64,000 nucleotides of DNA from NCBI GenBank assembly GCA_037131245.1, contig JBAXRK010000001.1, positions 88,385 through 152,384 of the forward strand. Reading direction: 5' to 3'. The DNA is from Candidatus Omnitrophota bacterium. Lineage in GTDB: Bacteria > Omnitrophota > Gorgyraeia > Zapsychrales > Fredricksoniimonadaceae. Positions 1-64,000 of the stretch are shown here, piece by piece. The translations under genes and the position numbers were made by a program. The first letter of the stretch is position 1, and every line of letters begins with the position of its first letter. Under the pieces are notes generated by a model, which saw only the letters and a program-made list of their open reading frames with translations, searched no databases and had not been told where the DNA came from.

Positions 1-3000
1 TGATCACCCACATGCCGGGCTTCAACAGGCTGGCCGGAAGCTGCTTGACGATCTTATTGCCGCGATAGAAAACCTTATCATTAAGTTTATCACCAAGTAA
101 ATTAGCTAAACCGCCAACCTTAGCGATCCCCTCAACCACCACCGGAGCATTGCGCACAACTTTGAAATCCGGCGTTTTACCAACCATGTAATAGGCATTG
201 TTAAAACGGCGCAAGGTGATCGCTTTGCCGGCCTTGCCCTTATTAACAACAGAAACGGTGATCTGATCCGCCGTGATCTGCTCTCCGGCAAGCAGCTCCG
301 CCAAAGACTGCTCCTGATTGACCGGCTTAAGCCCATCGATCTCTTTGCCGTCAACCGTAACATTATAGAAATGATCCGCGTCGATCTTAAAATAGTGGTT
401 ATAGCCTCCCTGAATATCCTTAGACGTCAGGCCGAGCTTGGTGAGGATCTCGCGGGCCAGGCCGTTAAGAGCACCCGAAACGGAATAACGATAAGAAGAA
501 GCCACCAACTTGACTTGCAGCTCATAAGGCAGTGAATTGAACTTGAATTGATCACCCAGCTGACTGTCCCACTCCTCCTTGACGCTCAACATGAACAGCT
601 GAACCAGCTTGCCGGCAATGATCGGGTCGCTCAGCAAATCCTTACCAGTGAAGATCGTCCCCTGATGACTCTCTTTGCCTAAATTAGCCGCCAGGCGCGC
701 CAGGTCTTCATCAGAAAGATTGCCCTGCAACTTTTCAGCCACCGCCTTCTGGATCTGATACCAACTGGCGCTGGTGTTAAAACCAAGTAAAGTCCAAACC
801 TCTTTCTCAAAATCTCTCTTGCCGTACGCACCATCGGACTCAGAAACGCCCTCCCACATGGCCAGCGCGCCAAGCAGGTCACCGTTCTTCTCAAAATCCT
901 TCTGTTGTTCCAGGCGCTTAACCATAACATCATCGGCCTTTTCACCGGTATGGCTAAGCCCCTGCTCCACAACCGCCGCCAAACCAGCCGTCGCTAAAAC
1001 CACCGCGCCGGCCGTTCTCTTAGAGGGGATCATGGCCTTGGTCCAGGCCTTCAGGCGGTTCTTAAGAGTCTCGCCCTTGGCGATCACCCGGCCGTATTTG
1101 ACAGCCGCGGTGCCCAAAGTAGCCACGCTCACCGCCGCGGCACCCGCCATCGCCACAACCGGCGTTAACGCTGAATAATACTGCAGGCCGACAAAATGCC
1201 ACAGGTACAGGATAGCCGCCGTGGTGGCCATGGGCACGCCCAGGACCAGTGTATAAGCGGTGGCTTTAACAGGTTCAAAGGTCCGCGCAGGAACCGTGGC
1301 TACAGGCACGATCGGCGCCGGAACATGGAAGGCCGTAAGCGTTCGGCCATCGATCACGGTCAACTTGCCGCTGATCGGGCCAGGCGTCGTTGCGCCGATC
1401 ATAACGCCCTGGAACTCAGGCCTGAAAGGCGTGGTCACAACGGCAGGAACGGAAGGAACGACCGGCGTACCAAAGCCAGGATTGCGCAGGTCAAAACGAG
1501 CCGGCGCTTCATGGTGCTTAGCCACCCAACGGGCCATCAGTTTCCACTGAGCCAGCAAGGTGCTGACCTTCTCTTTAAGTTCGCGAGCGGTTTCTTCGGC
1601 CGTTTTCACCGGATTGTTAAAATCAAAGTCCATCTGGATCGGCGCAGCCACCGCGGCCACAGAAAGCGTGGACGTGGCCTTCGGCAACACAACTTCCGGC
1701 TTGGCCGATTCCTGGACCGTCATCGGGAGCAGATACTGCCCGTTGGCATCCGCGGTGTTGAGGTCAAGTTTCAGCTGATTAGGATCATAGGACGGCGCCT
1801 GCGGGGCCTTTTGATCATTCGCGGCGATATTGGGCTGAGCGGCTTGAGCTACAGGACGGAAGAAATAGAACTGGCCGTTAACTTCAATGACTTCTTTGGG
1901 CTTGGGCTGGCTGATCTGCGGGAGAGCGGCGGCCAAGGTGCTGGAAGCGACAGTAGAAGGTGAAACAACCGATTTAGCAGCCGGAGGCGCTGTCGTTGTC
2001 GCGGCGCCTTTGGCAGGCTCGGTCTTCGGCTGCGCTGTTGCAGCAACCGGGGCCGGAGCCGCTTCGGTGCCTGGCAGAGCGGTAAGAACATTATTCCTTA
2101 AATGATCGGAGAACGCGGTCGAAGGTGTGCCGGTGTCGGATGCTGTAGCCGCAGGAGTCATAACCACCTTCGCCTGTGAAGCCTGTAGCGCAACCTTAGC
2201 CATCAAGTCATTGAAGACCTGGGCCTCACCCGGCTTGCCTGCTAAATACTGCATCAAAGATTCCTGTGAAGCGGACGCTTCACCGGCCTTGATCAACTCG
2301 TTAGCATCCGCAAATTTTTCACGATCGCTGGCCGAGTCAATTTTCTCACGATTACCAATCAGGTCAATGTGCGCCTCATACATCCGGGCATAATCATCAG
2401 CAAACAGCAAAGACTGCTCCAGAACACCCTTCAACCACGGCCTGAGTACTGAAGCTTTCTGTTCTATGTCTCCTATTGGCTGCTGTAAGGTAAATTCATT
2501 AACACCCGCGATCATCCTGATCTTAAGCACATGATTCTCCCCGCCGTCCTTGGAGATCATCGCTTCCAAATCCTGATCAGAAATCTTATTCAAAACATTA
2601 AGCCCTGAAGCAAAAACCAGCTTTGACTTCATGGCCAGCCCGCGGCCTCTCACCAGCATCGTCCTGATCGAAGACGCCTGATTCCGCGCTTCTTCCATAT
2701 CTCCGCGATCAGCAGACAGCTTCATGATCGCGTACTTCCCCTGGAACAATGATTCTGGAACTTGCCCTCTCAACTGATTAAAGAAGTCTTTCATCGGCGC
2801 TAACAGTTTCTGGATCGCCGGAGGATGAGAATCCCAATTATCTTTACCGGGAACCCCAAAAACCTCAACGTAATGAGTAATGATCTCTTCAGGAGAGAAC
2901 TCTTTATCATAGATACCAGAAAGCACCTGTGCCAGCTGTTGGAGTTCCTGATGATTCTCAAAACGCTGCTGCGTTAAAACCCCAAGACGAGAATCCTTCT

Positions 3001-6000
3001 CACGAACCATCCGCTTAAACTCTTCATGAATAAGCTCATGAAGAAAAACGTTAGCGGAATCAAAATTCATTTCGCCATTGATCAGGAACTTCGTTAAAGC
3101 ACGACCCATATGGAAAAACTTGTCTGTAGATAAAGCCGCTGAATTACGCTCTTCCATTATCGGAGTAGCCGCCAGGGTCTTCCCGAATCGATCCTGAACA
3201 AAATTGACCAGGTTTGCCACATACGCTTTACTGCCGGCTTTCGCCTTAAAGACCAATGCGTATGTTTTGGTCAACTGCTGCCTCTTTACTTCATCTTTTT
3301 CCGTAACCTCATTAAGCGCTTGATCAAGAGGCGTCACCGCCAGTTGAACATCCCTGTCGGCAAATTCTTTGTTGTACTCCGCGGCCACCGCCTCCATCTC
3401 AGCCTTAGGCGCGCCGGACCTAACCGCTTTTTCCCACTTTTTACTAAACGAATTAGTAAAAGACTGTGCATTAGCGACCGCGCGTTCGAAATCCACCGCA
3501 TTAACTTTCAGGATATCACCTTCGATCTCCGGCTTAACGCTATAGCGCTGCAGAAATTCGACCGTCTGAACATCTTTCGCTGAGATCTCGTACTGCTCGC
3601 CCTTCTTCACCAAGATCCTGTCAAAGATGAACCGGCCAACCTGCTGTCCCTTGTAGCTCAAAATGCCTTTTTCACGGTCAATCTCGGTCCCTTTGCTAAA
3701 AGTAACGGTAACATTCCCGTCATTATCCTTATAAACCAGGTCGCGCGATAAAACCGACTGTGAACGAACAACGCCCGCTCCAGCGTGATCCACGCGATAA
3801 GTATCTATTGTTGCGACCCGGTCAACTTTTGTCCCATTCGGGCTGATCACCCGAATCTGCGCCTTGGGAACCTCAAAAACGTTCTGATCGTTTAACGTAT
3901 AAATATGATCACCGAAGACCCCGGCTTTAACTTCACCTTTCTCACCACGGATCACAAGGACCTTCTCGCCTTTAACATCATTGGCGAACTCAACCTGATC
4001 TCCGGCCACCACTGTAACCCCGCGCAACAACACCGGCGCCTTATTTGCAACCTCACCGCCAACCTTCACTAACTGGCCGTCCCGCACTTCCATCCGATTC
4101 TTCACAAATAACTTATCGTGACGCATATCGGGAAGCTGAATATGATCCTCGGTCACGGCTTCAAACGCAAAATTTTTACCCTTTATTTGACTATCGATCT
4201 CGTTTTTATAAAGAACTCCCTCAAAGATAACGCCACGGATGATCTCCCGATACTTCCCGTCCGCCTGCAGAATGTGCTCACTGACGATCTGCGACTTGCG
4301 GCCATCCATATCCGGAGTTGGTTGCGCAACAACCAACTTCGTGGTCGACGCAAGCCCCAGTGCTTTTACAAGCGCCTGATGACTCTGCACCGTAACGCGG
4401 TACTGATCTTTATCCTCGGCGATCACGCCTTTGCCCTGATCAAAATGTGAGAGCCCGGTAATATTAATCGGAGCCCCGGCCACGCCATTAGCGCCCATAA
4501 CATGCACAGACTGCGATTGCTCATATATGGGCGTCTTACCATCCCATTTAAGATCGCCGCTAACCCAACCGCTGACCATCAACGGGCCTTCCCAGGGCTT
4601 CGTATTGACAATAGCGCCACGGGTTATATACCTGACCGGCGCTATCGCCGTAGAACCTGTATCACGCACCTGATCCCAGGCCTTCATATCTGCATAAACG
4701 TTGTACCCGGCGCTGGTCAATCCATTCTTCATATCAACAACCTGGCCCGGCTGCACAATATTGGCACCGTTCTGGTCCATCCGCACGCCCTGGCCATTGG
4801 GTAAGGCCACCAAGGCGTTAAATGAATACTCCTGCCCGTTATTAAAAAGGACAGCCTCATGGTAACCGGCGCCAAGCGCGCGCGTATATATCCTGGCAAA
4901 AGACGTTTGTCCCGTAAGCTCCTGAAACTGCCTGATCGCCGCAATCGTGCTGGCCTTATGAATATCCGCAATGAATTTCTGGGCCTCTTCCATATTGACC
5001 GAACGGGCCACTGTCATTGTACTGCTGGCGGCCTGAACCGACGCTTCCGTCGCTAACTCGCCCATGGTCTGCAACAGGACTTTTTTAGCTTCCGCCTCAT
5101 GCCCGCCGGAAACCAAAGCCCTCAGGGTGTTCGCCCGATCTGTTGACAAAGCCGGATCCGGATTGTCCCGGCTCAGGCAGGTCACTGTAATATACTCACC
5201 ATCGGAGCGCGTAACCGGGAATATTCCTTTGCCCACCTCATTCAACGAATTCACGCGCAAAGACGCCTGATCATGGCCGAATTTGGGGCGCAGGGTATAG
5301 TCGCGGATCGTCACAAAAAGATCCTTGCCCTCAATTGAAACCGCTTCCTGCACAGCGGTTAGAATAATAACCCTCTTGGCCCCTATTTCAACTTCATTGC
5401 CATTCTGATCAACAATTATGCCGTCTTTGAGCAATTTTGCGACAGAGCGCATCTGGTCAGGATCCCTTTTGACCACGATCAGGTCTTCACTGTTAAGCTT
5501 GCTGATCTCCTGCCAGGCTTCATCACGCGATACCGCAGAGTTGCTGTTAAGCACAAGAACATTCTTGAGTTTCCTGGAAGCCACATCAGTAGAAGGGGAA
5601 CTGGCCCAGTCAAGAGCATCGTGAAGACTCGCCTGTGAAGCTGACTGATCTAACCTGAACTCTGAACTCCAATTAGTATGGTATTCCAACGCAAGCTGTG
5701 TCTTATCAAAATGCTGTACCCCGACTGATAAAAGATCCGCCATCTTGGCGACCGCATCGGCTGAACCGGTGTAACCGATCACGCCCGGCATCGTCGCGAT
5801 CAATTCGGCCGCCGTAACCTGACGATCATGACCCTGAGCTACCAATTCAGCAAATCGTGTAATGGGCGTTGTTTCTGCCTCCATAAAATCATGAACCGCA
5901 AGAACGCCGCGCATCTTGGCCTTTAACCCGGTCTCATCGCTATAAACCCGGCCATACGCCTCCTTACCCAAAGCTTCAAGGTGCTCGAAAATAACCAGCT

Positions 6001-9000
6001 CGGCCAAGCCCTTGGGATTCGTCCTGATAGCAAAATTAGCATGATGGATCTCATTCTTAAACGCCCAGGCAATCTCGTTTAACAACGGGGTCAAGACGCC
6101 TTCCGTCGCCCCTTCCTGAGATGCGGTCAAGCTCTTATACCAATCTGTTTCACCGAACTGCTGTTTTAACCTCTCTCCAAAACCATTGTTGAACCGGGCA
6201 TTATGCAAACTATCTGTTTCGATCATTGTATTAATCAAATCGGCTGTCGCTTGCGTAGGCTTCCCGGTACTGGTATCCCCCGCCAGCACCCTGATGGCCT
6301 TCACCAATTCATCGCCCAATTGCTGTGTGCGCTGTAATTTAGCCCTGAACTCTTCACCTCTTCCGTTGATGAGAGCAGCCCCGTCTACACCGCCACCCTT
6401 GATCATTGCCGGGCTCAAAAGGAATTTATGAACTTCATCAATGAACGTCAAAGAATTGCGGAAGGGATTTTTTTCGTCACTCTTGAAATCGTACCCAGCG
6501 ATCTGCTCCGGCGTCATACCGCTGTTCTTCATTTCCTGCTCTTTGACTCCCTTAAACTGAAGCTGAGCTTCAAAAGCCTCCGTAAAAGTCAGCACCCTGA
6601 TCTTATTGCCTTGTTTATCGATACCGCGAGAGAATATCTCGGGAGCCGAGTTAACAGCCGCCTCAGCTTCACCTTTACTGGGCTTAAGTAAAATAAACTC
6701 GGCGTTAGGCGCATTCTTCGCGGCATATTCCAGCAATGCCTTAAGGACAAAGCGCTCCATCGTTGTTTTACCGCCGGCCATTTGCAGGGTTAACAATTTG
6801 CCGTCAACCGATTTTCCATCCCTGATCGCATCAAGCGACTTCAGGGAAAGATTAATAAGAGCCTCCAAATACCCGTCGTTAACAGAAACGTCCTTCACAG
6901 TTAACTGATTATTCCCGGTCTCTTGAATCTTTTGAGCAAGAAAATGCTCCAAAACTTCCCCGCGAACCTTCTCAAATATGCCTTTAAGAGCACCGTGAGG
7001 AGATTCTTTAACAGCGATCTGCATTTCATTTGAGACTTTATTCAAAAGGGTAAACTTTTCCTGAGTCGCAGTCATTTCAAACAGGCGGCTGGCCTGGGGG
7101 GTCAATTTGAATTTGTCACCCATCGCGCTAAATACGTCAGCCCACTCCAACAATGGCTTCCCTGAAGCAACATCGGACACATTCTTAAGAAACTCCGACT
7201 TCGCCTCAACCGTCCCATTCTGATAAACATCAAGAGCCTGGCTTAAAAGATCAAGCGAGGATTTCATCCCGGACTCGATCCCGTGCATATCCATTGCCGT
7301 CAACGTGGTTTTCCCCAGCGCTTCCCTGGCAGCAGATACTTTCTCAACCAGCTTATCTGCCAGCTTGGGAGTCATGGTTTGCTTCGCCAGTGTCTCTGAG
7401 AGTGTCCCATAACCTTCCAGCAATTCGGCCATCGCCCCAAAACCTTTGGTCGGATCGATCATCTGCGCCTGCCTGAACTCAGATGCCAGAAGACCCGTAT
7501 CCACGCTCTTTCCATCGGCCCTTTTAGCCTGGAATTCCGTCATGATCGCATCAAGATGCGGCTGAAGCGCAACCTGCTTGCGCAATTCGAAAGCTTTCGA
7601 GTCAAGCGCTAACTCGGGAGATCTTAACAGTTCGTCGGCGGCACGAAGATGCTGCGACCCAATAACTGAATTCCCCGCTTCAAACAAGACGGAGTGCAAG
7701 GACAATTCTTTTTCAGCGATCAGCAGTTTGATTTGCGCACGGCCCTGAGCCGTTGCCGCGCTAGTCAAAAGATCATTAAGCTCTTTGACCGTATTGACCA
7801 GCATGTCGTAAGGCTTAGAACTATTGCTGTTGATCCTGGCCGCATCGGCAACAAGAACGTTAAGCTTGGCGGTTTCAACCAGAATGCCGTCCTGTAAAGC
7901 ATTCCTTGTTTCAGGCTTGATCGCGTCATTAAGCGTGATCAACTGCTTCAATTCAGCGACCAAACTTTCAAGCTGGGCTTTCTCTCCCTGTGCATTACGC
8001 CCTGTGGTTCCGGAAGCATCCACCTTCTGCTCATTGCTGAAACGCTCAAAGCCCATCTTGGTCAGAGCCGAAATAGCCCTCTCTGCCATGCTCGCGTCAG
8101 CCGACAAAGCCAATAACTTATAACTGCTGATTAGCCGATCATGAACACCATTGACCAGATCTTCCCCGCGCTGAGATTCTCCCTCCCTGGCAATGCCAAG
8201 CAACCTGTCTATTTCTCCATAAGCCTGATCCGCAGTATAAACCTGGATCTCAGGCGACTGCCGCAATGCTTCCAACTTTTGCCGTAACATAGCCGTTTTC
8301 GCTATATCGATATTGGAGGGAGATCCTTTCAGCTGCTCGATCTGGGTCTCGATCTCCGTCATCCGGGCAAGTGCCGAGTGCACATCAACCGGCTTCGCAT
8401 CATCTAAACTCTGTTTCAAGGCGCTTAATTGCTGTTCCCTGCTGCCAGGTTGGGCAGCAACAGCCGGATCGGTCGATGCCTGACGCTCTGCAACGAGCCT
8501 GGCCAAAGCCTGATCCACACCCGCCTTAACCTGCTCAACCTGCGACGCAACGCGCGGATTATCAACCGCGTTCTTCAGTTCCTGGCGTAATTTAATACCA
8601 TTCTGATCAGCAAGCCCGATCGCCGACACCCTGCTAACGATGGCATAGGCATCATCAAAAGAGATCGCCTTACTGCCCACCGCTTCAGACAATTTTTGAG
8701 AAGCCTGTTCGATCTGATACGCCGCTACATGAGCAGAATCGGACCGGCTGGCCGCATCAATAACCTCGCCAACAGAGGTCCACACCCCACGCATTACCTC
8801 GGCTCTTTTTTTAACTTCCGGGACAGTGGATTGGATATCGTTCTCAATCCGGATAAGACCGGCCTCATAACGAACCTGAACATCATTATTTCCAGCTCTA
8901 ATAATCTCATTCAAACGCGGGTCGTTCTTCCCCGCCAGTAAAGCCTTGTCCAGAGAAAGCTGCTGTTGTTTCGTCAGTGCTTCCTTTTTATCAAGCTCAA

Positions 9001-12000
9001 CCTGAACGCCTTCCTGATTTTTGGCCAAAGCATGCCCAGTCGCCCGCCAATCAGCCGATTCAATATCGATCCCGATGATCCTGGCCTCAGCCAGATTCTT
9101 ATCCGCCAGACTGCTCGTGGGGCTATCGATGATCTTTTGTAGATCCACCTTCCGGCTCTCCTGGTACTCGCTGTGAGCCTTATTACCGGCACTCATATCA
9201 AGTTGCGCCAAATTCCTGATCGATTCAAGCACCACCTGATTAGCTCTTTGCACAGACTGCGGATCTGCCGCGGGATTGCTCACCACTTCGCCCCTGGCCT
9301 CGATCAACCGGCCAACCATGTACTTGGCGTCGCTCTTTTGAACATCCAAAGAATCCTCCCTAACCCGGCCGCCCTGGGGTACCAAGAACAAGCTATAGAA
9401 GGAACCCTGCTGGGCGATAGCATCGACCCTCGCCTGCACCGCATCGTTGACCATATTCTTTTTAGTGGCGTAGTCGGCATCGGCATATTTCAATCTAGCC
9501 CACTCTTCGGCCTCAAACCTGTTGACCACATCCGGCGCCATATAACGGATCCCATGGCCGATCGCCGCGCCGCTTGCCGACAGAAGGCCGATCGTGCCTA
9601 CCATGCCCAAAGACTGGTAACCTTCAACCGCCCTGGCAAGACGACCGCTCGAATTCTTAGTTACCGCCGATAACGGCATCTGGAACAAGCCCAGCATAGG
9701 CCCAAGGCTGTAACCGCTCTGTAAGCCGCCCGTAACATCCTGCTTAAGCATCTCCCAAGCGCCGGTTCTCTGCGCGACCGAACCGTCCGCATTGCGGAGG
9801 GTCACAGGATCAAATTTGTCGAAAGCCCTGCGGCCGGCATCACCCCAGGTTAAGCCTTTTCCAAACACATTCTCAACCCCGAAATCAACAACCCTGTTCA
9901 CCGGCAAACTTACCATGCGCCAGGCGGGCATCATGGCCGCAAAATCCAGAGCGGAAGATATTGACATTTTCGCCGCCACTTCCGGATTAGTGCCCATACT
10001 AATGAGGTTCGGCTCAATCCGGACGATCTTGCCTTCGGCATTAACAGCACTGCTGGCCCAGGCTTGCATGACCGGCCGGGCTAATGTAAGAAGAGACAAC
10101 AACCCACCCGCCGCCGCACCGTACATGGTATATTTCACCCGGTCTTCAGAAGTAACTTTTTCGGGACTGGCAAAAGAGGTGGCAAAACCGCCAACGGCAC
10201 CCACCGTCACACCACCGGCAAGTTTCTCGATCGCGCCATTACGGACCATCAGCCGGGCATATTGGCCTACTGTCAGATCACCAGCGGAGAAATAACTGCT
10301 GATCGCCTGCATTCTGGTGGGAATGGAGAACGGCGAATATTTCTCCAAAAAGATCTGCGTACCGCCTTTTTTTACCGTCTCGGCTTTAGCCGCCGCGTTC
10401 TCGATACCAGCCGCTTTCTGTGCCCAGCCCGGAGCCGCTTTCGTAATGCCGGTCCCGATAACACCAGCCGCGGCATCAAAGATCATTTCCTTGCTTAAAA
10501 TATCCGATCCCCGCAACTTCCTATCTGCCATGCCGCCAACTAGATTAATGGCCGTATTAGCCACTGTGTCGTAGGCATTTTTGCTAAAAGACGATGTTAA
10601 ACTATTCGACACCTTACCTTTAAGTGCTCCGGCCAAATAACCGCCGCCAAATCCGACAGCCGCATCAACAATGCCCTGGCCGCTCAAGATATAATCCGAA
10701 AAGCTCCTGTCATGCATCGCGTTCGAGAGCGCACCGCGGGTCACATTGATCGCCATGCCGCTAGCCGCCATGGCCAAGCGTTCTTTATTGATCTCCGAAC
10801 CAAAAATTTTAATGGAATCCTTACCCATACCCATGAATTCTTTGGTGGCCCCGGCAAAAAGGCCTGTCGCAGCGCCATATCCAAAGCCGGTGCCATAACT
10901 CTCAACACTCGCCAAAGGCGCAGCATACCAATCTTTACTGGCCCTGATCGTTTTCTCCTGAAGGACGCTGTCGATACCCAAACTAACATTAGCCATCCCG
11001 AAAGCAGGGCGAATCATCGTTTGCATAAATGCGCCCGATCTACCACCAAAAGCATACGCCGCATTCTCTGCTGGCGCAGCAAGAGCCAACTCAGTCGCCG
11101 CGAATTGCGACCCGGAGACCAGCGCCATCACGGAAAGGCTCTGCTCCAATGTCAACAGCTCATGATTAACGAGTAAAGATCCGGCATTCGCGGCAATGGT
11201 CACGCGAGCTCCGCTGGACATCGCGGTCAACGCCTTAACCTGCCATGGTGACAAATCCTGACCCAAAAAGCCTTTAGAGAATGTAGACGGAGCACTGAGG
11301 GCCAAATACGCTAACGGCACAACCATCGCGCCGCCCACGGTAGATTTGATTATATTCGATGTGGTGTAACCATCTTTCATGAATGCCGGCGCAATAGCCC
11401 CGCTGCCTACAGCAGTTCCAAGCGTTGAAATTCCAATCCCTCTTGCTACGCTACCGCCACCAACATAACTAAGGCCTTTGGTCATCCCCCCTAAAGCAGA
11501 GCTCTGCCAACCCGACGCAACGGTCCCGATCCTGGTCCCGGCGATCGCAGTGCCGGCCACACTCAACAACGGTGCCGCCGCGGCAAAATAAAGACTGTTC
11601 GCCGCAGCTGAAGAACCGCTTTGCAGCGCAACATCCACATCGCCGCCGCTCTTGGCTAAACCATAAGCAGTGCCACCAACAAAACTAAGGCCACTGGTAA
11701 CGGCTATTGATTTCGCCGCTACACCCACACCATTAAGCGCTGAAAAAGCCTCCGCAGCGGCAGTAGCCTGTTCAACAGTTTTTCCGGCAGCAATAGCACT
11801 CCTGAACGCAATAGTACCCTTAACGCTATTGGCGACCATTCCAATGCCAGCGGTCGCCAACATCAACGCAGCCGACTTGCTCGACATTGAGGAAATATCC
11901 AACGCCGCGATCGTATCCGTATTCAAGCTCGTATTACGCATCAAGAACCGGCTGACCGCGGTCGATTCATGGTCTAATGTCGACTCATACTGACCGCCTA

Positions 12001-15000
12001 ATCCCGTCGACCATGCCCCATACTGCCTGGCGACATCCGCAAAAGACATGCTCTCACTAGGCCGGCCCCAAGACCCATCAGCCTTAAAGATCATCCCGCT
12101 TGAAGTAACCGTTTGATTTAATAACTTACCGGCGTTAGCATCGAAGAACCCAAGCTTGCCATCAGCACGCACGATCTGCACCAGCTTGACACCATCCGCA
12201 GTTTCCATAACAGCAGAAGCGTCGCGAACCTGGTAACGAATATCCGTCCGTTGATCGTAATACGAGTACGTGCTTGTGCTACCAGTGCCGCTAAGGGTAA
12301 TGTGTTGATCAACACCATTCTTTAAGTGGGAGTCAAAATTTTTAACGCCGTCATCCACCGGCGCAGATTGAAAAGCAACGATGCCTGCAGAAACAGGAGC
12401 CGCCTGATAACTCGTATGAACACCAACAGAATTTAGAGTATACGGATTAAGCACCTCGTACCTGGTTTCTCCGGACCTGGTGCTTTCTAAAGCGCGGGTA
12501 AAAGCAAGGATCTTTCCATCAGCATCAGCCTGAACGCCCAAATTCTCTGCGCGGCCATTCCAGCTGATGACCTTGCTGTCATCGACCACCAACTTGCCGT
12601 TAACTTCCTTGGTGGCAAACGTAACAACAATACCACCGTGCGCTTGCGCCTGGTCAGCGCTGAACTTACCATCAACACTGGCGATCTGCTGGATCTTCTT
12701 AATTTCCTCCTGCTCAAGCGGACGCCCGTTAGTAAGCGGACGCCCGTTAGAATCATAAACAACCACTTGATTTCCGGGCTTCGCAGGAGTAAAAAGACCG
12801 GCCTTTCTGCCAGAATCGGAATCCTGGGGAATGAAGAAGTACTTGTTGCCATCCCCTGCTTTACCTTCGATCGTCGCTATCAGATTCCACTCCAACTGAC
12901 CGCTCACTACCCGTTCCACCCCGTTGGCATCTTTATAAACAAGGCGTTGAGCCCCCGGGACATCTTTGAGGACAACTTCACCTTTCACAAGCTCCGCCAT
13001 CTTCGTTGTTACCACAACGCCATTTTTCACATTACTGCCATTCTTGCCTTCACGCTGCGCCACGGTCTCATTGACGATATTAATTCCGTCTTCCACTTTA
13101 ACATCTTTGACCCTCATGCCAGCGATCACGATCCGCTGCTCCATTTTTCCGCCAGCTGACCTGACCTCGGCCATGTTCATCGGGACAGACTGCAGGAGGT
13201 CATGCCCGCGACTTTCTTCTCCGCGATCATGCCAGGCGAAGTTAAGGGTCTTGGCCGCTGTCCCGACTCCGTCATAACCCATGAACAACAAAGCCCTGGC
13301 GTTCGATGTAGTGGACTTCCCATCGGCGTCGGTCTTAATAACGCTGGTGGTATCCGCGGTGAGTTGATTCGTAATAGGCTTAATATCAAAATTCCCGGTA
13401 CTGCGGTTAAACTCATACTGAGTTCTCTTATCGTAAATAACCCCCTGGCCAAAATTATATTCCGTGGAATTCGTCATCCCGCGCAGCGGGTTCAACATAT
13501 AGCCACCCTGCGCATCCATCCCCATCAAGAAGCCAAACTCCTGGCCAGTCGGAGCCTTCTTGTCCCCAACCTTGGAAGACTCCCGGGCGCCCAATTCATT
13601 CAACGTAACAAGATATTGATCCGCTTTGACCAGTTCCGCCCTTCCATCATAAAGGTCATACGAGATCCCCTGCCTGGACGCATCCGAGAAAGAAACCGGC
13701 GCGTCTTTAACATTGCTCGGAGCGCTTTTGCCAACCAGAATATCGCCGTCATTGAACATCGTGGCCCAGCCGGATGACGTCCGCTCAAGCTTATTACCCG
13801 TCGCAATACCGCCCGCAAAACCATTACCACTGTTAAAGTCGTTACCGAAACGATAACCGGTGAAATCGGTATTAAACTGAGCCGGAAGATCGCCCTCGAT
13901 CGCATCGGCCACATTCAAAAGCCCGCCCGGCTGAGTGCTCAGCCCCATGACTTTTGCGACAAGACCCTCGACCACCTTCATATCCGCCTCAGTCCGCGGG
14001 GTCAACAGGATGTTCTTCGCGGTAACCACATTGCCCGTCCAATCCAACATGGTACCGCGCATATTATCAACCTGCCCCTTGGCCTGACTCACCAAATACC
14101 CGTTCTGCTGATTGGACCCAACCTGGGTCATATGGGCCTGACCGATCGCCTCGGTACCCGCCCATATACCATAAAAATTCTTCTGGCCATTGCTATCGAA
14201 AGCAATAAATCCGGATTTGGGGCCATTTCCCTGAACAGCAATGTTGGTGAATTGCCGATCGGTCTGGCCATTCTTGTCAATATTTCTTTCCGTATAACTC
14301 AAGGAATCATTGGTAACCCAGATCAGGGAACCGGGAGTGTTCACCCGAGGAACTAAAGCGCCATTAACCGTATCAAACTCAAAACCGAATGGCTTTGCTT
14401 GCAGGCTCGCGAGCTGAAACTCAGTCGTTTTGACCGCCACCGCTTTATTGGCAACATCCGCATCTAACGCATCTTTTTTCGTAAAATCATACTTTTGGTC
14501 AACGCTTAACAGCTTAAAAGGCACCGGACCAAGTTTATCCAAAGCGCTCTGCGCGGCTGCCAGATCTTTCTTTTCCGTACCCAATTTTTGCTGTAACTGC
14601 TCTACCTGCTTGGGGTCAGCCGTTACCGTGCCGGCGCCTACGGTCAAATCAACCGTCCTCAGCTCGTTTCCGCTAAGTTCCGTAGCTGAAGCAGCGCCCG
14701 ATGGTTTTAAAGCAACTTCGGACGATTTCTCATCCTTCGAACGATTGTCCGTCACTATATTAAGCATGCTGTCATCATAAAACATGCGGCCCTGACCGGT
14801 CAAAATAAGCCTGTTATCAAGGCCGCCTTTGGCGCCCGTGATGTTTATATCTTTTTCAACCAGCTTGCCGTTCACCATCTGGAACTCAGAATGCGTCCCG
14901 GTAGCGGTCGTATGATTATCACCGGCGGTCAAAACCTGCCACTCTCCGGTGCCGGCACCTAAAACAAGGTTATTAATGTTGATTTTTGTACCAATGATCG

Positions 15001-18000
15001 TTTTTCCGTCAGGACCGAAGACACGGCTTTCACCCATCAACGCCCCAGTCGCCGCCTGCCCACCCGTCATCTTAAGCGTCCACGGGTTGCCGCTGGCATC
15101 GCCCACGACCTCAACCTGCTGCACGCCGCGGGTTAATGAAGAGCCGACAACACCGTCCATCGCCCCGACATTGAAATAAAGATTGTTCCCGGCCTTAAGC
15201 ATCGGGGAGCTTTCAAAAGCGAACTTGGCGCCGGTACGATCGTCCAAAGCCACCGCGCCGCCCTCACGGCCTTCAACGGCATACTGAAGAACGCCCTTAT
15301 CAAAACGAACATTGGTCGTATTCCCGTTCGCGTCAACGACCGGGATCGAGAAAACATTATATTTGCTGTCGCCGGCCTTCGCGGCCACCTGAGGCGTCTG
15401 GGAAACCTGAGAAGCCTGGCCCTTATTTTGAGCCGCGGCCAAGTCATTCTGCTTTTTCTGCGCCAAGAGCTGTTCATTCGTCGGCTGGACACCCAGAACC
15501 GCCGCCGCGAACCGCTCGCTCTCGTCATTGCTAGTGAACCGGATGGTTCCCGTCCCCTGATCCACGGAAGCGCCGGTCACAACAACCGACGTGGACGTTT
15601 TCCATTCGCCAAGCCCAACAAGAGAAGCAAACGGGCCATTGTTCCCGAACGCAGGAACAAAAACCGGTAAGCTTGACGCGGTTTTCTCTGTAAACTCCGC
15701 CTGCGGTAACGTGCTCGCCACCGCCGCGCGGGTACCATCCGCGCCAACCACGCCCTGCGTCACCCAACCATTAGACGTCATCACAAAAAGATTATTCGCC
15801 GCCGCGGTGGCCATGAAAGATTTGTCAAAAGTGGCTTTCAAGCCATCTCCGGTCCTGGTCTCGGTGCCCGTACCCGTCAAAGCCAGCGCCGTGGTGCCCA
15901 CTTTGAAAATCGGAGCGCCCTGGGCATTTAATTCCGTACCGCCATTAACAACATTAACACCGGGCATATAGGCGCCCTGCTGCTGGCCTTCCTTAATAAG
16001 ATAAGGCGTCCCCATGAAAACGCCGGGCTGCAGCGCATCCGCTATTTTAGGCGCCGCGGCCGAAATACCGCCGTTGGCCGCATTCAAAGCCTGCGCCACA
16101 CTGCCATTAATGCTAACAAAATCGTTATTACCCATCACAAAAGAACGGGCGAAAGGCATCTGCGCGTCAACACCGGTCTGCACCTGCCAACCGTGCGTGC
16201 CCTGGTTCATATCGACGCCATTGGAGCCGCCAACTTCCTGGGACACTGCCGTCACCGCTGAACCGTTCACCAGCCAGCCGGAAACCTGAAGGGTGGCAAT
16301 ATCCGCCACCGGATTCGCCAAACCCGGCACCCTGCGGGTCTTGATATCAATACCACCACGATACTCAACCTGCGGCCCCATGCCCTGCACCAGATCAGGT
16401 TCCGCCGCGAACAAAGGCCCCAAACCGGACGGCACAAAAAGCGGGTCCATAGCCGGCGAGGCCTGCACATTAAGAGGCCGCATTGTAACCAATTCAGCGG
16501 GATTAAGAGCCGCTCCCGGCAATAACTTGCCCTGATCATCCGTCAGGAACGTCACCACTTTAGACTTATCGGCCGTTGAAAAAGCTGTTGCCAAATACCC
16601 TTTTTGCTGGGTCGCGTCACCCGTCATGCCCACCGCCGGAACCCAGCCGACACCAGGCTGATAAACGGTCTTCTGATAGGTCACGCCGGTCGAAACGCCA
16701 TGGTCATCCGTAAACGCCACGGCCACCATCTGGCCGTCCTTACCTTTAGCCAGGGAGAACTGCCCAAGCTGCTGACCACCCTGCGTGGCCTGCCCCACAA
16801 AAGAAACCACCTGGCCCTGCGGCTGAACGCCAAATGCCCACGGCGCAGGCATATTCATCGCCACATCCGCCAAACCGGTATTACCAAACACCGCCTGCCG
16901 TAAATACTGTTTCTCGGTATTCTGATCGGCCACAGTACCCGTCAACTTGGGATCGGCGACCGGTGACGTACTAAGAGCCATGCCCCAGGTGCTCATCGGA
17001 AGGCTTCCACGGAACGTTAACCCCTCCTGCTTGTTCGCCGTCATCAACGTACCAACAATATTTTCCTGCCCCACCGACCCGGCCATGCCCTTCCAAAGCC
17101 CTGCCACCGCACCGGAACTCAGGGCATCTGTCGTGATCACGCCATTGGGCTGTATCGTTGTCACCTTGCCATTATTATTAGCAAAGGTTAACTGGCCATT
17201 CACCGCGCCGGCCAGATTCGGACCCGCGAAAGTAACGGCGATCGGAGCCGGGGACGTGCCTGGCTGTAAGTTGAACAGGAAAGGAGAGTCATACTGAACA
17301 TCCTGCACACCGGGGAACCCGGAGATAGTACTCAGCGTGTTATTGCCACCCAGGCGCTGTATCAGTTTCTGGGTAAAGACTTCATCGGAGTTCAGCGTCT
17401 TAAGGTCTTTGTTCGAATCCGTCAGCGGCACCATCTCGGAGCCCAACAAGCCGTTCATCACCACATACTGCACATTATTGATCGTGTACGACTCGGTCCC
17501 GATACCCGGCAGCACCCTGACCGCCTGATCCTGATAAAGCTGCTGACCGTTATAAACAAGCGGAATACCCTTGCTATCCAAAGCCGGGCTGAGATTATCC
17601 TTGAAAATAAGCTTGCCATCGTAGCCAGTACCAGACAATGACATATTCGCAACCTGAGGCAGATCACTAATATTATAGGTGATCCCGCCAACCTTTACCT
17701 GGCCGGCCGTTAAAGGCTTAACACTGGCCGCTTCCTTACTTAGAGCTTCTGTCTCACCCTTACTGCGGGCGGTATTCCGGTCTTTATCCAGCGTCACCTG
17801 GTCAACGGCCTTGCCCGTACGTTCGTACGTACTATCCTGAGCGGCGCCTTCTTCATTGTCAACGTGCTCGGTCGCATCCACCTTATCCGCTGCTGCCGTC
17901 CCGGCATCCTTGATCTCTTTGGCCTTGGACGCCATCTCGGCCGCTGCCGCCTGGCCGTTAAGAAGCTCGGCCGCGCCCTCATTATCCCATACCGTCGTGG

Positions 18001-20599
18001 TGAACTTCTGACCGTTAACCGTGCCCGTCATGGCCACCGGGCCCAGCACCCCGGTCGTATAACTGGCAAAAGACGGGCTGATGGCCGTGGTCACGATCGC
18101 CACCGAATCCGTCATGGCGCCAATAGCCATATCCGACCACATATTGCTGCTATAATTTAAACTGTTGGTCATCCGGGCATTCACCGTGCCCAGGCGCCAA
18201 TACGTATCGATAGATTCGGCGCTCTGCTGCTTGCTCTGGTCAAGTTTAGCGTTCTTGGCCAAGCTCGCCTCTTTCTGCCTGTCGGACGCAATAGAACCAT
18301 TGATCGTGTATCCGCCCACACCAACAACCTTCTCATAATAAGTCATGTCGGCTTCCGCACTGCCGGCAACCTTCGACCAATACGCGGACTGGGAACCAGT
18401 CGCACCCGGCTGCAGCGTCCCAACCTCATCCGGAGGAGCTATCAGCGTGCTGGCAAAACCTTTGCCCATCTCTTTGCCGACCGCCACCGCGACATCGTTG
18501 CCATTCACGCCATCCGTGTTGTTATTGCTTTCCACCACCGCGGTCGCCACACCCGCCACCACCCCGGACGCAAGCACAAAAGCCGTCCCGTACATCATGT
18601 CGAACTGGGCTTTTTTCGTAGCATAGGCCTGGGAACCATCGTCTTTACCGATTTGCGAATTGCGGAAGGAGTCATACCCCACCGCCATCCCTACCTTGAT
18701 AGCGCCTTTTATCAAAGACTGCGCCATGGCCTGCCATTTTTGATCGCTGGTCACCTTATCTGACGAATTAAAAGCAATATCCCAACCGGCAGCCACCGCG
18801 CTGGAAGCGAATTCACCAATAGACTGGGAGAACTGGCTTTTTGAATCGCCGCCGACCGCTATCCTGACTGCGCCGCCGACCGCTTTGGAAACAACACCTT
18901 TAGCTACGTTATCAAGAAGACTGGAACCCAGCTCGCTCCAATTAATGTCCACGCCCTTAAAACCATTGACGGCCGCGCCCACCCCGGCAGAACCTACGCT
19001 AAAAGCCACCGAGGTCGCGATCGAAGCCAGCGTTTCGGCCATAATGTTACAAGAATTATCTCCGTCTTTACAATCCATGGCTTCAGTAATAGCCTTGGTA
19101 ATTTCATATTTGATAAAACCTGTGACCACCCCTTTGGCAAAGCCCATCGCCGTATCTTTAAGCACGGCGATAAAGCCGGACCCCGACAAAATAGCTCCCG
19201 AACCGGCCGTGATCGCGGCCGTCAGCGCAATGCTAAGGACGGTCGCCGTCCCCTGATCGCAAGCCCCCGCCAGAACGCAGGCTTGCGCCACAGCACTCAC
19301 GAACTGACTGGCGCCCAATGAAATGATCGCCCCCGTGATCGACGCCATCGCAGCCGCTAACTGTTGCAGCGCGAGAAGGATCTTTTGGATGATCCAGCAA
19401 TACTGGGCAAGTTGCACTCCCTGCAGAACAGAACTCAAATAAGAACCGATACCAAGAGTCACGATCATGATCGCAAAGTTGATCCCCACCTGGGTCAACT
19501 CCGCGCCAAGCGTGGTCAAACCCGGCAGGTCGCCGCTCTTGTCGCGCCACTTGTTACCCCACACGAAGGTGAGCGTTTCATCGGAAACCGGCTGATAGTC
19601 GGCCTTAATGAAATATTTTAAGTCTTTGGCCAACGCGAAACCGGACGCCTTGGCAATAAAATCTTTCTCCGCCATCTGCGCGGGCCGGCCAATATCATTG
19701 AAAGAAACCATCCCGTCCGCCACCTTGGTGACGGTCACGAAATGCTCCTCCTTGAAGTGAACCACGAACGGCACCGGGAGCTTAAGGACATCAGCCGGCG
19801 CCAAACGGGCGGCCGTATAATTCAGGCCGAAAGCTTTGGCGGCCTGATCGATAGAATACAAAGAAATTTTAAGTTTCGGCTCACCGGCCTTGATAACATT
19901 GCTCAGCAAGTCATTGGAGATCGTGAGGACCGCTAATTCCTCGCGCGACTTCTTGATACCCGCATCAGCCAAAATATCCTGTAAAGCGTAAACACCGCAA
20001 TTAAGGACATTGAGGTCAGGACGGCTTAACCACTTGGTGATATCAATGATCTGCTGCGGGGTGAACCGGGCCAGGGCATTGATGACCAAAGACTGACCGT
20101 CTTTTTTCTTGTCATCAAGTTTAAGGGCAATGCGCTCGGCCTTCTGGCGGTTGACCTCAGACAGAAGGTGGTCAACACTGCCCGAAACCTGCATGGCTGA
20201 CATTTCGGCCGGGGTCATGCCCGGGGCCTGCATGGTCAGCGGGGCCTTATTGCCCCAAAGAATAGCGGGATTATAGTTAAACGCCCAGCTGATCTGGTCG
20301 GGGATAAAGATACAGACGACTGTTAACGCGATCGCGCGTAACCAGTTATTAAAGCGCGACGTGAACTGCTCTTCATAGACAGCCGTGGGGGCGGCACTCA
20401 CCATAGCGGGTTCGGGGTATCCCGCGGGTTCTCCGGCGCCTATAAGGTCGGGGAACTGGCGCACTAACTGTGAATCGGGGAGCTGGGAGGCATTTGAAGC
20501 GGTTTGCTCGGGGGCAATAGAAGAAAACCCGTCATTCTCATTATTAATAAGAGAAGGGTCCAATGGATCGGACGACTGTGGGTTCAGGTTCTCGTTCAT
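1..20599 (-). CDS. Giant multidomain membrane/surface protein. The 5' end is complete and the 3' end runs off the window, giving at least 6,866 codons in view.
   Basis: The minus-strand frame with codon first bases at positions = 1 mod 3 has no stop from ATG 20599..20597 down to position 1. GGGGGAG lies about 11 nt upstream of the ATG, and an in-frame TGA lies upstream at 20653-20651. I hand-translated this frame at 20599, 19999, 6781-6300, 5776, 1198 and 61-4. The ORF track has no entry in this frame across 20.6 kb. All other frames there are broken into shadow ORFs under 260 aa, rich in R/G/P. Confidence 0.9.
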   Translation of the reverse strand, partial: MNENLNPQSSDPLDPSLINNENDGFSSIAPEQTASNASQLPDSQLVRQFPDLIGAGEPAGYPEPAMVSAAPTAVYEEQFTSRFNNWLRAIALTVVCIFIPDQISWAFNYNPAILWGNKAPLTMQAPGMTPAEMSAMQVSGSVDHLLSEVNRQKAERIALKLDDKKKDGQSLVINALARFTPQQIIDITKWLSRPDLNVLNCGVYALQDILADAGIKKSREELAVLTISNDLLSNVIKAGEPKLKISLYSIDQAAKAFGLNYTAARLAPADVLKLPVPFVVHFKEEHFVTVTKVADGMVSFNDIGRPAQMAEKDFIAKASGFALAKDLKYFIKADYQPVSDETLTFVWGNKWRDKSGDLPGLTTLGAELTQVGINFAIMIVTLGIGSYLSSVLQGVQLAQYCWIIQKILLALQQLAAAMASITGAIISLGASQFVSAVAQACVLAGACDQGTATVLSIALTAAITAGSGAILSGSGFIAVLKDTAMGFAKGVVTGFIKYEITKAITEAMDCKDGDNSCNIMAETLASIATSVAFSVGSAGVGAAVNGFKGVDINWSELGSSLLDNVAKGVVSKAVGGAVRIAVGGDSKSQFSQSIGEFASSAVAAGWDIAFNSSDKVTSDQKWQAMAQSLIKGAIKVGMAVGYDSFRNSQIGKDDGSQAYATKKAQFDMMYGTAFVLASGVVAGVATAVVESNNNTDGVNGNDVAVAVGKEMGKGFASTLIAPPDEVGTLQPGATGSQSAYWSKVAGSAEADMTYYEKVVGVGGYTINGSIASDRQKEASLAKNAKLDQSKQQSAESIDTYWRLGTVNARMTNSLNYSSNMWSDMAIGAMTDSVAIVTTAISPSFASYTTGVLGPVAMTGTVNGQKFTTTVWDNEGAAELLNGQAAAAEMASKAKEIKDAGTAAADKVDATEHVDNEEGAAQDSTYERTGKAVDQVTLDKDRNTARSKGETEALSKEAASVKPLTAGQVKVGGITYNISDLPQVANMSLSGTGYDGKLIFKDNLSPALDSKGIPLVYNGQQLYQDQAVRVLPGIGTESYTINNVQYVVMNGLLGSEMVPLTDSNKDLKTLNSDEVFTQKLIQRLGGNNTLSTISGFPGVQDVQYDSPFLFNLQPGTSPAPIAVTFAGPNLAGAVNGQLTFANNNGKVTTIQPNGVITTDALSSGAVAGLWKGMAGSVGQENIVGTLMTANKQEGLTFRGSLPMSTWGMALSTSPVADPKLTGTVADQNTEKQYLRQAVFGNTGLADVAMNMPAPWAFGVQPQGQVVSFVGQATQGGQQLGQFSLAKGKDGQMVAVAFTDDHGVSTGVTYQKTVYQPGVGWVPAVGMTGDATQQKGYLATAFSTADKSKVVTFLTDDQGKLLPGAALNPAELVTMRPLNVQASPAMDPLFVPSGLGPLFAAEPDLVQGMGPQVEYRGGIDIKTRRVPGLANPVADIATLQVSGWLVNGSAVTAVSQEVGGSNGVDMNQGTHGWQVQTGVDAQMPFARSFVMGNNDFVSINGSVAQALNAANGGISAAAPKIADALQPGVFMGTPYLIKEGQQQGAYMPGVNVVNGGTELNAQGAPIFKVGTTALALTGTGTETRTGDGLKATFDKSFMATAAANNLFVMTSNGWVTQGVVGADGTRAAVASTLPQAEFTEKTASSLPVFVPAFGNNGPFASLVGLGEWKTSTSVVVTGASVDQGTGTIRFTSNDESERFAAAVLGVQPTNEQLLAQKKQNDLAAAQNKGQASQVSQTPQVAAKAGDSKYNVFSIPVVDANGNTTNVRFDKGVLQYAVEGREGGAVALDDRTGAKFAFESSPMLKAGNNLYFNVGAMDGVVGSSLTRGVQQVEVVGDASGNPWTLKMTGGQAATGALMGESRVFGPDGKTIIGTKININNLVLGAGTGEWQVLTAGDNHTTATGTHSEFQMVNGKLVEKDINITGAKGGLDNRLILTGQGRMFYDDSMLNIVTDNRSKDEKSSEVALKPSGAASATELSGNELRTVDLTVGAGTVTADPKQVEQLQQKLGTEKKDLAAAQSALDKLGPVPFKLLSVDQKYDFTKKDALDADVANKAVAVKTTEFQLASLQAKPFGFEFDTVNGALVPRVNTPGSLIWVTNDSLSYTERNIDKNGQTDRQFTNIAVQGNGPKSGFIAFDSNGQKNFYGIWAGTEAIGQAHMTQVGSNQQNGYLVSQAKGQVDNMRGTMLDWTGNVVTAKNILLTPRTEADMKVVEGLVAKVMGLSTQPGGLLNVADAIEGDLPAQFNTDFTGYRFGNDFNSGNGFAGGIATGNKLERTSSGWATMFNDGDILVGKSAPSNVKDAPVSFSDASRQGISYDLYDGRAELVKADQYLVTLNELGARESSKVGDKKAPTGQEFGFLMGMDAQGGYMLNPLRGMTNSTEYNFGQGVIYDKRTQYEFNRSTGNFDIKPITNQLTADTTSVIKTDADGKSTTSNARALLFMGYDGVGTAAKTLNFAWHDRGEESRGHDLLQSVPMNMAEVRSAGGKMEQRIVIAGMRVKDVKVEDGINIVNETVAQREGKNGSNVKNGVVVTTKMAELVKGEVVLKDVPGAQRLVYKDANGVERVVSGQLEWNLIATIEGKAGDGNKYFFIPQDSDSGRKAGLFTPAKPGNQVVVYDSNGRPLTNGRPLEQEEIKKIQQIASVDGKFSADQAQAHGGIVVTFATKEVNGKLVVDDSKVISWNGRAENLGVQADADGKILAFTRALESTRSGETRYEVLNPYTLNSVGVHTSYQAAPVSAGIVAFQSAPVDDGVKNFDSHLKNGVDQHITLSGTGSTSTYSYYDQRTDIRYQVRDASAVMETADGVKLVQIVRADGKLGFFDANAGKLLNQTVTSSGMIFKADGSWGRPSESMSFADVARQYGAWSTGLGGQYESTLDHESTAVSRFLMRNTSLNTDTIAALDISSMSSKSAALMLATAGIGMVANSVKGTIAFRSAIAAGKTVEQATAAAEAFSALNGVGVAAKSIAVTSGLSFVGGTAYGLAKSGGDVDVALQSGSSAAANSLYFAAAAPLLSVAGTAIAGTRIGTVASGWQSSALGGMTKGLSYVGGGSVARGIGISTLGTAVGSGAIAPAFMKDGYTTSNIIKSTVGGAMVVPLAYLALSAPSTFSKGFLGQDLSPWQVKALTAMSSGARVTIAANAGSLLVNHELLTLEQSLSVMALVSGSQFAATELALAAPAENAAYAFGGRSGAFMQTMIRPAFGMANVSLGIDSVLQEKTIRASKDWYAAPLASVESYGTGFGYGAATGLFAGATKEFMGMGKDSIKIFGSEINKERLAMAASGMAINVTRGALSNAMHDRSFSDYILSGQGIVDAAVGFGGGYLAGALKGKVSNSLTSSFSKNAYDTVANTAINLVGGMADRKLRGSDILSKEMIFDAAAGVIGTGITKAAPGWAQKAAGIENAAAKAETVKKGGTQIFLEKYSPFSIPTRMQAISSYFSAGDLTVGQYARLMVRNGAIEKLAGGVTVGAVGGFATSFASPEKVTSEDRVKYTMYGAAAGGLLSLLTLARPVMQAWASSAVNAEGKIVRIEPNLISMGTNPEVAAKMSISSALDFAAMMPAWRMVSLPVNRVVDFGVENVFGKGLTWGDAGRRAFDKFDPVTLRNADGSVAQRTGAWEMLKQDVTGGLQSGYSLGPMLGLFQMPLSAVTKNSSGRLARAVEGYQSLGMVGTIGLLSASGAAIGHGIRYMAPDVVNRFEAEEWARLKYADADYATKKNMVNDAVQARVDAIAQQGSFYSLFLVPQGGRVREDSLDVQKSDAKYMVGRLIEARGEVVSNPAADPQSVQRANQVVLESIRNLAQLDMSAGNKAHSEYQESRKVDLQKIIDSPTSSLADKNLAEARIIGIDIESADWRATGHALAKNQEGVQVELDKKEALTKQQQLSLDKALLAGKNDPRLNEIIRAGNNDVQVRYEAGLIRIENDIQSTVPEVKKRAEVMRGVWTSVGEVIDAASRSDSAHVAAYQIEQASQKLSEAVGSKAISFDDAYAIVSRVSAIGLADQNGIKLRQELKNAVDNPRVASQVEQVKAGVDQALARLVAERQASTDPAVAAQPGSREQQLSALKQSLDDAKPVDVHSALARMTEIETQIEQLKGSPSNIDIAKTAMLRQKLEALRQSPEIQVYTADQAYGEIDRLLGIAREGESQRGEDLVNGVHDRLISSYKLLALSADASMAERAISALTKMGFERFSNEQKVDASGTTGRNAQGEKAQLESLVAELKQLITLNDAIKPETRNALQDGILVETAKLNVLVADAARINSNSSKPYDMLVNTVKELNDLLTSAATAQGRAQIKLLIAEKELSLHSVLFEAGNSVIGSQHLRAADELLRSPELALDSKAFELRKQVALQPHLDAIMTEFQAKRADGKSVDTGLLASEFRQAQMIDPTKGFGAMAELLEGYGTLSETLAKQTMTPKLADKLVEKVSAAREALGKTTLTAMDMHGIESGMKSSLDLLSQALDVYQNGTVEAKSEFLKNVSDVASGKPLLEWADVFSAMGDKFKLTPQASRLFEMTATQEKFTLLNKVSNEMQIAVKESPHGALKGIFEKVRGEVLEHFLAQKIQETGNNQLTVKDVSVNDGYLEALINLSLKSLDAIRDGKSVDGKLLTLQMAGGKTTMERFVLKALLEYAAKNAPNAEFILLKPSKGEAEAAVNSAPEIFSRGIDKQGNKIRVLTFTEAFEAQLQFKGVKEQEMKNSGMTPEQIAGYDFKSDEKNPFRNSLTFIDEVHKFLLSPAMIKGGGVDGAALINGRGEEFRAKLQRTQQLGDELVKAIRVLAGDTSTGKPTQATADLINTMIETDSLHNARFNNGFGERLKQQFGETDWYKSLTASQEGATEGVLTPLLNEIAWAFKNEIHHANFAIRTNPKGLAELVIFEHLEALGKEAYGRVYSDETGLKAKMRGVLAVHDFMEAETTPITRFAELVAQGHDRQVTAAELIATMPGVIGYTGSADAVAKMADLLSVGVQHFDKTQLALEYHTNWSSEFRLDQSASQASLHDALDWASSPSTDVASRKLKNVLVLNSNSAVSRDEAWQEISKLNSEDLIVVKRDPDQMRSVAKLLKDGIIVDQNGNEVEIGAKRVIILTAVQEAVSIEGKDLFVTIRDYTLRPKFGHDQASLRVNSLNEVGKGIFPVTRSDGEYITVTCLSRDNPDPALSTDRANTLRALVSGGHEAEAKKVLLQTMGELATEASVQAASSTMTVARSVNMEEAQKFIADIHKASTIAAIRQFQELTGQTSFARIYTRALGAGYHEAVLFNNGQEYSFNALVALPNGQGVRMDQNGANIVQPGQVVDMKNGLTSAGYNVYADMKAWDQVRDTGSTAIAPVRYITRGAIVNTKPWEGPLMVSGWVSGDLKWDGKTPIYEQSQSVHVMGANGVAGAPINITGLSHFDQGKGVIAEDKDQYRVTVQSHQALVKALGLASTTKLVVAQPTPDMDGRKSQIVSEHILQADGKYREIIRGVIFEGVLYKNEIDSQIKGKNFAFEAVTEDHIQLPDMRHDKLFVKNRMEVRDGQLVKVGGEVANKAPVLLRGVTVVAGDQVEFANDVKGEKVLVIRGEKGEVKAGVFGDHIYTLNDQNVFEVPKAQIRVISPNGTKVDRVATIDTYRVDHAGAGVVRSQSVLSRDLVYKDNDGNVTVTFSKGTEIDREKGILSYKGQQVGRFIFDRILVKKGEQYEISAKDVQTVEFLQRYSVKPEIEGDILKVNAVDFERAVANAQSFTNSFSKKWEKAVRSGAPKAEMEAVAAEYNKEFADRDVQLAVTPLDQALNEVTEKDEVKRQQLTKTYALVFKAKAGSKAYVANLVNFVQDRFGKTLAATPIMEERNSAALSTDKFFHMGRALTKFLINGEMNFDSANVFLHELIHEEFKRMVREKDSRLGVLTQQRFENHQELQQLAQVLSGIYDKEFSPEEIITHYVEVFGVPGKDNWDSHPPAIQKLLAPMKDFFNQLRGQVPESLFQGKYAIMKLSADRGDMEEARNQASSIRTMLVRGRGLAMKSKLVFASGLNVLNKISDQDLEAMISKDGGENHVLKIRMIAGVNEFTLQQPIGDIEQKASVLRPWLKGVLEQSLLFADDYARMYEAHIDLIGNREKIDSASDREKFADANELIKAGEASASQESLMQYLAGKPGEAQVFNDLMAKVALQASQAKVVMTPAATASDTGTPSTAFSDHLRNNVLTALPGTEAAPAPVAATAQPKTEPAKGAATTTAPPAAKSVVSPSTVASSTLAAALPQISQPKPKEVIEVNGQFYFFRPVAQAAQPNIAANDQKAPQAPSYDPNQLKLDLNTADANGQYLLPMTVQESAKPEVVLPKATSTLSVAAVAAPIQMDFDFNNPVKTAEETARELKEKVSTLLAQWKLMARWVAKHHEAPARFDLRNPGFGTPVVPSVPAVVTTPFRPEFQGVMIGATTPGPISGKLTVIDGRTLTAFHVPAPIVPVATVPARTFEPVKATAYTLVLGVPMATTAAILYLWHFVGLQYYSALTPVVAMAGAAAVSVATLGTAAVKYGRVIAKGETLKNRLKAWTKAMIPSKRTAGAVVLATAGLAAVVEQGLSHTGEKADDVMVKRLEQQKDFEKNGDLLGALAMWEGVSESDGAYGKRDFEKEVWTLLGFNTSASWYQIQKAVAEKLQGNLSDEDLARLAANLGKESHQGTIFTGKDLLSDPIIAGKLVQLFMLSVKEEWDSQLGDQFKFNSLPYELQVKLVASSYRYSVSGALNGLAREILTKLGLTSKDIQGGYNHYFKIDADHFYNVTVDGKEIDGLKPVNQEQSLAELLAGEQITADQITVSVVNKGKAGKAITLRRFNNAYYMVGKTPDFKVVRNAPVVVEGIAKVGGLANLLGDKLNDKVFYRGNKIVKQLPASLLKPGMWVI
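950..1260 (-). other. Hydrophobic block C of the giant protein (2-3 TM helices)
   Basis: Hand translation reads AYTLVLGVPMATTAAILYLWHFVGLQYYSALTPVVAMAGAAAVSVATLGTAAV...AGAVVLATAGLAAVVEQGL. The frame was verified at 1198-1169. Confidence 0.5.
5300..6850 (-). other. Divergent SecA-like DEAD-box motor region inside the giant protein
   Basis: Three in-frame motifs are present. A Walker A-like LQMAGGKTT lies at 6781-6761. A DExH box, TFIDEVHKF, has DEVH at 6439-6428, about 114 aa later. GVIGYTGSAD lies at 5776-5756, about 217 aa after that. The order and spacing resemble SecA's MxTGEGKT, VDEVDS and GMTGTAD motifs with a PPXD-sized insertion. Confidence 0.6.
6850..9300 (-). other. Ala/Gln/Glu/Leu/Lys-rich segment of the giant protein, probably coiled coil
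   Basis: Hand translation gives long low-Gly, low-Pro stretches such as KLSEAVGSKAISFDDAYAIVSRV, QVEQVKAGVDQALARLVAERQ and LESLVAELKQLITLNDAIKPETRNALQ. This is a call from composition only. Confidence 0.35.
9540..11900 (-). other. Hydrophobic Gly/Ala/Ser-rich block B of the giant protein (about 2.3 kb)
   Basis: Hand translation is dominated by G/A/S/T/L/V runs, for example AALMLATAGIGMVANSV, LSFVGGTAYGLAKSGG, APLLSVAGTAIAGTRIGTVASG, GGAMVVPLAYLALSAP and GMVGTIGLLSASGAAIG. The translation is approximate and the boundaries are soft. Confidence 0.4.
12717..12752 (-). repeat. In-frame 18-bp tandem duplication (2 copies, 17/18 identical) inside the giant gene
   Basis: The plus strand reads agcggacgcccgttagta followed by agcggacgcccgttagaa. 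In the gene frame this encodes NGRPLT-NGRPLE. The duplication also shows in the track's shadow ORFs as RTPVSKRTPV and LTGVRLLTGVRL. Confidence 0.9.
18530..19510 (-). other. Hydrophobic Gly/Ala/Ser-rich block A of the giant protein, probably several TM helices
   Basis: Hand translation gives, for example, LTQVGINFAIMIVTLGIGSYLSSVLQGV, ITGAIISLGASQFVSAVAQACVLAGA, SIALTAAITAGSGAILSGSGFIAVL and AFVLASGVVAGVATAVVES. Confidence 0.5.
19630..20100 (-). other. C39-like papain-fold cysteine peptidase module inside the giant protein
   Basis: Hand translation reads ...LSRPDLNVLNCGVYALQDILADAGIKKSREELAVLT...KLPVPFVVHFKEEHFVTVTKVADGMVSFNDIGRP.... The Cys codon is at 19999-19997 and the His codon at 19745-19743. 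The CG...L pattern, the HFV(T/V)V pattern, and a following N/D match the layout of the C39 bacteriocin-processing peptidase family. Confidence 0.6.
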
Positions 20600-20605
20600 A
20601 TATTT

Positions 20606-20627
20606 ATTGTCTCCCCCGAGAGACAAT
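20606..20627 (-). promoter_or_regulatory. Hairpin covering the giant gene's Shine-Dalgarno sequence
   Basis: The minus strand reads ATTGTCTC-tcgggg-GAGACAAT, an 8-bp perfect stem. The GGGGGAG SD lies in the loop and 3' arm, and the hairpin ends 7 nt before the ATG. Confidence 0.35.
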
Positions 20628-20630
20628 CGA

Positions 20631-20658
20631 AGTATAGCACATGTCAAGTGTCAAGCAA
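20631..20658 (-). promoter_or_regulatory. Candidate sigma70-type promoter for the giant gene
   Basis: The minus strand has TTGCTT (plus-strand 20653-20658), a 16-nt spacer, then TATACT (plus-strand 20631-20636). The -10 element ends about 30 nt upstream of the ATG. A TTGACA also overlaps the spacer. Confidence 0.35.
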
Positions 20659-20732
20659 ATTTTGTGCGAAAATAATTGGTTTTTTATTTCGTTACACACC
20701 AACGACTTACGCTCCAAAAGAAAACATTTTCT

Positions 20733-20765
20733 CGAAAAAAGACGTCCCCGTGTCAGGACGTCCCC
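20733..20765 (-). terminator. Terminator-like or attenuator-like hairpin with a U6 tail in the region upstream of the giant gene
   Basis: The minus strand reads GGGGACGTCctgacacGGGGACGTCTTTTTT. GACGTCC can pair with GGACGTC to give a 7-bp stem and an 8-nt loop, followed by T6. The same sequence also reads as a 9-nt direct repeat (20741-20749 and 20757-20765). Confidence 0.35.
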
Positions 20766-20825
20766 AATATAACCAATAAAAATTAGTTTATTATTAAGAA
20801 CTGTTGAACAATTTGTTAAGCGCTC

Positions 20826-20854
20826 CAGTATGGACATTGTTTTTCTAATGTCCA
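20826..20854. promoter_or_regulatory. Palindrome 1 of the TGGACATT motif family
   Basis: The sequence reads cagtaTGGACATTgtttttctAATGTCCA, with 8-nt perfect arms (20831-20838 and 20847-20854) and an 8-nt spacer. Related half-sites are cagacTGGACAAT (20871-20883) and cagaaTGGACAAC (20963-20975). Confidence 0.5.
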
Positions 20855-20895
20855 AAAACAACTTTTCGTCCAGACTGGACAATTATATAAAGTAC

Positions 20896-20933
20896 AAAAA
20901 CCTTTTCCGGTAAACATCACCAGAAAAGGTTTT
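20896..20933 (-). terminator. Rho-independent terminator after the tadC-like gene
   Basis: The minus-strand RNA reads AAAACCUUUUCUGG-ugauguuua-CCGGAAAAGGUUUUUGU. That gives a 10-14 bp stem with one G-U pair, a 9-nt loop and a U-rich tail. It begins 45 nt after the stop at 20978. Confidence 0.55.
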
Positions 20934-20957
20934 GGACATTTCATATAAAAATGTCCA
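20933..20957. promoter_or_regulatory. Palindrome 2 of the TGGACATT motif family
   Basis: The sequence reads TGGACATTtcatataaaAATGTCCA, with 8-nt perfect arms and a 9-nt spacer. It lies between the tadC-like stop codon and the terminator stem. Its centre is about 102 bp from the centre of palindrome 1. Confidence 0.5.
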
Positions 20958-20977
20958 TTCATCAGAATGGACAACGT

Positions 20978-21880
20978 TTACTTTCCGCCAAGCCCCGCCA
21001 TCGGATTATTCATCACGAAGTCAAGGAAGATCGGGGCACCAACCAGAATAAAGACCACCGGGAAGATGAAGAATAGCAAAGGCACCAGCATCTTAAGAGG
21101 CGCCTTAAGGGCCATCGCCTCCCCGCGCCTGAACCGGGCAATCCGCATATCTTCCGAAAGAATGTTCAAGGCCTCACTAACCGACGTACCCATTTTATCA
21201 GCCTGAATAAGCGTTCGGGCAAAAGTCGACAAGTCGGGAATTTCGTACTTCTTGGCCATATCGCGCAAAGCGTCACGCCGCGGCTTTCCCACACTGATCT
21301 CTTTAAGGATATTGTCCATTTCCCGGTTTATCACCGAGTCGCCGGACTTCTCCACCACCCACTTGAGCGCCATCATGAAGTCCAGCCCCGCGTTCACGCA
21401 AAGGCCCAGCAAGTCCACCGAATCCGGCAGAAGGCGCACAATATCGTCCTTGATCTTGCCGATCTTGGAGCGCAAGATCAGCTCCGGCCCCATATAGCCC
21501 ACCGCGATCGAGATAATAATGCCGAAAAACATCAAGTCCGGGGGCATGGTGTTCGGAAGCACCAAGAGCATTACCCCCACCAAAAGCACCTTGATCATCA
21601 TGAACGTCTCGGGAGTCATGTCAGTCTGGGAAATATTAAGGTCACGCACCAACCGTTTACGCATTTCCGGGCCGACCAGCGGCTTCACAATAACAGAAGC
21701 CGCGTTAAGCAGGAAAAACCGGTCTATTTTCTTTTTTTCCTCTTTGGGCTTGACCGTGATGGGCATAATGCCCAGCCCTTTAAGGTTCAGTGAGGGCCGC
21801 TCATCCTTGACCACCGGCGAAAGGCCGAGGAAAAGCAAGGAAATGAACAGAAAAATGAAGATCATGGCCGCTGTGAGCAT
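20978..21880 (-). CDS. tadC: Type II secretion F-domain (GspF/TadC-like) pilus platform protein
   Basis: The product is 300 aa with an ATG start. It has an N-terminal TM, a cytoplasmic T2SSF-like core (LPDSVDLLGLCVNAGLDFMMALKWVVEK...RRDALRDMAKKY...FARTLIQADKMGTSVSEALNILSEDMR) and C-terminal TM helices. It is the second of two paralogs, as in tadB-tadC pairs. Confidence 0.8.
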   Translation of the reverse strand: MLTAAMIFIFLFISLLFLGLSPVVKDERPSLNLKGLGIMPITVKPKEEKKKIDRFFLLNAASVIVKPLVGPEMRKRLVRDLNISQTDMTPETFMMIKVLLVGVMLLVLPNTMPPDLMFFGIIISIAVGYMGPELILRSKIGKIKDDIVRLLPDSVDLLGLCVNAGLDFMMALKWVVEKSGDSVINREMDNILKEISVGKPRRDALRDMAKKYEIPDLSTFARTLIQADKMGTSVSEALNILSEDMRIARFRRGEAMALKAPLKMLVPLLFFIFPVVFILVGAPIFLDFVMNNPMAGLGGK

Positions 21881-21895
21881 ATTAAAGCAATTTCC

Positions 21896-22753
21896 TCAAA
21901 TATCCTTAAAACTGCTGATCTTGATGATCAAAAACGTCCCTACCACCCATAAACCCAAACAGACCATCATCAGCGTCCGCCCCAGGTCGCTGGAGGTCAT
22001 GGTATGAAAATACCCCGGATTGGTGGAATTGACCATGAAAAAGAAGCCCACCGGGAGGCCGCTCATTACCAACGCCTGGATCTTGCCCTGAACGGTCAAA
22101 ACCGCCAGGCTTTCCTCTACCTTCTTGCGCTCACGGATATTACCCACAATACGGGTGAAAATGACCGGCAAATTACCGCCTGTCTCGCGCGCCAGCAAAA
22201 TAGCGCTGATCATCTGCTGCATGGAAGGCGAGGGGTTGCGTTTATAAAGGCGGTTGAACGCTTCGTCCATGGTAACGCCCATTTTGTTCTCGCCCAGCAC
22301 GATGCTGAATTCCTGACGGATCGGCTCGGGCATTTCCTCGGCCACCGCTTCCATGGACTGGATAAGGCTAAGGCCCCCGCGGAACGAGCTCGACATGATC
22401 ATCAGCGCGTCCACCAGTTGGCTATTGAACATATCGCGTCGTTTGGAAAGCAGCATCCCGGCATAGAAACGCGGCAAAATAAAACCAAGCCCGCAGCCAG
22501 CCCCCATAGCAATAAGCTGGAACCCTTGCGGCCCGAACATGTAACCGGCCGCGCCCAGGGCGATGGGGGCAATGTAATAAAGGGGGGTGATGCGCTTAAC
22601 ATCGTCCTGCATCAGCGAGCGGTCCATATCGGCCACCAGCTTGCTGGCTCGTTCCTTGTTCAAGTCCATATACAACTTGATAAAGAAAGGCACGCCGGAA
22701 TAGGCAAAAAGCGACACGAACAGGAACATCAACAGGGAAATGACGAAAAGCAT
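21896..22753 (-). CDS. tadB: Type II secretion F-domain (TadB-like) pilus platform protein
   Basis: The product is 285 aa with an ATG start. It has N-terminal TM helices, a T2SSF-like core (QLVDALMIMSSSFRGGLSLIQSMEAVAEEMPEPIRQEF...AILLARETGGNLPVIFTRIVGNIRERKK) and C-terminal TM helices. Confidence 0.8.
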   Translation of the reverse strand: MLFVISLLMFLFVSLFAYSGVPFFIKLYMDLNKERASKLVADMDRSLMQDDVKRITPLYYIAPIALGAAGYMFGPQGFQLIAMGAGCGLGFILPRFYAGMLLSKRRDMFNSQLVDALMIMSSSFRGGLSLIQSMEAVAEEMPEPIRQEFSIVLGENKMGVTMDEAFNRLYKRNPSPSMQQMISAILLARETGGNLPVIFTRIVGNIRERKKVEESLAVLTVQGKIQALVMSGLPVGFFFMVNSTNPGYFHTMTSSDLGRTLMMVCLGLWVVGTFLIIKISSFKDI

Positions 22754-22786
22754 TCCGGATCTATCCCGAGATAATATTAACGAGTG

Positions 22787-23149
22787 TTAACCTTGATTCG
22801 AAACATTGGCCTGGCTGTTGAAACAGCCGGCGGTGCAATCGAGCATCAGCTGGTTCCCGCAGCCGGACCCGCTGCTCTTACAGTTACGTTGAGCGAACAA
22901 ATGATCGTAGCAGGCTTCCGAATACCAAACGCCGTTCACCGAGGCTTTATCATCAAAAGCGCAGGCGATGGTATCATCGGGGCTGTACTGACGGCCGTAA
23001 GCGAACGTTTCGCTGGTGGTCGCCATCTGCCCGTAATAAGCGCGCTGGAAATACCCGCGAAATACCGTGAGCCCCCCAATGATCACCAGGAGCAGCAGGA
23101 TATATTCCATGACCGCAAAACCTTTGGCCTTTGAGCGCCTTTTGATCAT
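22787..23149 (-). CDS. Cys-rich Flp/TadE-type pseudopilin-like protein (120 aa)
   Basis: The N-terminus MIKRRSKAKG|FAVMEYILLLLVIIGGLTVF fits the G/xxxxEY Flp-type prepilin motif. The C-terminal domain has 6 Cys. GGGAGG SD precedes ATG 23149. Confidence 0.65.
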   Translation of the reverse strand: MIKRRSKAKGFAVMEYILLLLVIIGGLTVFRGYFQRAYYGQMATTSETFAYGRQYSPDDTIACAFDDKASVNGVWYSEACYDHLFAQRNCKSSGSGCGNQLMLDCTAGCFNSQANVSNQG

Positions 23150-23166
23150 TTTATCCGGCCTCCCGC

Positions 23167-25806
23167 TTAATTCTTGTAATAATCTCCGGTTTCAACAGGG
23201 CACGCGTCTTTACAATTGATGAATTTCATTCTCATACTGCTATCCGGCTGATAAGCATAATACTTCGCGCAAACCTCGGTAACGAACCCGCGGCGCACCG
23301 CGCTCGCCACCGCGTCGGCACAATCCATGCCGTACCTGTTGGTATAATCCTCGTCCTTGTTGACCATAAAGGAATTCGGAATGTAATACGTAAGGCCGCC
23401 CACTACCACCTTATCGCGGTTAAAACACGCCTCGAGATCTTTCGGCTTCGTGGGCCTATTGTCATACGCCGGATGGCCGGAAAGAATCGTCCATAACTCC
23501 AGGTTATTAAGGAAGCTCAGCGTTTTGCTCAGCCGGTCTTCATCCCAGCGGGTAATGCGCGTTTTCACGCAGCCAACGCCGTCCGCCAGCTCATAACAAC
23601 GCGTCGTTTCCCCACGCTTTTCGGTCTTGATCCAGGGGAACTGCTTCGCGTAGCAGGCTTTTGAATTATCCCCGCCGCGCTCATTGATCCACCAGCGGCA
23701 GCGCTTGGGCGTCGCCAATTCCACCTTGACCAGGTGGCGGTAGCCGCGCTGTTTACCCACATTGGCCGATTGCCAACCGTAAATGACATACGGGCTGATC
23801 GCCGCCGACTCGGTTTCCTGCGTGGCATCATAAGTCAACTTCGCCAAATAAGCAAGTCGATCGCCTTCCTTGGCTCCGGGAAAAATGCCCACCATCTTCT
23901 TTGACCCCATCATGCAATCCGCCGGCACCAGGGCCCTGGAGCAATCAAAAGCCAACATCGCGTGCGGAAAATGCGTCACGAAAGCTTTCGCCGGTACCGC
24001 GGCGGCCAGCAGGTCGGCCTGGCCATCGCCTGCCAGAGAAGGCGCGTTAAAATCCAGCGTCGCATCGGAATTGTAAAGCATCCCGTCAATAGTCGTCAAA
24101 CTGCTCTTGAGGACCTGCAAACTTGGCAACACACTTTCATTGGAAGCAGCCCCCGGGTTCCACAACAACTTCCCGTACTGCACGGGATTGGCCTTAAACA
24201 AGATCTGGGCACTCCAACCGGTGAACTTGGAGAAAACCTGCCAGAAATCACGCAAATATCCCACATTCGCGTCGAACTGATCGTTGAGCCACTGCCCCTG
24301 ACCAGCCGCGGTCAGCGCATCGCAATTACACAAAGAGCCGATACCTGCCTCATACGTCGCGGCCGCTTGAGAGGGATCCTGACAAATGGGCTTATCCACC
24401 GGGAGCCAATCGAAATCGCAACGAGTATTATGCGCCGCGAAATAATAAAGCGAGTTATCCGGATTCAGCTTGACATTGCGCATGCAAAAACGATTGTCCC
24501 CGGGACGCCAGCGGTTCTGGGTGGTCGGCACCGCCGCCAGCGTATCATCATCACTGAGCGCGGTCGATGACAGCGTGGCGCAGGTGGCGGTCAACCCGGC
24601 GCTGGGATTATAAAAGTAGCCGAGCTTGGCGCGATTACCAGTGAAAATATCCTTGGTCGCGCCCCCCAGATTAGCGTCGACCGCGTCTTTGAGCTTCCAC
24701 AAGAAAGGAAACAGATAGCCCTGTTCAGGCGCAGCATTATCTTGGGCCGCGTCCAGATCACGGAGCATCACCCGCTCCTTACCCAGCAATACAGCAACCG
24801 TGTCTTTGTCCGTGGCCCAAGGGGTCGCGCCATCGGTGGTTAATTTCCCATCTGACAGTACAATAGGGGAAACACAACGCAGTGCATCAAAATTATAGGG
24901 ATATTGCAGGTACGGTGTGCTCAATGGCTTGGTCAGGCAATCCGAACCAGCCTTCGTGATCCTGTCATTTTCAAAATAAAGTTTTTTATTACCCCTGTAA
25001 TAACAATCCGAATTGCCTCCGGGATAAACCGAGCAATCGGCCATGGTCTTGGTATCCATCCCCAGGTCCATCAGAAAATCTTTCATCTCATTGTAAAGCA
25101 GCGTGAACGCGATCGAATTGGTGTTAATATTCCCCAGGCGCGCGGTATTATGATAGACAAACCGGGAAACGAGCTCCTTACGGTCCGAACCAGCCAGGCC
25201 GGGAACATTGTACTTCCCGTTCTGGTTATAATCGAGCAGGTCGGGGATCTGCTCGGTATCCGTCTGGATCGCTCTGATCGCGGTTTGAATGGACGCTTCC
25301 AGGAACGCGTCCTCGGACGTCGTGATATTCTGCTGCTCCTTGTTCCACATCGCCGTTATCTGCGGCTGGATATAAGCCATCTGCAAAGCCAGCGTGGCAA
25401 CGGTCAAGACCAGCGCGATGGTCAAGGCAATAACGATCGTCGCCAGCGACACCGCCGCCGTCCCGATCCCTACCATCACGGCGCTCATGGCCACACCCGC
25501 GGCGCCGCAGGTAAAGATACACAAAACAATGATAACAATAATGAGGACGATCATGATAATGATCCCCAGCACCCCGTTCTCATCGCATTTCTCGATCTTG
25601 CCATCGAGATACTCGGCCATCTGCTTCTCCGCGTAACTGGCCATGCGCGACACCAGCTCGGCCGTAACCTGCGTGGCGGCAACCTGCGCCTGCGTTTTAA
25701 CCACGACCGAGCGGTTCCAGTTCATGACCATCGCCATGAATACCAGCGCCAGCGCGATGGCCACCATGAACATCAGGGATACCTGGGCTTTTTTATTATG
25801 CAACAT
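23167..25806 (-). CDS. Very large TadG-like membrane protein with a Cys-rich extracytoplasmic domain (about 879 aa)
   Basis: The N-terminus MLHNKKAQVSLMFMVAIALALVFMAMVMNWNRSV resembles the TadE/G-like N-terminal helix. A further hydrophobic block follows (GIIIMIVLIIVIIVLCIFTCGAAGVAMSAVMVGIGTAAVSLATIVIALTIALVLTVATLAL). After that come about 700 aa containing roughly two dozen Cys. The track start at 25809 is TTG, but ATG 25806 with an AGGAAAGG SD is preferred. Confidence 0.6.
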   Translation of the reverse strand: MLHNKKAQVSLMFMVAIALALVFMAMVMNWNRSVVVKTQAQVAATQVTAELVSRMASYAEKQMAEYLDGKIEKCDENGVLGIIIMIVLIIVIIVLCIFTCGAAGVAMSAVMVGIGTAAVSLATIVIALTIALVLTVATLALQMAYIQPQITAMWNKEQQNITTSEDAFLEASIQTAIRAIQTDTEQIPDLLDYNQNGKYNVPGLAGSDRKELVSRFVYHNTARLGNINTNSIAFTLLYNEMKDFLMDLGMDTKTMADCSVYPGGNSDCYYRGNKKLYFENDRITKAGSDCLTKPLSTPYLQYPYNFDALRCVSPIVLSDGKLTTDGATPWATDKDTVAVLLGKERVMLRDLDAAQDNAAPEQGYLFPFLWKLKDAVDANLGGATKDIFTGNRAKLGYFYNPSAGLTATCATLSSTALSDDDTLAAVPTTQNRWRPGDNRFCMRNVKLNPDNSLYYFAAHNTRCDFDWLPVDKPICQDPSQAAATYEAGIGSLCNCDALTAAGQGQWLNDQFDANVGYLRDFWQVFSKFTGWSAQILFKANPVQYGKLLWNPGAASNESVLPSLQVLKSSLTTIDGMLYNSDATLDFNAPSLAGDGQADLLAAAVPAKAFVTHFPHAMLAFDCSRALVPADCMMGSKKMVGIFPGAKEGDRLAYLAKLTYDATQETESAAISPYVIYGWQSANVGKQRGYRHLVKVELATPKRCRWWINERGGDNSKACYAKQFPWIKTEKRGETTRCYELADGVGCVKTRITRWDEDRLSKTLSFLNNLELWTILSGHPAYDNRPTKPKDLEACFNRDKVVVGGLTYYIPNSFMVNKDEDYTNRYGMDCADAVASAVRRGFVTEVCAKYYAYQPDSSMRMKFINCKDACPVETGDYYKN

Positions 25807-25818
25807 CAAAGGCCTTTC

Positions 25819-26082
25819 CTATTTTTTGAACAGGGCCGCGTCGATCGGCCGCGGCTGATGAAAATTAGGGTTCAACTGTTTTTCCACATCGAACGTTTCA
25901 TAGATCCCGCCGCCAAAATTAATATACGTGTTCGAGGTCAACACCTGCTCATGATCGTAGCGCCGTTCCGCCAGGTCCACCATGGACCAGCGCACGGTCT
26001 GGATCATCCCGAACACAAGGACCATCAGGACAATGCAGGCAAAACAAAATTCGATCATGGCTTGCGCGCGGGTATTGTTCAT
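25819..26082 (-). CDS. TadE-like pseudopilin (87 aa)
   Basis: The N-terminus MNNTRAQAMIEFCFACIVLMVLVFGMIQ matches a TadE-like N-terminus, with a Glu 5 residues after the A|Q position. Its ATG overlaps the upstream stop codon (ATGA). Confidence 0.6.
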   Translation of the reverse strand: MNNTRAQAMIEFCFACIVLMVLVFGMIQTVRWSMVDLAERRYDHEQVLTSNTYINFGGGIYETFDVEKQLNPNFHQPRPIDAALFKK

Positions 26083-27647
26083 TTAAGCCCCAGCGTTGAC
26101 TTTAACTCCCCGACATCGTTATTGCTGATCCACATCTTGCCGCGATTATCGCGGATACGGCTGCGGATGAACAGCGTGCGGCTATTCATGTCGAAACAGG
26201 TCTTGAGGACATTTTTCTCTTTCATGCAACAGCCGCCCTGGCCGACCGGGGTTAATTCCGGCCAAATGCTGCCATCTGGGTTGTCGGTCTCGTTCTGGCA
26301 GGCCACTTCCACGGAACCACGCTCCTTATTATCGTAATACGTCTTCCAGACGCTGTTACGCTCCATGAAACTCCAGGGCCAGGTCATGCGGCGGTTCAAT
26401 TGCCACACACGAGAAATAATATCGAGCGTACGCTTCTTGTTAACGCTCATCACCAGTTTATCCGTACCGGGCACGAACGCACGGCCGCGGCGGATCTCCA
26501 TGACCGTTCCATCCTCGACCTGCGTATAAATATTCGACTCCATCTTAAGCCCCGACGCATCATCCGGATTGCTCCAGCCATCGACCGGCTCCCCGCCCAT
26601 ATCGCCGCCTTGAGGGTCCTGGATCAACAGATCGACCACTTTGTCGGGAAGGCACACGTCCTTTGCCAGGTTACCATACAACACCGCATTATTCTCAACG
26701 GTTGGAAAAACCAGCTCATCCTGACGGTCGCCGTTCACGTCCACGTAAAAATAGTCAACACTATCGTCTAACGCTTTTTGTGTCAAATTCTTGACCGGAA
26801 TATCGCCTTTGACCGGAGTCACATTCGCCCATTTCCATAAAGCCTGGTCCATGCGCGTATTACGCGTTTCCGCCATGCTCCAAAGATCGTCGCTGGTCAC
26901 CGGAACCGTCGCCCCGCCGGTGATCGTGTAATTACGATTATAGTTGTACTGCCAGTCAAAAGCAGATCCGTTAGCGAGGGTTTCATTGCTTTCCCAGCCA
27001 TTATTGCCGCGGGCCAGGTTAAGAAAGTACGTGGGTTGTACTTGATCCGCGGGCCACTCATAGGCCAGGCGCTTGTCGGCCTCGGGATCATCCGGCAGAT
27101 GGATCCCGTCCTCGCAAGCTGTACTGGAATCTTTGATCCGGGAGCGGGTCACCGTTCCATCGGAATGACGATGCAACCGCAAATAATACGCGGAACTAAG
27201 GTTGAATTCAAACTTCTGGCCATTGATCTGCACATCATAAACCGGAATGGACGTATTCCTGGGGTCTTTGCCCGAAAAATCCATATTGGGTTCCATATCA
27301 GGCCAGGTGATAGTGTACATCAACCCGATGCTCAGCGAGCCGGTGCCCGACATGATGGCCGGACGGCGGTCGATCGCGCCGTATTTCGCCGCGCCGGGGG
27401 ATATCTGATCCTGCAAAATAAAAAGGCTGACAGAATTGCGTTTGTACGTGGAAGACGCCGCGAGAGACCCGTAATGCGTCGCCTGATACGACTTGAGCAG
27501 CGCCATGCGCAGCGGCTGCAGCTGGCTCTGCTGATATTGAATGGTCGCGTACCCCTGCTGGAAAATAGACCCCAGCAAAAAAATAAAAATTGAGCCGAAA
27601 ACGGCCAATTCAATAATAGACTGGGCTTTTCGTGACAACGGACGCAT
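26079..27647 (-). CDS. Large TadE/TadF-like pseudopilin-type protein (522 aa)
   Basis: The N-terminus MRPLSRKAQSIIELAVFGSIFIFLLGSIFQQGY has a basic n-region, A|QSIIE, and one hydrophobic helix. About 480 aa of soluble, Trp/Asn/Asp-rich domain follow. AAGGGAG SD precedes the start. Confidence 0.55.
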   Translation of the reverse strand: MRPLSRKAQSIIELAVFGSIFIFLLGSIFQQGYATIQYQQSQLQPLRMALLKSYQATHYGSLAASSTYKRNSVSLFILQDQISPGAAKYGAIDRRPAIMSGTGSLSIGLMYTITWPDMEPNMDFSGKDPRNTSIPVYDVQINGQKFEFNLSSAYYLRLHRHSDGTVTRSRIKDSSTACEDGIHLPDDPEADKRLAYEWPADQVQPTYFLNLARGNNGWESNETLANGSAFDWQYNYNRNYTITGGATVPVTSDDLWSMAETRNTRMDQALWKWANVTPVKGDIPVKNLTQKALDDSVDYFYVDVNGDRQDELVFPTVENNAVLYGNLAKDVCLPDKVVDLLIQDPQGGDMGGEPVDGWSNPDDASGLKMESNIYTQVEDGTVMEIRRGRAFVPGTDKLVMSVNKKRTLDIISRVWQLNRRMTWPWSFMERNSVWKTYYDNKERGSVEVACQNETDNPDGSIWPELTPVGQGGCCMKEKNVLKTCFDMNSRTLFIRSRIRDNRGKMWISNNDVGELKSTLGLK

Positions 27648-27670
27648 TGACGCCTGGCTCCCTTTAGCCG

Positions 27671-27994
27671 TTAATAATGCCCTATCTGAGTGACCCCGTT
27701 CTTGGTCTCTTTGGACGATGAGGAATCCGAACGGGCGGTGTAATAACCGGCAGCCCCGTCCTTGGACGCCTTGATGACCTGCAAGCGCGATTCCGAATTC
27801 GACTGCATGCCGTGCGTGATCACGCTATTGGTCTTGTCGAGGTCATACTGCTCGCCGATGCCGTCCACCGATTCTTTCCAATGGCCCTGCACGCCGCGTT
27901 TGATATACATTTGCATCGTCAGCAAAGCCGCAATGATCACGATCAGCAGGATCACGTACTCCATCAGGCTCTGCCCGCGCGTTGAAGGTCGCAT
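27671..27994 (-). CDS. Flp-type prepilin paralog 7 (107 aa)
   Basis: The sequence reads MRPSTRG|QSLMEYVILLIVIIAALLTMQMYIKRGVQGHWKESVDGIGEQYD. AAGGGGGA SD precedes the start. The track start at 28000 is TTG, and ATG 27994 is preferred. Confidence 0.7.
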   Translation of the reverse strand: MRPSTRGQSLMEYVILLIVIIAALLTMQMYIKRGVQGHWKESVDGIGEQYDLDKTNSVITHGMQSNSESRLQVIKASKDGAAGYYTARSDSSSSKETKNGVTQIGHY

Positions 27995-27996
27995 GA

Positions 27997-28320
27997 TCAA
28001 TCCCCCTTTGTGAAGCCCATGTTCGTATACGAGTTGCTGGTCGTCAATGTTTCTCTGTACGTTTGCGTATCTTTCGCGCCGAAATAATCGTGCGTTATAT
28101 CCTGCCCGCTCTGCTGGGTGCTCGAATTCTGGCTTTCCGTGTACCCCTGCTCCGTATTCTGCTCCGACTGTTTCTGCTCCCCGATCTGGTCCGCTCCGGC
28201 TTTGATCAGGCTCTGCAAGCCGCGCCTGAACATCGGCGTCATCGTGGAAGCGACCACGGCAATGATCGTCAACAGCACCATATATTCGGCTAAACTCTGC
28301 GCTTTGGCCTTTTTTAACAT
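27997..28320 (-). CDS. Flp-type prepilin paralog 6 (107 aa)
   Basis: The sequence reads MLKKAKA|QSLAEYMVLLTIIAVVASTMTPMFRRGLQSLIKAGADQIGEQ. It has the same architecture as its neighbours. Confidence 0.7.
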   Translation of the reverse strand: MLKKAKAQSLAEYMVLLTIIAVVASTMTPMFRRGLQSLIKAGADQIGEQKQSEQNTEQGYTESQNSSTQQSGQDITHDYFGAKDTQTYRETLTTSNSYTNMGFTKGD

Positions 28321-28327
28321 AGCCGCC

Positions 28328-28678
28328 TCACTGGGACAAACCCGGTTGCAGCTGATTGCTCACGTAAAAGGTCCCCGATTCCGACTCCATGGTGCGATTG
28401 ATCTCCCCGCCGGCGATCCCGCGTGAGCGGTCCGCCTTCGAGCTGTTGGTCCTCGACGACGTCATCGTATAGTACGGCTCGTACTCCGCTCTCACTTTCG
28501 TCCCCAGCGCGGCTGAAGCGTCAGCCATGATCTTGCGCTGGCCGTCGTAGACCCGCGCCTGGAACGCCCGCCGTAAATAAACGGTCATCACCGATAAAGC
28601 CCCGACCATCAAAATAGCGGCCAGAACGTATTCACCACTGACGGCCTGCCCTTTTTTGGACCTGAAATTTTTCAGCAT
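28328..28678 (-). CDS. Flp-type prepilin paralog 5 (116 aa)
   Basis: The sequence reads MLKNFRSKKG|QAVSGEYVLAAILMVGALSVMTVYLRRAFQARVYD. AGGAG SD lies 4 nt before ATG 28678. The 138-aa track ORF is an upstream extension that runs through a terminator hairpin. Confidence 0.7.
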   Translation of the reverse strand: MLKNFRSKKGQAVSGEYVLAAILMVGALSVMTVYLRRAFQARVYDGQRKIMADASAALGTKVRAEYEPYYTMTSSRTNSSKADRSRGIAGGEINRTMESESGTFYVSNQLQPGLSQ

Positions 28679-28692
28679 ATTACTCCTGCTGT

Positions 28693-28734
28693 AAAACAAA
28701 CGAGGGCCTGCGCGCCACGCGCGCAAGGCCCTCG
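28693..28734 (-). terminator. Strong intrinsic terminator/attenuator inside the pilin array, between paralogs 4 and 5
   Basis: The minus-strand RNA reads CGAGGGCCUUGCGCGC-gug-GCGCGCAGGCCCUCG followed by UUUGUUUU. The stem is about 15 bp and GC-rich with one bulged U. The SD and ATG of the next pilin gene follow about 15 nt later. Confidence 0.65.
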
Positions 28735-28747
28735 GAAACAACAACCG

Positions 28748-29077
28748 TTACATACCCAGGTCTTTCAGGTTATCACCTTTTTCCGCGTTAAACTCGATGT
28801 TCGAGTACACATTCGTCGTCATTTCACCTCCGGCCAGCGTGCCGCTGTCCGTTGTTCCTTTGAGGCTATTGTTGTACGTGTTGCTTCTGGTCTTCGTTTC
28901 CTTGTAATAATTGGACGACGCGCCGTACTGTTCGCCGATATCATCGGTGGAGCTCTTCAAACGGCCCTGCACACCTCTTTTAACATAGGTCTGCAAGCTC
29001 AGGAGCGCCGCGATGATAATGATGATCAGGATCGCGTATTCCAGCGTGCTCTGCCCTTTTTTATTTTTTTTCATCAT
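28748..29077 (-). CDS. Flp-type prepilin paralog 4 (109 aa)
   Basis: The sequence reads MMKKNKKG|QSTLEYAILIIIIIAALLSLQTYVKRGVQGRLKSSTDDIGEQYG. A GGAGA SD precedes the start, and a strong terminator hairpin follows the gene. Confidence 0.75.
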   Translation of the reverse strand: MMKKNKKGQSTLEYAILIIIIIAALLSLQTYVKRGVQGRLKSSTDDIGEQYGASSNYYKETKTRSNTYNNSLKGTTDSGTLAGGEMTTNVYSNIEFNAEKGDNLKDLGM

Positions 29078-29127
29078 ATGCTTGTCTCCGTAATTAGCAT
29101 TCTTTATTAAACAGCCTCACGTTCTTA

Positions 29128-29484
29128 TTACCAGCCAGACTGATCGGTATTGCTGTACTCGACGCGATCCACCTGGTCTCTCTTGTTCGTATTGGTGCTC
29201 ACTTCGCCCGTCACGCTGGAACCGGACTTGCGGTTGACATCCGATGACACCTTATCCGTCTTTTCCGTACTGTTGGAATAATACGGCTCATACTGCAGCG
29301 TCGTTCCGATCCCGACATCGTTCCCGGACGATGTTGCCATGTACTTGCTCGTATCGCGCACGCGCGCCTGAAGGGCACGCTGGGCATACGTCTGCATCGC
29401 CACCACGCCACCAATAACCAGCGCGATCAAAATGGCGTATTCCGCCGTGTTCTGCGCCTTCTTGTTACGAATATTTTTCAACAT
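29128..29484 (-). CDS. Flp-type prepilin paralog 3 (118 aa)
   Basis: The sequence reads MLKNIRNKKA|QNTAEYAILIALVIGGVVAMQTYAQRALQARVRD. An AAAGGAGA SD precedes the start. Confidence 0.7.
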   Translation of the reverse strand: MLKNIRNKKAQNTAEYAILIALVIGGVVAMQTYAQRALQARVRDTSKYMATSSGNDVGIGTTLQYEPYYSNSTEKTDKVSSDVNRKSGSSVTGEVSTNTNKRDQVDRVEYSNTDQSGW

Positions 29485-29539
29485 AGATTTCTCCTTTTAA
29501 CTCATTTAAGATACACGTTTCTTCATCATCCGCCTGTGA

Positions 29540-29728
29540 TCACTGGAACGTGTCCGTCAGCTTGCCCGACACAGTCTCCATGGCGCCCGTTGTCGTGTTC
29601 AGCGTCTTGTTAAGCGACGACTTGAACGGCGAACCGGGGGACACCAAAAACGCGACGATCGCCACCACGACGGCCGTCATCAGGATGATGTACTCAAGGG
29701 TACTTTGCCCTCTCTTGTTCTTTAACAT
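29540..29728 (-). CDS. Flp-type prepilin paralog 2 (62 aa, classic Flp size)
   Basis: The sequence reads MLKNKRG|QSTLEYIILMTAVVVAIVAFLVSPGS.... GGAGG SD lies 7 nt before ATG 29728. The 111-aa track ORF is an upstream extension. Confidence 0.75.
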   Translation of the reverse strand: MLKNKRGQSTLEYIILMTAVVVAIVAFLVSPGSPFKSSLNKTLNTTTGAMETVSGKLTDTFQ

Positions 29729-29763
29729 TGTCGTTCCTCCGTTGAACTGTAGATGAATGATAA

Positions 29764-29916
29764 CTATTCTTTTGAGTATTCCTCTGAAAGGTCCTTCTGT
29801 TTGGCCTGCACGGCCCGGTACACATAGGTGCTCATGGCGGCCACCGCCGCCGATACGATCGCCACGACGAGACAATACTCAATTAGATTCTGCCCTTTTG
29901 TCCCTTTGATCCTCAT
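29764..29916 (-). CDS. Flp-type prepilin paralog 1 (50 aa, classic Flp size)
   Basis: The sequence reads MRIKGTKG|QNLIEYCLVVAIVSAAVAAMSTYVYRAVQAKQKD.... AGGTGG lies upstream of ATG 29916. The 128-aa track ORF is an extension through the leader region. Confidence 0.7.
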   Translation of the reverse strand: MRIKGTKGQNLIEYCLVVAIVSAAVAAMSTYVYRAVQAKQKDLSEEYSKE

Positions 29917-30121
29917 CGCGCGCCACCTGTGTGCCTGAAGAACGTTTTGCCGGGGCTTCATGGAACCAACATCGAAGCGGGAATACACCCGGCCCGTATA
30001 TCGCCAACGGTTACCCGTAGCGACCCGCGCGACACCTATCATGCCCCGCGGTTCTGCCCCGTTTTGCAACGGGGCTGAAAGACAACAACGCACACTTCCT
30101 CTAATATGGAAGTGTAGCGAA

Positions 30122-30150
30122 AGTATAACATAGTAATATAGTGGGCGCAA
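30122..30150 (-). promoter_or_regulatory. Candidate sigma70-type promoter for the pilin array
   Basis: The minus strand has TTGCGC (plus-strand 30145-30150), a 17-nt spacer, then TATACT (plus-strand 30122-30127). This would give a leader of about 200 nt before ATG 29916. Confidence 0.35.
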
Positions 30151-30182
30151 TGGTGAAAACGAAAATAAGGTTTGTTGAAAAA

Positions 30183-31916
30183 TTAAAACGCGAAGAGGAT
30201 GCGGCGGCCATCGGCAGCCTTAAATAAGGCAGAATTTAGCCGATTGACAATGCTTCTGAGCTTTTCCTGATGGGCATACCCTTGCGGCAGTTCGAACTCA
30301 AAACGCAGGGCCTTGGGATTTTCCTTGATGTGTCCCGAGAGGTCATAAAGGATAGCGGCCATGTCATCCCAGGAAAGGCCTCTTGTTGAGGGATCAAGGA
30401 AAAATTTTCTTGTATAATAATCTACTTCCCTATAAACATCCACTATTTTTGATATTTGTGGAACACATACATCATTAATTTCGATATTTATAGTTTCAGT
30501 TCCCACTTTTATAGCCATATCTGAACGAATGTAGATGTCCAGAACGTCGTTATTGTTGAGTGAATTACTGGAAATATTGGATAATAGCGTAAATTTATCG
30601 CCTCCGCCATCGGGCGTGACGCTAACAACCCTCAGCGGCCGGGATACGCCCTCCACCGTAAGTTTCCCTTCAAAAAAAGTGCCGCCGATCCCCGACAAAG
30701 GATCAAGAGAGGTGCGATGATTGTCGATCACGTCATACTCAACGCGGGCCATTTCGCTGTCGGTCAGGCGCGCGCGCAGGATAAAAGCCCGGCGCATGGC
30801 CGGGATCGCGGTGAAGGCCGCGCAACGCGCGTCATCGTCGCCGATCACCTCCAGGCAGGTCAGCGTGTCATCGCCGCCCTCCATAAGACGGATCAAACTT
30901 AAAAGTTCCGGTGTCAGGCCGGCGCCAGGCATATCGGCGATCAAGGGAACAATATTGGTGATGATCCGGTCAACGCCCCTTTCCACGGCCGCAAAAAGGG
31001 GCATGGCCCCCAGGGGCGAAGCTTCAACGCTAAAACGGCCGCCGCTTGCCGTCAGAAGGCGAAAATACCGCGCCGGTGTAAAAGCCATGGCCAATTCCGC
31101 GTGAACCGCCGGGCACAGCCGCGGGTCCTGGTCAAACTGGCCCTCTTTATCGAGCAAGGCCCGGCCTGTCCGGTCTTCAAGGCCGGAAAGCCGCCACAGC
31201 GTTGCCAGGTCGTCGGACTCAAAACCGGGGCGGTGTTCCGAGAAAAGGGCGGAAAAAAATAAAGCCTCGCATTGGGGGGCGCCCACGCCATCGGGCAACG
31301 TTCCGATAACACGCGCCAGGGACTCGCCCAGGCGGCTGGCGGAGCAGGCTGCCTTGAACGCGAACCACAGCGCCGCGGCGCCCAGGCGTCCGTAAAGCTT
31401 GCCGGGTTCCCCAGCCCATGCCGGGACAGACGGCTCTGGCTCAGCCGCGGCAACGGCCTTTTCAACAAGCGCCTCTACTGGTTCAGCCGGCACTACCGGC
31501 GCCAAGAGGTCTGGCAATAACGTTACCGGCGCGTCAACGGTCGCATCGACTTCTTCAACAGGCACCTCAACGAGCTCCAATGGCTTCTCCGGCACCACGA
31601 CCGGCAAGAAGGTCTGGACACTGCGCAGCATGATCTCTTTTTTTTGCTGGGGGATCGAAAAATTCTTGGGGGCGATATAGGTGGAGTGCCGGCCGATCGG
31701 GCCGCTTAGCTGGAACTGCTTAATAACAGCATTAACTGATGACTTCGAAACCTCGACGCCGAACTTATCTTTGACAACGCCAACCAAGCCCCGGCAACTT
31801 AAAGACGCGTCCGCGCGCTTAGTTTGGACAATAAATTCGACAATATCCTGACGTAATTTGTAGGTAACGCCCATCGATCGAACCTGTAATATGCCTTTAA
31901 TGTCCAGAATGGACAT
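30183..31916 (-). CDS. Orphan 577-aa protein with an HTH-like N-terminal domain. No family was recognised.
   Basis: The N-terminal roughly 75 aa (YKLRQDIVEFIVQTKRADASLSCRGLVGVVKDKFGVEVSKSSVNAVIKQFQL) look like a 3-helix HTH. A Pro/Val/Glu/Ala-rich linker follows (PVVVPEKPLELVEVPVEEVDATVDAPVTLLPDLLAPVVPAEPVEALVEKAVAAAEPEPSVP), then about 400 aa that I cannot assign. No Walker motifs are present. The start is ambiguous between ATG 31916 (no SD, lies inside a palindrome) and ATG 31874. Confidence 0.6.
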   Translation of the reverse strand: MSILDIKGILQVRSMGVTYKLRQDIVEFIVQTKRADASLSCRGLVGVVKDKFGVEVSKSSVNAVIKQFQLSGPIGRHSTYIAPKNFSIPQQKKEIMLRSVQTFLPVVVPEKPLELVEVPVEEVDATVDAPVTLLPDLLAPVVPAEPVEALVEKAVAAAEPEPSVPAWAGEPGKLYGRLGAAALWFAFKAACSASRLGESLARVIGTLPDGVGAPQCEALFFSALFSEHRPGFESDDLATLWRLSGLEDRTGRALLDKEGQFDQDPRLCPAVHAELAMAFTPARYFRLLTASGGRFSVEASPLGAMPLFAAVERGVDRIITNIVPLIADMPGAGLTPELLSLIRLMEGGDDTLTCLEVIGDDDARCAAFTAIPAMRRAFILRARLTDSEMARVEYDVIDNHRTSLDPLSGIGGTFFEGKLTVEGVSRPLRVVSVTPDGGGDKFTLLSNISSNSLNNNDVLDIYIRSDMAIKVGTETINIEINDVCVPQISKIVDVYREVDYYTRKFFLDPSTRGLSWDDMAAILYDLSGHIKENPKALRFEFELPQGYAHQEKLRSIVNRLNSALFKAADGRRILFAF

Positions 31917-31917
31917 T
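31899..31917. promoter_or_regulatory. Palindrome 3 of the TGGACATT motif family
   Basis: The sequence reads tttAATGTCCAgaaTGGACATTaaa, with arms extendable to 11 nt and a 3-nt spacer. The arm order is opposite to palindromes 1 and 2. It overlaps ATG 31916 of the 577-aa ORF and lies 37 nt downstream of the radical SAM stop codon. An extra half-site, GGGACATT, is at 31937-31944. Confidence 0.5.
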
Positions 31918-31953
31918 AAAGTATATCATGCAAAGAGGGACATTACCGAAAAA

Positions 31954-33429
31954 TTATGACCTTAATAATTTACGGTCGATCTTGTAGTCAAGCAGGCGCT
32001 TAACATGCGCCAGGGTTTCCGGCCCGAACTTCCGCCGGATCATTTCCTGATAACTTAAACTGCTGAAATACTCATAAAACGCCTTATCCCGGAAACGCAG
32101 GACCTCGGTCGGGGTTAAATGATGGGTAGCCAGGGGCGTGGTGTCCGGGCTGAACTGGGAATACGCGCTCCAGCTCGCGGGCAAGACCATGCCGGATTTT
32201 AGCGCCACTTCATAGAGTTTGGACCCGGGATACGCCATCGTCGTGTAAAAATTCGCGTACTCACAATTAAGTTCTTTAGCCAGGTCCAGCGTTTCCTGCA
32301 TCGTGCTCAGGTCGTCATCCGGCAGGCCGAACATGTAATTGCCCATCACGTAAATGCCAAGGTCGTGGGTTAGCGCCACTGTCTTTTTGATCTCATCGAT
32401 ATTGAACCGCCCTTTCGAAACACCCTTGCGCACATTCGTGCTGGCCGCCTCGATGCCGTAAGCGATCCAGTTGACCCCGGCCCGCGCCAGCTTACGCAGG
32501 ATATCTTCGGTCACCGTGTCAATACGCGCGTAGACCCAGATGTTGATGTCGTAATGCCGGGCCGCCAACCCGTCGCAGATCTCGTTCATCCGCGTCTGGT
32601 TGACCACAAAAAGCTCGTCAAGGAACTTGAAGTTCTTGACCTGGTACTTGCTGACCAGGAAATCGATCTCGGCGAGCACTTTTTCCGTCGAACGGAACCG
32701 GATGCCGGAGTTCTCCCCGTAAAGCGCGTGGATGTTACAGTAACTGCAATTATGCGGGCAACCCAGGCTGGTATAGACCATCACGTAGGATGAGCGGTCC
32801 TCCAGGTGGCCGAAAGCATGCCAATTATGGGCACGGTACTTGTCCATCGGCAGAAGGTCCCAGGCGGCAAAAGGCAAAGCATCGATATCTTCAAGCATCT
32901 CCGCCCAGCCATTGGCGACAACCGCGCCGTTCTGGAGCGACCACAGGCCCTTGATGGACTCGATCCCGCCTTTTTTGTTCTTGAGGGCATCCGCCAGGGC
33001 GGTAATGCAAAGGAAGGTCTCGCCGCGGCAAACAAAATCCACCTTCTCTTCCCGCAGCGTCTGCTCGGGCAAAGCGGAAGGATGGATGCCGAAAGCCACT
33101 GTTTTGAACTTGCGCGCCACACCGCTGAGGCGCGCCAACACCGCGCGGACCGCGGCCATCTTGGGGGTGGAAGAAGCCGAAGGATTCGTGCCAACCGCGC
33201 CCAGCCCGCATAGCAGCGGATCAAGGGCCGTGATGCGATGCGCCACTTCGTCGGGCCCGATGCCCAGGGCGTCCGCGTCGATGATCGCCACGGAAAAACC
33301 GCGCTCGCGCAAATAGGCCGCCAGCAGGGCGAGCCAGAGCGGCGGCTCGATCGACGTGAATTCACCGGCCAACGACCCGTAGGTGCGCTCTTTATCATTC
33401 GGATTAACCAAAACAACATCAACGCTCAT
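31954..33429 (-). CDS. B12-binding-domain radical SAM protein (class B rSAM family)
   Basis: The N-terminus is Rossmann-like (MSVDVVLVNPN...FSVAIIDADALG). The radical SAM cluster motif CPHNCSYCN (CxxxCxxC) is present. The start is taken as ATG 33429, because the track's start at 33537 would overlap crcB. Confidence 0.8.
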   Translation of the reverse strand: MSVDVVLVNPNDKERTYGSLAGEFTSIEPPLWLALLAAYLRERGFSVAIIDADALGIGPDEVAHRITALDPLLCGLGAVGTNPSASSTPKMAAVRAVLARLSGVARKFKTVAFGIHPSALPEQTLREEKVDFVCRGETFLCITALADALKNKKGGIESIKGLWSLQNGAVVANGWAEMLEDIDALPFAAWDLLPMDKYRAHNWHAFGHLEDRSSYVMVYTSLGCPHNCSYCNIHALYGENSGIRFRSTEKVLAEIDFLVSKYQVKNFKFLDELFVVNQTRMNEICDGLAARHYDINIWVYARIDTVTEDILRKLARAGVNWIAYGIEAASTNVRKGVSKGRFNIDEIKKTVALTHDLGIYVMGNYMFGLPDDDLSTMQETLDLAKELNCEYANFYTTMAYPGSKLYEVALKSGMVLPASWSAYSQFSPDTTPLATHHLTPTEVLRFRDKAFYEYFSSLSYQEMIRRKFGPETLAHVKRLLDYKIDRKLLRS

Positions 33430-33440
33430 AGCTGCCTTTC

Positions 33441-33818
33441 TTAAATACGGTGAAGGGTGACCAGGTAATAGCCGAAAGCGGCCAGCGATAATCCCAGGAC
33501 ATTGCTCAGCGCCACATACAGCAGCGCCGTACGCCACGCGCCGTTATGGAGCAGCGCGATCGTTTCAATGCTAAATGAAGAAAAAGTTGTAAAGCCGCCA
33601 AGGATGCCGGCAAAAAGGAAAGCGCTTAGCAGGAATGGCAGGTTCACCCGGCCGCTTACCGCCCACAAAATGCCAATAACAAAACAGCCGATGAGGTTGA
33701 CGGTCAGCGTTCCCGTCGGAAAAGCGCCGGCCGACGCGCGCTGCACCGCGGTCGAACATAAAAACCGCAGGGCCGAGCCGAGGCCACCGCCCAGGAAAAC
33801 AACCAGAATTTTATCCAT
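33441..33818 (-). CDS. crcB: Fluoride ion channel CrcB/FluC
   Basis: The product is 125 aa with 4 TM helices. It carries the motifs GGGLGSALRF and GILGGFTTFSSF. ATG 33818 overlaps the upstream stop by 8 nt. The 193-aa track ORF is an R-rich upstream extension. Confidence 0.85.
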   Translation of the reverse strand: MDKILVVFLGGGLGSALRFLCSTAVQRASAGAFPTGTLTVNLIGCFVIGILWAVSGRVNLPFLLSAFLFAGILGGFTTFSSFSIETIALLHNGAWRTALLYVALSNVLGLSLAAFGYYLVTLHRI

Positions 33819-35175
33819 GAACCCCTTCCCCGGCGCTCGCGGCCAGAACAGCCACCGTCGCCTCACTGACCTTCTTGCGCCGGAACTTGCGCGCGACCAC
33901 CCGCAATCCGTCCGCCTCCAATACCTCGCCCCCCTTGCTCTCATCGAGCCCGTGGGCCGCGCACCAGTCGGCGAATTTACCGTCAAGGGCGCCGCTGTAA
34001 GCCGCGCCAACCTGCTGGGCAATAGCCGACATCAAAACACCGCCCCCCACGATCCAGCCGCCGGCGAAAGCGTGAATATGCGCCGGAAGGCGGTCGAACT
34101 CGTCCTCGATCTCGCCCACCAGCTCCTCGATAATATCCTCCAGCGCGACCATCGCCACCAGCCGGCCCGACTGTCCCAGAAAGCCGGGAGCGCGCGCGGG
34201 ATCAGGCTTGCCGCTGACCAGCATGATATGCAACTTCTCCTTGATCATCATCTCGAGGGCCTGGGAAATGGATGTGTCCGCGCTCACCGCCTTGATGGGG
34301 CGGATAATGCCCCGGATCGACGGATCATTAGGATTGATCTTAAGCGCCGCGATAATATCCTTAAAATTCACATAACCGATCACTGATTGCAAGTCGCCCT
34401 CCGTCTCGAGGACCGGGAAGCGCGTGTGCATATCCATATGCGCGCGCACCAGCGCCTGCGACAGCGAACTGCCCGCCCCGATCATGGAAACATCCTGCAA
34501 GGGAAGGCTGATCTCCCGCACCTGCCGTGACGATAATTGCGCGGCCGCGATCAGGATCTTCTCCTGATGCGACCCGATCAGGCGCGCCGTGCGGGCGAGC
34601 GCCGCCGCCGCCTGCAACTCGTGCAAACCGGGGTCGTCGTCAAAATTCCGCGCGTTCTTGCCCCACCCCATGCTGGCGATGATCCACTTGACGATACGCT
34701 CGAAGAGCCGCACCACCGGATGCATTAAAAAGAACAGCGTCTTCATGGCCGGCGAAAGCTGCATGCACACCCGCTCACGATTATTAAGCGCGATCATTTT
34801 CGGTACCAGCTCGGCAAAGATAGTGGTGACCGCGCTGAGCGGCAGAACAAAACATACCAGCGCAAGGACGTCCGCCCCAGCTTTCGGCAAATGCAGCTTA
34901 TCGGCGAACACCGGCGACAGCATGTCGGCCATGCTCAGGCCGCCCGTCGCCGCGGCGATCGCGCTGGCCAGCGCGATACCCAGCTGAATGACCGCCAGGC
35001 TGGCCTCCATATTGTTCTTCATGAAATGCGCTTCTTCCGCGCCCTTTACCTTGCGCGCCACCAGCACATGGACGCGGGCAAGCGATATGGACGCCAGCGC
35101 CATCTCATAGGCGGCGAAGATACCGGTGACCACCAGCATTAAAAGGATCAGGATCAGTTCAATCAAGATCGTCAT
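33811..35175 (-). CDS. CNNM/DUF21-CBS domain transporter (HlyC/CorC family)
   Basis: The N-terminus is a DUF21-like multi-TM block (MTILIELILILLMLVVTGIFAAYEMALASIS). A CBS-pair region follows, with LEDIIEELVGEIEDEFD. Its ATG overlaps the cysI stop (ATGA). Confidence 0.8.
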   Translation of the reverse strand: MTILIELILILLMLVVTGIFAAYEMALASISLARVHVLVARKVKGAEEAHFMKNNMEASLAVIQLGIALASAIAAATGGLSMADMLSPVFADKLHLPKAGADVLALVCFVLPLSAVTTIFAELVPKMIALNNRERVCMQLSPAMKTLFFLMHPVVRLFERIVKWIIASMGWGKNARNFDDDPGLHELQAAAALARTARLIGSHQEKILIAAAQLSSRQVREISLPLQDVSMIGAGSSLSQALVRAHMDMHTRFPVLETEGDLQSVIGYVNFKDIIAALKINPNDPSIRGIIRPIKAVSADTSISQALEMMIKEKLHIMLVSGKPDPARAPGFLGQSGRLVAMVALEDIIEELVGEIEDEFDRLPAHIHAFAGGWIVGGGVLMSAIAQQVGAAYSGALDGKFADWCAAHGLDESKGGEVLEADGLRVVARKFRRKKVSEATVAVLAASAGEGVHG

Positions 35176-36839
35176 GCTTTTACGATCCCCGCTCGATGAA
35201 CAAAATCGCCGAAAGATTCCCCCTGACGGCGGTCTTTGGCGAAGCGGGACAGCACGTCCCTGAGATGGGCCAGGATATCAGCCTCACCGAGCATTTCTTT
35301 GTAAAGGGTGCTAAGCCGGTCACCTGAATGGCTCGCGCCCAGATAAAGATTGTATTTGCCCGGCGCGCGGCCGATAAAGCCGATCTCGCCCAGCGGCGAG
35401 CGCGCGCACCCGTTGGGGCAGCCGGTCATACGGATATTGATCGGCACATCTTTCAGGCCAAGCTCCGCCAGGACAGGATCAAGCTTGTCCATGAGTGACG
35501 GCAGGTAAGTCTCTCCGTCGGCAAACGCGAGCGGGCAAACCGGCATGGCCACGCACGCCAGGCCGCTGCCGCGAGCGCCCGACACCTGCTGATGGGCACT
35601 GATACCATGTTCATCAAGCAGGGCCTGTAGCGCCGGCTTCGCCGCTTCGCTAACACCTGCGATGATCACGTTCTGGTTACCGGTCACGATAAAGCTTCCC
35701 TGATGGGCGCGCGCGATCTCCCGCAGCCCCGTTCTTAACGGATAACCCGGCGCGTCCTTCACCCGGCCGCCTTCGACAAAAAGCGTTATATGCCACCGGC
35801 CATCCTCGCCCTGCTGCCAGCCGTAAGCGTCATTATTGGTCTTAAATTTATAATCCCGGGCGGGCGCCAGCGGCGCTCCCAGGCGCTTCTCCACCTCGGC
35901 CTTGAAACCGGCGACAGTCAATTTTTCAACAGTATATTTCACGCGGGCCTGCTTGCGATTGGAGCGGTTGCCGTGGTCGCGCTGGACCAGCAGGATCTTT
36001 TCGCACACATTGACCGCCTGGCTGCGCGGGACATACCCGATCACGCTGCCCAGGCGGGCGAACGTTTCCGGCATCCCGAACGTGCAGCTCATGCCACCGC
36101 CGACGGCCACGTTAAAGCCCACCAGCTCGTTCTTTTCCACGATCGCGATGAGCCCGATATCGTTGGCGAACACATCCGTGTCATTCACCGGCGGCACCGC
36201 CAGCGCGATCTTGAATTTGCGCGGCAAATACGTCTCCCCGTAGATCGGCTCATGGTCGGCCCCCGCCGGCTTGACGTCCAGCCAAAGCTCACGGTAGGCG
36301 GATGTTTTCGGCGATAAATGGGTGTGGATCGCTTTCGCTACCTGCTGCGCCTCAGCGTGCACGCGGCTGAGGTGCGGATTAGCGCTGGCCATCACATTGC
36401 GGTTAACGTCGCCGCAGGCCGCCAGGGTATCGAGCAGGGTGTCATTGATCCCCTTGATCGCTTTTTTCAAATGGCGCTTGCGCACGCCGTGGAGCTCCAC
36501 CGCCTGGCGGGTGGTCAGCTTGAGCGTCCCGCTACCGTAAAGGCTGCTTAGCTCATCGAGCCCCAGCCACTGGGCCGGCGTCAGAACCCCCGCCGGAATG
36601 CGCACCCGGATCATGAACGAATACAGCGGCTCGAGCTTCTGCTTGCGCCGTTCGCTCTCGGAGGGGCGGTCCCACTGCATGTACGTGCCATGGAACTTGA
36701 TCAGCTGCAGGTCGTCAGGATAAAGCGCGCCGGTCACTTCATCGGCCAGGCTTTCCTTGATGGTCCCGCGCAGATAGCGGCTTTTGGTCTTGATCACTTC
36801 AACGTCGCTCAACGGCTGAGGGTCATTATTTATTGCCAT
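35172..36839 (-). CDS. cysI: Assimilatory sulfite reductase (NADPH) hemoprotein beta subunit
   Basis: The product is 555 aa. The N-terminus SRYLRGTIKESL...LIKFHGTYMQWDR is characteristic. The siroheme/4Fe-4S cysteines are present as CVAMPVC (Cx5C) and GCPNGCARS (Cx3C). Confidence 0.9.
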   Translation of the reverse strand: MAINNDPQPLSDVEVIKTKSRYLRGTIKESLADEVTGALYPDDLQLIKFHGTYMQWDRPSESERRKQKLEPLYSFMIRVRIPAGVLTPAQWLGLDELSSLYGSGTLKLTTRQAVELHGVRKRHLKKAIKGINDTLLDTLAACGDVNRNVMASANPHLSRVHAEAQQVAKAIHTHLSPKTSAYRELWLDVKPAGADHEPIYGETYLPRKFKIALAVPPVNDTDVFANDIGLIAIVEKNELVGFNVAVGGGMSCTFGMPETFARLGSVIGYVPRSQAVNVCEKILLVQRDHGNRSNRKQARVKYTVEKLTVAGFKAEVEKRLGAPLAPARDYKFKTNNDAYGWQQGEDGRWHITLFVEGGRVKDAPGYPLRTGLREIARAHQGSFIVTGNQNVIIAGVSEAAKPALQALLDEHGISAHQQVSGARGSGLACVAMPVCPLAFADGETYLPSLMDKLDPVLAELGLKDVPINIRMTGCPNGCARSPLGEIGFIGRAPGKYNLYLGASHSGDRLSTLYKEMLGEADILAHLRDVLSRFAKDRRQGESFGDFVHRAGIVKA

Positions 36840-36851
36840 AAGGTTCCCTTA

Positions 36852-38681
36852 TTAATAAACGTCCTCGAGGTAACGGCCCGATCGCTTCAGGCCCTTCACG
36901 TATTCCTCCGCTTTCACGCGGGTGAAACCACCCTCCTGCTCGGCCACCTCAATGAGCGCGTTGCACACATCCGGCGCCATGCGTTTGGTGTCTCCGCAAA
37001 CATAAAGGTACGCCCCGTCTTCGATCCAGGCAAAAACATCCTTCGCGTTCTTGAGGATCTTGTGCTGCACATAACACTTTTCCTGCTGGTCGCGGGAGAA
37101 CGCCACGTCCAGCCTGGTGAGCGCGCCGCTCTTAAGGTGCGCCTGCCAATCGGTCTGATAAAGAAAATCAGTCTCGAAATGCGGATTGCCGAAGAACAAC
37201 CAGCTGCGCCCCGTGTCGCCGCGCGCCGCGCGCTCCTCGACAAAAGCCCGGAACGGCGCCACGCCCGTGCCCGGCCCCACCATAATGACCGGCACTTCGC
37301 CGTCAGCGGGAAGGCGAAAGCCTTCATTGGCTTTGATGTACACCGGAACCTGTTCATTCTCCATGATCCGGTCCGCCCAGAACGTGGAACCCACGCCCTC
37401 TTTCTGCCGGCCGAACGCGTTATAGCGCACCGCGCTGACCAGAATATGCACCTCATCCGTGTACGTCAGCGGGCTTGAGGCGATCGAATACAAACGCCCC
37501 GGAATAGGCCGCAGGACGGTCAGCAAGTCGGCCGCCGTGTACGTTACCGGATAATCCTTGAGCAAGTCAATAATATCCCGGCCGTAAAGATATTCGCGCA
37601 ACCGCGCCACGTCGAAAAGCAACTCATTGAGCTCTTTGCTGCCGGCGAAGGAATTATGCTTCTTGAGCACGTCCGGCGTCAGCACAGTCAGTTCATAACC
37701 GCGCAGCGCATCCGCTAGCGTTTCTGATGTCGGCAGGCGCTCACCGCCCCGCAAATTCAGGTGCGTGAGCACGTCCACGACCAACCGGTCGGAATTGCGC
37801 GGGAGTAACCCGCAAGCATCACCCGGCTGATACGTCAGCCCCGACCCTTCGAGGGAAAGCTCGATGTGGTACGTCTCTTTTTCCGACCCGGCGGCGTTCA
37901 CGTTCACTTTCGACAGGACAGTGGCCAGGAACGGATTTTTCGCCGAATAAGGTACCGCGCCGGCCGCAGGCAACCGAACGGCCGCCATTGGGGCAGTGGT
38001 GAGGGTCGCGGTCACCGGCCCGGCGATCTTCTTCAGCGCTTCCAGCGCGGCTGTCAACCAGCGCTCGGCGCTATCATTAAAATCAACATCACAGTCCATC
38101 CGGTCAACCAGGCGGGCCGCCCCGCAACGCTCCAGCGCGGCGTCGAGATCAATGCCGGCCTTACAAAAATGGACATACGACTTGTCACCCAGCGCCAGCA
38201 CCGAAAAATGGACGCCCTCCAGCCGCGGCGCGCGATTGCCACCCAGGAACTCGAACAGTTCCTCGGCCGCTGCCGGCGGCACGCCTTCGCCATGCGTGCT
38301 AATGATCGCGAAAATGTTCTTTTCATTCTTAAGGTCCCGGACCTTATAGGCGCCCATATTGCACACCTTGACCTTGAACCCGGCCTTCTCGGCTTCCGTC
38401 TGGACTTTCTTGGCAAAACCTTTGCCGTTGCCGGAATGAGAGGCCACCAATACCGTCAATTCCGGGGCCGACGCCGCTGCCGTTCCCGCGGGCAAGGCGC
38501 CGCCATGGGCCGCGGCGGCAAAAGCCTCCGCCAGCTGATGCTGCACCTGTGCCGCGCCGGCAAAATAGCCTGCCAGCCACGACAACTGCTCCCGGCTGAA
38601 TTTATCGGCCGATTCACCGACCAGGCGGTTAACGTCGACAGTCCCTGAATGCTTTAAGATCTCCTGCGCTTCTTTTTCCAT
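36852..38681 (-). CDS. cysJ: Sulfite reductase (NADPH) flavoprotein alpha subunit
   Basis: The product is 609 aa. The N-terminal half is flavodoxin-like (LTVLVASHSGNGKGFA). It carries the FAD motif RLYSIASSP, the NADPH motif VIMVGPGTGVAPFRAF, and a C-terminal GRYLEDVY. Confidence 0.9.
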   Translation of the reverse strand: MEKEAQEILKHSGTVDVNRLVGESADKFSREQLSWLAGYFAGAAQVQHQLAEAFAAAAHGGALPAGTAAASAPELTVLVASHSGNGKGFAKKVQTEAEKAGFKVKVCNMGAYKVRDLKNEKNIFAIISTHGEGVPPAAAEELFEFLGGNRAPRLEGVHFSVLALGDKSYVHFCKAGIDLDAALERCGAARLVDRMDCDVDFNDSAERWLTAALEALKKIAGPVTATLTTAPMAAVRLPAAGAVPYSAKNPFLATVLSKVNVNAAGSEKETYHIELSLEGSGLTYQPGDACGLLPRNSDRLVVDVLTHLNLRGGERLPTSETLADALRGYELTVLTPDVLKKHNSFAGSKELNELLFDVARLREYLYGRDIIDLLKDYPVTYTAADLLTVLRPIPGRLYSIASSPLTYTDEVHILVSAVRYNAFGRQKEGVGSTFWADRIMENEQVPVYIKANEGFRLPADGEVPVIMVGPGTGVAPFRAFVEERAARGDTGRSWLFFGNPHFETDFLYQTDWQAHLKSGALTRLDVAFSRDQQEKCYVQHKILKNAKDVFAWIEDGAYLYVCGDTKRMAPDVCNALIEVAEQEGGFTRVKAEEYVKGLKRSGRYLEDVY

Positions 38682-38693
38682 TTAAACCCTTTC

Positions 38694-40502
38694 CTAGATA
38701 ACGAAATCCAGCGTAACGATATTACGGCTTTGTAACGCGGCGATCACCTGCCTGGCCCCCGCCGCCGGCTCGGGGTTCGCGGCCAGCTGCACATCCGGCG
38801 TGAAGCGCCCGAACCCATGATCGCCGACGGAGACCACAATGATCTCGGCCGGCTGATTGAGCAGCCTTAAACTTTCAATATCATGATCATCCACATCCGA
38901 CACGGTGGTGATGAAAATAAAGCCCGCTTCCGTCATGATGCGCGCGAGTTCACCCAGGCGGCGCACATGCTCACCCGCCGCGGCGCTGGCGGTGTCCGCG
39001 CCCAGGCCCCGCACCAGGTTCGAGATCCCCAGATAATAAGCCTGGCAATGGGAGGCGAACAACTGCCGCTCCAGTTCCTGGGCCAGCGGCTTTTTACCCG
39101 TTTTGGCCGCGCCCACGATCACCACGAATTTGGAATGATGCCCCAGCTTCAGCGCCCGCTCCGCGGCGCCCACCGAACCGCGATACCAGAACGCCTCGCG
39201 CTCGCGGATCGCGTCCTTAAAAAGGGACTGATCATCGCCGAGCGCTTCCAGCACGATCCCGCCGCCGGCGATCTCGTAATTATCCACCAGGACAAAACGC
39301 CCGGTCCCTTCATTATCGTGGATCAGGTCGAACGCTACCGGTTTGGCCGTTTCTATAAGGATCTCGGCCACGTCGTGGCGCTCCACCTGCGTTTTGGTGC
39401 CGGTCTGGCGCAGCTCGGCAGCATCGAGAACTTGAGCGATCTCAACTAAGCGCGCCTGCACCCGGGCCGCCCCCATCTTGAGCTTGTAGCCTTTACCCTT
39501 GATGAGCGGCGAGCGCCCCATCCAGAAAATATTGGCCCGAAACCGCGTGCTGACCTTCGGTTGGAACGCTTCCCCCGCGTCGCGCACCATGAGCTCGCCG
39601 GGTTTAACATAAAGTTGTGTGTCAAAGGTAAAACCGACCGCTTCACCGGCCACCGCGCTCTCATTAGGCGGCGCGCTAAAACGTTCGACCGACTTAATGC
39701 GGGCCTTCTTGTGCGATGGCAGGAAGATCACCTGCTCACCGGCCTTGATCCGGCCGCTATCCACCGTGCCCGCCGCGATGCGGCGCTCATCACCATCGGC
39801 GGTGAACTTGTAAATATCCTGGACGGGAAAACGGAAGGGCAGGTCTTCGGTGCCCTGGCGGTTGGCGAACGCGTCGAGCTGCTCCAGCACCGTCGGCCCC
39901 TTGTACCAGCCCATTTCGGGGGCACGCTGCGCGATGTTCGCGCCCAGCAACGCCGCGATCGGGATGAACGAAGTCGGTGTTACCCGACGAGCTGCCAGAA
40001 AAGCCCCGTACTCGCGCTGGATGTCTTCAAAAACTTTCTGGCTAAAACCCACCAGGTCCATTTTATTAACGATTACCGTCACCTGTTTGACGCCTAGCAT
40101 CGCCAGCAAATAACCATGGCGCTTGCTGTTCTCCTGAATGCCCTCTTTGGCGTCGATGACCAAAAGCGCCGCCTCGGCATGCGCCGCGCCGGAAACCATG
40201 TTCTTAAGGAACTCAATATGGCCGGGCGCGTCGAACACCAGATAATTGCGCTTTTGCGTCTTGAAAAAACAGCGCGCCGCGTCGATCGTGATGCCCTGCG
40301 CCTGCTCGTCCTTGAGGGCGTCCAAAAGAAAGGCGTACTCAAAAGGCCGCGCGGTCTTCGCGCACAGCGCTTTCACCTGCTCCAGCTTGCCTTCCGGCAA
40401 AGAACCGGTATCGGCCAACAGCCGGCCGATGACCGTGCTTTTGCCGTGGTCCACATGCCCGACGATGACGATGGTCATTTGCTCGCGTTGTTGAACACTC
40501 AC
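38694..40502 (-). CDS. cysN: Sulfate adenylyltransferase subunit 1 (GTPase) with a C-terminal degenerate APS-kinase-like domain
   Basis: GTPase motifs [14 protein letters not shown] and NKMD are present. The C-terminal roughly 150 aa align by eye to CysC, but the P-loop reads GAAKTGKKP and LDGDN is replaced by LGISN. The track start is GTG 40502, which overlaps the cysD stop (GTGA). An alternative start is ATG 40478. Confidence 0.85.
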
Positions 40503-41383
40503 ATGTACCCCTCTTTGCGCAATGTCTCCAGCCCGCCGCCGTCCTCTTTATCCTGAGCGCGGCCGGCCCGTTCGGAAATATTGCGGAACTTGCCGCTCTT
40601 AAGCTCCTCGATGATCTCCTTGATGTTCTTCGCCGTGGAATCTACCGCGCCGGTACACGGCGCGCAACCCAGCGAGCGGTACCGCTTGCCCGTGCCCTTG
40701 TCAAAATACAGGTCGATGATCGGAATATTCTCCCGCTCGATATACTCCCAGATGTTGAGCTCCGTCCAGTCCAGGAGCGGATGGATGCGCACGTGGGTTC
40801 CCGGCGCGAAATCGGTCTTAAACTGGTTCCATAACTCCGGCGGCTGGTCGCCCACGTCCCAATCACTTTGTTTATCGCGCGGCGAAAAATAACGCTCCTT
40901 GGAACGGCTGCCTTCTTCGTCCGCGCGCGCGCCCACGATCACGCCGGTATACGGCTCCCGGTTCGTGTCCGGCACATAACGCCGCAACTGATGGTCCATG
41001 CGGTAGCGCGGCCATTCGCCGGAAATAGTATGGCGCAGCGCCAGCGTCTTCAAGTTCCGGCAACAGCTGATGCGATCGACCTTGCCCAGCGGGAACGTTT
41101 CGCCCGCTCCCAGGGCCTCGGCATTCTCACCATAGATCATGTTGAGCTTCCACTCCAGCGCGATACGGTCGCGGTACTCGATCATCGCCGGGATCTTGTA
41201 ATGCGTGTCAATATGGACCAGTGGGATCGGCACATGCCCGAAAAATGCTTTGCGCGCCAACCACAGCAGGACCGTGCTGTCCTTGCCGATGGACCAAAGC
41301 ATGCACAGCGCCTTAAAATCACGGTACGCCTCGCGCAGGATGTGGACGCTCTTGGCTTCCAGTTTCGCTAACGGATCGGTCAT
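40499..41383 (-). CDS. cysD: Sulfate adenylyltransferase subunit 2
   Basis: It has the PAPS-reductase-fold motif [17 protein letters not shown], an [16 protein letters not shown] segment, and the C-terminus [23 protein letters not shown] 41383 overlaps the cysH stop (ATGA). The track's longer ORF is an extension. Confidence 0.9.
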
Positions 41384-42102
41384 GCTTTTCTCCTCGAATG
41401 CAGCCCGCATTCCTTGTGTTCGGGGTTTTCCCACCACCAGCGCCCCGCGCGCACACCCTCACCGGGCTTCACGGCCCGGGTACACGGCGCGCAGCCGATG
41501 CTGGGATACCCCTTGTCATGCAACGTGTTATAAGGCACCTTGTTCTTTTTAATATACGCCCAAACATCCGCTTCGCTCCAATCAGCCAACGGACAGATCT
41601 TGAACAGGCCATTGGCGTCATCCCACGACACTTTAGCGACGCCGGCGCGCGTGACCGCCTGGTCGCGCCGCAACCCGCAGATCCAGGCCTTGAGCGTCGA
41701 CAGCTTACGCCGTAACGGCACCACCTTGCGCACCTCGCAGCACTGCTTGCGCAGATCGATGCTTTTATAAAACTGGTCCGGGCCGTTTTCCGCCACCATC
41801 GCCTCGACCGCGCCGGCGTCAGGCGTGATCACCTCGATCGCCAGGCCATAACGCACGTTCGTCGCTGCCAGCGCCGCGTGCGTTTCCGGCGGCAGGCGCA
41901 GCGTATCGAGCGTAAAGATCCCGGGCTTGCCGCTGCCAGCGCCGGCGCAAAGCATATCCGTCAGCACCTGATCTTCGGCGCCGAAACTGGTCGCCAGCGC
42001 TACCGCTGAAGCGCCGAATTCCTTAAGCGCCCAGGCCAGAACCTCTTTCGGCTCCGCCCCTTCCAGCGCCGCCGCTCTTTTTAGGACCGCTTCTTTATCC
42101 AT
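41380..42102 (-). CDS. cysH: Assimilatory adenylylsulfate (APS)/PAPS reductase, Fe-S-cluster type
   Basis: The product is 240 aa. It has the Cys pair KQCCEVRK and the CxxC motif SIGCAPCT, a signature of 4Fe-4S APS reductases, plus the catalytic C-terminal KECGLH. Confidence 0.85.
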
Positions 42103-42171
42103 ATCTCTATAAACCTTTTTAAACGCCCCTGCTTTTGTAGCAAATTCGTGCCCTGCCTTACACCGTAACTG

Positions 42172-42828
42172 TCAACCCGGCTTTTTCTTTGAAAGCTCTT
42201 CCACCAGGTCAAGCGCGGCCAAAACCACAGCCAGCGCGATGAGCAGGCCCATCCCCCGGTCGAACGGCAACTTCTCAACAAGCAAAAGTTCTTTAAGATG
42301 CAGGCCGATGATCCCGATGCCGATCCACAGGCCGATCTTATGCTCCTTGCTGCGCCGCAGGCGCTCACCGGAAAAAGACCAGCGGTCGCCGACATTATAA
42401 GGGGTCAGGCGCGGGATGAACGAAGGCACCGCCTTCTTATAAGCGCGGTAATCATCTTTGTACATCGACTCCAGCAAAGATTCTTCCTGCCCGATCGTGC
42501 GGATATACGCGAACGTGAATGCCAGCAGGGCCGCGATCCCCACCCAATAGATCTGGACCAGTAGAACGAAACCCAGCAGGATCAAGAGCGTCCCCAGATA
42601 TAGCGGATTGCGCACAAAAGCATACGGCCCGCAGGTCGTCAATTTTTCGGTTTTCACCGCGTAACTATTCGACCACAACCGCAGCAGGACGCCGGGAGCA
42701 ATGAAACAAAGGCCCAGCCCGATCGACGGCGCCGTCGCCCGTGAATAGACCGCCACAAAGACCGCCAGCGGATATAGAATGGCAAAACGCAGACGGAGCA
42801 GCCTCTTGATACGATCCTTAACGTTCAT
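42172..42828 (-). CDS. Membrane methyltransferase of the ICMT/PEMT-like family
   Basis: The product is 218 aa with 5-6 TM helices. It carries the motif FVRNPLYLGTLLILLGF typical of the isoprenylcysteine carboxyl methyltransferase family. Its ATG overlaps the upstream stop (ATGA). Confidence 0.7.
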   Translation of the reverse strand: MNVKDRIKRLLRLRFAILYPLAVFVAVYSRATAPSIGLGLCFIAPGVLLRLWSNSYAVKTEKLTTCGPYAFVRNPLYLGTLLILLGFVLLVQIYWVGIAALLAFTFAYIRTIGQEESLLESMYKDDYRAYKKAVPSFIPRLTPYNVGDRWSFSGERLRRSKEHKIGLWIGIGIIGLHLKELLLVEKLPFDRGMGLLIALAVVLAALDLVEELSKKKPG

Positions 42829-44465
42829 GGGGTACCTTTCACAAATTTAATAACCGACTGGCTGCCGAATTCTTTAAGCAGGACGCAATCGTAGCGCCCT
42901 TTCAACTGTTCCCTGACGGACTTAAGGTCTTTACGCTCCAGCACCGCCAGGACCTCCCGCCGCGCGGTCAAATACGCCAGCAACTCGTCCACCGTCTTGA
43001 TGAACGGGATCGGATGCGGGCTAAAGAAATCCCCGCCTCCAAGCTTGAGCACCCCGACATTTTTCTCCGAATAATACCGCACGCCGCGCACGATCATTTT
43101 CGAACAAAGCACGCCATCCGCCTGCGGTTGTTCCCGTTTAAGGTACTCCCCCGCCCCGCGGCTGGCCACCTGGTCGTCCGCTACCGGATCAAAGGCCAGG
43201 AACACAAAAAACAACAATGCCATATTGAACGCCACGGCGTATGGAAAAAGCCGGGGGTTCCGGGCGACACGCCAGAACTGTGCCACCACCACGGCCAGGA
43301 ATACCGCCATCGTCGCGTAGACCGGCTCGGGACGGCTAACATAAGCCGGGAATTTAAAAGCCGCCAGCGCGATCGCCGGTGGCAAAACAAGAAAAATACC
43401 CATTGTCCCAAGCGCCATCCCGCGCGCCCGCTCTTTCGCGCCCACCAGCAGATCACGCAAGCTGTCACCGGTCAATATGGCCACCGCCGGAAAGATCGGA
43501 AATATATAACTCACCAGCTTGGAATGGGCGAATTGCACCTGTAAAACGCCGGTCACGATCCAGCACAGCAGAAAACAAGTGAACGGCCCCGTCACCCGGT
43601 CCTTGCAGCGCGCGATGAGCCCGCCGAACGAGGCCGCCGTAAAAATGGTCCACGGAAAGAAACAAAGCAGGACCGCGCCCGGATAGAAATACCACCGGTC
43701 ATTATGCGCGTGTTCGGCTTCCAGCAAACGGCGCACATGGTCGTTCACCCAGAATTCATCGATAAAACCCCGGCCGTAAAGGGAGATCATCTGCGCGTAC
43801 CAGGGTACGGCGATCAAAAGAAATAAAAGCACGCCCAAGGCCGCGGCGCGGCACCTTAAAAACGCCAGCTGCCGGTGCAAGAGCAGGAAAAGCACGACCG
43901 CCGCCAGCGGCATCGTGATCCCCAGCAAGCCTTTGGTCAGCACGGCCAGCCCGGCAAAAACAAAGAACAGAACGATCCCCGCTGCTTTCCAGGGCCGGTG
44001 ATGGTAGCCCAGATAAAAAGCCCCCAGCGAAAAAGCGATGAACACGCTGAAGATCATATCGGTGAACACCGTTCGCGCCAGCCCGATATAAAGCGCGCCC
44101 GACATCAGCACGAACGCGCACAGGAACGCTTTCTTGCGGTCGTTATAGACGCGCGCGCAGAAAAAATACACACCCAGGACGCCCAGCAGGGCGAACAGGG
44201 CCGGAAAAAAACGCGCCGCGAAGGCCGTCGTGCCAAAAACCAAAAACGCCGCGCGGATCAACCAGTAGGTCAGGATCGGTTTCTCGAACTGCGGCTGGCC
44301 GAACAGATAAGGGACCGACCAGGTCGCGTGCTGCGCCATCTCCTTGGCCGTCCCGGCGTAAAAAACCTCGTCAGGATTCGTCAGGCTCACCACCTGGTTG
44401 CCCAGGATAAAAAGCACGAACGAGCACACCAGCAGTGTTACGACCTTGCGCGCATTGTCTGTCAT
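42825..44465 (-). CDS. GT-C glycosyltransferase, family 39 (ArnT/PMT_2-like)
   Basis: The product is 546 aa and polytopic. The N-terminal motif NPDEVFYAGTAKEM...GQPQFEKPILTYW resembles the ArnT/PMT DE and FEKPPL motifs. Confidence 0.8.
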   Translation of the reverse strand: MTDNARKVVTLLVCSFVLFILGNQVVSLTNPDEVFYAGTAKEMAQHATWSVPYLFGQPQFEKPILTYWLIRAAFLVFGTTAFAARFFPALFALLGVLGVYFFCARVYNDRKKAFLCAFVLMSGALYIGLARTVFTDMIFSVFIAFSLGAFYLGYHHRPWKAAGIVLFFVFAGLAVLTKGLLGITMPLAAVVLFLLLHRQLAFLRCRAAALGVLLFLLIAVPWYAQMISLYGRGFIDEFWVNDHVRRLLEAEHAHNDRWYFYPGAVLLCFFPWTIFTAASFGGLIARCKDRVTGPFTCFLLCWIVTGVLQVQFAHSKLVSYIFPIFPAVAILTGDSLRDLLVGAKERARGMALGTMGIFLVLPPAIALAAFKFPAYVSRPEPVYATMAVFLAVVVAQFWRVARNPRLFPYAVAFNMALLFFVFLAFDPVADDQVASRGAGEYLKREQPQADGVLCSKMIVRGVRYYSEKNVGVLKLGGGDFFSPHPIPFIKTVDELLAYLTARREVLAVLERKDLKSVREQLKGRYDCVLLKEFGSQSVIKFVKGTP

Positions 44466-45199
44466 AAGGAGACCTTTAGCAGTTCGCTGACCGTCAGGAA
44501 CCGGTACCCTTTCGCTTTGAGTTTTTCCACCAGCCGCGCGACAGCCAACACTGTTTCATGGCGGTCGCCGCCTTCCACGCCCAGCACGCTGCCGCTGTCA
44601 TGGAACAGGATGATATCGCCCGGGCGCACATTATGCGCCAGGAACGCCACAATATACTTATCGTCGAACGTGACCCAATCCTTCGAGTTGAGCGACCACA
44701 GCACCACCTTGTACCCCATCCGGGCAAAAGCGGCTTTTTCCTCTTCATTGATCCAGGCCTTGGGCGGCCGGAAATATTTGGTGGTCACCCCGGTGACCTG
44801 GCGGATGGCTTTTTCGCCTTCCGTCACTTCCCGGGTCGCTTCCTCAACCGAATAAAAAAAGATCCCGTGATGATCGTAAGAATGATTGCCGATCTCATGC
44901 CCTTCGGCGGCTACCCGCCGGGCAACCTCGGGATACTTGAGCGCCTGCGTCCCCAGCATAAAAAAGGTCGCCTTGACCCCGGCTTTCTTAAGCGCGTCAA
45001 GGATCTGCGGCGTCCATACAGGCGAGGGGCCGTCATCAAAAGTGATCGCCACCGCTTTATCCTTCACCGCCAGATGATAAATCGTATCCTGCCGGACCAG
45101 CACCGCCTGGTCAAAGAAAACCGTCAGCGCGCCGAAAACGGCCAGCGCGCCGAAAAGGATGCCGATGATATAAAGGCGGTTCTTGCGGTCGAAAGTCAT
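44462..45199 (-). CDS. Polysaccharide deacetylase (NodB homology domain, CE4)
   Basis: It has an N-terminal TM helix and the NodB motifs ITFDDGP and HEIGNHSYDH. Its stop overlaps the start of the next gene (ATGA). Confidence 0.85.
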   Translation of the reverse strand: MTFDRKNRLYIIGILFGALAVFGALTVFFDQAVLVRQDTIYHLAVKDKAVAITFDDGPSPVWTPQILDALKKAGVKATFFMLGTQALKYPEVARRVAAEGHEIGNHSYDHHGIFFYSVEEATREVTEGEKAIRQVTGVTTKYFRPPKAWINEEEKAAFARMGYKVVLWSLNSKDWVTFDDKYIVAFLAHNVRPGDIILFHDSGSVLGVEGGDRHETVLAVARLVEKLKAKGYRFLTVSELLKVSL

Positions 45200-45200
45200 C

Positions 45201-46928
45201 TTACGTCTTTACCCTTTTCTCGAGCTTGGCCAGCTCATCCTTGAGCGTCACCGTGCGATTGAATATCAACCGGCCGTCGGCAGCATCAGGATCGGCGCAA
45301 AAATAGCCCAGGCGCTCGAATTGATAGACCGCGCCCGCGGCCACCCGCGCCAGCGAAGGCTCGGCCTTGGCGTCGGCAATGACCGAAAGCGACCCCGGAT
45401 TCAGATTATCCTTATAATCCCCGCCGGCCTTAACGTCCGACGGATCCGCCGCCGTAAACAGTTTGTCGTACAAACGCACTTCGATCGTGGCTGCCTGCGG
45501 CGCCGCCACCCAATGGATGGTGGCCTTAACCTTGCGGCCGTCAGGCGAGTTACCGCCCCTGGTCGCCGGGTCATAGGTGCAGCGCAACTCGACCACATGA
45601 CCGTCCGCGTCCTTCACCACCCGTTCGCACTTGAGAAAATAGGCATACCGCAGGCGCACCTCGCGCCCGGGCGTCAGCCGGAAGAAATCCTTGCTCGGCT
45701 CTTCCCGGAAATCATCACGCTCAACATAAAGTTCGCGCCCGAACGGCACGTTGCGCGTTCCGGCGGACGGGTCTTCGGGATTGTTCACCGCGGCAAGCTC
45801 TTCACTTTGCCCCTCGGGATAATTTTCGATGACCACTTTAAGAGGCCTGAGCACCGCCATCACGCGCGGCGCTTTCTTATTAAGCTCCTCACGGACGCAG
45901 AATTCCAGGAGCGACAGGTCGATGGTATTATCCACCTTGCCCACACCGATACGGTGGCAGAACTCGCGGATGGCGGACGCCGGATAACCCCGCCGGCGCA
46001 TGCCCGAGATCGTCGGCATGCGCGGATCGTCCCAGCCGTGCACCAGCCCGTTCTGGACCAGCTCCAGCAGGCGGCGCTTGCTCATCATCGTATAGGTCAT
46101 ATTAAGGCGCGCGAACTCATACTGATGCGGCAGCGCCCGCGGCAGGCTCAGGCTTTCCAGGATCCAGTCATAGAGGGGGCGATGCACTTCGAACTCCAGC
46201 GTGCAAATGCTGTGAGTGATCCCCTCAATATAATCGCTGAGGCAATGCGCGAAATCATACATGGGATAAATACACCACGCCCCGCCGGTATGATGATGCG
46301 CCACGTGCCGGATGCGGTACAGGATCGGGTCACGCAGCCAGACGTTCGGCGCGCTCATATCGATCTTCGCGCGCAAGGTGCGGGCTCCGTTCGGGAATTC
46401 GCCGGCTTTCATCCGGGCGAACAGATCCAGGCTCTCCTCAATGGAACGCTGGCGGAACGGGCTGTCCTTGCCCGGCTTGTCAGGCGAACCGCGGAAGGTA
46501 TCGGTATCCTCGGGGCTGAGGTCGCAAACGTAAGCCTTGCCTTTTTTGATCAGCGTCACGGCATGGTCATAGATCGCGCCGAAATAATCGCTGGCAAAAT
46601 AAGGCACGCCGTCCTTGAGGCCCAGGCAATGGTCGGCCCAGCCGCCGATCAACCAACGCACGTCGCCGGTGATCGAGTCGACATACTCCACATCTTCTTT
46701 GGCCGGATTGGTATCATCCATGCGCAAATTGCACCGCCCGTTATTCTCGCGGGCGATACCAAAATTAAGGCAAATGGACTTCGCGTGCCCGATATGCAGG
46801 TAACCATTCGGTTCCGGCGGGAAACGGGTCACGATCCCGTCGGGATATTTCCGTTCGTTCACATGCCCGGCCACGATGGCGCGGATAAAATCCTGCGGCT
46901 TGTTCTCTGGGACATTTTCCATGTTCAC
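45201..46928 (-). CDS. glnS: Glutaminyl-tRNA synthetase
   Basis: It has the HIGH region RFPPEPNGYLHIGHAKS and the KMSKS-type motif TYTMMSKRRLL, and is about 575 aa. The track start is GTG 46928, which overlaps the upstream stop. An alternative start is ATG 46922. Confidence 0.9.
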   Translation of the reverse strand: MNMENVPENKPQDFIRAIVAGHVNERKYPDGIVTRFPPEPNGYLHIGHAKSICLNFGIARENNGRCNLRMDDTNPAKEDVEYVDSITGDVRWLIGGWADHCLGLKDGVPYFASDYFGAIYDHAVTLIKKGKAYVCDLSPEDTDTFRGSPDKPGKDSPFRQRSIEESLDLFARMKAGEFPNGARTLRAKIDMSAPNVWLRDPILYRIRHVAHHHTGGAWCIYPMYDFAHCLSDYIEGITHSICTLEFEVHRPLYDWILESLSLPRALPHQYEFARLNMTYTMMSKRRLLELVQNGLVHGWDDPRMPTISGMRRRGYPASAIREFCHRIGVGKVDNTIDLSLLEFCVREELNKKAPRVMAVLRPLKVVIENYPEGQSEELAAVNNPEDPSAGTRNVPFGRELYVERDDFREEPSKDFFRLTPGREVRLRYAYFLKCERVVKDADGHVVELRCTYDPATRGGNSPDGRKVKATIHWVAAPQAATIEVRLYDKLFTAADPSDVKAGGDYKDNLNPGSLSVIADAKAEPSLARVAAGAVYQFERLGYFCADPDAADGRLIFNRTVTLKDELAKLEKRVKT

Positions 46929-47539
46929 TCTTCCTTCTTCAGTAGGATGACCGCCCGGCGGTAAAGGCCAAGGTACGTCGTAAAATGCTCCACCCGCTCC
47001 AGCGTTAAACCTGGGCAGGACAAGATCAACGCCTGCAACCGCTCTACCGTCCGGAAAGCCGCGCCGCGGTCCAGGCTGTAAAAGAATCGGCTAAAAAAAC
47101 CCTGCCCTTCAAAAAGCAAAGGATCGCTCACCAGCACCCGGGCGCGGCTGGTCTGCGTCATGGCCCTGACCACCCCCACCAGCTGCGCGTCGGTCAAATG
47201 ATGGGCCGTGTCGAGCAGCATCACCAGGTCGAACGAATTCGGCTTAACCGGTAAACTGCGCCCGTCCCCTAAGATGAACCGCGCCTGGGGATAATGCCGG
47301 CCGGCGTGAAAGATGCGCGGCGCGCTGTTATCGATGCCCACGTACCCGCCCGCGCAGGCACGGCTATTCTCGCCGAGCCCGCAACCGACATCCAGAACAT
47401 TGCGCAAGGGCAGCCCCGCCAGCACCCGGCCCACACCCTGCCAGCGCCCGTAATCAAGGACATTGCGCTGCAGCCGCGAAATGAAAGGGTTCTCCAGCAG
47501 GCCAGCGTAACGCATTTTCCGGTCGGGTGCCTGAGCCAT
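46925..47539 (-). CDS. Class I SAM-dependent methyltransferase
   Basis: The product is 204 aa and carries motif I, VLDVGCGLGENS. Confidence 0.75.
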   Translation of the reverse strand: MAQAPDRKMRYAGLLENPFISRLQRNVLDYGRWQGVGRVLAGLPLRNVLDVGCGLGENSRACAGGYVGIDNSAPRIFHAGRHYPQARFILGDGRSLPVKPNSFDLVMLLDTAHHLTDAQLVGVVRAMTQTSRARVLVSDPLLFEGQGFFSRFFYSLDRGAAFRTVERLQALILSCPGLTLERVEHFTTYLGLYRRAVILLKKEE

Positions 47540-47542
47540 AAA

Positions 47543-48478
47543 TTATTCCAATACTTCCAGTACCGTGTACAACGGGCGGCGCTTGACATCGTCGCCGATA
47601 CGCGCCACGTATTCCCCGATCAAGCCGATGGCCAAAAGCTGGATCCCTCCGATAAAAAGGATCGCGATCATGAGCGACGCCCAACCCACCACGGTATATT
47701 GTGTAAAGATCTTAAGATAGATCGTCACCAGGATGCCGATGAACGCCACCAGCGAAATGATCCCGCCCGCTATCGACGCGACCCGCAGCGGCGCGAACGA
47801 GAACGAGATCACTGCGTCGAGCGCGAAATTCACCATCTTCCACAGCCCGAACTTGGTCTGGCCGGCCACGCGCGCTTCGCGCACATAATTCACGGCTGAA
47901 CGCCGAAAACCCACCCAGGCGATAAGCCCCCTTAAAAAACGATGATGCTCTTCCATCCCGTTGATGATGTCGACGACCTTGCGGTCCAGCAGATAAAAGT
48001 CCCCGGAATCCTCGGCGATATCCACTTTCGCCAGCGAACGGATCAGCCGGTAGAACTGATGGGCCGTCCATTTCTTGAACCAGGTTTCACCCTTGCGCTC
48101 GGAACGCCGGCCATAAACGACCTCATGCCCTTCGCGCCAGCGCGCCAGAAAATCCGCGATGACCGCCGGCGGGTCCTGCAGGTCGGCATCCATCACCACC
48201 ACCGCCCGACCGCGCGCCGCGCGGATACCGGCAGTGATCGCCAGCTGATGGCCGAAATTGCGCGCCAGGCGGATAACCCGCACGCACGAAGGGTCTTCCT
48301 GCCTGATCGCCGCAAGCGCCACGTACGTGCGGTCGCGGCTGCCGTCATCCACCAAAATGATCTCATGGCTAACCTTCGCCGCCAGGCAAACACGCTTCAC
48401 TTCCCGGTAGAACGCCAGGATCCCGGCCTCTTCATTGAACGCCGGGGATACAACTGAAAGTTCGATCTCTGTGCTCAT
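47543..48478 (-). CDS. GT2 polyprenyl-phosphate glycosyltransferase (GtrB/ArnC/DPM1-like)
   Basis: The sequence includes LSVVSPAFNEE...ILVDDGSRDRT...VVVMDADLQDPP, followed by two C-terminal TM helices. This is the typical ArnC/GtrB layout. Confidence 0.85.
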   Translation of the reverse strand: MSTEIELSVVSPAFNEEAGILAFYREVKRVCLAAKVSHEIILVDDGSRDRTYVALAAIRQEDPSCVRVIRLARNFGHQLAITAGIRAARGRAVVVMDADLQDPPAVIADFLARWREGHEVVYGRRSERKGETWFKKWTAHQFYRLIRSLAKVDIAEDSGDFYLLDRKVVDIINGMEEHHRFLRGLIAWVGFRRSAVNYVREARVAGQTKFGLWKMVNFALDAVISFSFAPLRVASIAGGIISLVAFIGILVTIYLKIFTQYTVVGWASLMIAILFIGGIQLLAIGLIGEYVARIGDDVKRRPLYTVLEVLE

Positions 48479-50238
48479 GATCTGCCCGACCTCCGCTGCA
48501 ATATCATATATTCCTGCATCCGCCGCATCATCTCGATCGCGAACCCGCCCATAAAGATCCAGGCCTTGCGATTGCCCACCTCGACCACTTCCAACACCTT
48601 GTCATTAGGATGCAAAGGATAAGGACGGTCCACCGTGCCCTCATCGATGGTCATGGTCGTATAGATCGTGCGCTTGATGTCCAGCGCCGCCATGCCCGGG
48701 TACATCCGCACCCCGCCGTAAACGCAAGGGAACCCGTACACCGCCACCGGCCGGCTCCGGGATACATAGCCGAATTCAGGGATAGCCAGGGCCTGCGCGG
48801 TAATGAACGGCGCCACCACCGCCGACGCGCCAGCGTATTTATTCTCGATCTTCTCCGCCAGGGCCTGATACAGCTTGAGGTCATTGCGGTACTGTAAATT
48901 CTCCTCCAGCAAGACATAATCCACCGGGATCACATTATTACGGAACCCGTACGCGTGAAACTGCACGACCACCAGCGCGGTCACCAGCACCGCCACCTGC
49001 CGCACCCGGTCCGGCACCAACCGGGCAAAGGTCCAGAATAAAGTGAACAGCAAGAAAGGATACACCGCCACCCTGTACCGGGGCGCCAGCACCTGAAAAT
49101 TCAAAAACAGCAGGAACCACATCCCGGCGAAGATCAGCATCACGCGATTGACCCGCCAGGAAGCATCATCCTTGCCCCGCAACAACCATAATCCGGCAAG
49201 AACCACCCCGTTCGCCAGAAAATACCAGGTAATGGGGAATATCTTCAACGACGGCCATCCCGCCAGGAAGCGGATAATGACGCCGTTAGTGTGCTGGTCG
49301 CCCATCCAGTATTTGGCGGCTACCGACAGCCCGGCCATGCCCAGGAGACAGATGCTCCAGGCGATCCAGATATTCCGGCGGCGCCCCTCGATCTTCCCGA
49401 AAACGTCACAAGCCCCGACCGCGGCAAAGGCGGCACAGGCGAAAATGCCCGAGCCCTTGAACAACAGCGACAAGAGCGCGCAAGCCCCCGCCGGATGGAT
49501 GCGCCCGCGCGTCAGCGCCCACGCCGATAGCATGGCAAAGAACAGGCTGGGCATTTCCATGTTGATCGCTTCCAGCTGGGTCTGGAACACCGGCCAGGAC
49601 AGGACCAACACCGCCAGCAAACCGGCCGCTTCACGACAGAAAACCCGCCGCCCGATAGAGCGCACCGCGGTCACCACCGCCGCGGCCATCGCGAAGAACA
49701 CCAGATGATTGGCCACCAGGAACAGCTTGACCGATGGAAAAACCTTATACATCAGCGCCAGATACGTCGGGAAAGCCGAGGTGAAATAAACCCGTGGCCC
49801 ACCGGCCGCGTACCCGGGCTGATGAAAAAGACCGATATAATCAAAATTATTCTGCGCCAGCCACCAGCCTTCGGCGCAAGGCCCGCCGACTGCGTCTCCG
49901 TAAGGTGGAAAACCCAGCACATTCCATTTGGTCAGGATCAAAAATCCCAGGATGACCCCGAAAAAGCAGCGCGACGGTAGGTCTTTCCAGGGCCCGAGCG
50001 CCACCAGGATCAGTAGCCCGGCGCTGATAACCTGCAACACGGGCCCCCAGAGCAATTCTTCACCCCGGCCAAGATAAAACCCCACGCTTTGAGGGCCATC
50101 TGCCCCCGTCAACAGGCTCAGCAGGTTGAACTGCCCGCGATGAAACAATGCCTGGAACCATGCTGGCATCAGGCATTGCACCGCGTAAAAGGCCATCAGA
50201 AGAATAGCGCCGCTTATATAAAACTTATATTTAATCAT
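48475..50238 (-). CDS. Polytopic membrane protein, possibly a GT-C-type glycosyltransferase
   Basis: The product is 587 aa. It has about 10 or more hydrophobic helices in the first 400 aa, then a soluble C-terminal domain. It is translationally coupled (ATGA) to the GT2 gene. No diagnostic motif was recognised. Confidence 0.5.
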   Translation of the reverse strand: MIKYKFYISGAILLMAFYAVQCLMPAWFQALFHRGQFNLLSLLTGADGPQSVGFYLGRGEELLWGPVLQVISAGLLILVALGPWKDLPSRCFFGVILGFLILTKWNVLGFPPYGDAVGGPCAEGWWLAQNNFDYIGLFHQPGYAAGGPRVYFTSAFPTYLALMYKVFPSVKLFLVANHLVFFAMAAAVVTAVRSIGRRVFCREAAGLLAVLVLSWPVFQTQLEAINMEMPSLFFAMLSAWALTRGRIHPAGACALLSLLFKGSGIFACAAFAAVGACDVFGKIEGRRRNIWIAWSICLLGMAGLSVAAKYWMGDQHTNGVIIRFLAGWPSLKIFPITWYFLANGVVLAGLWLLRGKDDASWRVNRVMLIFAGMWFLLFLNFQVLAPRYRVAVYPFLLFTLFWTFARLVPDRVRQVAVLVTALVVVQFHAYGFRNNVIPVDYVLLEENLQYRNDLKLYQALAEKIENKYAGASAVVAPFITAQALAIPEFGYVSRSRPVAVYGFPCVYGGVRMYPGMAALDIKRTIYTTMTIDEGTVDRPYPLHPNDKVLEVVEVGNRKAWIFMGGFAIEMMRRMQEYMILQRRSGRS

Positions 50239-50280
50239 AATAGAACAAGCAATATATATGAACTACGGCCGGGATACAAT

Positions 50281-50334
50281 AAAAAAAATCCCCAACCCCC
50301 GAAGGCCGTTTAAAGGCCTCCAAAGGTCAGGGAT
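50281..50334 (-). terminator. Rho-independent terminator after the small secreted-protein genes
   Basis: The minus-strand RNA reads AUCCCUGACC...GGAGGCC-uuuaaac-GGCCUUC...GGUUGGGGAU followed by U8. It forms nested stems, a 10-bp outer stem with 2 G-U pairs and a 7-bp inner stem. Confidence 0.6.
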
Positions 50335-50357
50335 CATGAAAAACCGCTATAAACCGG

Positions 50358-50735
50358 TTACTCTTTAACGACTTTGATCAACGCCGCTTCGCGGACATTA
50401 TCCTTGAGCACATAACCAACCAGCACCTCCGTGCCATTGGCCAGGGAACCCAGCGCTACCGTTTGACCGGCCGCATCCTGGACCTGGGTAACAGACGTTA
50501 CCTGAAAAAAGGACCGCTCTCCCTTGGGCGAAGCCACCACCACTGAAGATTTCGTGCCTTTAGCGGGATCTTCCAGCACGATCGAACGCACCTTGCCGGT
50601 AAAGATCTTTGCCTCGACCGCCGCACCTGGGGCTGCCGTAACAGCCGCGGGAACCTTGGCCGCCGGGGCCGGTTGAGCAAAAGAAACAGGAACCAGCGCC
50701 AGCACAACAAGAACTGCCATTAACATCTGCTTCAT
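50358..50735 (-). CDS. Small secreted protein (about 125 aa)
   Basis: It has the signal peptide MKQMLMAVLVVLALVPVSFAQ. The mature part is beta-rich. The track start at 50744 is GTG, but ATG 50735 with an AGAAGGG SD is preferred. Confidence 0.6.
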   Translation of the reverse strand: MKQMLMAVLVVLALVPVSFAQPAPAAKVPAAVTAAPGAAVEAKIFTGKVRSIVLEDPAKGTKSSVVVASPKGERSFFQVTSVTQVQDAAGQTVALGSLANGTEVLVGYVLKDNVREAALIKVVKE

Positions 50736-50768
50736 AAAGAACACCCTTCTTTGCCGTTTGACCGGAAA

Positions 50769-51095
50769 TTACTTGCTCTTATGGGCCTTCTTTTTGCCGG
50801 CCTTGGAAATGCTCTCCGCCACCGTCGTACCCGCCTTGACCCTGGCTTTTACTTTATCACCGGCCTTGAGCGCTGCCAACTGTTCTTTATTCGCCAGCGT
50901 GAGCGTCTTGTCCGCGCCCGCTTCGTCCTTGATCACCACTTCGCCCTTGGCCACATCAACGGACACCACTTCGCCCTTGATGATCTCGACCGCGGCCTTG
51001 TTCTCAACCTTGGCTTTTTCGGCCTGGGCAAAGCTCATGGTAACGGGGAGCGCCACAAAAATAGCGGCCATCATAATTGCTGTCATCTTTTTCAT
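50769..51095 (-). CDS. Small secreted protein (108 aa) with a Lys-rich tail
   Basis: It has the signal peptide MKKMTAIMMAAIFVALPVTMSFAQA and a GGAGG SD. The mature part reads IKGEVVSVDVAKGEVVIKDEAG...LKAGDKVKARV, a CusF-like beta pattern. The Met/His/Trp metal ligands are absent. Confidence 0.6.
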   Translation of the reverse strand: MKKMTAIMMAAIFVALPVTMSFAQAEKAKVENKAAVEIIKGEVVSVDVAKGEVVIKDEAGADKTLTLANKEQLAALKAGDKVKARVKAGTTVAESISKAGKKKAHKSK

Positions 51096-51120
51096 CTTAC
51101 TACCTCCGGTTTATTTAACG

Positions 51121-51167
51121 TTATCCTTATCCGGCACTGCGGCCGGAATGTCAACAGGATAAGGATA
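51121..51167. promoter_or_regulatory. 11-bp perfect inverted repeat bracketing a TTGACA, upstream of the small secreted-protein genes
   Basis: The minus strand reads GGTATCCTTATCCtgTTGACAttccggccgcagtgccGGATAAGGATAAc. The arms are TATCCTTATCC and GGATAAGGATA. TTGACA is followed after 17 nt by GATAAG as a possible -10 element. Confidence 0.4.
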
Positions 51168-51211
51168 CCTGACGGACGATTAGAGGAAAATTAGAACAAG
51201 GTTAATTTTTT

Positions 51212-52681
51212 TTAACCAGAGGGCAGGATAACGGAAAACGTCGCGCCCTGGCCCGCCGCGCTTTTAAGCCGGATCTCGCCGCCATGCGCGCGCGCGATCG
51301 ACGCCGCCAGCGCCAGCCCCAGGCCGATGCCGGGCGTTTCCGCCCCATCCAGCCGCTTCACGCGAAAGAATTTTTCAAATACTTTTGCCTGATCTTCAGG
51401 CGCGATGCCCTCACCCGTGTCGGCCACGTCGATCCGCGCGCTACCGCCTTCGAGCCGGGCCGTGATCGCGACCTCTCCGCCCGGCGGCGTGAACTTGACG
51501 GCATTATGCGCCAGATTGAAAAACAGGCGCTTGAGATGCGCCCCGTCACCCATAACAAAAAGGCCCTCGGCCGGCACTGTCAGGGCAAGCCGCAGGCCTT
51601 TTTCATCCGCCAGGGCCTGAACATGGCGGCAGAGGTCCTTGATAAAAGCCCCCAGCTCCAGGCGCTGCATCTTGAAAACATCAAGCCGGTACTCGTAGCG
51701 GGCCAGCAGCAGCAGGTCCTTGATGATGAGCGTGAGGCGGTCCACCTCCTGAAGCATCACCCCCATCACGCGAGCTTCCTCTTCCCGCAGGCCCGGTCGC
51801 GAAAGCGCCAGCTCCAGCTCGCCCTTCATGACCGCCAGCGGCGTTTTGAGCTCATGCGCGACCTGCGAGCTGAACTCATTGATATGCATGAACGACTTTT
51901 CCAGGCGGCCGATCATCTGGTTGAACGAATCGACCAGCAACCCCATCTCACCGTCCTGCGTGGGCCCCGTCAGGCGCACGCCGAGATTCTTCTGGGAAAT
52001 ATTATTGGCGATGCGCGTGACCTCCAGCACCGGCTGGAGGATCCGCCGGGTGAGGAACGACCCCATAAAGACCGTCATCAGCAAAATAAACAGGACGCCC
52101 GCCGACATGAACATCAGCAGATTGGAAAGGATCTTTTCGACCGCGGCCAGCGGGGTCGCCAGCTGCAGGACGAACTCGCTGCGGTTTGAGAACATGAACG
52201 GATAATTGACGGCGTAAAAAGAGCCTCCGGGCAAGGCGGCCTCCACATAACAGACCCGCCCCTGGCACCCCGCCAGCTCGCGGGTGAACATCCGCTCCAC
52301 CGCCCCGCTTAGATTCGTCGAGCGCAGGACCACCTGGCCATGCAAATTAATAATACGGAACATATCCCCGGCCAGCCCCAACGACCGGCTGTCTTTTTCC
52401 CATAATTCATTGATGACCTCCCGGCCGCCGGAAAACTCACCGCGCTGGGTGAGGAACTGGCGCATCATCGCCACCGACGGCTGTTCCGCGTGGTCGAGCT
52501 CGGCGTAAGCGTCGATGATACCGTTGATCTGCTGGGCTTTCAGGCGCAACGCCTCGGCCGTATTGCGGTACAAGGTGTGCTTGACCGTCTGAAAAAGGTA
52601 AGCGCTGAACAAGGTCAGGATCAGGCAGAGGATGCCGGAATAAAGAAGGCTGGCCCGGATACGGATCGAATGAAACGGCAT
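51212..52681 (-). CDS. Sensor histidine kinase (two TM helices, HAMP, HisKA, HATPase_c)
   Basis: The H-box reads FSSQVAHELKTPLAVMKGELELAL. The N and G boxes read FNLAHNAVKFTPPGG, VADTGEGIAPED and GIGLGLALAASIARAHGG. The overall layout resembles CusS/heavy-metal sensor kinases. Confidence 0.85.
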   Translation of the reverse strand: MPFHSIRIRASLLYSGILCLILTLFSAYLFQTVKHTLYRNTAEALRLKAQQINGIIDAYAELDHAEQPSVAMMRQFLTQRGEFSGGREVINELWEKDSRSLGLAGDMFRIINLHGQVVLRSTNLSGAVERMFTRELAGCQGRVCYVEAALPGGSFYAVNYPFMFSNRSEFVLQLATPLAAVEKILSNLLMFMSAGVLFILLMTVFMGSFLTRRILQPVLEVTRIANNISQKNLGVRLTGPTQDGEMGLLVDSFNQMIGRLEKSFMHINEFSSQVAHELKTPLAVMKGELELALSRPGLREEEARVMGVMLQEVDRLTLIIKDLLLLARYEYRLDVFKMQRLELGAFIKDLCRHVQALADEKGLRLALTVPAEGLFVMGDGAHLKRLFFNLAHNAVKFTPPGGEVAITARLEGGSARIDVADTGEGIAPEDQAKVFEKFFRVKRLDGAETPGIGLGLALAASIARAHGGEIRLKSAAGQGATFSVILPSG

Positions 52682-52684
52682 GCT

Positions 52685-53353
52685 TTAGTCCTTGATCATA
52701 TAGCCCACGCCGCGCAGGGAGGTAATGAGCTTTTTATCGTGGCCGGTATCGATCTTGTTACGCAGATAGTTCACATAGACGTTGATGATATTGGTGAACG
52801 AATCAAAATCGTCGTTCCAGACATGCTCGGAGATCATGGTACGGGTCACCACCTGGCCGGCATTGAGCATTAAATATTCCAGCAAACCATACTCGGTCGG
52901 GGTAAGGACGATCTCTTTCCCCGCCCGGGTAGCCTGGCGGGTCAGCAGGTCGAGCTCCAGGTCGGCGACCTTGAGGCGGGTGGCTTTCTCGGGCCGGTTG
53001 CGCCGCAACAGCGCGCGGATACGCGCCAGGAATTCAGGAAAAGAAAAAGGCTTGGTCAAATAATCATCCGCGCCGGCGTCAAGCCCCTGCACCTTGTCCT
53101 GCAGGTCATCGCGCGCGGTCAGCATCAGCACCGGCGTCACGTTACGGTCCTTGCGCAGCTTGCGGCAAACATCGATCCCGTCGCGCCCCGGCAGCATCAC
53201 GTCCAGGACGATCAGGTCGTACGGCTGCGCCTGGGCCTGGAACAGGCCGTCCTCGCCGTTATCGGCCACATCGACCGCGTAGCCGGCTTCCTTGAGCCCC
53301 CTCTTGATAAAGGAGGAAAGTTTTCGTTCGTCTTCAATGACCAGGATGCGCAT
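52685..53353 (-). CDS. OmpR-family response regulator (CusR/CopR-like subgroup)
   Basis: The receiver domain reads MRILVIEDE...DLIVLDVMLPGRDG...GADDYLTKPF. The winged-helix output domain reads LTPTEYGLLEYLM...VNYLRNKID. By eye it aligns closely with E. coli CusR. Confidence 0.9.
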   Translation of the reverse strand: MRILVIEDERKLSSFIKRGLKEAGYAVDVADNGEDGLFQAQAQPYDLIVLDVMLPGRDGIDVCRKLRKDRNVTPVLMLTARDDLQDKVQGLDAGADDYLTKPFSFPEFLARIRALLRRNRPEKATRLKVADLELDLLTRQATRAGKEIVLTPTEYGLLEYLMLNAGQVVTRTMISEHVWNDDFDSFTNIINVYVNYLRNKIDTGHDKKLITSLRGVGYMIKD

Positions 53354-53394
53354 AAGGATGATGATACCAAAAAATATATTTGTCCGTTACTGTT

Positions 53395-54921
53395 TTAATG
53401 CCCGGACATCCCACCCGCCGCCCTGGAAGAGGCACCGGAACGGAACAGGAATGCCAACGGGATAAAACACAAACTTAAAATGCCGAACCATAAAAAATTA
53501 TCAATGAAAGCCATTAAGACCGCCTGCCGGGAGAGCTCCCGGTAAACGTGGCCCATGCCCGCCTGGGCCACCGCCGCCTGATACGCCGGGTCATACGGCG
53601 TCAGGTGCGCGACCATGGACACCCGATGGACCTGTTCCATGCGCGCCAGCAGCGTGGTCGCGACCGCGATGCCGATGGCGCCCCCGATATTGCGCGTCAG
53701 ATTGAACAGCCCCGCCGCGTTCCCGATGTCCTCATTACGGAGCGTCGACATGCTCAGTGTGGTGAGCGCGATGAACACCATCGGCAGCGCCGTGCCGTTG
53801 CCGATGACCGCCCACAGGACGGAGGTGATCGACATCTGCAAATTGATATTGCCCATCAGAAAACAGGTCCAGCCCAGGATAAAAAACCCGACACCCAGAA
53901 AAAGGCGATTGCTCACTTTGCCGCTGAGCCGGCCCACCACGATCGCCGCCAGGAAAGCCCCGATGCCGCGCGGGCCGATGGCCAGGCCGCCCTGATACGC
54001 CGAATACCCCATCATCGTCTGAAAGAACAACGGCAGCAAAGCCAGCGTCCCGTAAAGGACCGCGCCGACCGCGCCGATGGCTAGCGTTCCCAACGCGAAA
54101 TTCCGGTCACAAAAGATCTTTAAATTGACCACGGGATTCTTCACCCGTAACTCCCAGATAATAAATCCGACCAGTGCCACCGCCACCAGGCCCGAGCACC
54201 AGCACAGCCACGGGGCGTGGAACCAGTCAACCTCCTGCCCTTTATCCAGGATCAACTGCAACGTGCCCAGGCCCACCGCCATCAGCGAGAATCCAATGTA
54301 ATCAATACGCGAACGCACCTGCCGGATATACGGTGGGTCTTCCACAAAAGCCCGCACCATAAAAGCCGCCAGGATGCCGAGCGGCAGATTGATCAGAAAA
54401 ACCCAGCGCCACGACCAGTTATCCGTGATCCAGCCCCCCACGATCGGCCCGATGATGGGCGCCACCACCACGCCCATGGAAAAGACCGCCATGGCCTGCC
54501 CGCGCTTTTCCCTCGGAAAACTTTCCAGGAGTACCGCCTGGGAGATCGGCTGCAAAGCCCCGCCGCCGAGCCCCTGCAGGACGCGCGCGAAGATCAAAAA
54601 ACCCAGGCTGTTGGCCAGGCCGCACAGGACAGAGGATACAGTGAAAATAATAATGCAGACGATCAGAAAACGTTTACGCCCGAAAAAGCCGCCGAACCAG
54701 GCCGCGGCCGGAAGGATAATAGCGTTCGAGACCAGGTAACTGGTAAGGACCCAGGTAGATTCATGATTGGTCGCCGACAAATTACCGGCAATATGCGGCA
54801 GGGCGACATTCGCGACCGACGTGTCGAGCACCTCAAGCACGGTCGCCATCATGACCGATAAGGCGATCAGCCAGGGATGATGGCGCGGCTTCCAGGCCGC
54901 GGCGGCCGGCGCCTGGCTCAT
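53395..54921 (-). CDS. MFS drug/H+ antiporter, DHA2 (EmrB/QacA) family
   Basis: The product is 508 aa with about 14 TM helices. The N-terminal segment reads VMMATVLEVLDTSVANVALPHIAG, with LQGLGGGAL nearby. Its ATG overlaps the adaptor gene's stop (TGATG). Confidence 0.85.
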   Translation of the reverse strand: MSQAPAAAAWKPRHHPWLIALSVMMATVLEVLDTSVANVALPHIAGNLSATNHESTWVLTSYLVSNAIILPAAAWFGGFFGRKRFLIVCIIIFTVSSVLCGLANSLGFLIFARVLQGLGGGALQPISQAVLLESFPREKRGQAMAVFSMGVVVAPIIGPIVGGWITDNWSWRWVFLINLPLGILAAFMVRAFVEDPPYIRQVRSRIDYIGFSLMAVGLGTLQLILDKGQEVDWFHAPWLCWCSGLVAVALVGFIIWELRVKNPVVNLKIFCDRNFALGTLAIGAVGAVLYGTLALLPLFFQTMMGYSAYQGGLAIGPRGIGAFLAAIVVGRLSGKVSNRLFLGVGFFILGWTCFLMGNINLQMSITSVLWAVIGNGTALPMVFIALTTLSMSTLRNEDIGNAAGLFNLTRNIGGAIGIAVATTLLARMEQVHRVSMVAHLTPYDPAYQAAVAQAGMGHVYRELSRQAVLMAFIDNFLWFGILSLCFIPLAFLFRSGASSRAAGGMSGH

Positions 54922-55778
54922 CAGCGCACCTTGACCACCGGGACAGCGGACATCCCGACAGAAAAAGGATACCGGTCATCAAGCGCCTCGTCGAAAACGA
55001 TCTTCACCGGCACCCGCTGAACGACCTTCACATAATTGCCGGCGGCATTCTCCGGCGGAAAAAGGCTGAAGCGCGCGCCGGTACCGCGCTGGACACTGTC
55101 CACATGCGCTTTCCAGGTCTTGCCCGGATAAGCGTCGATCGTGACCGCCACGCTCTGGCCGGGGCGCATCCGTTCAAGTTCGGTTTCCTTGAAATTAGCC
55201 ACCACCCATTTCTTCTCCGGCACCACCGCCATCAGCGCCTGTCCGGGCTGCACGAAAGAGCCCGCTTCCACCGCCTTGCGGGCCACATGGCCGGCCGACG
55301 GAGAACTGATCTTCGTGTACGAAAGTTCCAGTTCGGCCTTACGTAGCGCCGCCTCGGCCCCGGCGGCCTTGGCCGTCGCGATCCGCTGGCGTAGCACCGC
55401 GCGGTCCGCCTGCTGCTGCGGTACATCCCCGCTCTCCCCCAATTTCTTATAACGCGCAGAATCCTCGCCAGCCTGCGCTGCCTCGGCCTGGGCCGCTGCC
55501 AGGTCGGCCTTCGCCATCGCCACGCGCACCTCAAAATCCCTGGCGTCAAGCGTGACCAGCTGCGTCCCGGGCTTGACGGCCTGATTATCTTTCACCAGCA
55601 CTTTCTGCACATGGGCCCCGACCTTGGCGCTGATCATCACCACGTCCCCTTCGATGAACGCGTCATCCGTCGAAACTGACCCAAAACTCCAATACACAAA
55701 AACCGCCAGGGCCAGGACAACCAGGACAGCGGCAGCGATAAAAGCCGGGGCTTTAAAGATCTTTTCCATGAACGTCAC
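54921..55778 (-). CDS. HlyD/EmrA-family membrane fusion protein
   Basis: It has a single N-terminal TM helix, then a lipoyl/coiled-coil region (AKADLAAAQAEAAQAGEDSARYKKL), then a beta-barrel. The track start is GTG 55778, which overlaps the TolC stop. An alternative start is ATG 55769. Confidence 0.8.
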   Translation of the reverse strand: MTFMEKIFKAPAFIAAAVLVVLALAVFVYWSFGSVSTDDAFIEGDVVMISAKVGAHVQKVLVKDNQAVKPGTQLVTLDARDFEVRVAMAKADLAAAQAEAAQAGEDSARYKKLGESGDVPQQQADRAVLRQRIATAKAAGAEAALRKAELELSYTKISSPSAGHVARKAVEAGSFVQPGQALMAVVPEKKWVVANFKETELERMRPGQSVAVTIDAYPGKTWKAHVDSVQRGTGARFSLFPPENAAGNYVKVVQRVPVKIVFDEALDDRYPFSVGMSAVPVVKVR

Positions 55779-57208
55779 TCCTGTTTAACGCAAGGCTTGA
55801 GATTAAACGCGCCCGGCTGGCCGAGCGCGGCATCAAGATTCATCCGGGCAGCATGATACTGCGCCAGCGCCGCCACATAACCGTCGCGGGCCTGCGCCAG
55901 CGTGGCCTGGGCGGCCGCCACCACCAGATGATCGGCCAGGCCTTCGCCGAAACGCCGTCCAGCGAGGTCCATTTCCCGGCGGGAAAGTTCCACGATACGC
56001 GCCGCGGTCACCGCCTGGTCGGTACTATCCATCATGGTCCATAGCGCTTTACGCACGTCCTCCTCAACCTGGCGCTTGAGATCATCACGCATCAGTTCCG
56101 CCTGGCGCTTGATACTGGCCGCCTCTTTGATCTCACCCACCACCCGCCCGCCTTCGAACAAAGGCATGGTAGCCCCGATCATGATGCCACTGGTCCGCTG
56201 GTCGCCATGCCGCGGCCCGACGCCGCTAACACCGTAATTACCGGAAACCGCGACGACCGGGAACCATTCGCCGCGCGCGCCCTTAAGCGCGAAACCGGCC
56301 GCCCGCACGCGCTCTTCGGCGACACGCATATCAACCCGCTGCCGGGTGGCCAAAGCCAGGGCTTGATCGACCGGTGGTAAATCTTCGGGTACAAAACAAA
56401 GGCAATCCGTCAACCGGATAACATCATCGTAAGGAAGGCCGGCCAAACGCTGAACTTCCAGATAGGCATCGTGCAATCCCGTCCGGGACCGCTGCAAGCG
56501 CAACTGGTCTTCCGCCAAGCGGGTCGTGGCCCGCGCCACATCAATAGCCGCCGCCGTACCGGCCTGTTGCAGGGCCTGGGCCTGGCGCAACAAGCGCTCA
56601 CTGAGCGCCACACCGGCCTGCGCCGCTTGATACGCGCCCTGGGCACGCAGCGCGTCAAGATATGCCAGCGCCGCCGCCAATACCGTATGCTGGGAAGCCA
56701 GGTCTTTTTCGTAACGGGCCGTCTTCACCCGGGCCCGCCCGGTTTGAAAACGGGAAATAGCGCCGATATCAATGATCTTCTGCTCCAGCTTAAACCGGGC
56801 GTCAAAAGTATTAAAAGGCCCAATGACCCCGAACCCGCTCAAGCCCTGGGCTTCAAGATTTTCCTTGAACGTCCGCGACTGGGAAACGCCGCCCTCCAGA
56901 TGGGGCAGCAACGAAGAAAGGGACTGCAGGCTATGCCCCAACGCTTCATTAATTTTTTCCCGGCTGAGTTTTTCCTCCAGGCGCCGCTTCCCGGCAGTCT
57001 TGACCAGGTCGCCGAGTGACAGGCCCTCGGCCAACGGACCCGCCTCCAGCAAACGTTCATGGCTGAAAGGGCGCACCGATCCCGTCTCGAGAAATGCATC
57101 GACCCGCGCGGGCGCGTCAATGTCGGATGCCGGCTCGGGACCACCAGCCAGCGCAACCCCGGCCAGGCAGCACACCGCGCCCATGAATAATAATGTCCTT
57201 CTTTTCAA
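55775..57208 (-). CDS. TolC-family outer membrane efflux protein
   Basis: The product is 477 aa with the signal peptide (L)KRRTLLFMGAVCCLAGVALA. It has two OEP-like repeats rich in A/L/Q/R. The start is TTG 57208 with a GAAGGAAAG SD. Confidence 0.8.
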   Translation of the reverse strand: MKRRTLLFMGAVCCLAGVALAGGPEPASDIDAPARVDAFLETGSVRPFSHERLLEAGPLAEGLSLGDLVKTAGKRRLEEKLSREKINEALGHSLQSLSSLLPHLEGGVSQSRTFKENLEAQGLSGFGVIGPFNTFDARFKLEQKIIDIGAISRFQTGRARVKTARYEKDLASQHTVLAAALAYLDALRAQGAYQAAQAGVALSERLLRQAQALQQAGTAAAIDVARATTRLAEDQLRLQRSRTGLHDAYLEVQRLAGLPYDDVIRLTDCLCFVPEDLPPVDQALALATRQRVDMRVAEERVRAAGFALKGARGEWFPVVAVSGNYGVSGVGPRHGDQRTSGIMIGATMPLFEGGRVVGEIKEAASIKRQAELMRDDLKRQVEEDVRKALWTMMDSTDQAVTAARIVELSRREMDLAGRRFGEGLADHLVVAAAQATLAQARDGYVAALAQYHAARMNLDAALGQPGAFNLKPCVKQE

Positions 57209-57223
57209 AAGAGGCTTTCCTTC

Positions 57224-57565
57224 TTATTTCTGCCGGGCTTCGCGCCGGTCATGACGACGGGTACGCTTGTCCTTCTTGAGGTCCTGCTTCTCGCCGTGCG
57301 CCTTGGCGCGGTCCGCTTTCAACTGGGCGCGGGCGGCCTTGACCTTCGCCGGATCTCCGGACGCCTTGGCTTCTTTAAGCGCCTGGCGGTCGGCCTTGAT
57401 GGTCGCGTTCTCTTCCTTCAGGTCAGCCCGGTCCTCCTTGATATCCTGCGTATCTTTGGATATCTGGCTATTGACCGTCTCCTGCGCGCGTACCGGCGAA
57501 GTTCCGACTAAAACCATCCCAAACAACGCCGCTACGATGATCGAACCTGTTTTCAATGTTTTCAT
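57224..57565 (-). CDS. Small secreted Lys/Asp/Ala-rich helical protein (113 aa)
   Basis: It has the signal peptide MKTLKTGSIIVAALFGMVLVGTSPVRAQ. The mature part has repeated KxDRxxLK segments (IKEDRADLK, IKADRQALK, LKADRAKAH). The start is ATG 57565 with a GGGTGGGGG SD. Confidence 0.55.
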   Translation of the reverse strand: MKTLKTGSIIVAALFGMVLVGTSPVRAQETVNSQISKDTQDIKEDRADLKEENATIKADRQALKEAKASGDPAKVKAARAQLKADRAKAHGEKQDLKKDKRTRRHDRREARQK

Positions 57566-57655
57566 ACAACCCCCACCCGTAACAACGTTAGAATTAAATT
57601 TACCCGTAATTTTATTACGTATTCCCCGTTCCAACAAGGTAATTCAACAGCGCGT

Positions 57656-59614
57656 TCATTCGTAACGCAACGCTTCGATCGGATTAAGTTCCGCCGCCTG
57701 GATGGCCGGCCGCAATCCGAAAACCACGCCGACCGCGATAGAAAATCCGGTCGCCATCAGGATCGACCCCAAAGACACCGCGGTCGACCAGCCCGCCACC
57801 GCGGAAAGCAGCGCCGCCGCGCCCACGCCCAGCACGATGCCGATCAGCCCGCCGGTCACCGTCATCAAGACCGCCTCGATCAGGAACTGCGAAATAATAT
57901 CCGACCGCCGGGCGCCGATCGCCTTGCGCAGGCCGATCTCGCGCGTGCGTTCGGTCACCGACACCAGCATGATATTCATGATCCCGATCCCGCCGACCAA
58001 CAGCGAGATCGCCGCGATGGACCCCAACAGCAGGGTCATCGTCTGCGTCGTGCTTTCCAGCGTCGCCTGGATTTCGGCCATATTACGGATCTGAAAAGAA
58101 TCCTCCTTATCTTTTTCCAGCTTGTGGCGCTTGATGATCAATTCTTTTAACGAATCCTGGGCGGCGTCCATCAACGACGGATCGGCGACCTCCGCGTCGA
58201 TGGAATCCACATATTGCTTGCCCAGCAAACGGAACATAGCGGTCGTTACCGGCACGATCACCACATCATCGTCATCATGCCAACCGGTCGCGCCTTTCTC
58301 CGGCAGTACCCCGATCACTTTGAACGTGACCCGGTTGATCCGGATATCCCGGCCCAAAGGATCTTCCTCGCCAAAAAGCTGACGCACCACCGTCATCCCC
58401 ACCAGGGCCACGCGCTGGCGCATCCGTAATTCTTCATCGGTAAAAAATCGCCCCACGGTCGGGACCGACGCCCGCATCGACGCGTAGTCCACCCCCGTCC
58501 CCTGCACGGACGTGCTCCAGTTCTTGTCGGCCGCGACCAACTGCGCGCGCCCGGAAACCGACGGTGAAACACGTTTGATCTCGGGCAAGCGCGCCATCGC
58601 CTGGGCATCATCCAGCGTGAAGCGCGTGACCGCGCCCGCGCCCAATGAAACCCCGCCCATTTGAGAAGAGCCGCTTCTGACCATCAGTAAATTCGACCCC
58701 AATGAGGCCAGGCGCTTGGTAATGGAATCCCTGGCGCCCTGGCCAAGCGCGAGCATCGCGATGACCGCCGCGACGCCAATGAGGATCCCCAGCATGGATA
58801 GAAAAGACCTCATCCGGTTGGAAAGGATCGCGCCCACCGACTGGCGCACGTGGTCCGCCAGCTCCGCCCGTCCGACCGCGTGGGCGCCACCCGACAACGC
58901 CGCTTCGATCGGCGAAAGGTCCACCGCGACGGGCGGTACCGCGCCCGCCTGGCGCTCATCGGAAATGATCTTGCCGTCGCGCATCAGAATGATCCGCCCG
59001 GCATGCTCGGCCATTTCCCGTTCGTGGGTCACCATGACAATGGTCTTACCCTGGGCGTTAAGTTTCTTTAAGATCATGACGATCTCGGCTTCGCTTTTCG
59101 TATCCAGGTTGCCCGTTGGTTCATCGGCAAAAATGATCAGCGGCTCATTGACCAGCGACCGGGCGATCGCCACCCGCTGCCGTTCACCGCCGGAAAGTTC
59201 ATTGGGCTGATGGCCGGCGCGTGCTTCCAGCCCCACCTCTTTGATCTTCTCCAGGGCGCGGCCGCTGGAAGACTGCTTGCCGGCATAGGTCAACGGTAAG
59301 GCCACGTTGTCCAGCGCGGTGATCCGCGGAAGCAAATGGAATTGCTGAAATACAAAACCGGCGATCCCGTTACGCAGCGCGGCCAGCTGATCATCACCCA
59401 GGCGGCTGATGTCCCGCCCGTTAAGCAAATAGGCGCCGCTATCCGGGCGGTCCAAAAAGCCCAGAACGTGGAGCATCGTCGACTTGCCGGATCCCGACGG
59501 CCCCATGATCGCCACGAACTCACCGGGCGCGATCTTGACCGACACATCCCGCAGCGCGCGCACCTGTTCGGACCCCATCTGATATGTCTTGCTAACGTTC
59601 TTAAGTTCTATCAT
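57656..59614 (-). CDS. macB: MacB-type ABC transporter (fused ATPase and FtsX-like permease)
   Basis: It has Walker [10 protein letters not shown], the ABC signature [15 protein letters not shown] and Walker [16 protein letters not shown] helix, a large periplasmic domain and an FtsX-type C-terminal bundle follow. Confidence 0.9.
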
Positions 59615-59623
59615 CCGCCACCC

Positions 59624-60595
59624 TTAATGCGCCCCGCCGCCCCGCCGAGCGCCACCCGGCGTCGGCATGAAGGGATTACTCCCGGCAGCGGCCTTGCCGG
59701 CCTTGAACGAAGTAACCGCGATAAGGACCCGGTCCTCGGCGGTCACGCCGCCCAACACCTGAACATTCTCCCCGTCCGATAACCCAAGCTGCACCTCACG
59801 GTTTTCCGGCTTTGCCCCGCGCCCCTGCCCCACCAGCACATAATTCTTTCCGGCATCTTTTTTAACCGCCTGTTGCGGGATCAGCAGCAGGCCGTCTTTT
59901 TTTTCCTGAACAATGGTCACATTCGCGCTCATGCCGGAACGGAAAACACCCGGAACCTCGGCGGGAACAATATCCACCGTATAGATCGTTACATTGCTGA
60001 CGGTCCTTGATTCAAAAGAAACATGGCCTACCCTGGCTTTAACAACGATCTGGGGATACGCGTCGAGCGCGATCACCGCTTCCTGCCCGAGCTTCACTTT
60101 ACCGATATCCGTCTCGTCTACCTGCGCCTGAACGATCAGCCGGTCGGAAAGGACCAGCACCGCGTCCGCCTGGGTTACCGTCTGGCCGGGTTCCACGCCC
60201 TTCACGATGACGTCGCCATCGATCGGCGCGATCAGCGGCGTCGGCTTATAAACTTCCTCCCACTTCTTCGCGGTCGCCGCGCCCTGCAGCCGCGCCGCGT
60301 CGATCAGCGCCGCCCGGTCGGTCGAGCTCATGAGCGCCAGGATAGCGCCGGACTTCACTCGCTGCCCCTCTTCCACCAGGATCTTGTCAATACGGCCGCT
60401 GATAGGCGGCTTGATCTCCAGCCGATTCTGCGGCTGCACCGTGCCGGTCGCCGTGATCGCGCTTTCGATCGTCCCGTAAAAAGGGCTGACGCGCTTGTAC
60501 GCTACGTCTTTTGCCCGGCTCTTGCCGGCATACCACCAGCCTCCAGCGCCAAGCGCTGCCACTACACACAAGATCATGATATTTCGTTTATTCAT
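59624..60595 (-). CDS. macA: MacA-like periplasmic adaptor (membrane fusion protein)
   Basis: It has an N-terminal anchor, MNKRNIMILCVVAALGAGGWWY, and a barrel-sandwich motif (EIKPPISGRIDKILVEEGQRVKSGAILALM). Its ATG overlaps the TolC gene's stop by 8 nt. Confidence 0.75.
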   Translation of the reverse strand: MNKRNIMILCVVAALGAGGWWYAGKSRAKDVAYKRVSPFYGTIESAITATGTVQPQNRLEIKPPISGRIDKILVEEGQRVKSGAILALMSSTDRAALIDAARLQGAATAKKWEEVYKPTPLIAPIDGDVIVKGVEPGQTVTQADAVLVLSDRLIVQAQVDETDIGKVKLGQEAVIALDAYPQIVVKARVGHVSFESRTVSNVTIYTVDIVPAEVPGVFRSGMSANVTIVQEKKDGLLLIPQQAVKKDAGKNYVLVGQGRGAKPENREVQLGLSDGENVQVLGGVTAEDRVLIAVTSFKAGKAAAGSNPFMPTPGGARRGGGAH

Positions 60596-61844
60596 CGACC
60601 GTCTCCCCTTTAGCCTGAAGCCAGGCGGCCTCAGAAATAAACGCGCTGGTTTTTGCCTGCAGTAACGCCTTCTGGTTCCTCACCAGGTCATCTTCAATGA
60701 TCGTCCAGTCATTAAAGGTCGCCAGCCCCGACTTGTACTGGGCCTCAACAATATCGGCGCGCTGCCGCGCCGCCTGATAAAACTTATCCTGCACCAGGGC
60801 CTGGTCAACATCATTAAGCCACTGTGTCCAGTTCTCGGCCAAGGTCAGGATCACGCCGTCACGCCCGCTACGCTCATCCGCCTCGGACTGCCGGTAACCG
60901 GCTTTAGCTTTGGCCAGCGCGGCCTGCTGCTGCCCGCCCGCAAACAGCGGAAAACTCACCCTAAGGCCCGCCGACCAATTCTCGGTCCGCGGCAGCCAGA
61001 ACGCATCGCTCTTGCCCGCGCCGGCGTCAGCATAGACCTGCGGGAAAAAATCCGACCGTGACGCCTTAAGGCCAAAACGCGCGGCCTCTTTCCTAGCCGT
61101 GAGGTCTTTTAAGAACGGCGTTGTCTCCACCAGCTGCTCGAAGGCGGGCTTGCCGCGATCGATCGTTCCCACCGACAATTTACCCGACACTTTAACCGGC
61201 GCAAAGACGGAACGCCCGAGTTCCTTGGTCAGCCGCCGCTGATACAACTCAACGCTGCGCTCGGCCTCAACCGAGTCGAGTCCCGCCTGCGCCGCATTGG
61301 CCTCGGCGGTCATCAGCGAACCCTTGTGTTCACGTCCCCCCTGATACTGCAGGGCCACCATGTCCAGGTTCTGCTGACGCCGCTGCCGGATATTTTTTGT
61401 CAGGCCCACATTCTCCTGCGCGCTTAGCAACCCGACGAACGCGCTCCGCAAACGCAGGCGCACGTCCGATGAAGCCACCTGGTAATTATATTGCGCCGAC
61501 TTCACCCGCTCCCGCGCGGCGGCCAGCTCATTGGAAGTTTTAAAACCGTCAAACAATAATTGACTGCCGCTGACACCCAGCGAATAATTCTCGGTTTTCG
61601 CCCGCCCGGCTGTCTTCGACACATCAGCACCGGCACTGGCCGATAACTGAGGCAAAGCGCCGCTGCGGGTAAGAGCTTTATCTGCTTGGGCCGCGTTCAC
61701 TTTCTCACGGGCCGAGATCAGGTCGGGATGACGCAGCCGGGCTTCCTTAATACAATCCGCCCAGGTCAACACTTCCTGCGCCTGCGCCCGACCGACGACA
61801 AGCACGCAGGCCAACCCTGCCATCAATAGACGTTTAAACACCAC
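60588..61844 (-). CDS. TolC-family outer membrane protein (second copy)
   Basis: The product is 418 aa with the signal peptide (V)VFKRLLMAGLACVLVVGRAQA and an OEP repeat pattern. The start is GTG 61844 with an AGAGGGG SD. Confidence 0.8.
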   Translation of the reverse strand: MVFKRLLMAGLACVLVVGRAQAQEVLTWADCIKEARLRHPDLISAREKVNAAQADKALTRSGALPQLSASAGADVSKTAGRAKTENYSLGVSGSQLLFDGFKTSNELAAARERVKSAQYNYQVASSDVRLRLRSAFVGLLSAQENVGLTKNIRQRRQQNLDMVALQYQGGREHKGSLMTAEANAAQAGLDSVEAERSVELYQRRLTKELGRSVFAPVKVSGKLSVGTIDRGKPAFEQLVETTPFLKDLTARKEAARFGLKASRSDFFPQVYADAGAGKSDAFWLPRTENWSAGLRVSFPLFAGGQQQAALAKAKAGYRQSEADERSGRDGVILTLAENWTQWLNDVDQALVQDKFYQAARQRADIVEAQYKSGLATFNDWTIIEDDLVRNQKALLQAKTSAFISEAAWLQAKGETVDE

Positions 61845-61953
61845 AAGAACCCCTCTGCTGTCTGTTTCGCTACAATAGCCACATTATCGCACTTCTATGG
61901 CTTAGACACACCATATGAAATATTAGTTTCATTAAGGCCTGTCCAAGGCGGAG

Positions 61954-61983
61954 TGAAACTTTTCCTCATTTGCCACTGTCTAA
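61954..61983 (+). promoter_or_regulatory. Candidate ECF-type (autoregulatory) promoter upstream of the sigma factor gene
   Basis: The sequence reads gTGAAACTTttcctcatttgccacTGTCTAa. It has an AAC-containing -35 element and a TGTCT/TCTAA -10 element, spaced 16-17 nt apart. This resembles sigmaE/sigmaW-class promoters. It lies about 50 nt upstream of ATG 62032. Confidence 0.4.
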
Positions 61984-62031
61984 GCCAATAGAACGGCACC
62001 TGGATGACACAAATAGGGCCGATAAGCTATA

Positions 62032-62604
62032 ATGATGACTATGGCAGACGCGGCAGAACAGGAACAGGAGCTGATCGAACGGGCGCTGGCGGGCGATATC
62101 AACGCCTTCGAGGCGATCTACCGCGCGCACAGCGGCATGGTGTACAGCGTCGCTTACCGGATCGTGAATAATGCCGGCGACGCGGAGGAAGTAACGCAGG
62201 ATGTGTTTATGAGCATGCACCAGAACCTTAAGAACTTTCGCGGCAACTCCAGCCTCAAAACCTGGGCCTACCGTATTACCGTCAACCGGTCGCTCAACGC
62301 GCTCCGGCGCGCCGGCCGCATCCGTTCCCGCGAACAGCTTTTCGACCATGACGTCAACCCCGATGACCTGCCGAATAATATCGATCAGAATATCGAAGCG
62401 AGCGCCGCGCAGGAAAAGGCGGCCGAACTTTTAAACGCCCTTGATCCCGAAAAACGCGCCTGCCTGACGCTCAGGGCCATTGATGGCCTGAGTTACGAAG
62501 AGATCAGCGCGGCGCTGGGCATCAATATCAATACCGTGCGCACGCGCCTTAAACGCGCCAGAGAATTCCTTCTTAACAGGGAAAAAACCGGGGCCAGGCC
62601 ATGA
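62032..62604 (+). CDS. ECF (group IV) RNA polymerase sigma factor
   Basis: Region 2 reads DAEEVTQDVFMSMHQNLKNFRGNSSLKTWAYRITVNRSLNALRR. Region 4 reads LSYEEISAALGININTVRTRLKRAREFL. Three in-frame ATG codons are possible starts, at 62032, 62035 and 62041. Confidence 0.9.
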   Translation: MMTMADAAEQEQELIERALAGDINAFEAIYRAHSGMVYSVAYRIVNNAGDAEEVTQDVFMSMHQNLKNFRGNSSLKTWAYRITVNRSLNALRRAGRIRSREQLFDHDVNPDDLPNNIDQNIEASAAQEKAAELLNALDPEKRACLTLRAIDGLSYEEISAALGININTVRTRLKRAREFLLNREKTGARP

Positions 62605-63095
62605 CGAACTGCCAGCACATCCAGGACGTCCTTTTGACCGACTATCTTGACGGCCGACTGCCCGCCGGCGAACTGTCCGGCATCAATGCGCACCTGTCCG
62701 GCTGCGCTGCCTGCCGGTCCGCGCTGGAAGCCGCCCGCGCCAACGAAGACCTTTTGCGCGACACCCCGGCCTTAACACCACCCGATTCCCTATGGACGGA
62801 CATCCGCGCGGGCATCGAATCCCGTGAGGAACAACGCACGTTCTGGACAGAGGGCCTCGCCTTCCTGTTCGGCGCGCCGCGGCGCGCGGCCGTTACCGCG
62901 CTGGCTACCATGGTCATCCTGGCCGGCGCGACACTGCCGATGCTTCTTGGCCTGCAAGGCAGGCAACAGTCTTCTACAGCCTCCGCCGCCCTGATCGCGT
63001 TCCTCGATGAGCGCGACCAGGTCACAGCGCTCAACAATATCGACCTCGATACAGCATCAGAATATTTATTAAACGACAAAGGAGACGCCATATGA
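62601..63095 (+). CDS. Zinc-binding (ZAS) anti-sigma factor, single-pass membrane protein
   Basis: It has the Hx3Cx2C motif INAHLSGCAAC and the central TM helix AAVTALATMVILAGATLPMLL. Its ATG overlaps the sigma gene's stop (ATGA). Confidence 0.8.
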   Translation: MTNCQHIQDVLLTDYLDGRLPAGELSGINAHLSGCAACRSALEAARANEDLLRDTPALTPPDSLWTDIRAGIESREEQRTFWTEGLAFLFGAPRRAAVTALATMVILAGATLPMLLGLQGRQQSSTASAALIAFLDERDQVTALNNIDLDTASEYLLNDKGDAI

Positions 63096-63601
63096 AAACC
63101 TACACCCCTCTTTTCGGACTGATCCTGCTAGCCGGGCTACTTGCCGCCTCGCCTGTACTGGCACAAGGCGCCGCGCCGGATAAGCCGGCAACACAGGAAC
63201 ACAAGGGCGACCATAAAGACCGCGCCGCCATGATGGAAAAAACGCTGCAGGAACTGGGACTGACGCCCGAGCAGAAAGAAAAAATGGCCGCCCTGCGTTC
63301 CGGCGGCGAAGGCAAACAGAAAGCCGCCTTTCAATCGATAAAAGCAAAGAAAGACGAACTTAAAGCCCTGCTCGACGGCCCGAATCCCGATGAGGCCAAA
63401 GCCAAAGCGCTGGCCGGCGAGATCTCGGCGCTCGAATCAACCATGATGCAGGCGCGCATTGACCATATCATCAAGCTGCGCCAGATCCTGACGCCGGAAC
63501 AGTTCAAGAAACTCGAGGAGATCCGCCAGAAACACCGGGCGGAACGCAAGGGTGAGTGGAAGAACGGCGGCCACGGCGAAGCCGGGCCGGAAGGGGAATA
63601 A
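63092..63601 (+). CDS. Periplasmic Spy/CpxP-family (LTXXQ) protein
   Basis: It has a signal peptide ending ASPVLAQ and two LTxxQ motifs (LTPEQKEKM and LTPEQFKKL). The product is helical and Lys/Glu-rich. An AAAGGAGA SD precedes the start. Confidence 0.8.
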   Translation: MKTYTPLFGLILLAGLLAASPVLAQGAAPDKPATQEHKGDHKDRAAMMEKTLQELGLTPEQKEKMAALRSGGEGKQKAAFQSIKAKKDELKALLDGPNPDEAKAKALAGEISALESTMMQARIDHIIKLRQILTPEQFKKLEEIRQKHRAERKGEWKNGGHGEAGPEGE

Positions 63602-63604
63602 CCG

Positions 63605-64000
63605 CTATTTGCGGTTATCCCATTTGCTGACGATCGCGCTGATCTTGTCCTGCACCTTGTCCTTGGTCTGGGCGTCGTTTAAGATCGACTCCAGCAAGCG
63701 CTCATGTTCTTCGGCCATGCGCAGGATATCAAGTTTGAGCTCCTCGTTCATCTTCTCCATGCGGACCTTTTCGATCGCGTGGCGCAGCGGGATGAGGAGT
63801 TTTTCTTTATCTTCGATCGGCTTTAAAATATAGTCGAACGCCCCGCCGCGCACCGCTTCCTGACAGGTCTCAAGCGTGCCAAACCCCGTTAGAAAGATCA
63901 CCGGGAGCATCCTGTTGTTCTCTTTAAGCCACGGCAGGATCTCGACGCCCTCCTTGCCGGGCATTTTCATGTCGCTGACCACCGCTTCAATGTCCGGCTT
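63605..64000 (-). CDS. Response regulator with a receiver domain and a C-terminal helical extension. The 5' end lies beyond the window.
   Basis: The frame stays open to position 64000 (..KPDIEAVVSDMKMPGKEG..). The segment VVSDMKMPG...VIFLTGFG...AFDYILKP is the central to C-terminal part of a REC domain. The track's start at 63982 is an internal GTG. Confidence 0.8.
   Translation of the reverse strand, partial: KPDIEAVVSDMKMPGKEGVEILPWLKENNRMLPVIFLTGFGTLETCQEAVRGGAFDYILKPIEDKEKLLIPLRHAIEKVRMEKMNEELKLDILRMAEEHERLLESILNDAQTKDKVQDKISAIVSKWDNRK

Follow-up and report, generated by a model that had tools for sequence, protein, structure and literature searches.

Gene content of the cluster

The analysed DNA, hereafter called the window, is a 64-kb stretch of one 247-kb Omnitrophota contig. 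On its minus strand, from position 29916 down to 20978, ORF analysis showed seven small pilin-like genes, followed by four prepilin-like genes coding for proteins of 522, 87, 880 and 120 amino acids, and then by two T2SSF genes (Table 1). The intergenic spacing from p1 to the TadC-like gene is tight and operon-like (-4 to 69 bp).

Table 1. Features of the locus, in the direction of transcription. Positions are those of the window; the arrow marks the predicted cleavage site.
Feature	Position	Strand	Size	N-terminal motif	Remarks
up600	30183..31916	-	577 aa		Conserved start probably Met15 at 31874
p1	29764..29916	-	50 aa	KG↓QNLIEY	Flp-type, candidate major pilin
p2	29540..29728	-	62 aa	RG↓QSTLEY	Short pilin
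p3	29128..29484	-	118 aa	KA↓QNTAEY	Long pilin
p4	28748..29077	-	109 aa	KG↓QSTLEY	Long pilin; YVKRGVQG, IGEQ
p5	28328..28678	-	116 aa	KG↓QAVSGEY	Long pilin; Glu at +6, not +5
p6	27997..28320	-	107 aa	KA↓QSLAEY	Long pilin; IGEQ
p7	27671..27994	-	107 aa (109 aa if upstream TTG start)	RG↓QSLMEY	YIKRGVQG, IGEQ
522-aa prepilin-like protein	26079..27647	-	522 aa	KA↓QSIIEL	Hydrophobic helix, then domain of ~480 aa
TadE-like pseudopilin	25819..26082	-	87 aa	RA↓QAMIEF	4-bp overlap with 522-aa gene
880-aa prepilin-like membrane protein	23167..25809	-	880 aa	KA↓QVSLMF	Without Glu5; Cys-rich (24 Cys); largest subunit
120-aa pseudopilin	22787..23149	-	120 aa	KG↓FAVMEY	Cys-rich (6 Cys)
TadB-like platform protein	21896..22753	-	285 aa		One T2SSF domain (Pfam E 7.8e-16)
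TadC-like platform protein	20978..21880	-	300 aa		One T2SSF domain (Pfam E 2.4e-16)
Spacer	20600..20977	-	378 bp		Between TadC-like gene and giant ORF
Giant gene, 5' part	2..20599	-	at least 6,866 aa		ATG at 20599, open to position 2; leaves window

All seven small proteins consist of a Lys/Arg-rich leader, a G↓Q or A↓Q site, an E-Y pair and a hydrophobic stretch of about 20 residues. An exact Y-x-K/R-R-G/A-x-Q motif is present in p4, p5 and p7, and a near-exact one in p1, p3 and p6; IGEQ was found in p4, p6 and p7. The seven tandem prepilin paralogs described in an earlier note on this DNA were recovered with their motifs, sizes and positions. A six-frame motif scan gave 11 class-III-like N-termini in the window, 9 of which within the cluster (the 120-aa gene was missed by the scan filter), as compared to a mean of 0.37 in 30 shuffles.

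Profile scans against Pfam and NCBIfam gave no curated-family match for five of the seven pilins. The score of p2 against Pfam Class_IIIsignal was 25.3 bits, above the 23.7-bit cut-off, and that of p4 was sub-threshold (16.4 bits). Both p1 and p2 are of Flp-type size and carry the G↓xxxxEY motif; p1 gave 20.1 bits with Flp_Fap (E 5.7e-4), below the 32.2-bit cut-off. Similarly, the 87-aa protein gave 19.3 bits with TadE (E 0.0013), below the cut-off of 22.9 bits. When the orthologs of p1 and of the 87-aa protein were combined (n=57), Flp_Fap was matched by 21 sequences (best E 3e-6) and TadE by 10 (best E 2e-5). Among orthologs, the family of p1 thus has matches to Flp_Fap and that of the 87-aa protein to TadE, while the two copies in the window themselves score below the Pfam cut-offs.

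The p7 protein is identical to NCBI WCO69_00040, and its family comprises 2,253 matches, every named one of which is from Omnitrophota. An AlphaFold2 model built on a 79-sequence alignment (mean pLDDT 72.8) places a helix at residues 10-48 and strands at 55-78 and 81-104, so that the predicted fold is an N-terminal helix followed by a long beta-hairpin. No significant fold match to this model was obtained in the PDB.

The 522-, 880- and 120-aa proteins have prepilin N-termini and match no Pfam or NCBIfam family. A single N-terminal transmembrane (TM) helix is predicted in the 522-aa protein and three in the 880-aa protein (identical to NCBI WCO69_00025), two of them, at 80-98 and 119-137, beyond the N-terminal one. 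Of the TadE/F/G-like labels previously proposed for the larger subunits, the first agrees with the TadE matches of the 87-aa family, while the TadF- and TadG-like labels of the 522- and 880-aa proteins derive only from their prepilin-like N-termini, and no profile places them.

The giant gene and the spacer

The 378-bp same-strand gap between the cluster and the giant gene was confirmed. Consensus scans of this spacer gave two terminator-like hairpins (20973-20952 and 20933-20897) and two promoter-like sites (20854-20827 and 20819-20790), and its length and content differ among relatives. The giant gene probably also runs past the contig end. Its product carries a TM anchor at the N-terminus, together with a polytopic membrane region and a C39-like peptidase domain (Peptidase_C39, E 5.4e-6, 26.7 bits; cut-off 22 bits). 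The N-terminal ~500 residues are 30-65% identical to the products of the genes that follow TadC in the related loci L002 (35,868 aa), L003, L004 and L006.

Conservation of the cluster

The order p1-p7, 500-aa, 87-aa, 880-aa, 120-aa, TadB, TadC is kept in 45 of the 46 loci with enough upstream sequence, and the giant-gene N-terminus follows TadC in 40 of the 47 with enough downstream sequence. The functional link to the giant gene, which had been suggested from proximity, is thus supported by synteny across related genomes. Class-III-type N-termini were also counted in the 3.6 kb preceding the ~500-aa gene; their modal number is seven, and may include the N-terminus of that gene itself.

The seven pilins show one-to-one orthology across Omnitrophota species representatives, and Gln+1 and Glu5 are near-invariant across species in the eleven prepilin-type N-termini. 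In fact, G↓Q and Glu5 are present in 38/38 orthologs of p1 (84% identical between the window and L002), A↓Q and Glu5 in 42/42 orthologs of p3, and the motif of p2 is kept in 41/41; the p5 orthologs have Glu at +6 in 37 cases out of 40. Among the larger subunits, A/G↓Q with Glu5 occurs in 50 of the 52 orthologs of the 522-aa protein and Glu5 in 54 of the 55 of the 120-aa protein, whereas the orthologs of the 880-aa protein (n=48) have G↓Q with a hydrophobic residue at +5. The TadB-like protein is 49-80% identical to its orthologs in 80 Omnitrophota species-representative loci. For the TadC-like protein, identity to orthologs is 50-78%.

Intact and split loci

The earlier note had reported no ATPase, secretin or prepilin peptidase in view. 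This was verified on the 64 kb of the window, where a T2SSE ATPase, a secretin or a prepilin peptidase was found neither by Pfam scans of all ORFs of 180 aa or more, nor by a scan for A24 motifs, nor in the gaps on inspection, and profile scans gave no RcpC/CpaB; the source metagenome-assembled genome (MAG) lies outside the species representatives scanned. Upstream of up600 the window contains radical SAM, CNNM and sulfate-assimilation genes. The stretch directly upstream of the cluster is occupied in most relatives by a module of PPIase, RcpC/CpaB, secretin, TadZ-like::CpaF fusion ATPase and DUF192 genes. The full module directly precedes up600 in L004/L008, L006, L009/L010, L012 and one ENA contig, and its 3' end was also seen in L020, L024, L026, L038 and L054. 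The relatives' RcpC/CpaB scored 80.6 bits with TIGR03177 (cut-off 71 bits), their secretin matched Pfam Secretin, and their ATPase is a fusion (ParA-like::T2SSE) with the TadA family as its best match in NCBIfam. This fusion is widespread and conserved in the phylum (7,701 matches). No A24 peptidase was found in the intact loci or in any locus inspected, and for this reason prepilin processing is assumed.

Unrelated genes take the place of the module in five loci, namely the window, L002/L014, L003, L013 and the 285-kb contig ERZ1426827, and the upstream neighbours differ among them. The last was found via p7 (69% identity) and has PEMT and CNNM neighbours in common with the window. The split relatives hold the TadB nearest to that of the window (79-80% in L002/L014 and L013, 71% in L003). 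None of the contigs with a split locus is among the best 120 of the 7,701 ATPase matches. All 13 genes of the cluster are intact and 38-80% identical to their orthologs in the four related split loci, TadB (71-80%) and TadC (66-78%) being the best conserved, which suggests that the system is in use. Since unrelated genes are found upstream in the window and in its closest relatives alike, this appears to be a split locus and not obviously a reduced system. Of the two options left by the earlier note, genes encoded elsewhere or a reduced or rewired system, the first is favoured, although the missing genes were not located in the 64 kb of MAG sequence visible. In this lineage the proximal module no longer adjoins the distal one, and is most likely encoded elsewhere in the genome.

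A probable split Tad-like apparatus

We consider it probable (about 0.75) that the region is the distal half of a Tad-like apparatus, of the type IVc pilus family, located immediately upstream of Omnitrophota giant genes, with the proximal module elsewhere. The Tad/Flp-like identity proposed earlier is supported by the two single-domain T2SSF proteins, the Flp_Fap and TadE matches of the orthologs, and the CpaB/RcpC, secretin and TadZ-like::CpaF genes beside orthologous loci. The distal half would supply the filament subunits, with p1 as major candidate, six further pilins and the 522-, 87-, 880- and 120-aa proteins, together with the inner-membrane platform TadB/TadC. A prepilin peptidase encoded elsewhere would cleave each precursor after G/A, leaving Gln at +1; TadB/TadC and a CpaF-type ATPase would then draw the subunits out of the membrane for polymerisation through a secretin, and the large Glu5-less subunit, with its partners, may prime or cap the filament. 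By analogy, the filament could serve in attachment to prey or host cells, or help in deploying the neighbouring giant surface protein.

An unlikely alternative is that the eleven pilin-like proteins form a short periplasmic pseudopilus, which pushes the giant protein or its fragments through a secretin with no external pilus. In its many low-abundance-type subunits and its large Glu5-less one, the cluster resembles the GspH-K set of T2SS, which comprises several minor subunits and a large one lacking Glu5; moreover, the linkage to the giant gene is strong and wide, and West-Roberts et al. (bioRxiv 10.1101/2023.11.21.568195) call the locus a secretion system. However, p1 is of Flp size and its family matches Flp_Fap, the platform is of the split TadB/TadC type and not GspF, and a terminator-like spacer lies between cluster and giant gene. 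In addition, the N-terminal TM anchor and the many TM segments of the giant protein suggest that it is membrane-inserted and not a folded periplasmic T2SS substrate.

TadB/TadC-type platforms partner CpaF-type ATPases in Tad systems. This argues against a pilin/platform module that has lost its own secretin and ATPase and relies on another type IV filament system (T4aP or T2SS) for both motor and channel, a rewiring that we regard as improbable. It would fit the five related loci in which the proximal module is missing beside the cluster and the upstream neighbour differs from locus to locus. It would also fit the 3' end of a PilM/PilN/GspM cluster ~2 kb upstream of up600 in L002, and the T4aP genes that most Omnitrophota possess according to Seymour et al. 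(PMC10066038). Nevertheless, the PilMN neighbour occurs in one locus only, the fusion ATPase is very widespread in the phylum, and absence from the neighbourhood is not absence from the genome. That the distal half is a nonfunctional leftover of a broken Tad locus, as the lack of motor and channel genes in view might suggest, is hardly credible, since all 13 ORFs and their signal motifs are intact and orthologs are retained in four related split loci, with TadB/TadC best conserved.

A bolder and unlikely reading is that the eleven-subunit machine is a device dedicated to deploying the giant surface protein, in which the long pilins, with their conserved beta-hairpins, would form a sheathed filament or conduit. 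The filament/platform and motor/channel modules would on this view be separable units, whose genes could lie apart, and one could even be exchanged with that of a different type IV filament system.

Comparison with known systems

The locus has the Flp-size pilin with G↓xxxxEY, a putative TadE-like pseudopilin and the two single-domain T2SSF proteins of canonical Tad/Flp systems (Aggregatibacter tad, Caulobacter cpa) and, in orthologous loci, CpaB/RcpC, secretin, TadZ-like and CpaF-type ATPase domains. It differs from them in the number of prepilin-like genes (eleven, against about three to five), in its five pilins of 105-135 aa, for which a beta-hairpin is predicted, and in the near-universal Gln+1. 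Furthermore, in relatives TadZ and CpaF form one fused protein and a TonB_C domain is part of the secretin, no TadV is present in the locus, and an HTH protein and the giant gene are fixed neighbours. The leader K/R-G↓Q with Glu5 recalls the archaeal class III signal peptide pilins (PF04021, formerly DUF361; EppA-dependent Methanococcus pili): p2 is above the PF04021 cut-off, many p7 orthologs have precomputed PF04021 matches, and the pattern Q-x-S/T-x-E-x-x-x-L appears to match the EppA substrate motif. Unlike those pilins, the cluster occurs in a bacterial diderm context, with secretin, RcpC, a TadZ-like domain and a split TadB/TadC platform. As in the cluster, the T2SS pseudopilins GspG-K include several minor subunits and a large one lacking Glu5, and lie next to a presumed cargo gene; however, the platform proteins are single-domain as compared to the two-domain GspF (~400 aa), +1 is Gln instead of Phe, and no GspC/L/M, N_methyl or GspG/Gsp family was matched in the cluster in Pfam and NCBIfam scans.

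Omnitrophota are ultra-small, probably predatory or parasitic bacteria with proteins of up to about 147,000 residues, and the gene set preceding the giant genes is the best lead on how they make and deploy them. West-Roberts 2023 (bioRxiv 10.1101/2023.11.21.568195, Fig. 7A) and Seymour 2023 (PMC10066038) have described a secretion/pilus locus that precedes Omnitrophota giant genes and contains many small genes with class III signal peptides, the latter also reporting a Tad complex in Ca. Velamenicoccus archaeovorus and other Omnitrophota. Locus type and giant-gene linkage are therefore already known. The window shares with the West-Roberts locus the phylum, the same-strand location immediately before a giant gene, the GspF/TadB-TadC pair and the many small class III signal peptide genes. 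The gspD, gspE, rcpC and Rotamase_2 PPIase genes that the published locus also holds are not adjacent in the window and its four closest related loci, although every cluster gene of the window is orthologous to loci carrying that module. The seven orthologous pilin positions, the Gln+1 rule and the Glu5-less subunit are not resolved in the available portions of the two descriptions. What is new here is the one-to-one pilin orthology, the near-universal Gln+1, the largest subunit without Glu5 and the helix and long beta-hairpin predicted for the long pilins. The seven conserved pilin positions, Gln+1, the Glu+6 paralog, the Glu5-less capping candidate and the helix and beta-hairpin prediction are targets for expression, imaging and structure work; they leave the kind of system unchanged. 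The window is also a clean example of a pilin/platform half that has remained beside the giant gene although the motor/channel half is not there, and this suggests that it is the distal half which is tied to the giant gene.

The upstream gene up600

No TM helix was predicted in up600 and no PDB relative was found. Orthologs lie at the equivalent position in L002, L003, L004, L006, L013 and others, and the family has 613 representatives at E<=0.001. Among 50 members, 13 matched HTH_Tnp_Tc3_2 and 10 matched HTH_32. The up600 product is a soluble protein bearing a transposase-type HTH domain at its N-terminus, and may be a regulator or partner of the cluster.

The pilus gene block and its position beside the giant gene

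The Tad/Flp-like cluster described in the earlier note was recovered gene by gene, on the minus strand and with the coordinates claimed there, including the seven tandem prepilin paralogs (p1 to p7; see the table below). Each of these seven begins with a Lys/Arg-rich leader followed by G|Q or A|Q, a Glu-Tyr pair and about 20 hydrophobic residues (the bar separates positions -1 and +1). Four larger prepilin-like genes and two platform genes follow. The intergenic gaps from p1 through the last platform gene range from -4 to 69 bp, which indicates a single operon-like block. A six-frame scan of the window found 11 class-III-type N-termini, nine of them inside the block, as compared to a mean of 0.37 in shuffled sequence. 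The distance of 378 bp between the cluster and the giant gene was also confirmed.

Coordinates and properties of the features discussed (window positions, unless a related locus is named)
Feature	Position	Strand	Properties
p1 to p7	29916-27671	-	50, 62, 118, 109, 116, 107, 107 aa
p5	28328-28678	-	
522-aa gene	after p7	-	A|QSIIEL
87-aa gene	overlaps 522-aa gene by 4 bp	-	A|QAMIEF
880-aa gene	after 87-aa gene	-	A|QVSLMF; 24 Cys; two extra predicted TM helices
120-aa gene	after 880-aa gene	-	G|FAVMEY; 6 Cys
Two single-domain T2SSF genes (TadB, TadC)	block end	-	285 and 300 aa
up600, gene upstream of p1	30183-31916	-	577 aa
Spacer	20600-20977	-	
Giant gene	20599 to window edge	-	open over at least 6,866 codons
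C39-like domain of giant protein	19700-20050	-	residues ~196-300; Cys in LNCGVYAL, His in HFVTV
Walker-A-like region of giant protein	~6400-6800	-	residues ~4600-4730; MAGGKTT, FIDEVH
Long antisense ORFs	24904-26337, 45183-46964, 22004-22774	+	256-593 aa
Sulfate-assimilation block	35172-42102	-	two PAPS-reductase-family genes (CysH-, CysD-like), CysN/CysC-like GTPase-kinase, flavoprotein, haemoprotein sulfite reductase
Envelope/glycan cluster	42172-50238	-	surrounds class I Glu/Gln tRNA synthetase
Tripartite efflux sets and ECF sigma region	53395-61844 and 62032-63601	- and +	
Fusion ATPase/TonB_C secretin regions in relatives	L004 638-2794; L008 5585-7390; L006 1047-3212; L009 7993-12172		

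The earlier note had also pointed out the absence of an ATPase, a secretin and a prepilin peptidase. This holds across the 64 kb: with all larger ORFs searched against Pfam, each gap inspected and motifs scanned, no T2SSE ATPase, secretin or A24 peptidase came to light. Upstream of the block lie genes for a 577-aa protein of unknown function, a radical SAM enzyme, a CNNM transporter, sulfate assimilation, glycan-related functions, a two-component system and efflux pumps.

A pilus or secretion locus beside giant genes is already published. Tad complexes are described across Omnitrophota (Seymour et al., 2023; PMC10066038), a 2026 preprint with 176 complete Omnitrophota genomes places secretion or pilus genes next to 13 of 14 giants, and a conserved secretion-system locus of more than 10 genes, with gspD, gspE, gspF, rcpC, a Rotamase_2 PPIase and many small class III signal peptide genes, is reported upstream of Omnitrophota giant genes (West-Roberts et al., 2023; bioRxiv 10.1101/2023.11.21.568195). 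With respect to that locus, the peculiarity of the window is that the proximal module is absent. Our additions are the one-to-one orthology of the seven pilins, the rule of Gln at +1, Glu at +6 in p5, a subunit devoid of Glu5, a predicted hairpin in p7 and an HTH-containing neighbour (up600), none of which was found in the cited papers' passages available to us. The system is unusual when compared to textbook Tad loci, and it adjoins some of the largest genes known.

Conservation of the array and of its linkage to giant genes

The 880-aa protein is identical to WCO69_00025, which a Candidatus Omnitrophota MAG encodes on a 247-kb contig; judging by the locus-tag number, the giant gene comes first on this contig and is truncated by the contig end. 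Identical contigs are also present in SRR12676967. The array is also present in the related loci L002 (GCA_015232565.1), where a 35,868-aa gene follows TadC, and L003, and more distantly in L004/L005 and L006. Every gene has a same-position ortholog in these loci, except that the 87-aa counterpart is not called in L003. TadB and TadC are the best conserved (50-79% identity), and the large proteins the least (22-49%).

A synteny survey that queried a single genome of each species with a TadB alignment gave 80 loci, nearly all from Omnitrophota MAGs; the window's own MAG is not among the species representatives. The order p1 to p7, ~500, ~87, ~880-1,600 and ~120 aa, TadB, TadC was observed in 45 of the 46 loci with enough upstream sequence, seven being the modal number of pilin genes. 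As for the functional link suggested in the earlier note, 40 of the 47 loci with at least 4 kb of sequence after TadC have a homolog of the giant N-terminus downstream. A full pilus cluster with no recognisable giant-gene N-terminus was seen in L015, L017, L023, L037, L044, L051 and L062, which have 4-9 kb after TadC, depending on the locus; these are possibly exceptions to the linkage or cases of a longer spacer.

Eleven prepilin-like proteins and a TadB/TadC platform form a conserved, intact set beside the gene for a giant membrane protein, and decay of the locus, which the missing motor and secretin might bring to mind, is very improbable.

The missing module is present in more distant relatives

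In L004/L008, L006, L009/L010, L012 and one ENA contig, five genes directly precede the counterpart of up600: a Rotamase_2 PPIase, an RcpC/CpaB protein (TIGR03177, above cut-off), a secretin with a C-terminal TonB_C domain, a fusion of about 720 aa between a ParA/MinD-like (TadZ-like) domain and a CpaF-type T2SSE ATPase, and a DUF192 protein. The end of this module is also visible in L020, L024, L026, L038 and L054. In most of the phylum, the set also has a CpaF-type ATPase, RcpC and a secretin as neighbours. Database matches to the fusion ATPase number 7,701; identity across the best 120 of these is 67-80%, a conservation far above that of the pilus subunits.

In the window, L002/L014, L003, L013 and ERZ1426827 (a 285-kb contig identified via a p7 ortholog of 69% identity), unrelated genes that differ by locus occupy this position: radical SAM/CNNM, AbiEii with PilMN/GspM, an unknown reverse-strand gene or a HEAT-repeat gene. 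PEMT and CNNM neighbours are common to ERZ1426827 and the window. Among the relatives, those with split loci are closest to the window (TadB identity of 79-80% for L002/L014 and L013, and 71% for L003), whereas loci with 57-60% TadB identity are intact. This distribution marks the split as a one-lineage trait, for which there is an ordinary explanation. We give a probability of about three in four to the reading of the window as such a split locus.

No ATPase from the window's MAG or from close relatives' contigs appeared in the best 120 of 7,701 matches to a relative's fusion ATPase, and the secretin of this MAG was not found. Two candidate ATPases considered for the MAG belong to other genomes with intact loci. 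A rewired system that uses the motor of another system would also account for a block with no ATPase beside it; we consider it improbable. The genes listed in the loci, intact or split, include no A24 peptidase.

The up600 gene is fixed between the ATPase module and the pilins, and in split loci it remains with the pilins. It encodes a soluble protein of about 600 aa with no TM helix, in which an N-terminal transposase-type HTH is joined by a linker rich in Pro, Ala, Val and Glu to a large C-terminal domain of unknown fold. The family has 613 representatives, and its profile has no PDB relative.

Subunit families and a possible assembly mechanism

Each platform protein gave one T2SSF match in Pfam, which corresponds to the TadB/TadC arrangement. 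A T2SS-like pseudopilus that exports the giant protein would fit the proximity of the block to the giant gene, and it is an unlikely alternative next to this arrangement and the Flp_Fap matches in the p1 family. In the window, p2 scored above the Class_IIIsignal cut-off (25.3 vs. 23.7 bits), whereas p1 was below that of Flp_Fap (20.1 vs. 32.2 bits) and the 87-aa protein below that of TadE (19.3 vs. 22.9 bits). When orthologs of p1 and of the 87-aa protein were combined, 21 of 57 matched Flp_Fap (best E 3e-6) and 10 of 57 matched TadE (best E 2e-5). None of the eleven prepilin-like proteins has an NCBIfam family, and among PDB sequences an all-pilin profile matched Geobacter type IVa pilins alone, at their N-terminus (E 0.0045). 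For the p7 family there are 2,253 database matches, and every named one is from Omnitrophota.

Across species, G or A occupies position -1, ten families have Gln at +1 in nearly all their members, and Glu is found at +5 in nine families. In p5 and its orthologs, Glu is at +6, one residue later than in the other subunits (37 of 40 species), and position +5 is hydrophobic in the family of the largest protein. AlphaFold2 (79-sequence alignment, mean pLDDT 72.8) predicted for p7 a helix at residues 10-48 and, after it, a hairpin of two strands, each about 24 residues long. Foldseek found no significant neighbour of this model; the best matches (E 0.14, non-significant) were long hairpins of pore-forming and ring-forming proteins. 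The model of the 880-aa protein (5-sequence alignment, mean pLDDT 32.9) was unusable.

By analogy with type IV filament systems, a prepilin peptidase would cleave after G/A, and the platform and ATPase would build the subunits into a filament passing through the secretin. The bulk subunit would be p1, given its Flp size, its place at the head of the operon and its conservation, the highest among the pilins; initiation or capping of the filament would fall to the large subunits, among them the one devoid of Glu5. Its function is probably attachment to prey or host, or aid in deploying the giant protein, roles suggested in published work (Seymour et al., 2023, PMC10066038; West-Roberts et al., 2023, bioRxiv 10.1101/2023.11.21.568195).

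The giant protein and the spacer

Across loci, the giant proteins share 30-65% identity in their first ~500 residues. This region contains a TM anchor, a polytopic membrane segment and a C39-like peptidase domain, for which the Pfam match (E 5.4e-6) spans residues 237-304 only. Judging from the sequence, Cys and His of this domain are at the positions expected for a catalytic pair. The domain was considered as a substitute for the prepilin peptidase and rejected: it follows the first TM segment and is therefore probably outside the cytoplasm, and the leaders have no double-glycine site. Further along, the Walker-A-like MAGGKTT and FIDEVH motifs mark a region that may hold a SecA-like P-loop. 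It matched nothing in Pfam or PDB and might be the divergent SecA-DEAD-like region reported for giant proteins.

In the spacer, TadC is immediately followed by two terminator-like hairpins, one of which has a stem of 17 pairs, and two promoter-like sites lie 3' of them, before the giant gene. The pilus block and the giant gene may therefore be transcribed separately. In relatives, the spacer measures about 0.2-3.5 kb and sometimes includes extra genes (such as Ank and ABC2 in ERZ1426827).

Other features of the window

G+C content is 0.49-0.54 over the giant gene and pilus cluster (1-32000) and 0.58-0.61 over the upstream housekeeping genes (32000-64000), a contrast that may reflect amino-acid composition or a separate history of the block. 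No RNA families were found in the window with Rfam. The long antisense ORFs lie opposite real genes; their translations are low-complexity and Arg/His-rich, and they are almost certainly artefacts of composition.

The envelope/glycan cluster encodes a PEMT-like methyltransferase, a PMT-family glycosyltransferase, a polysaccharide deacetylase, a GT2 protein, a methyltransferase and a 587-aa polytopic membrane protein with no family. The two efflux sets, OEP-HlyD-MFS and OEP-HlyD-MacB, are followed by genes for an ECF sigma factor, a putative anti-sigma factor and a Spy/CpxP-like periplasmic protein.
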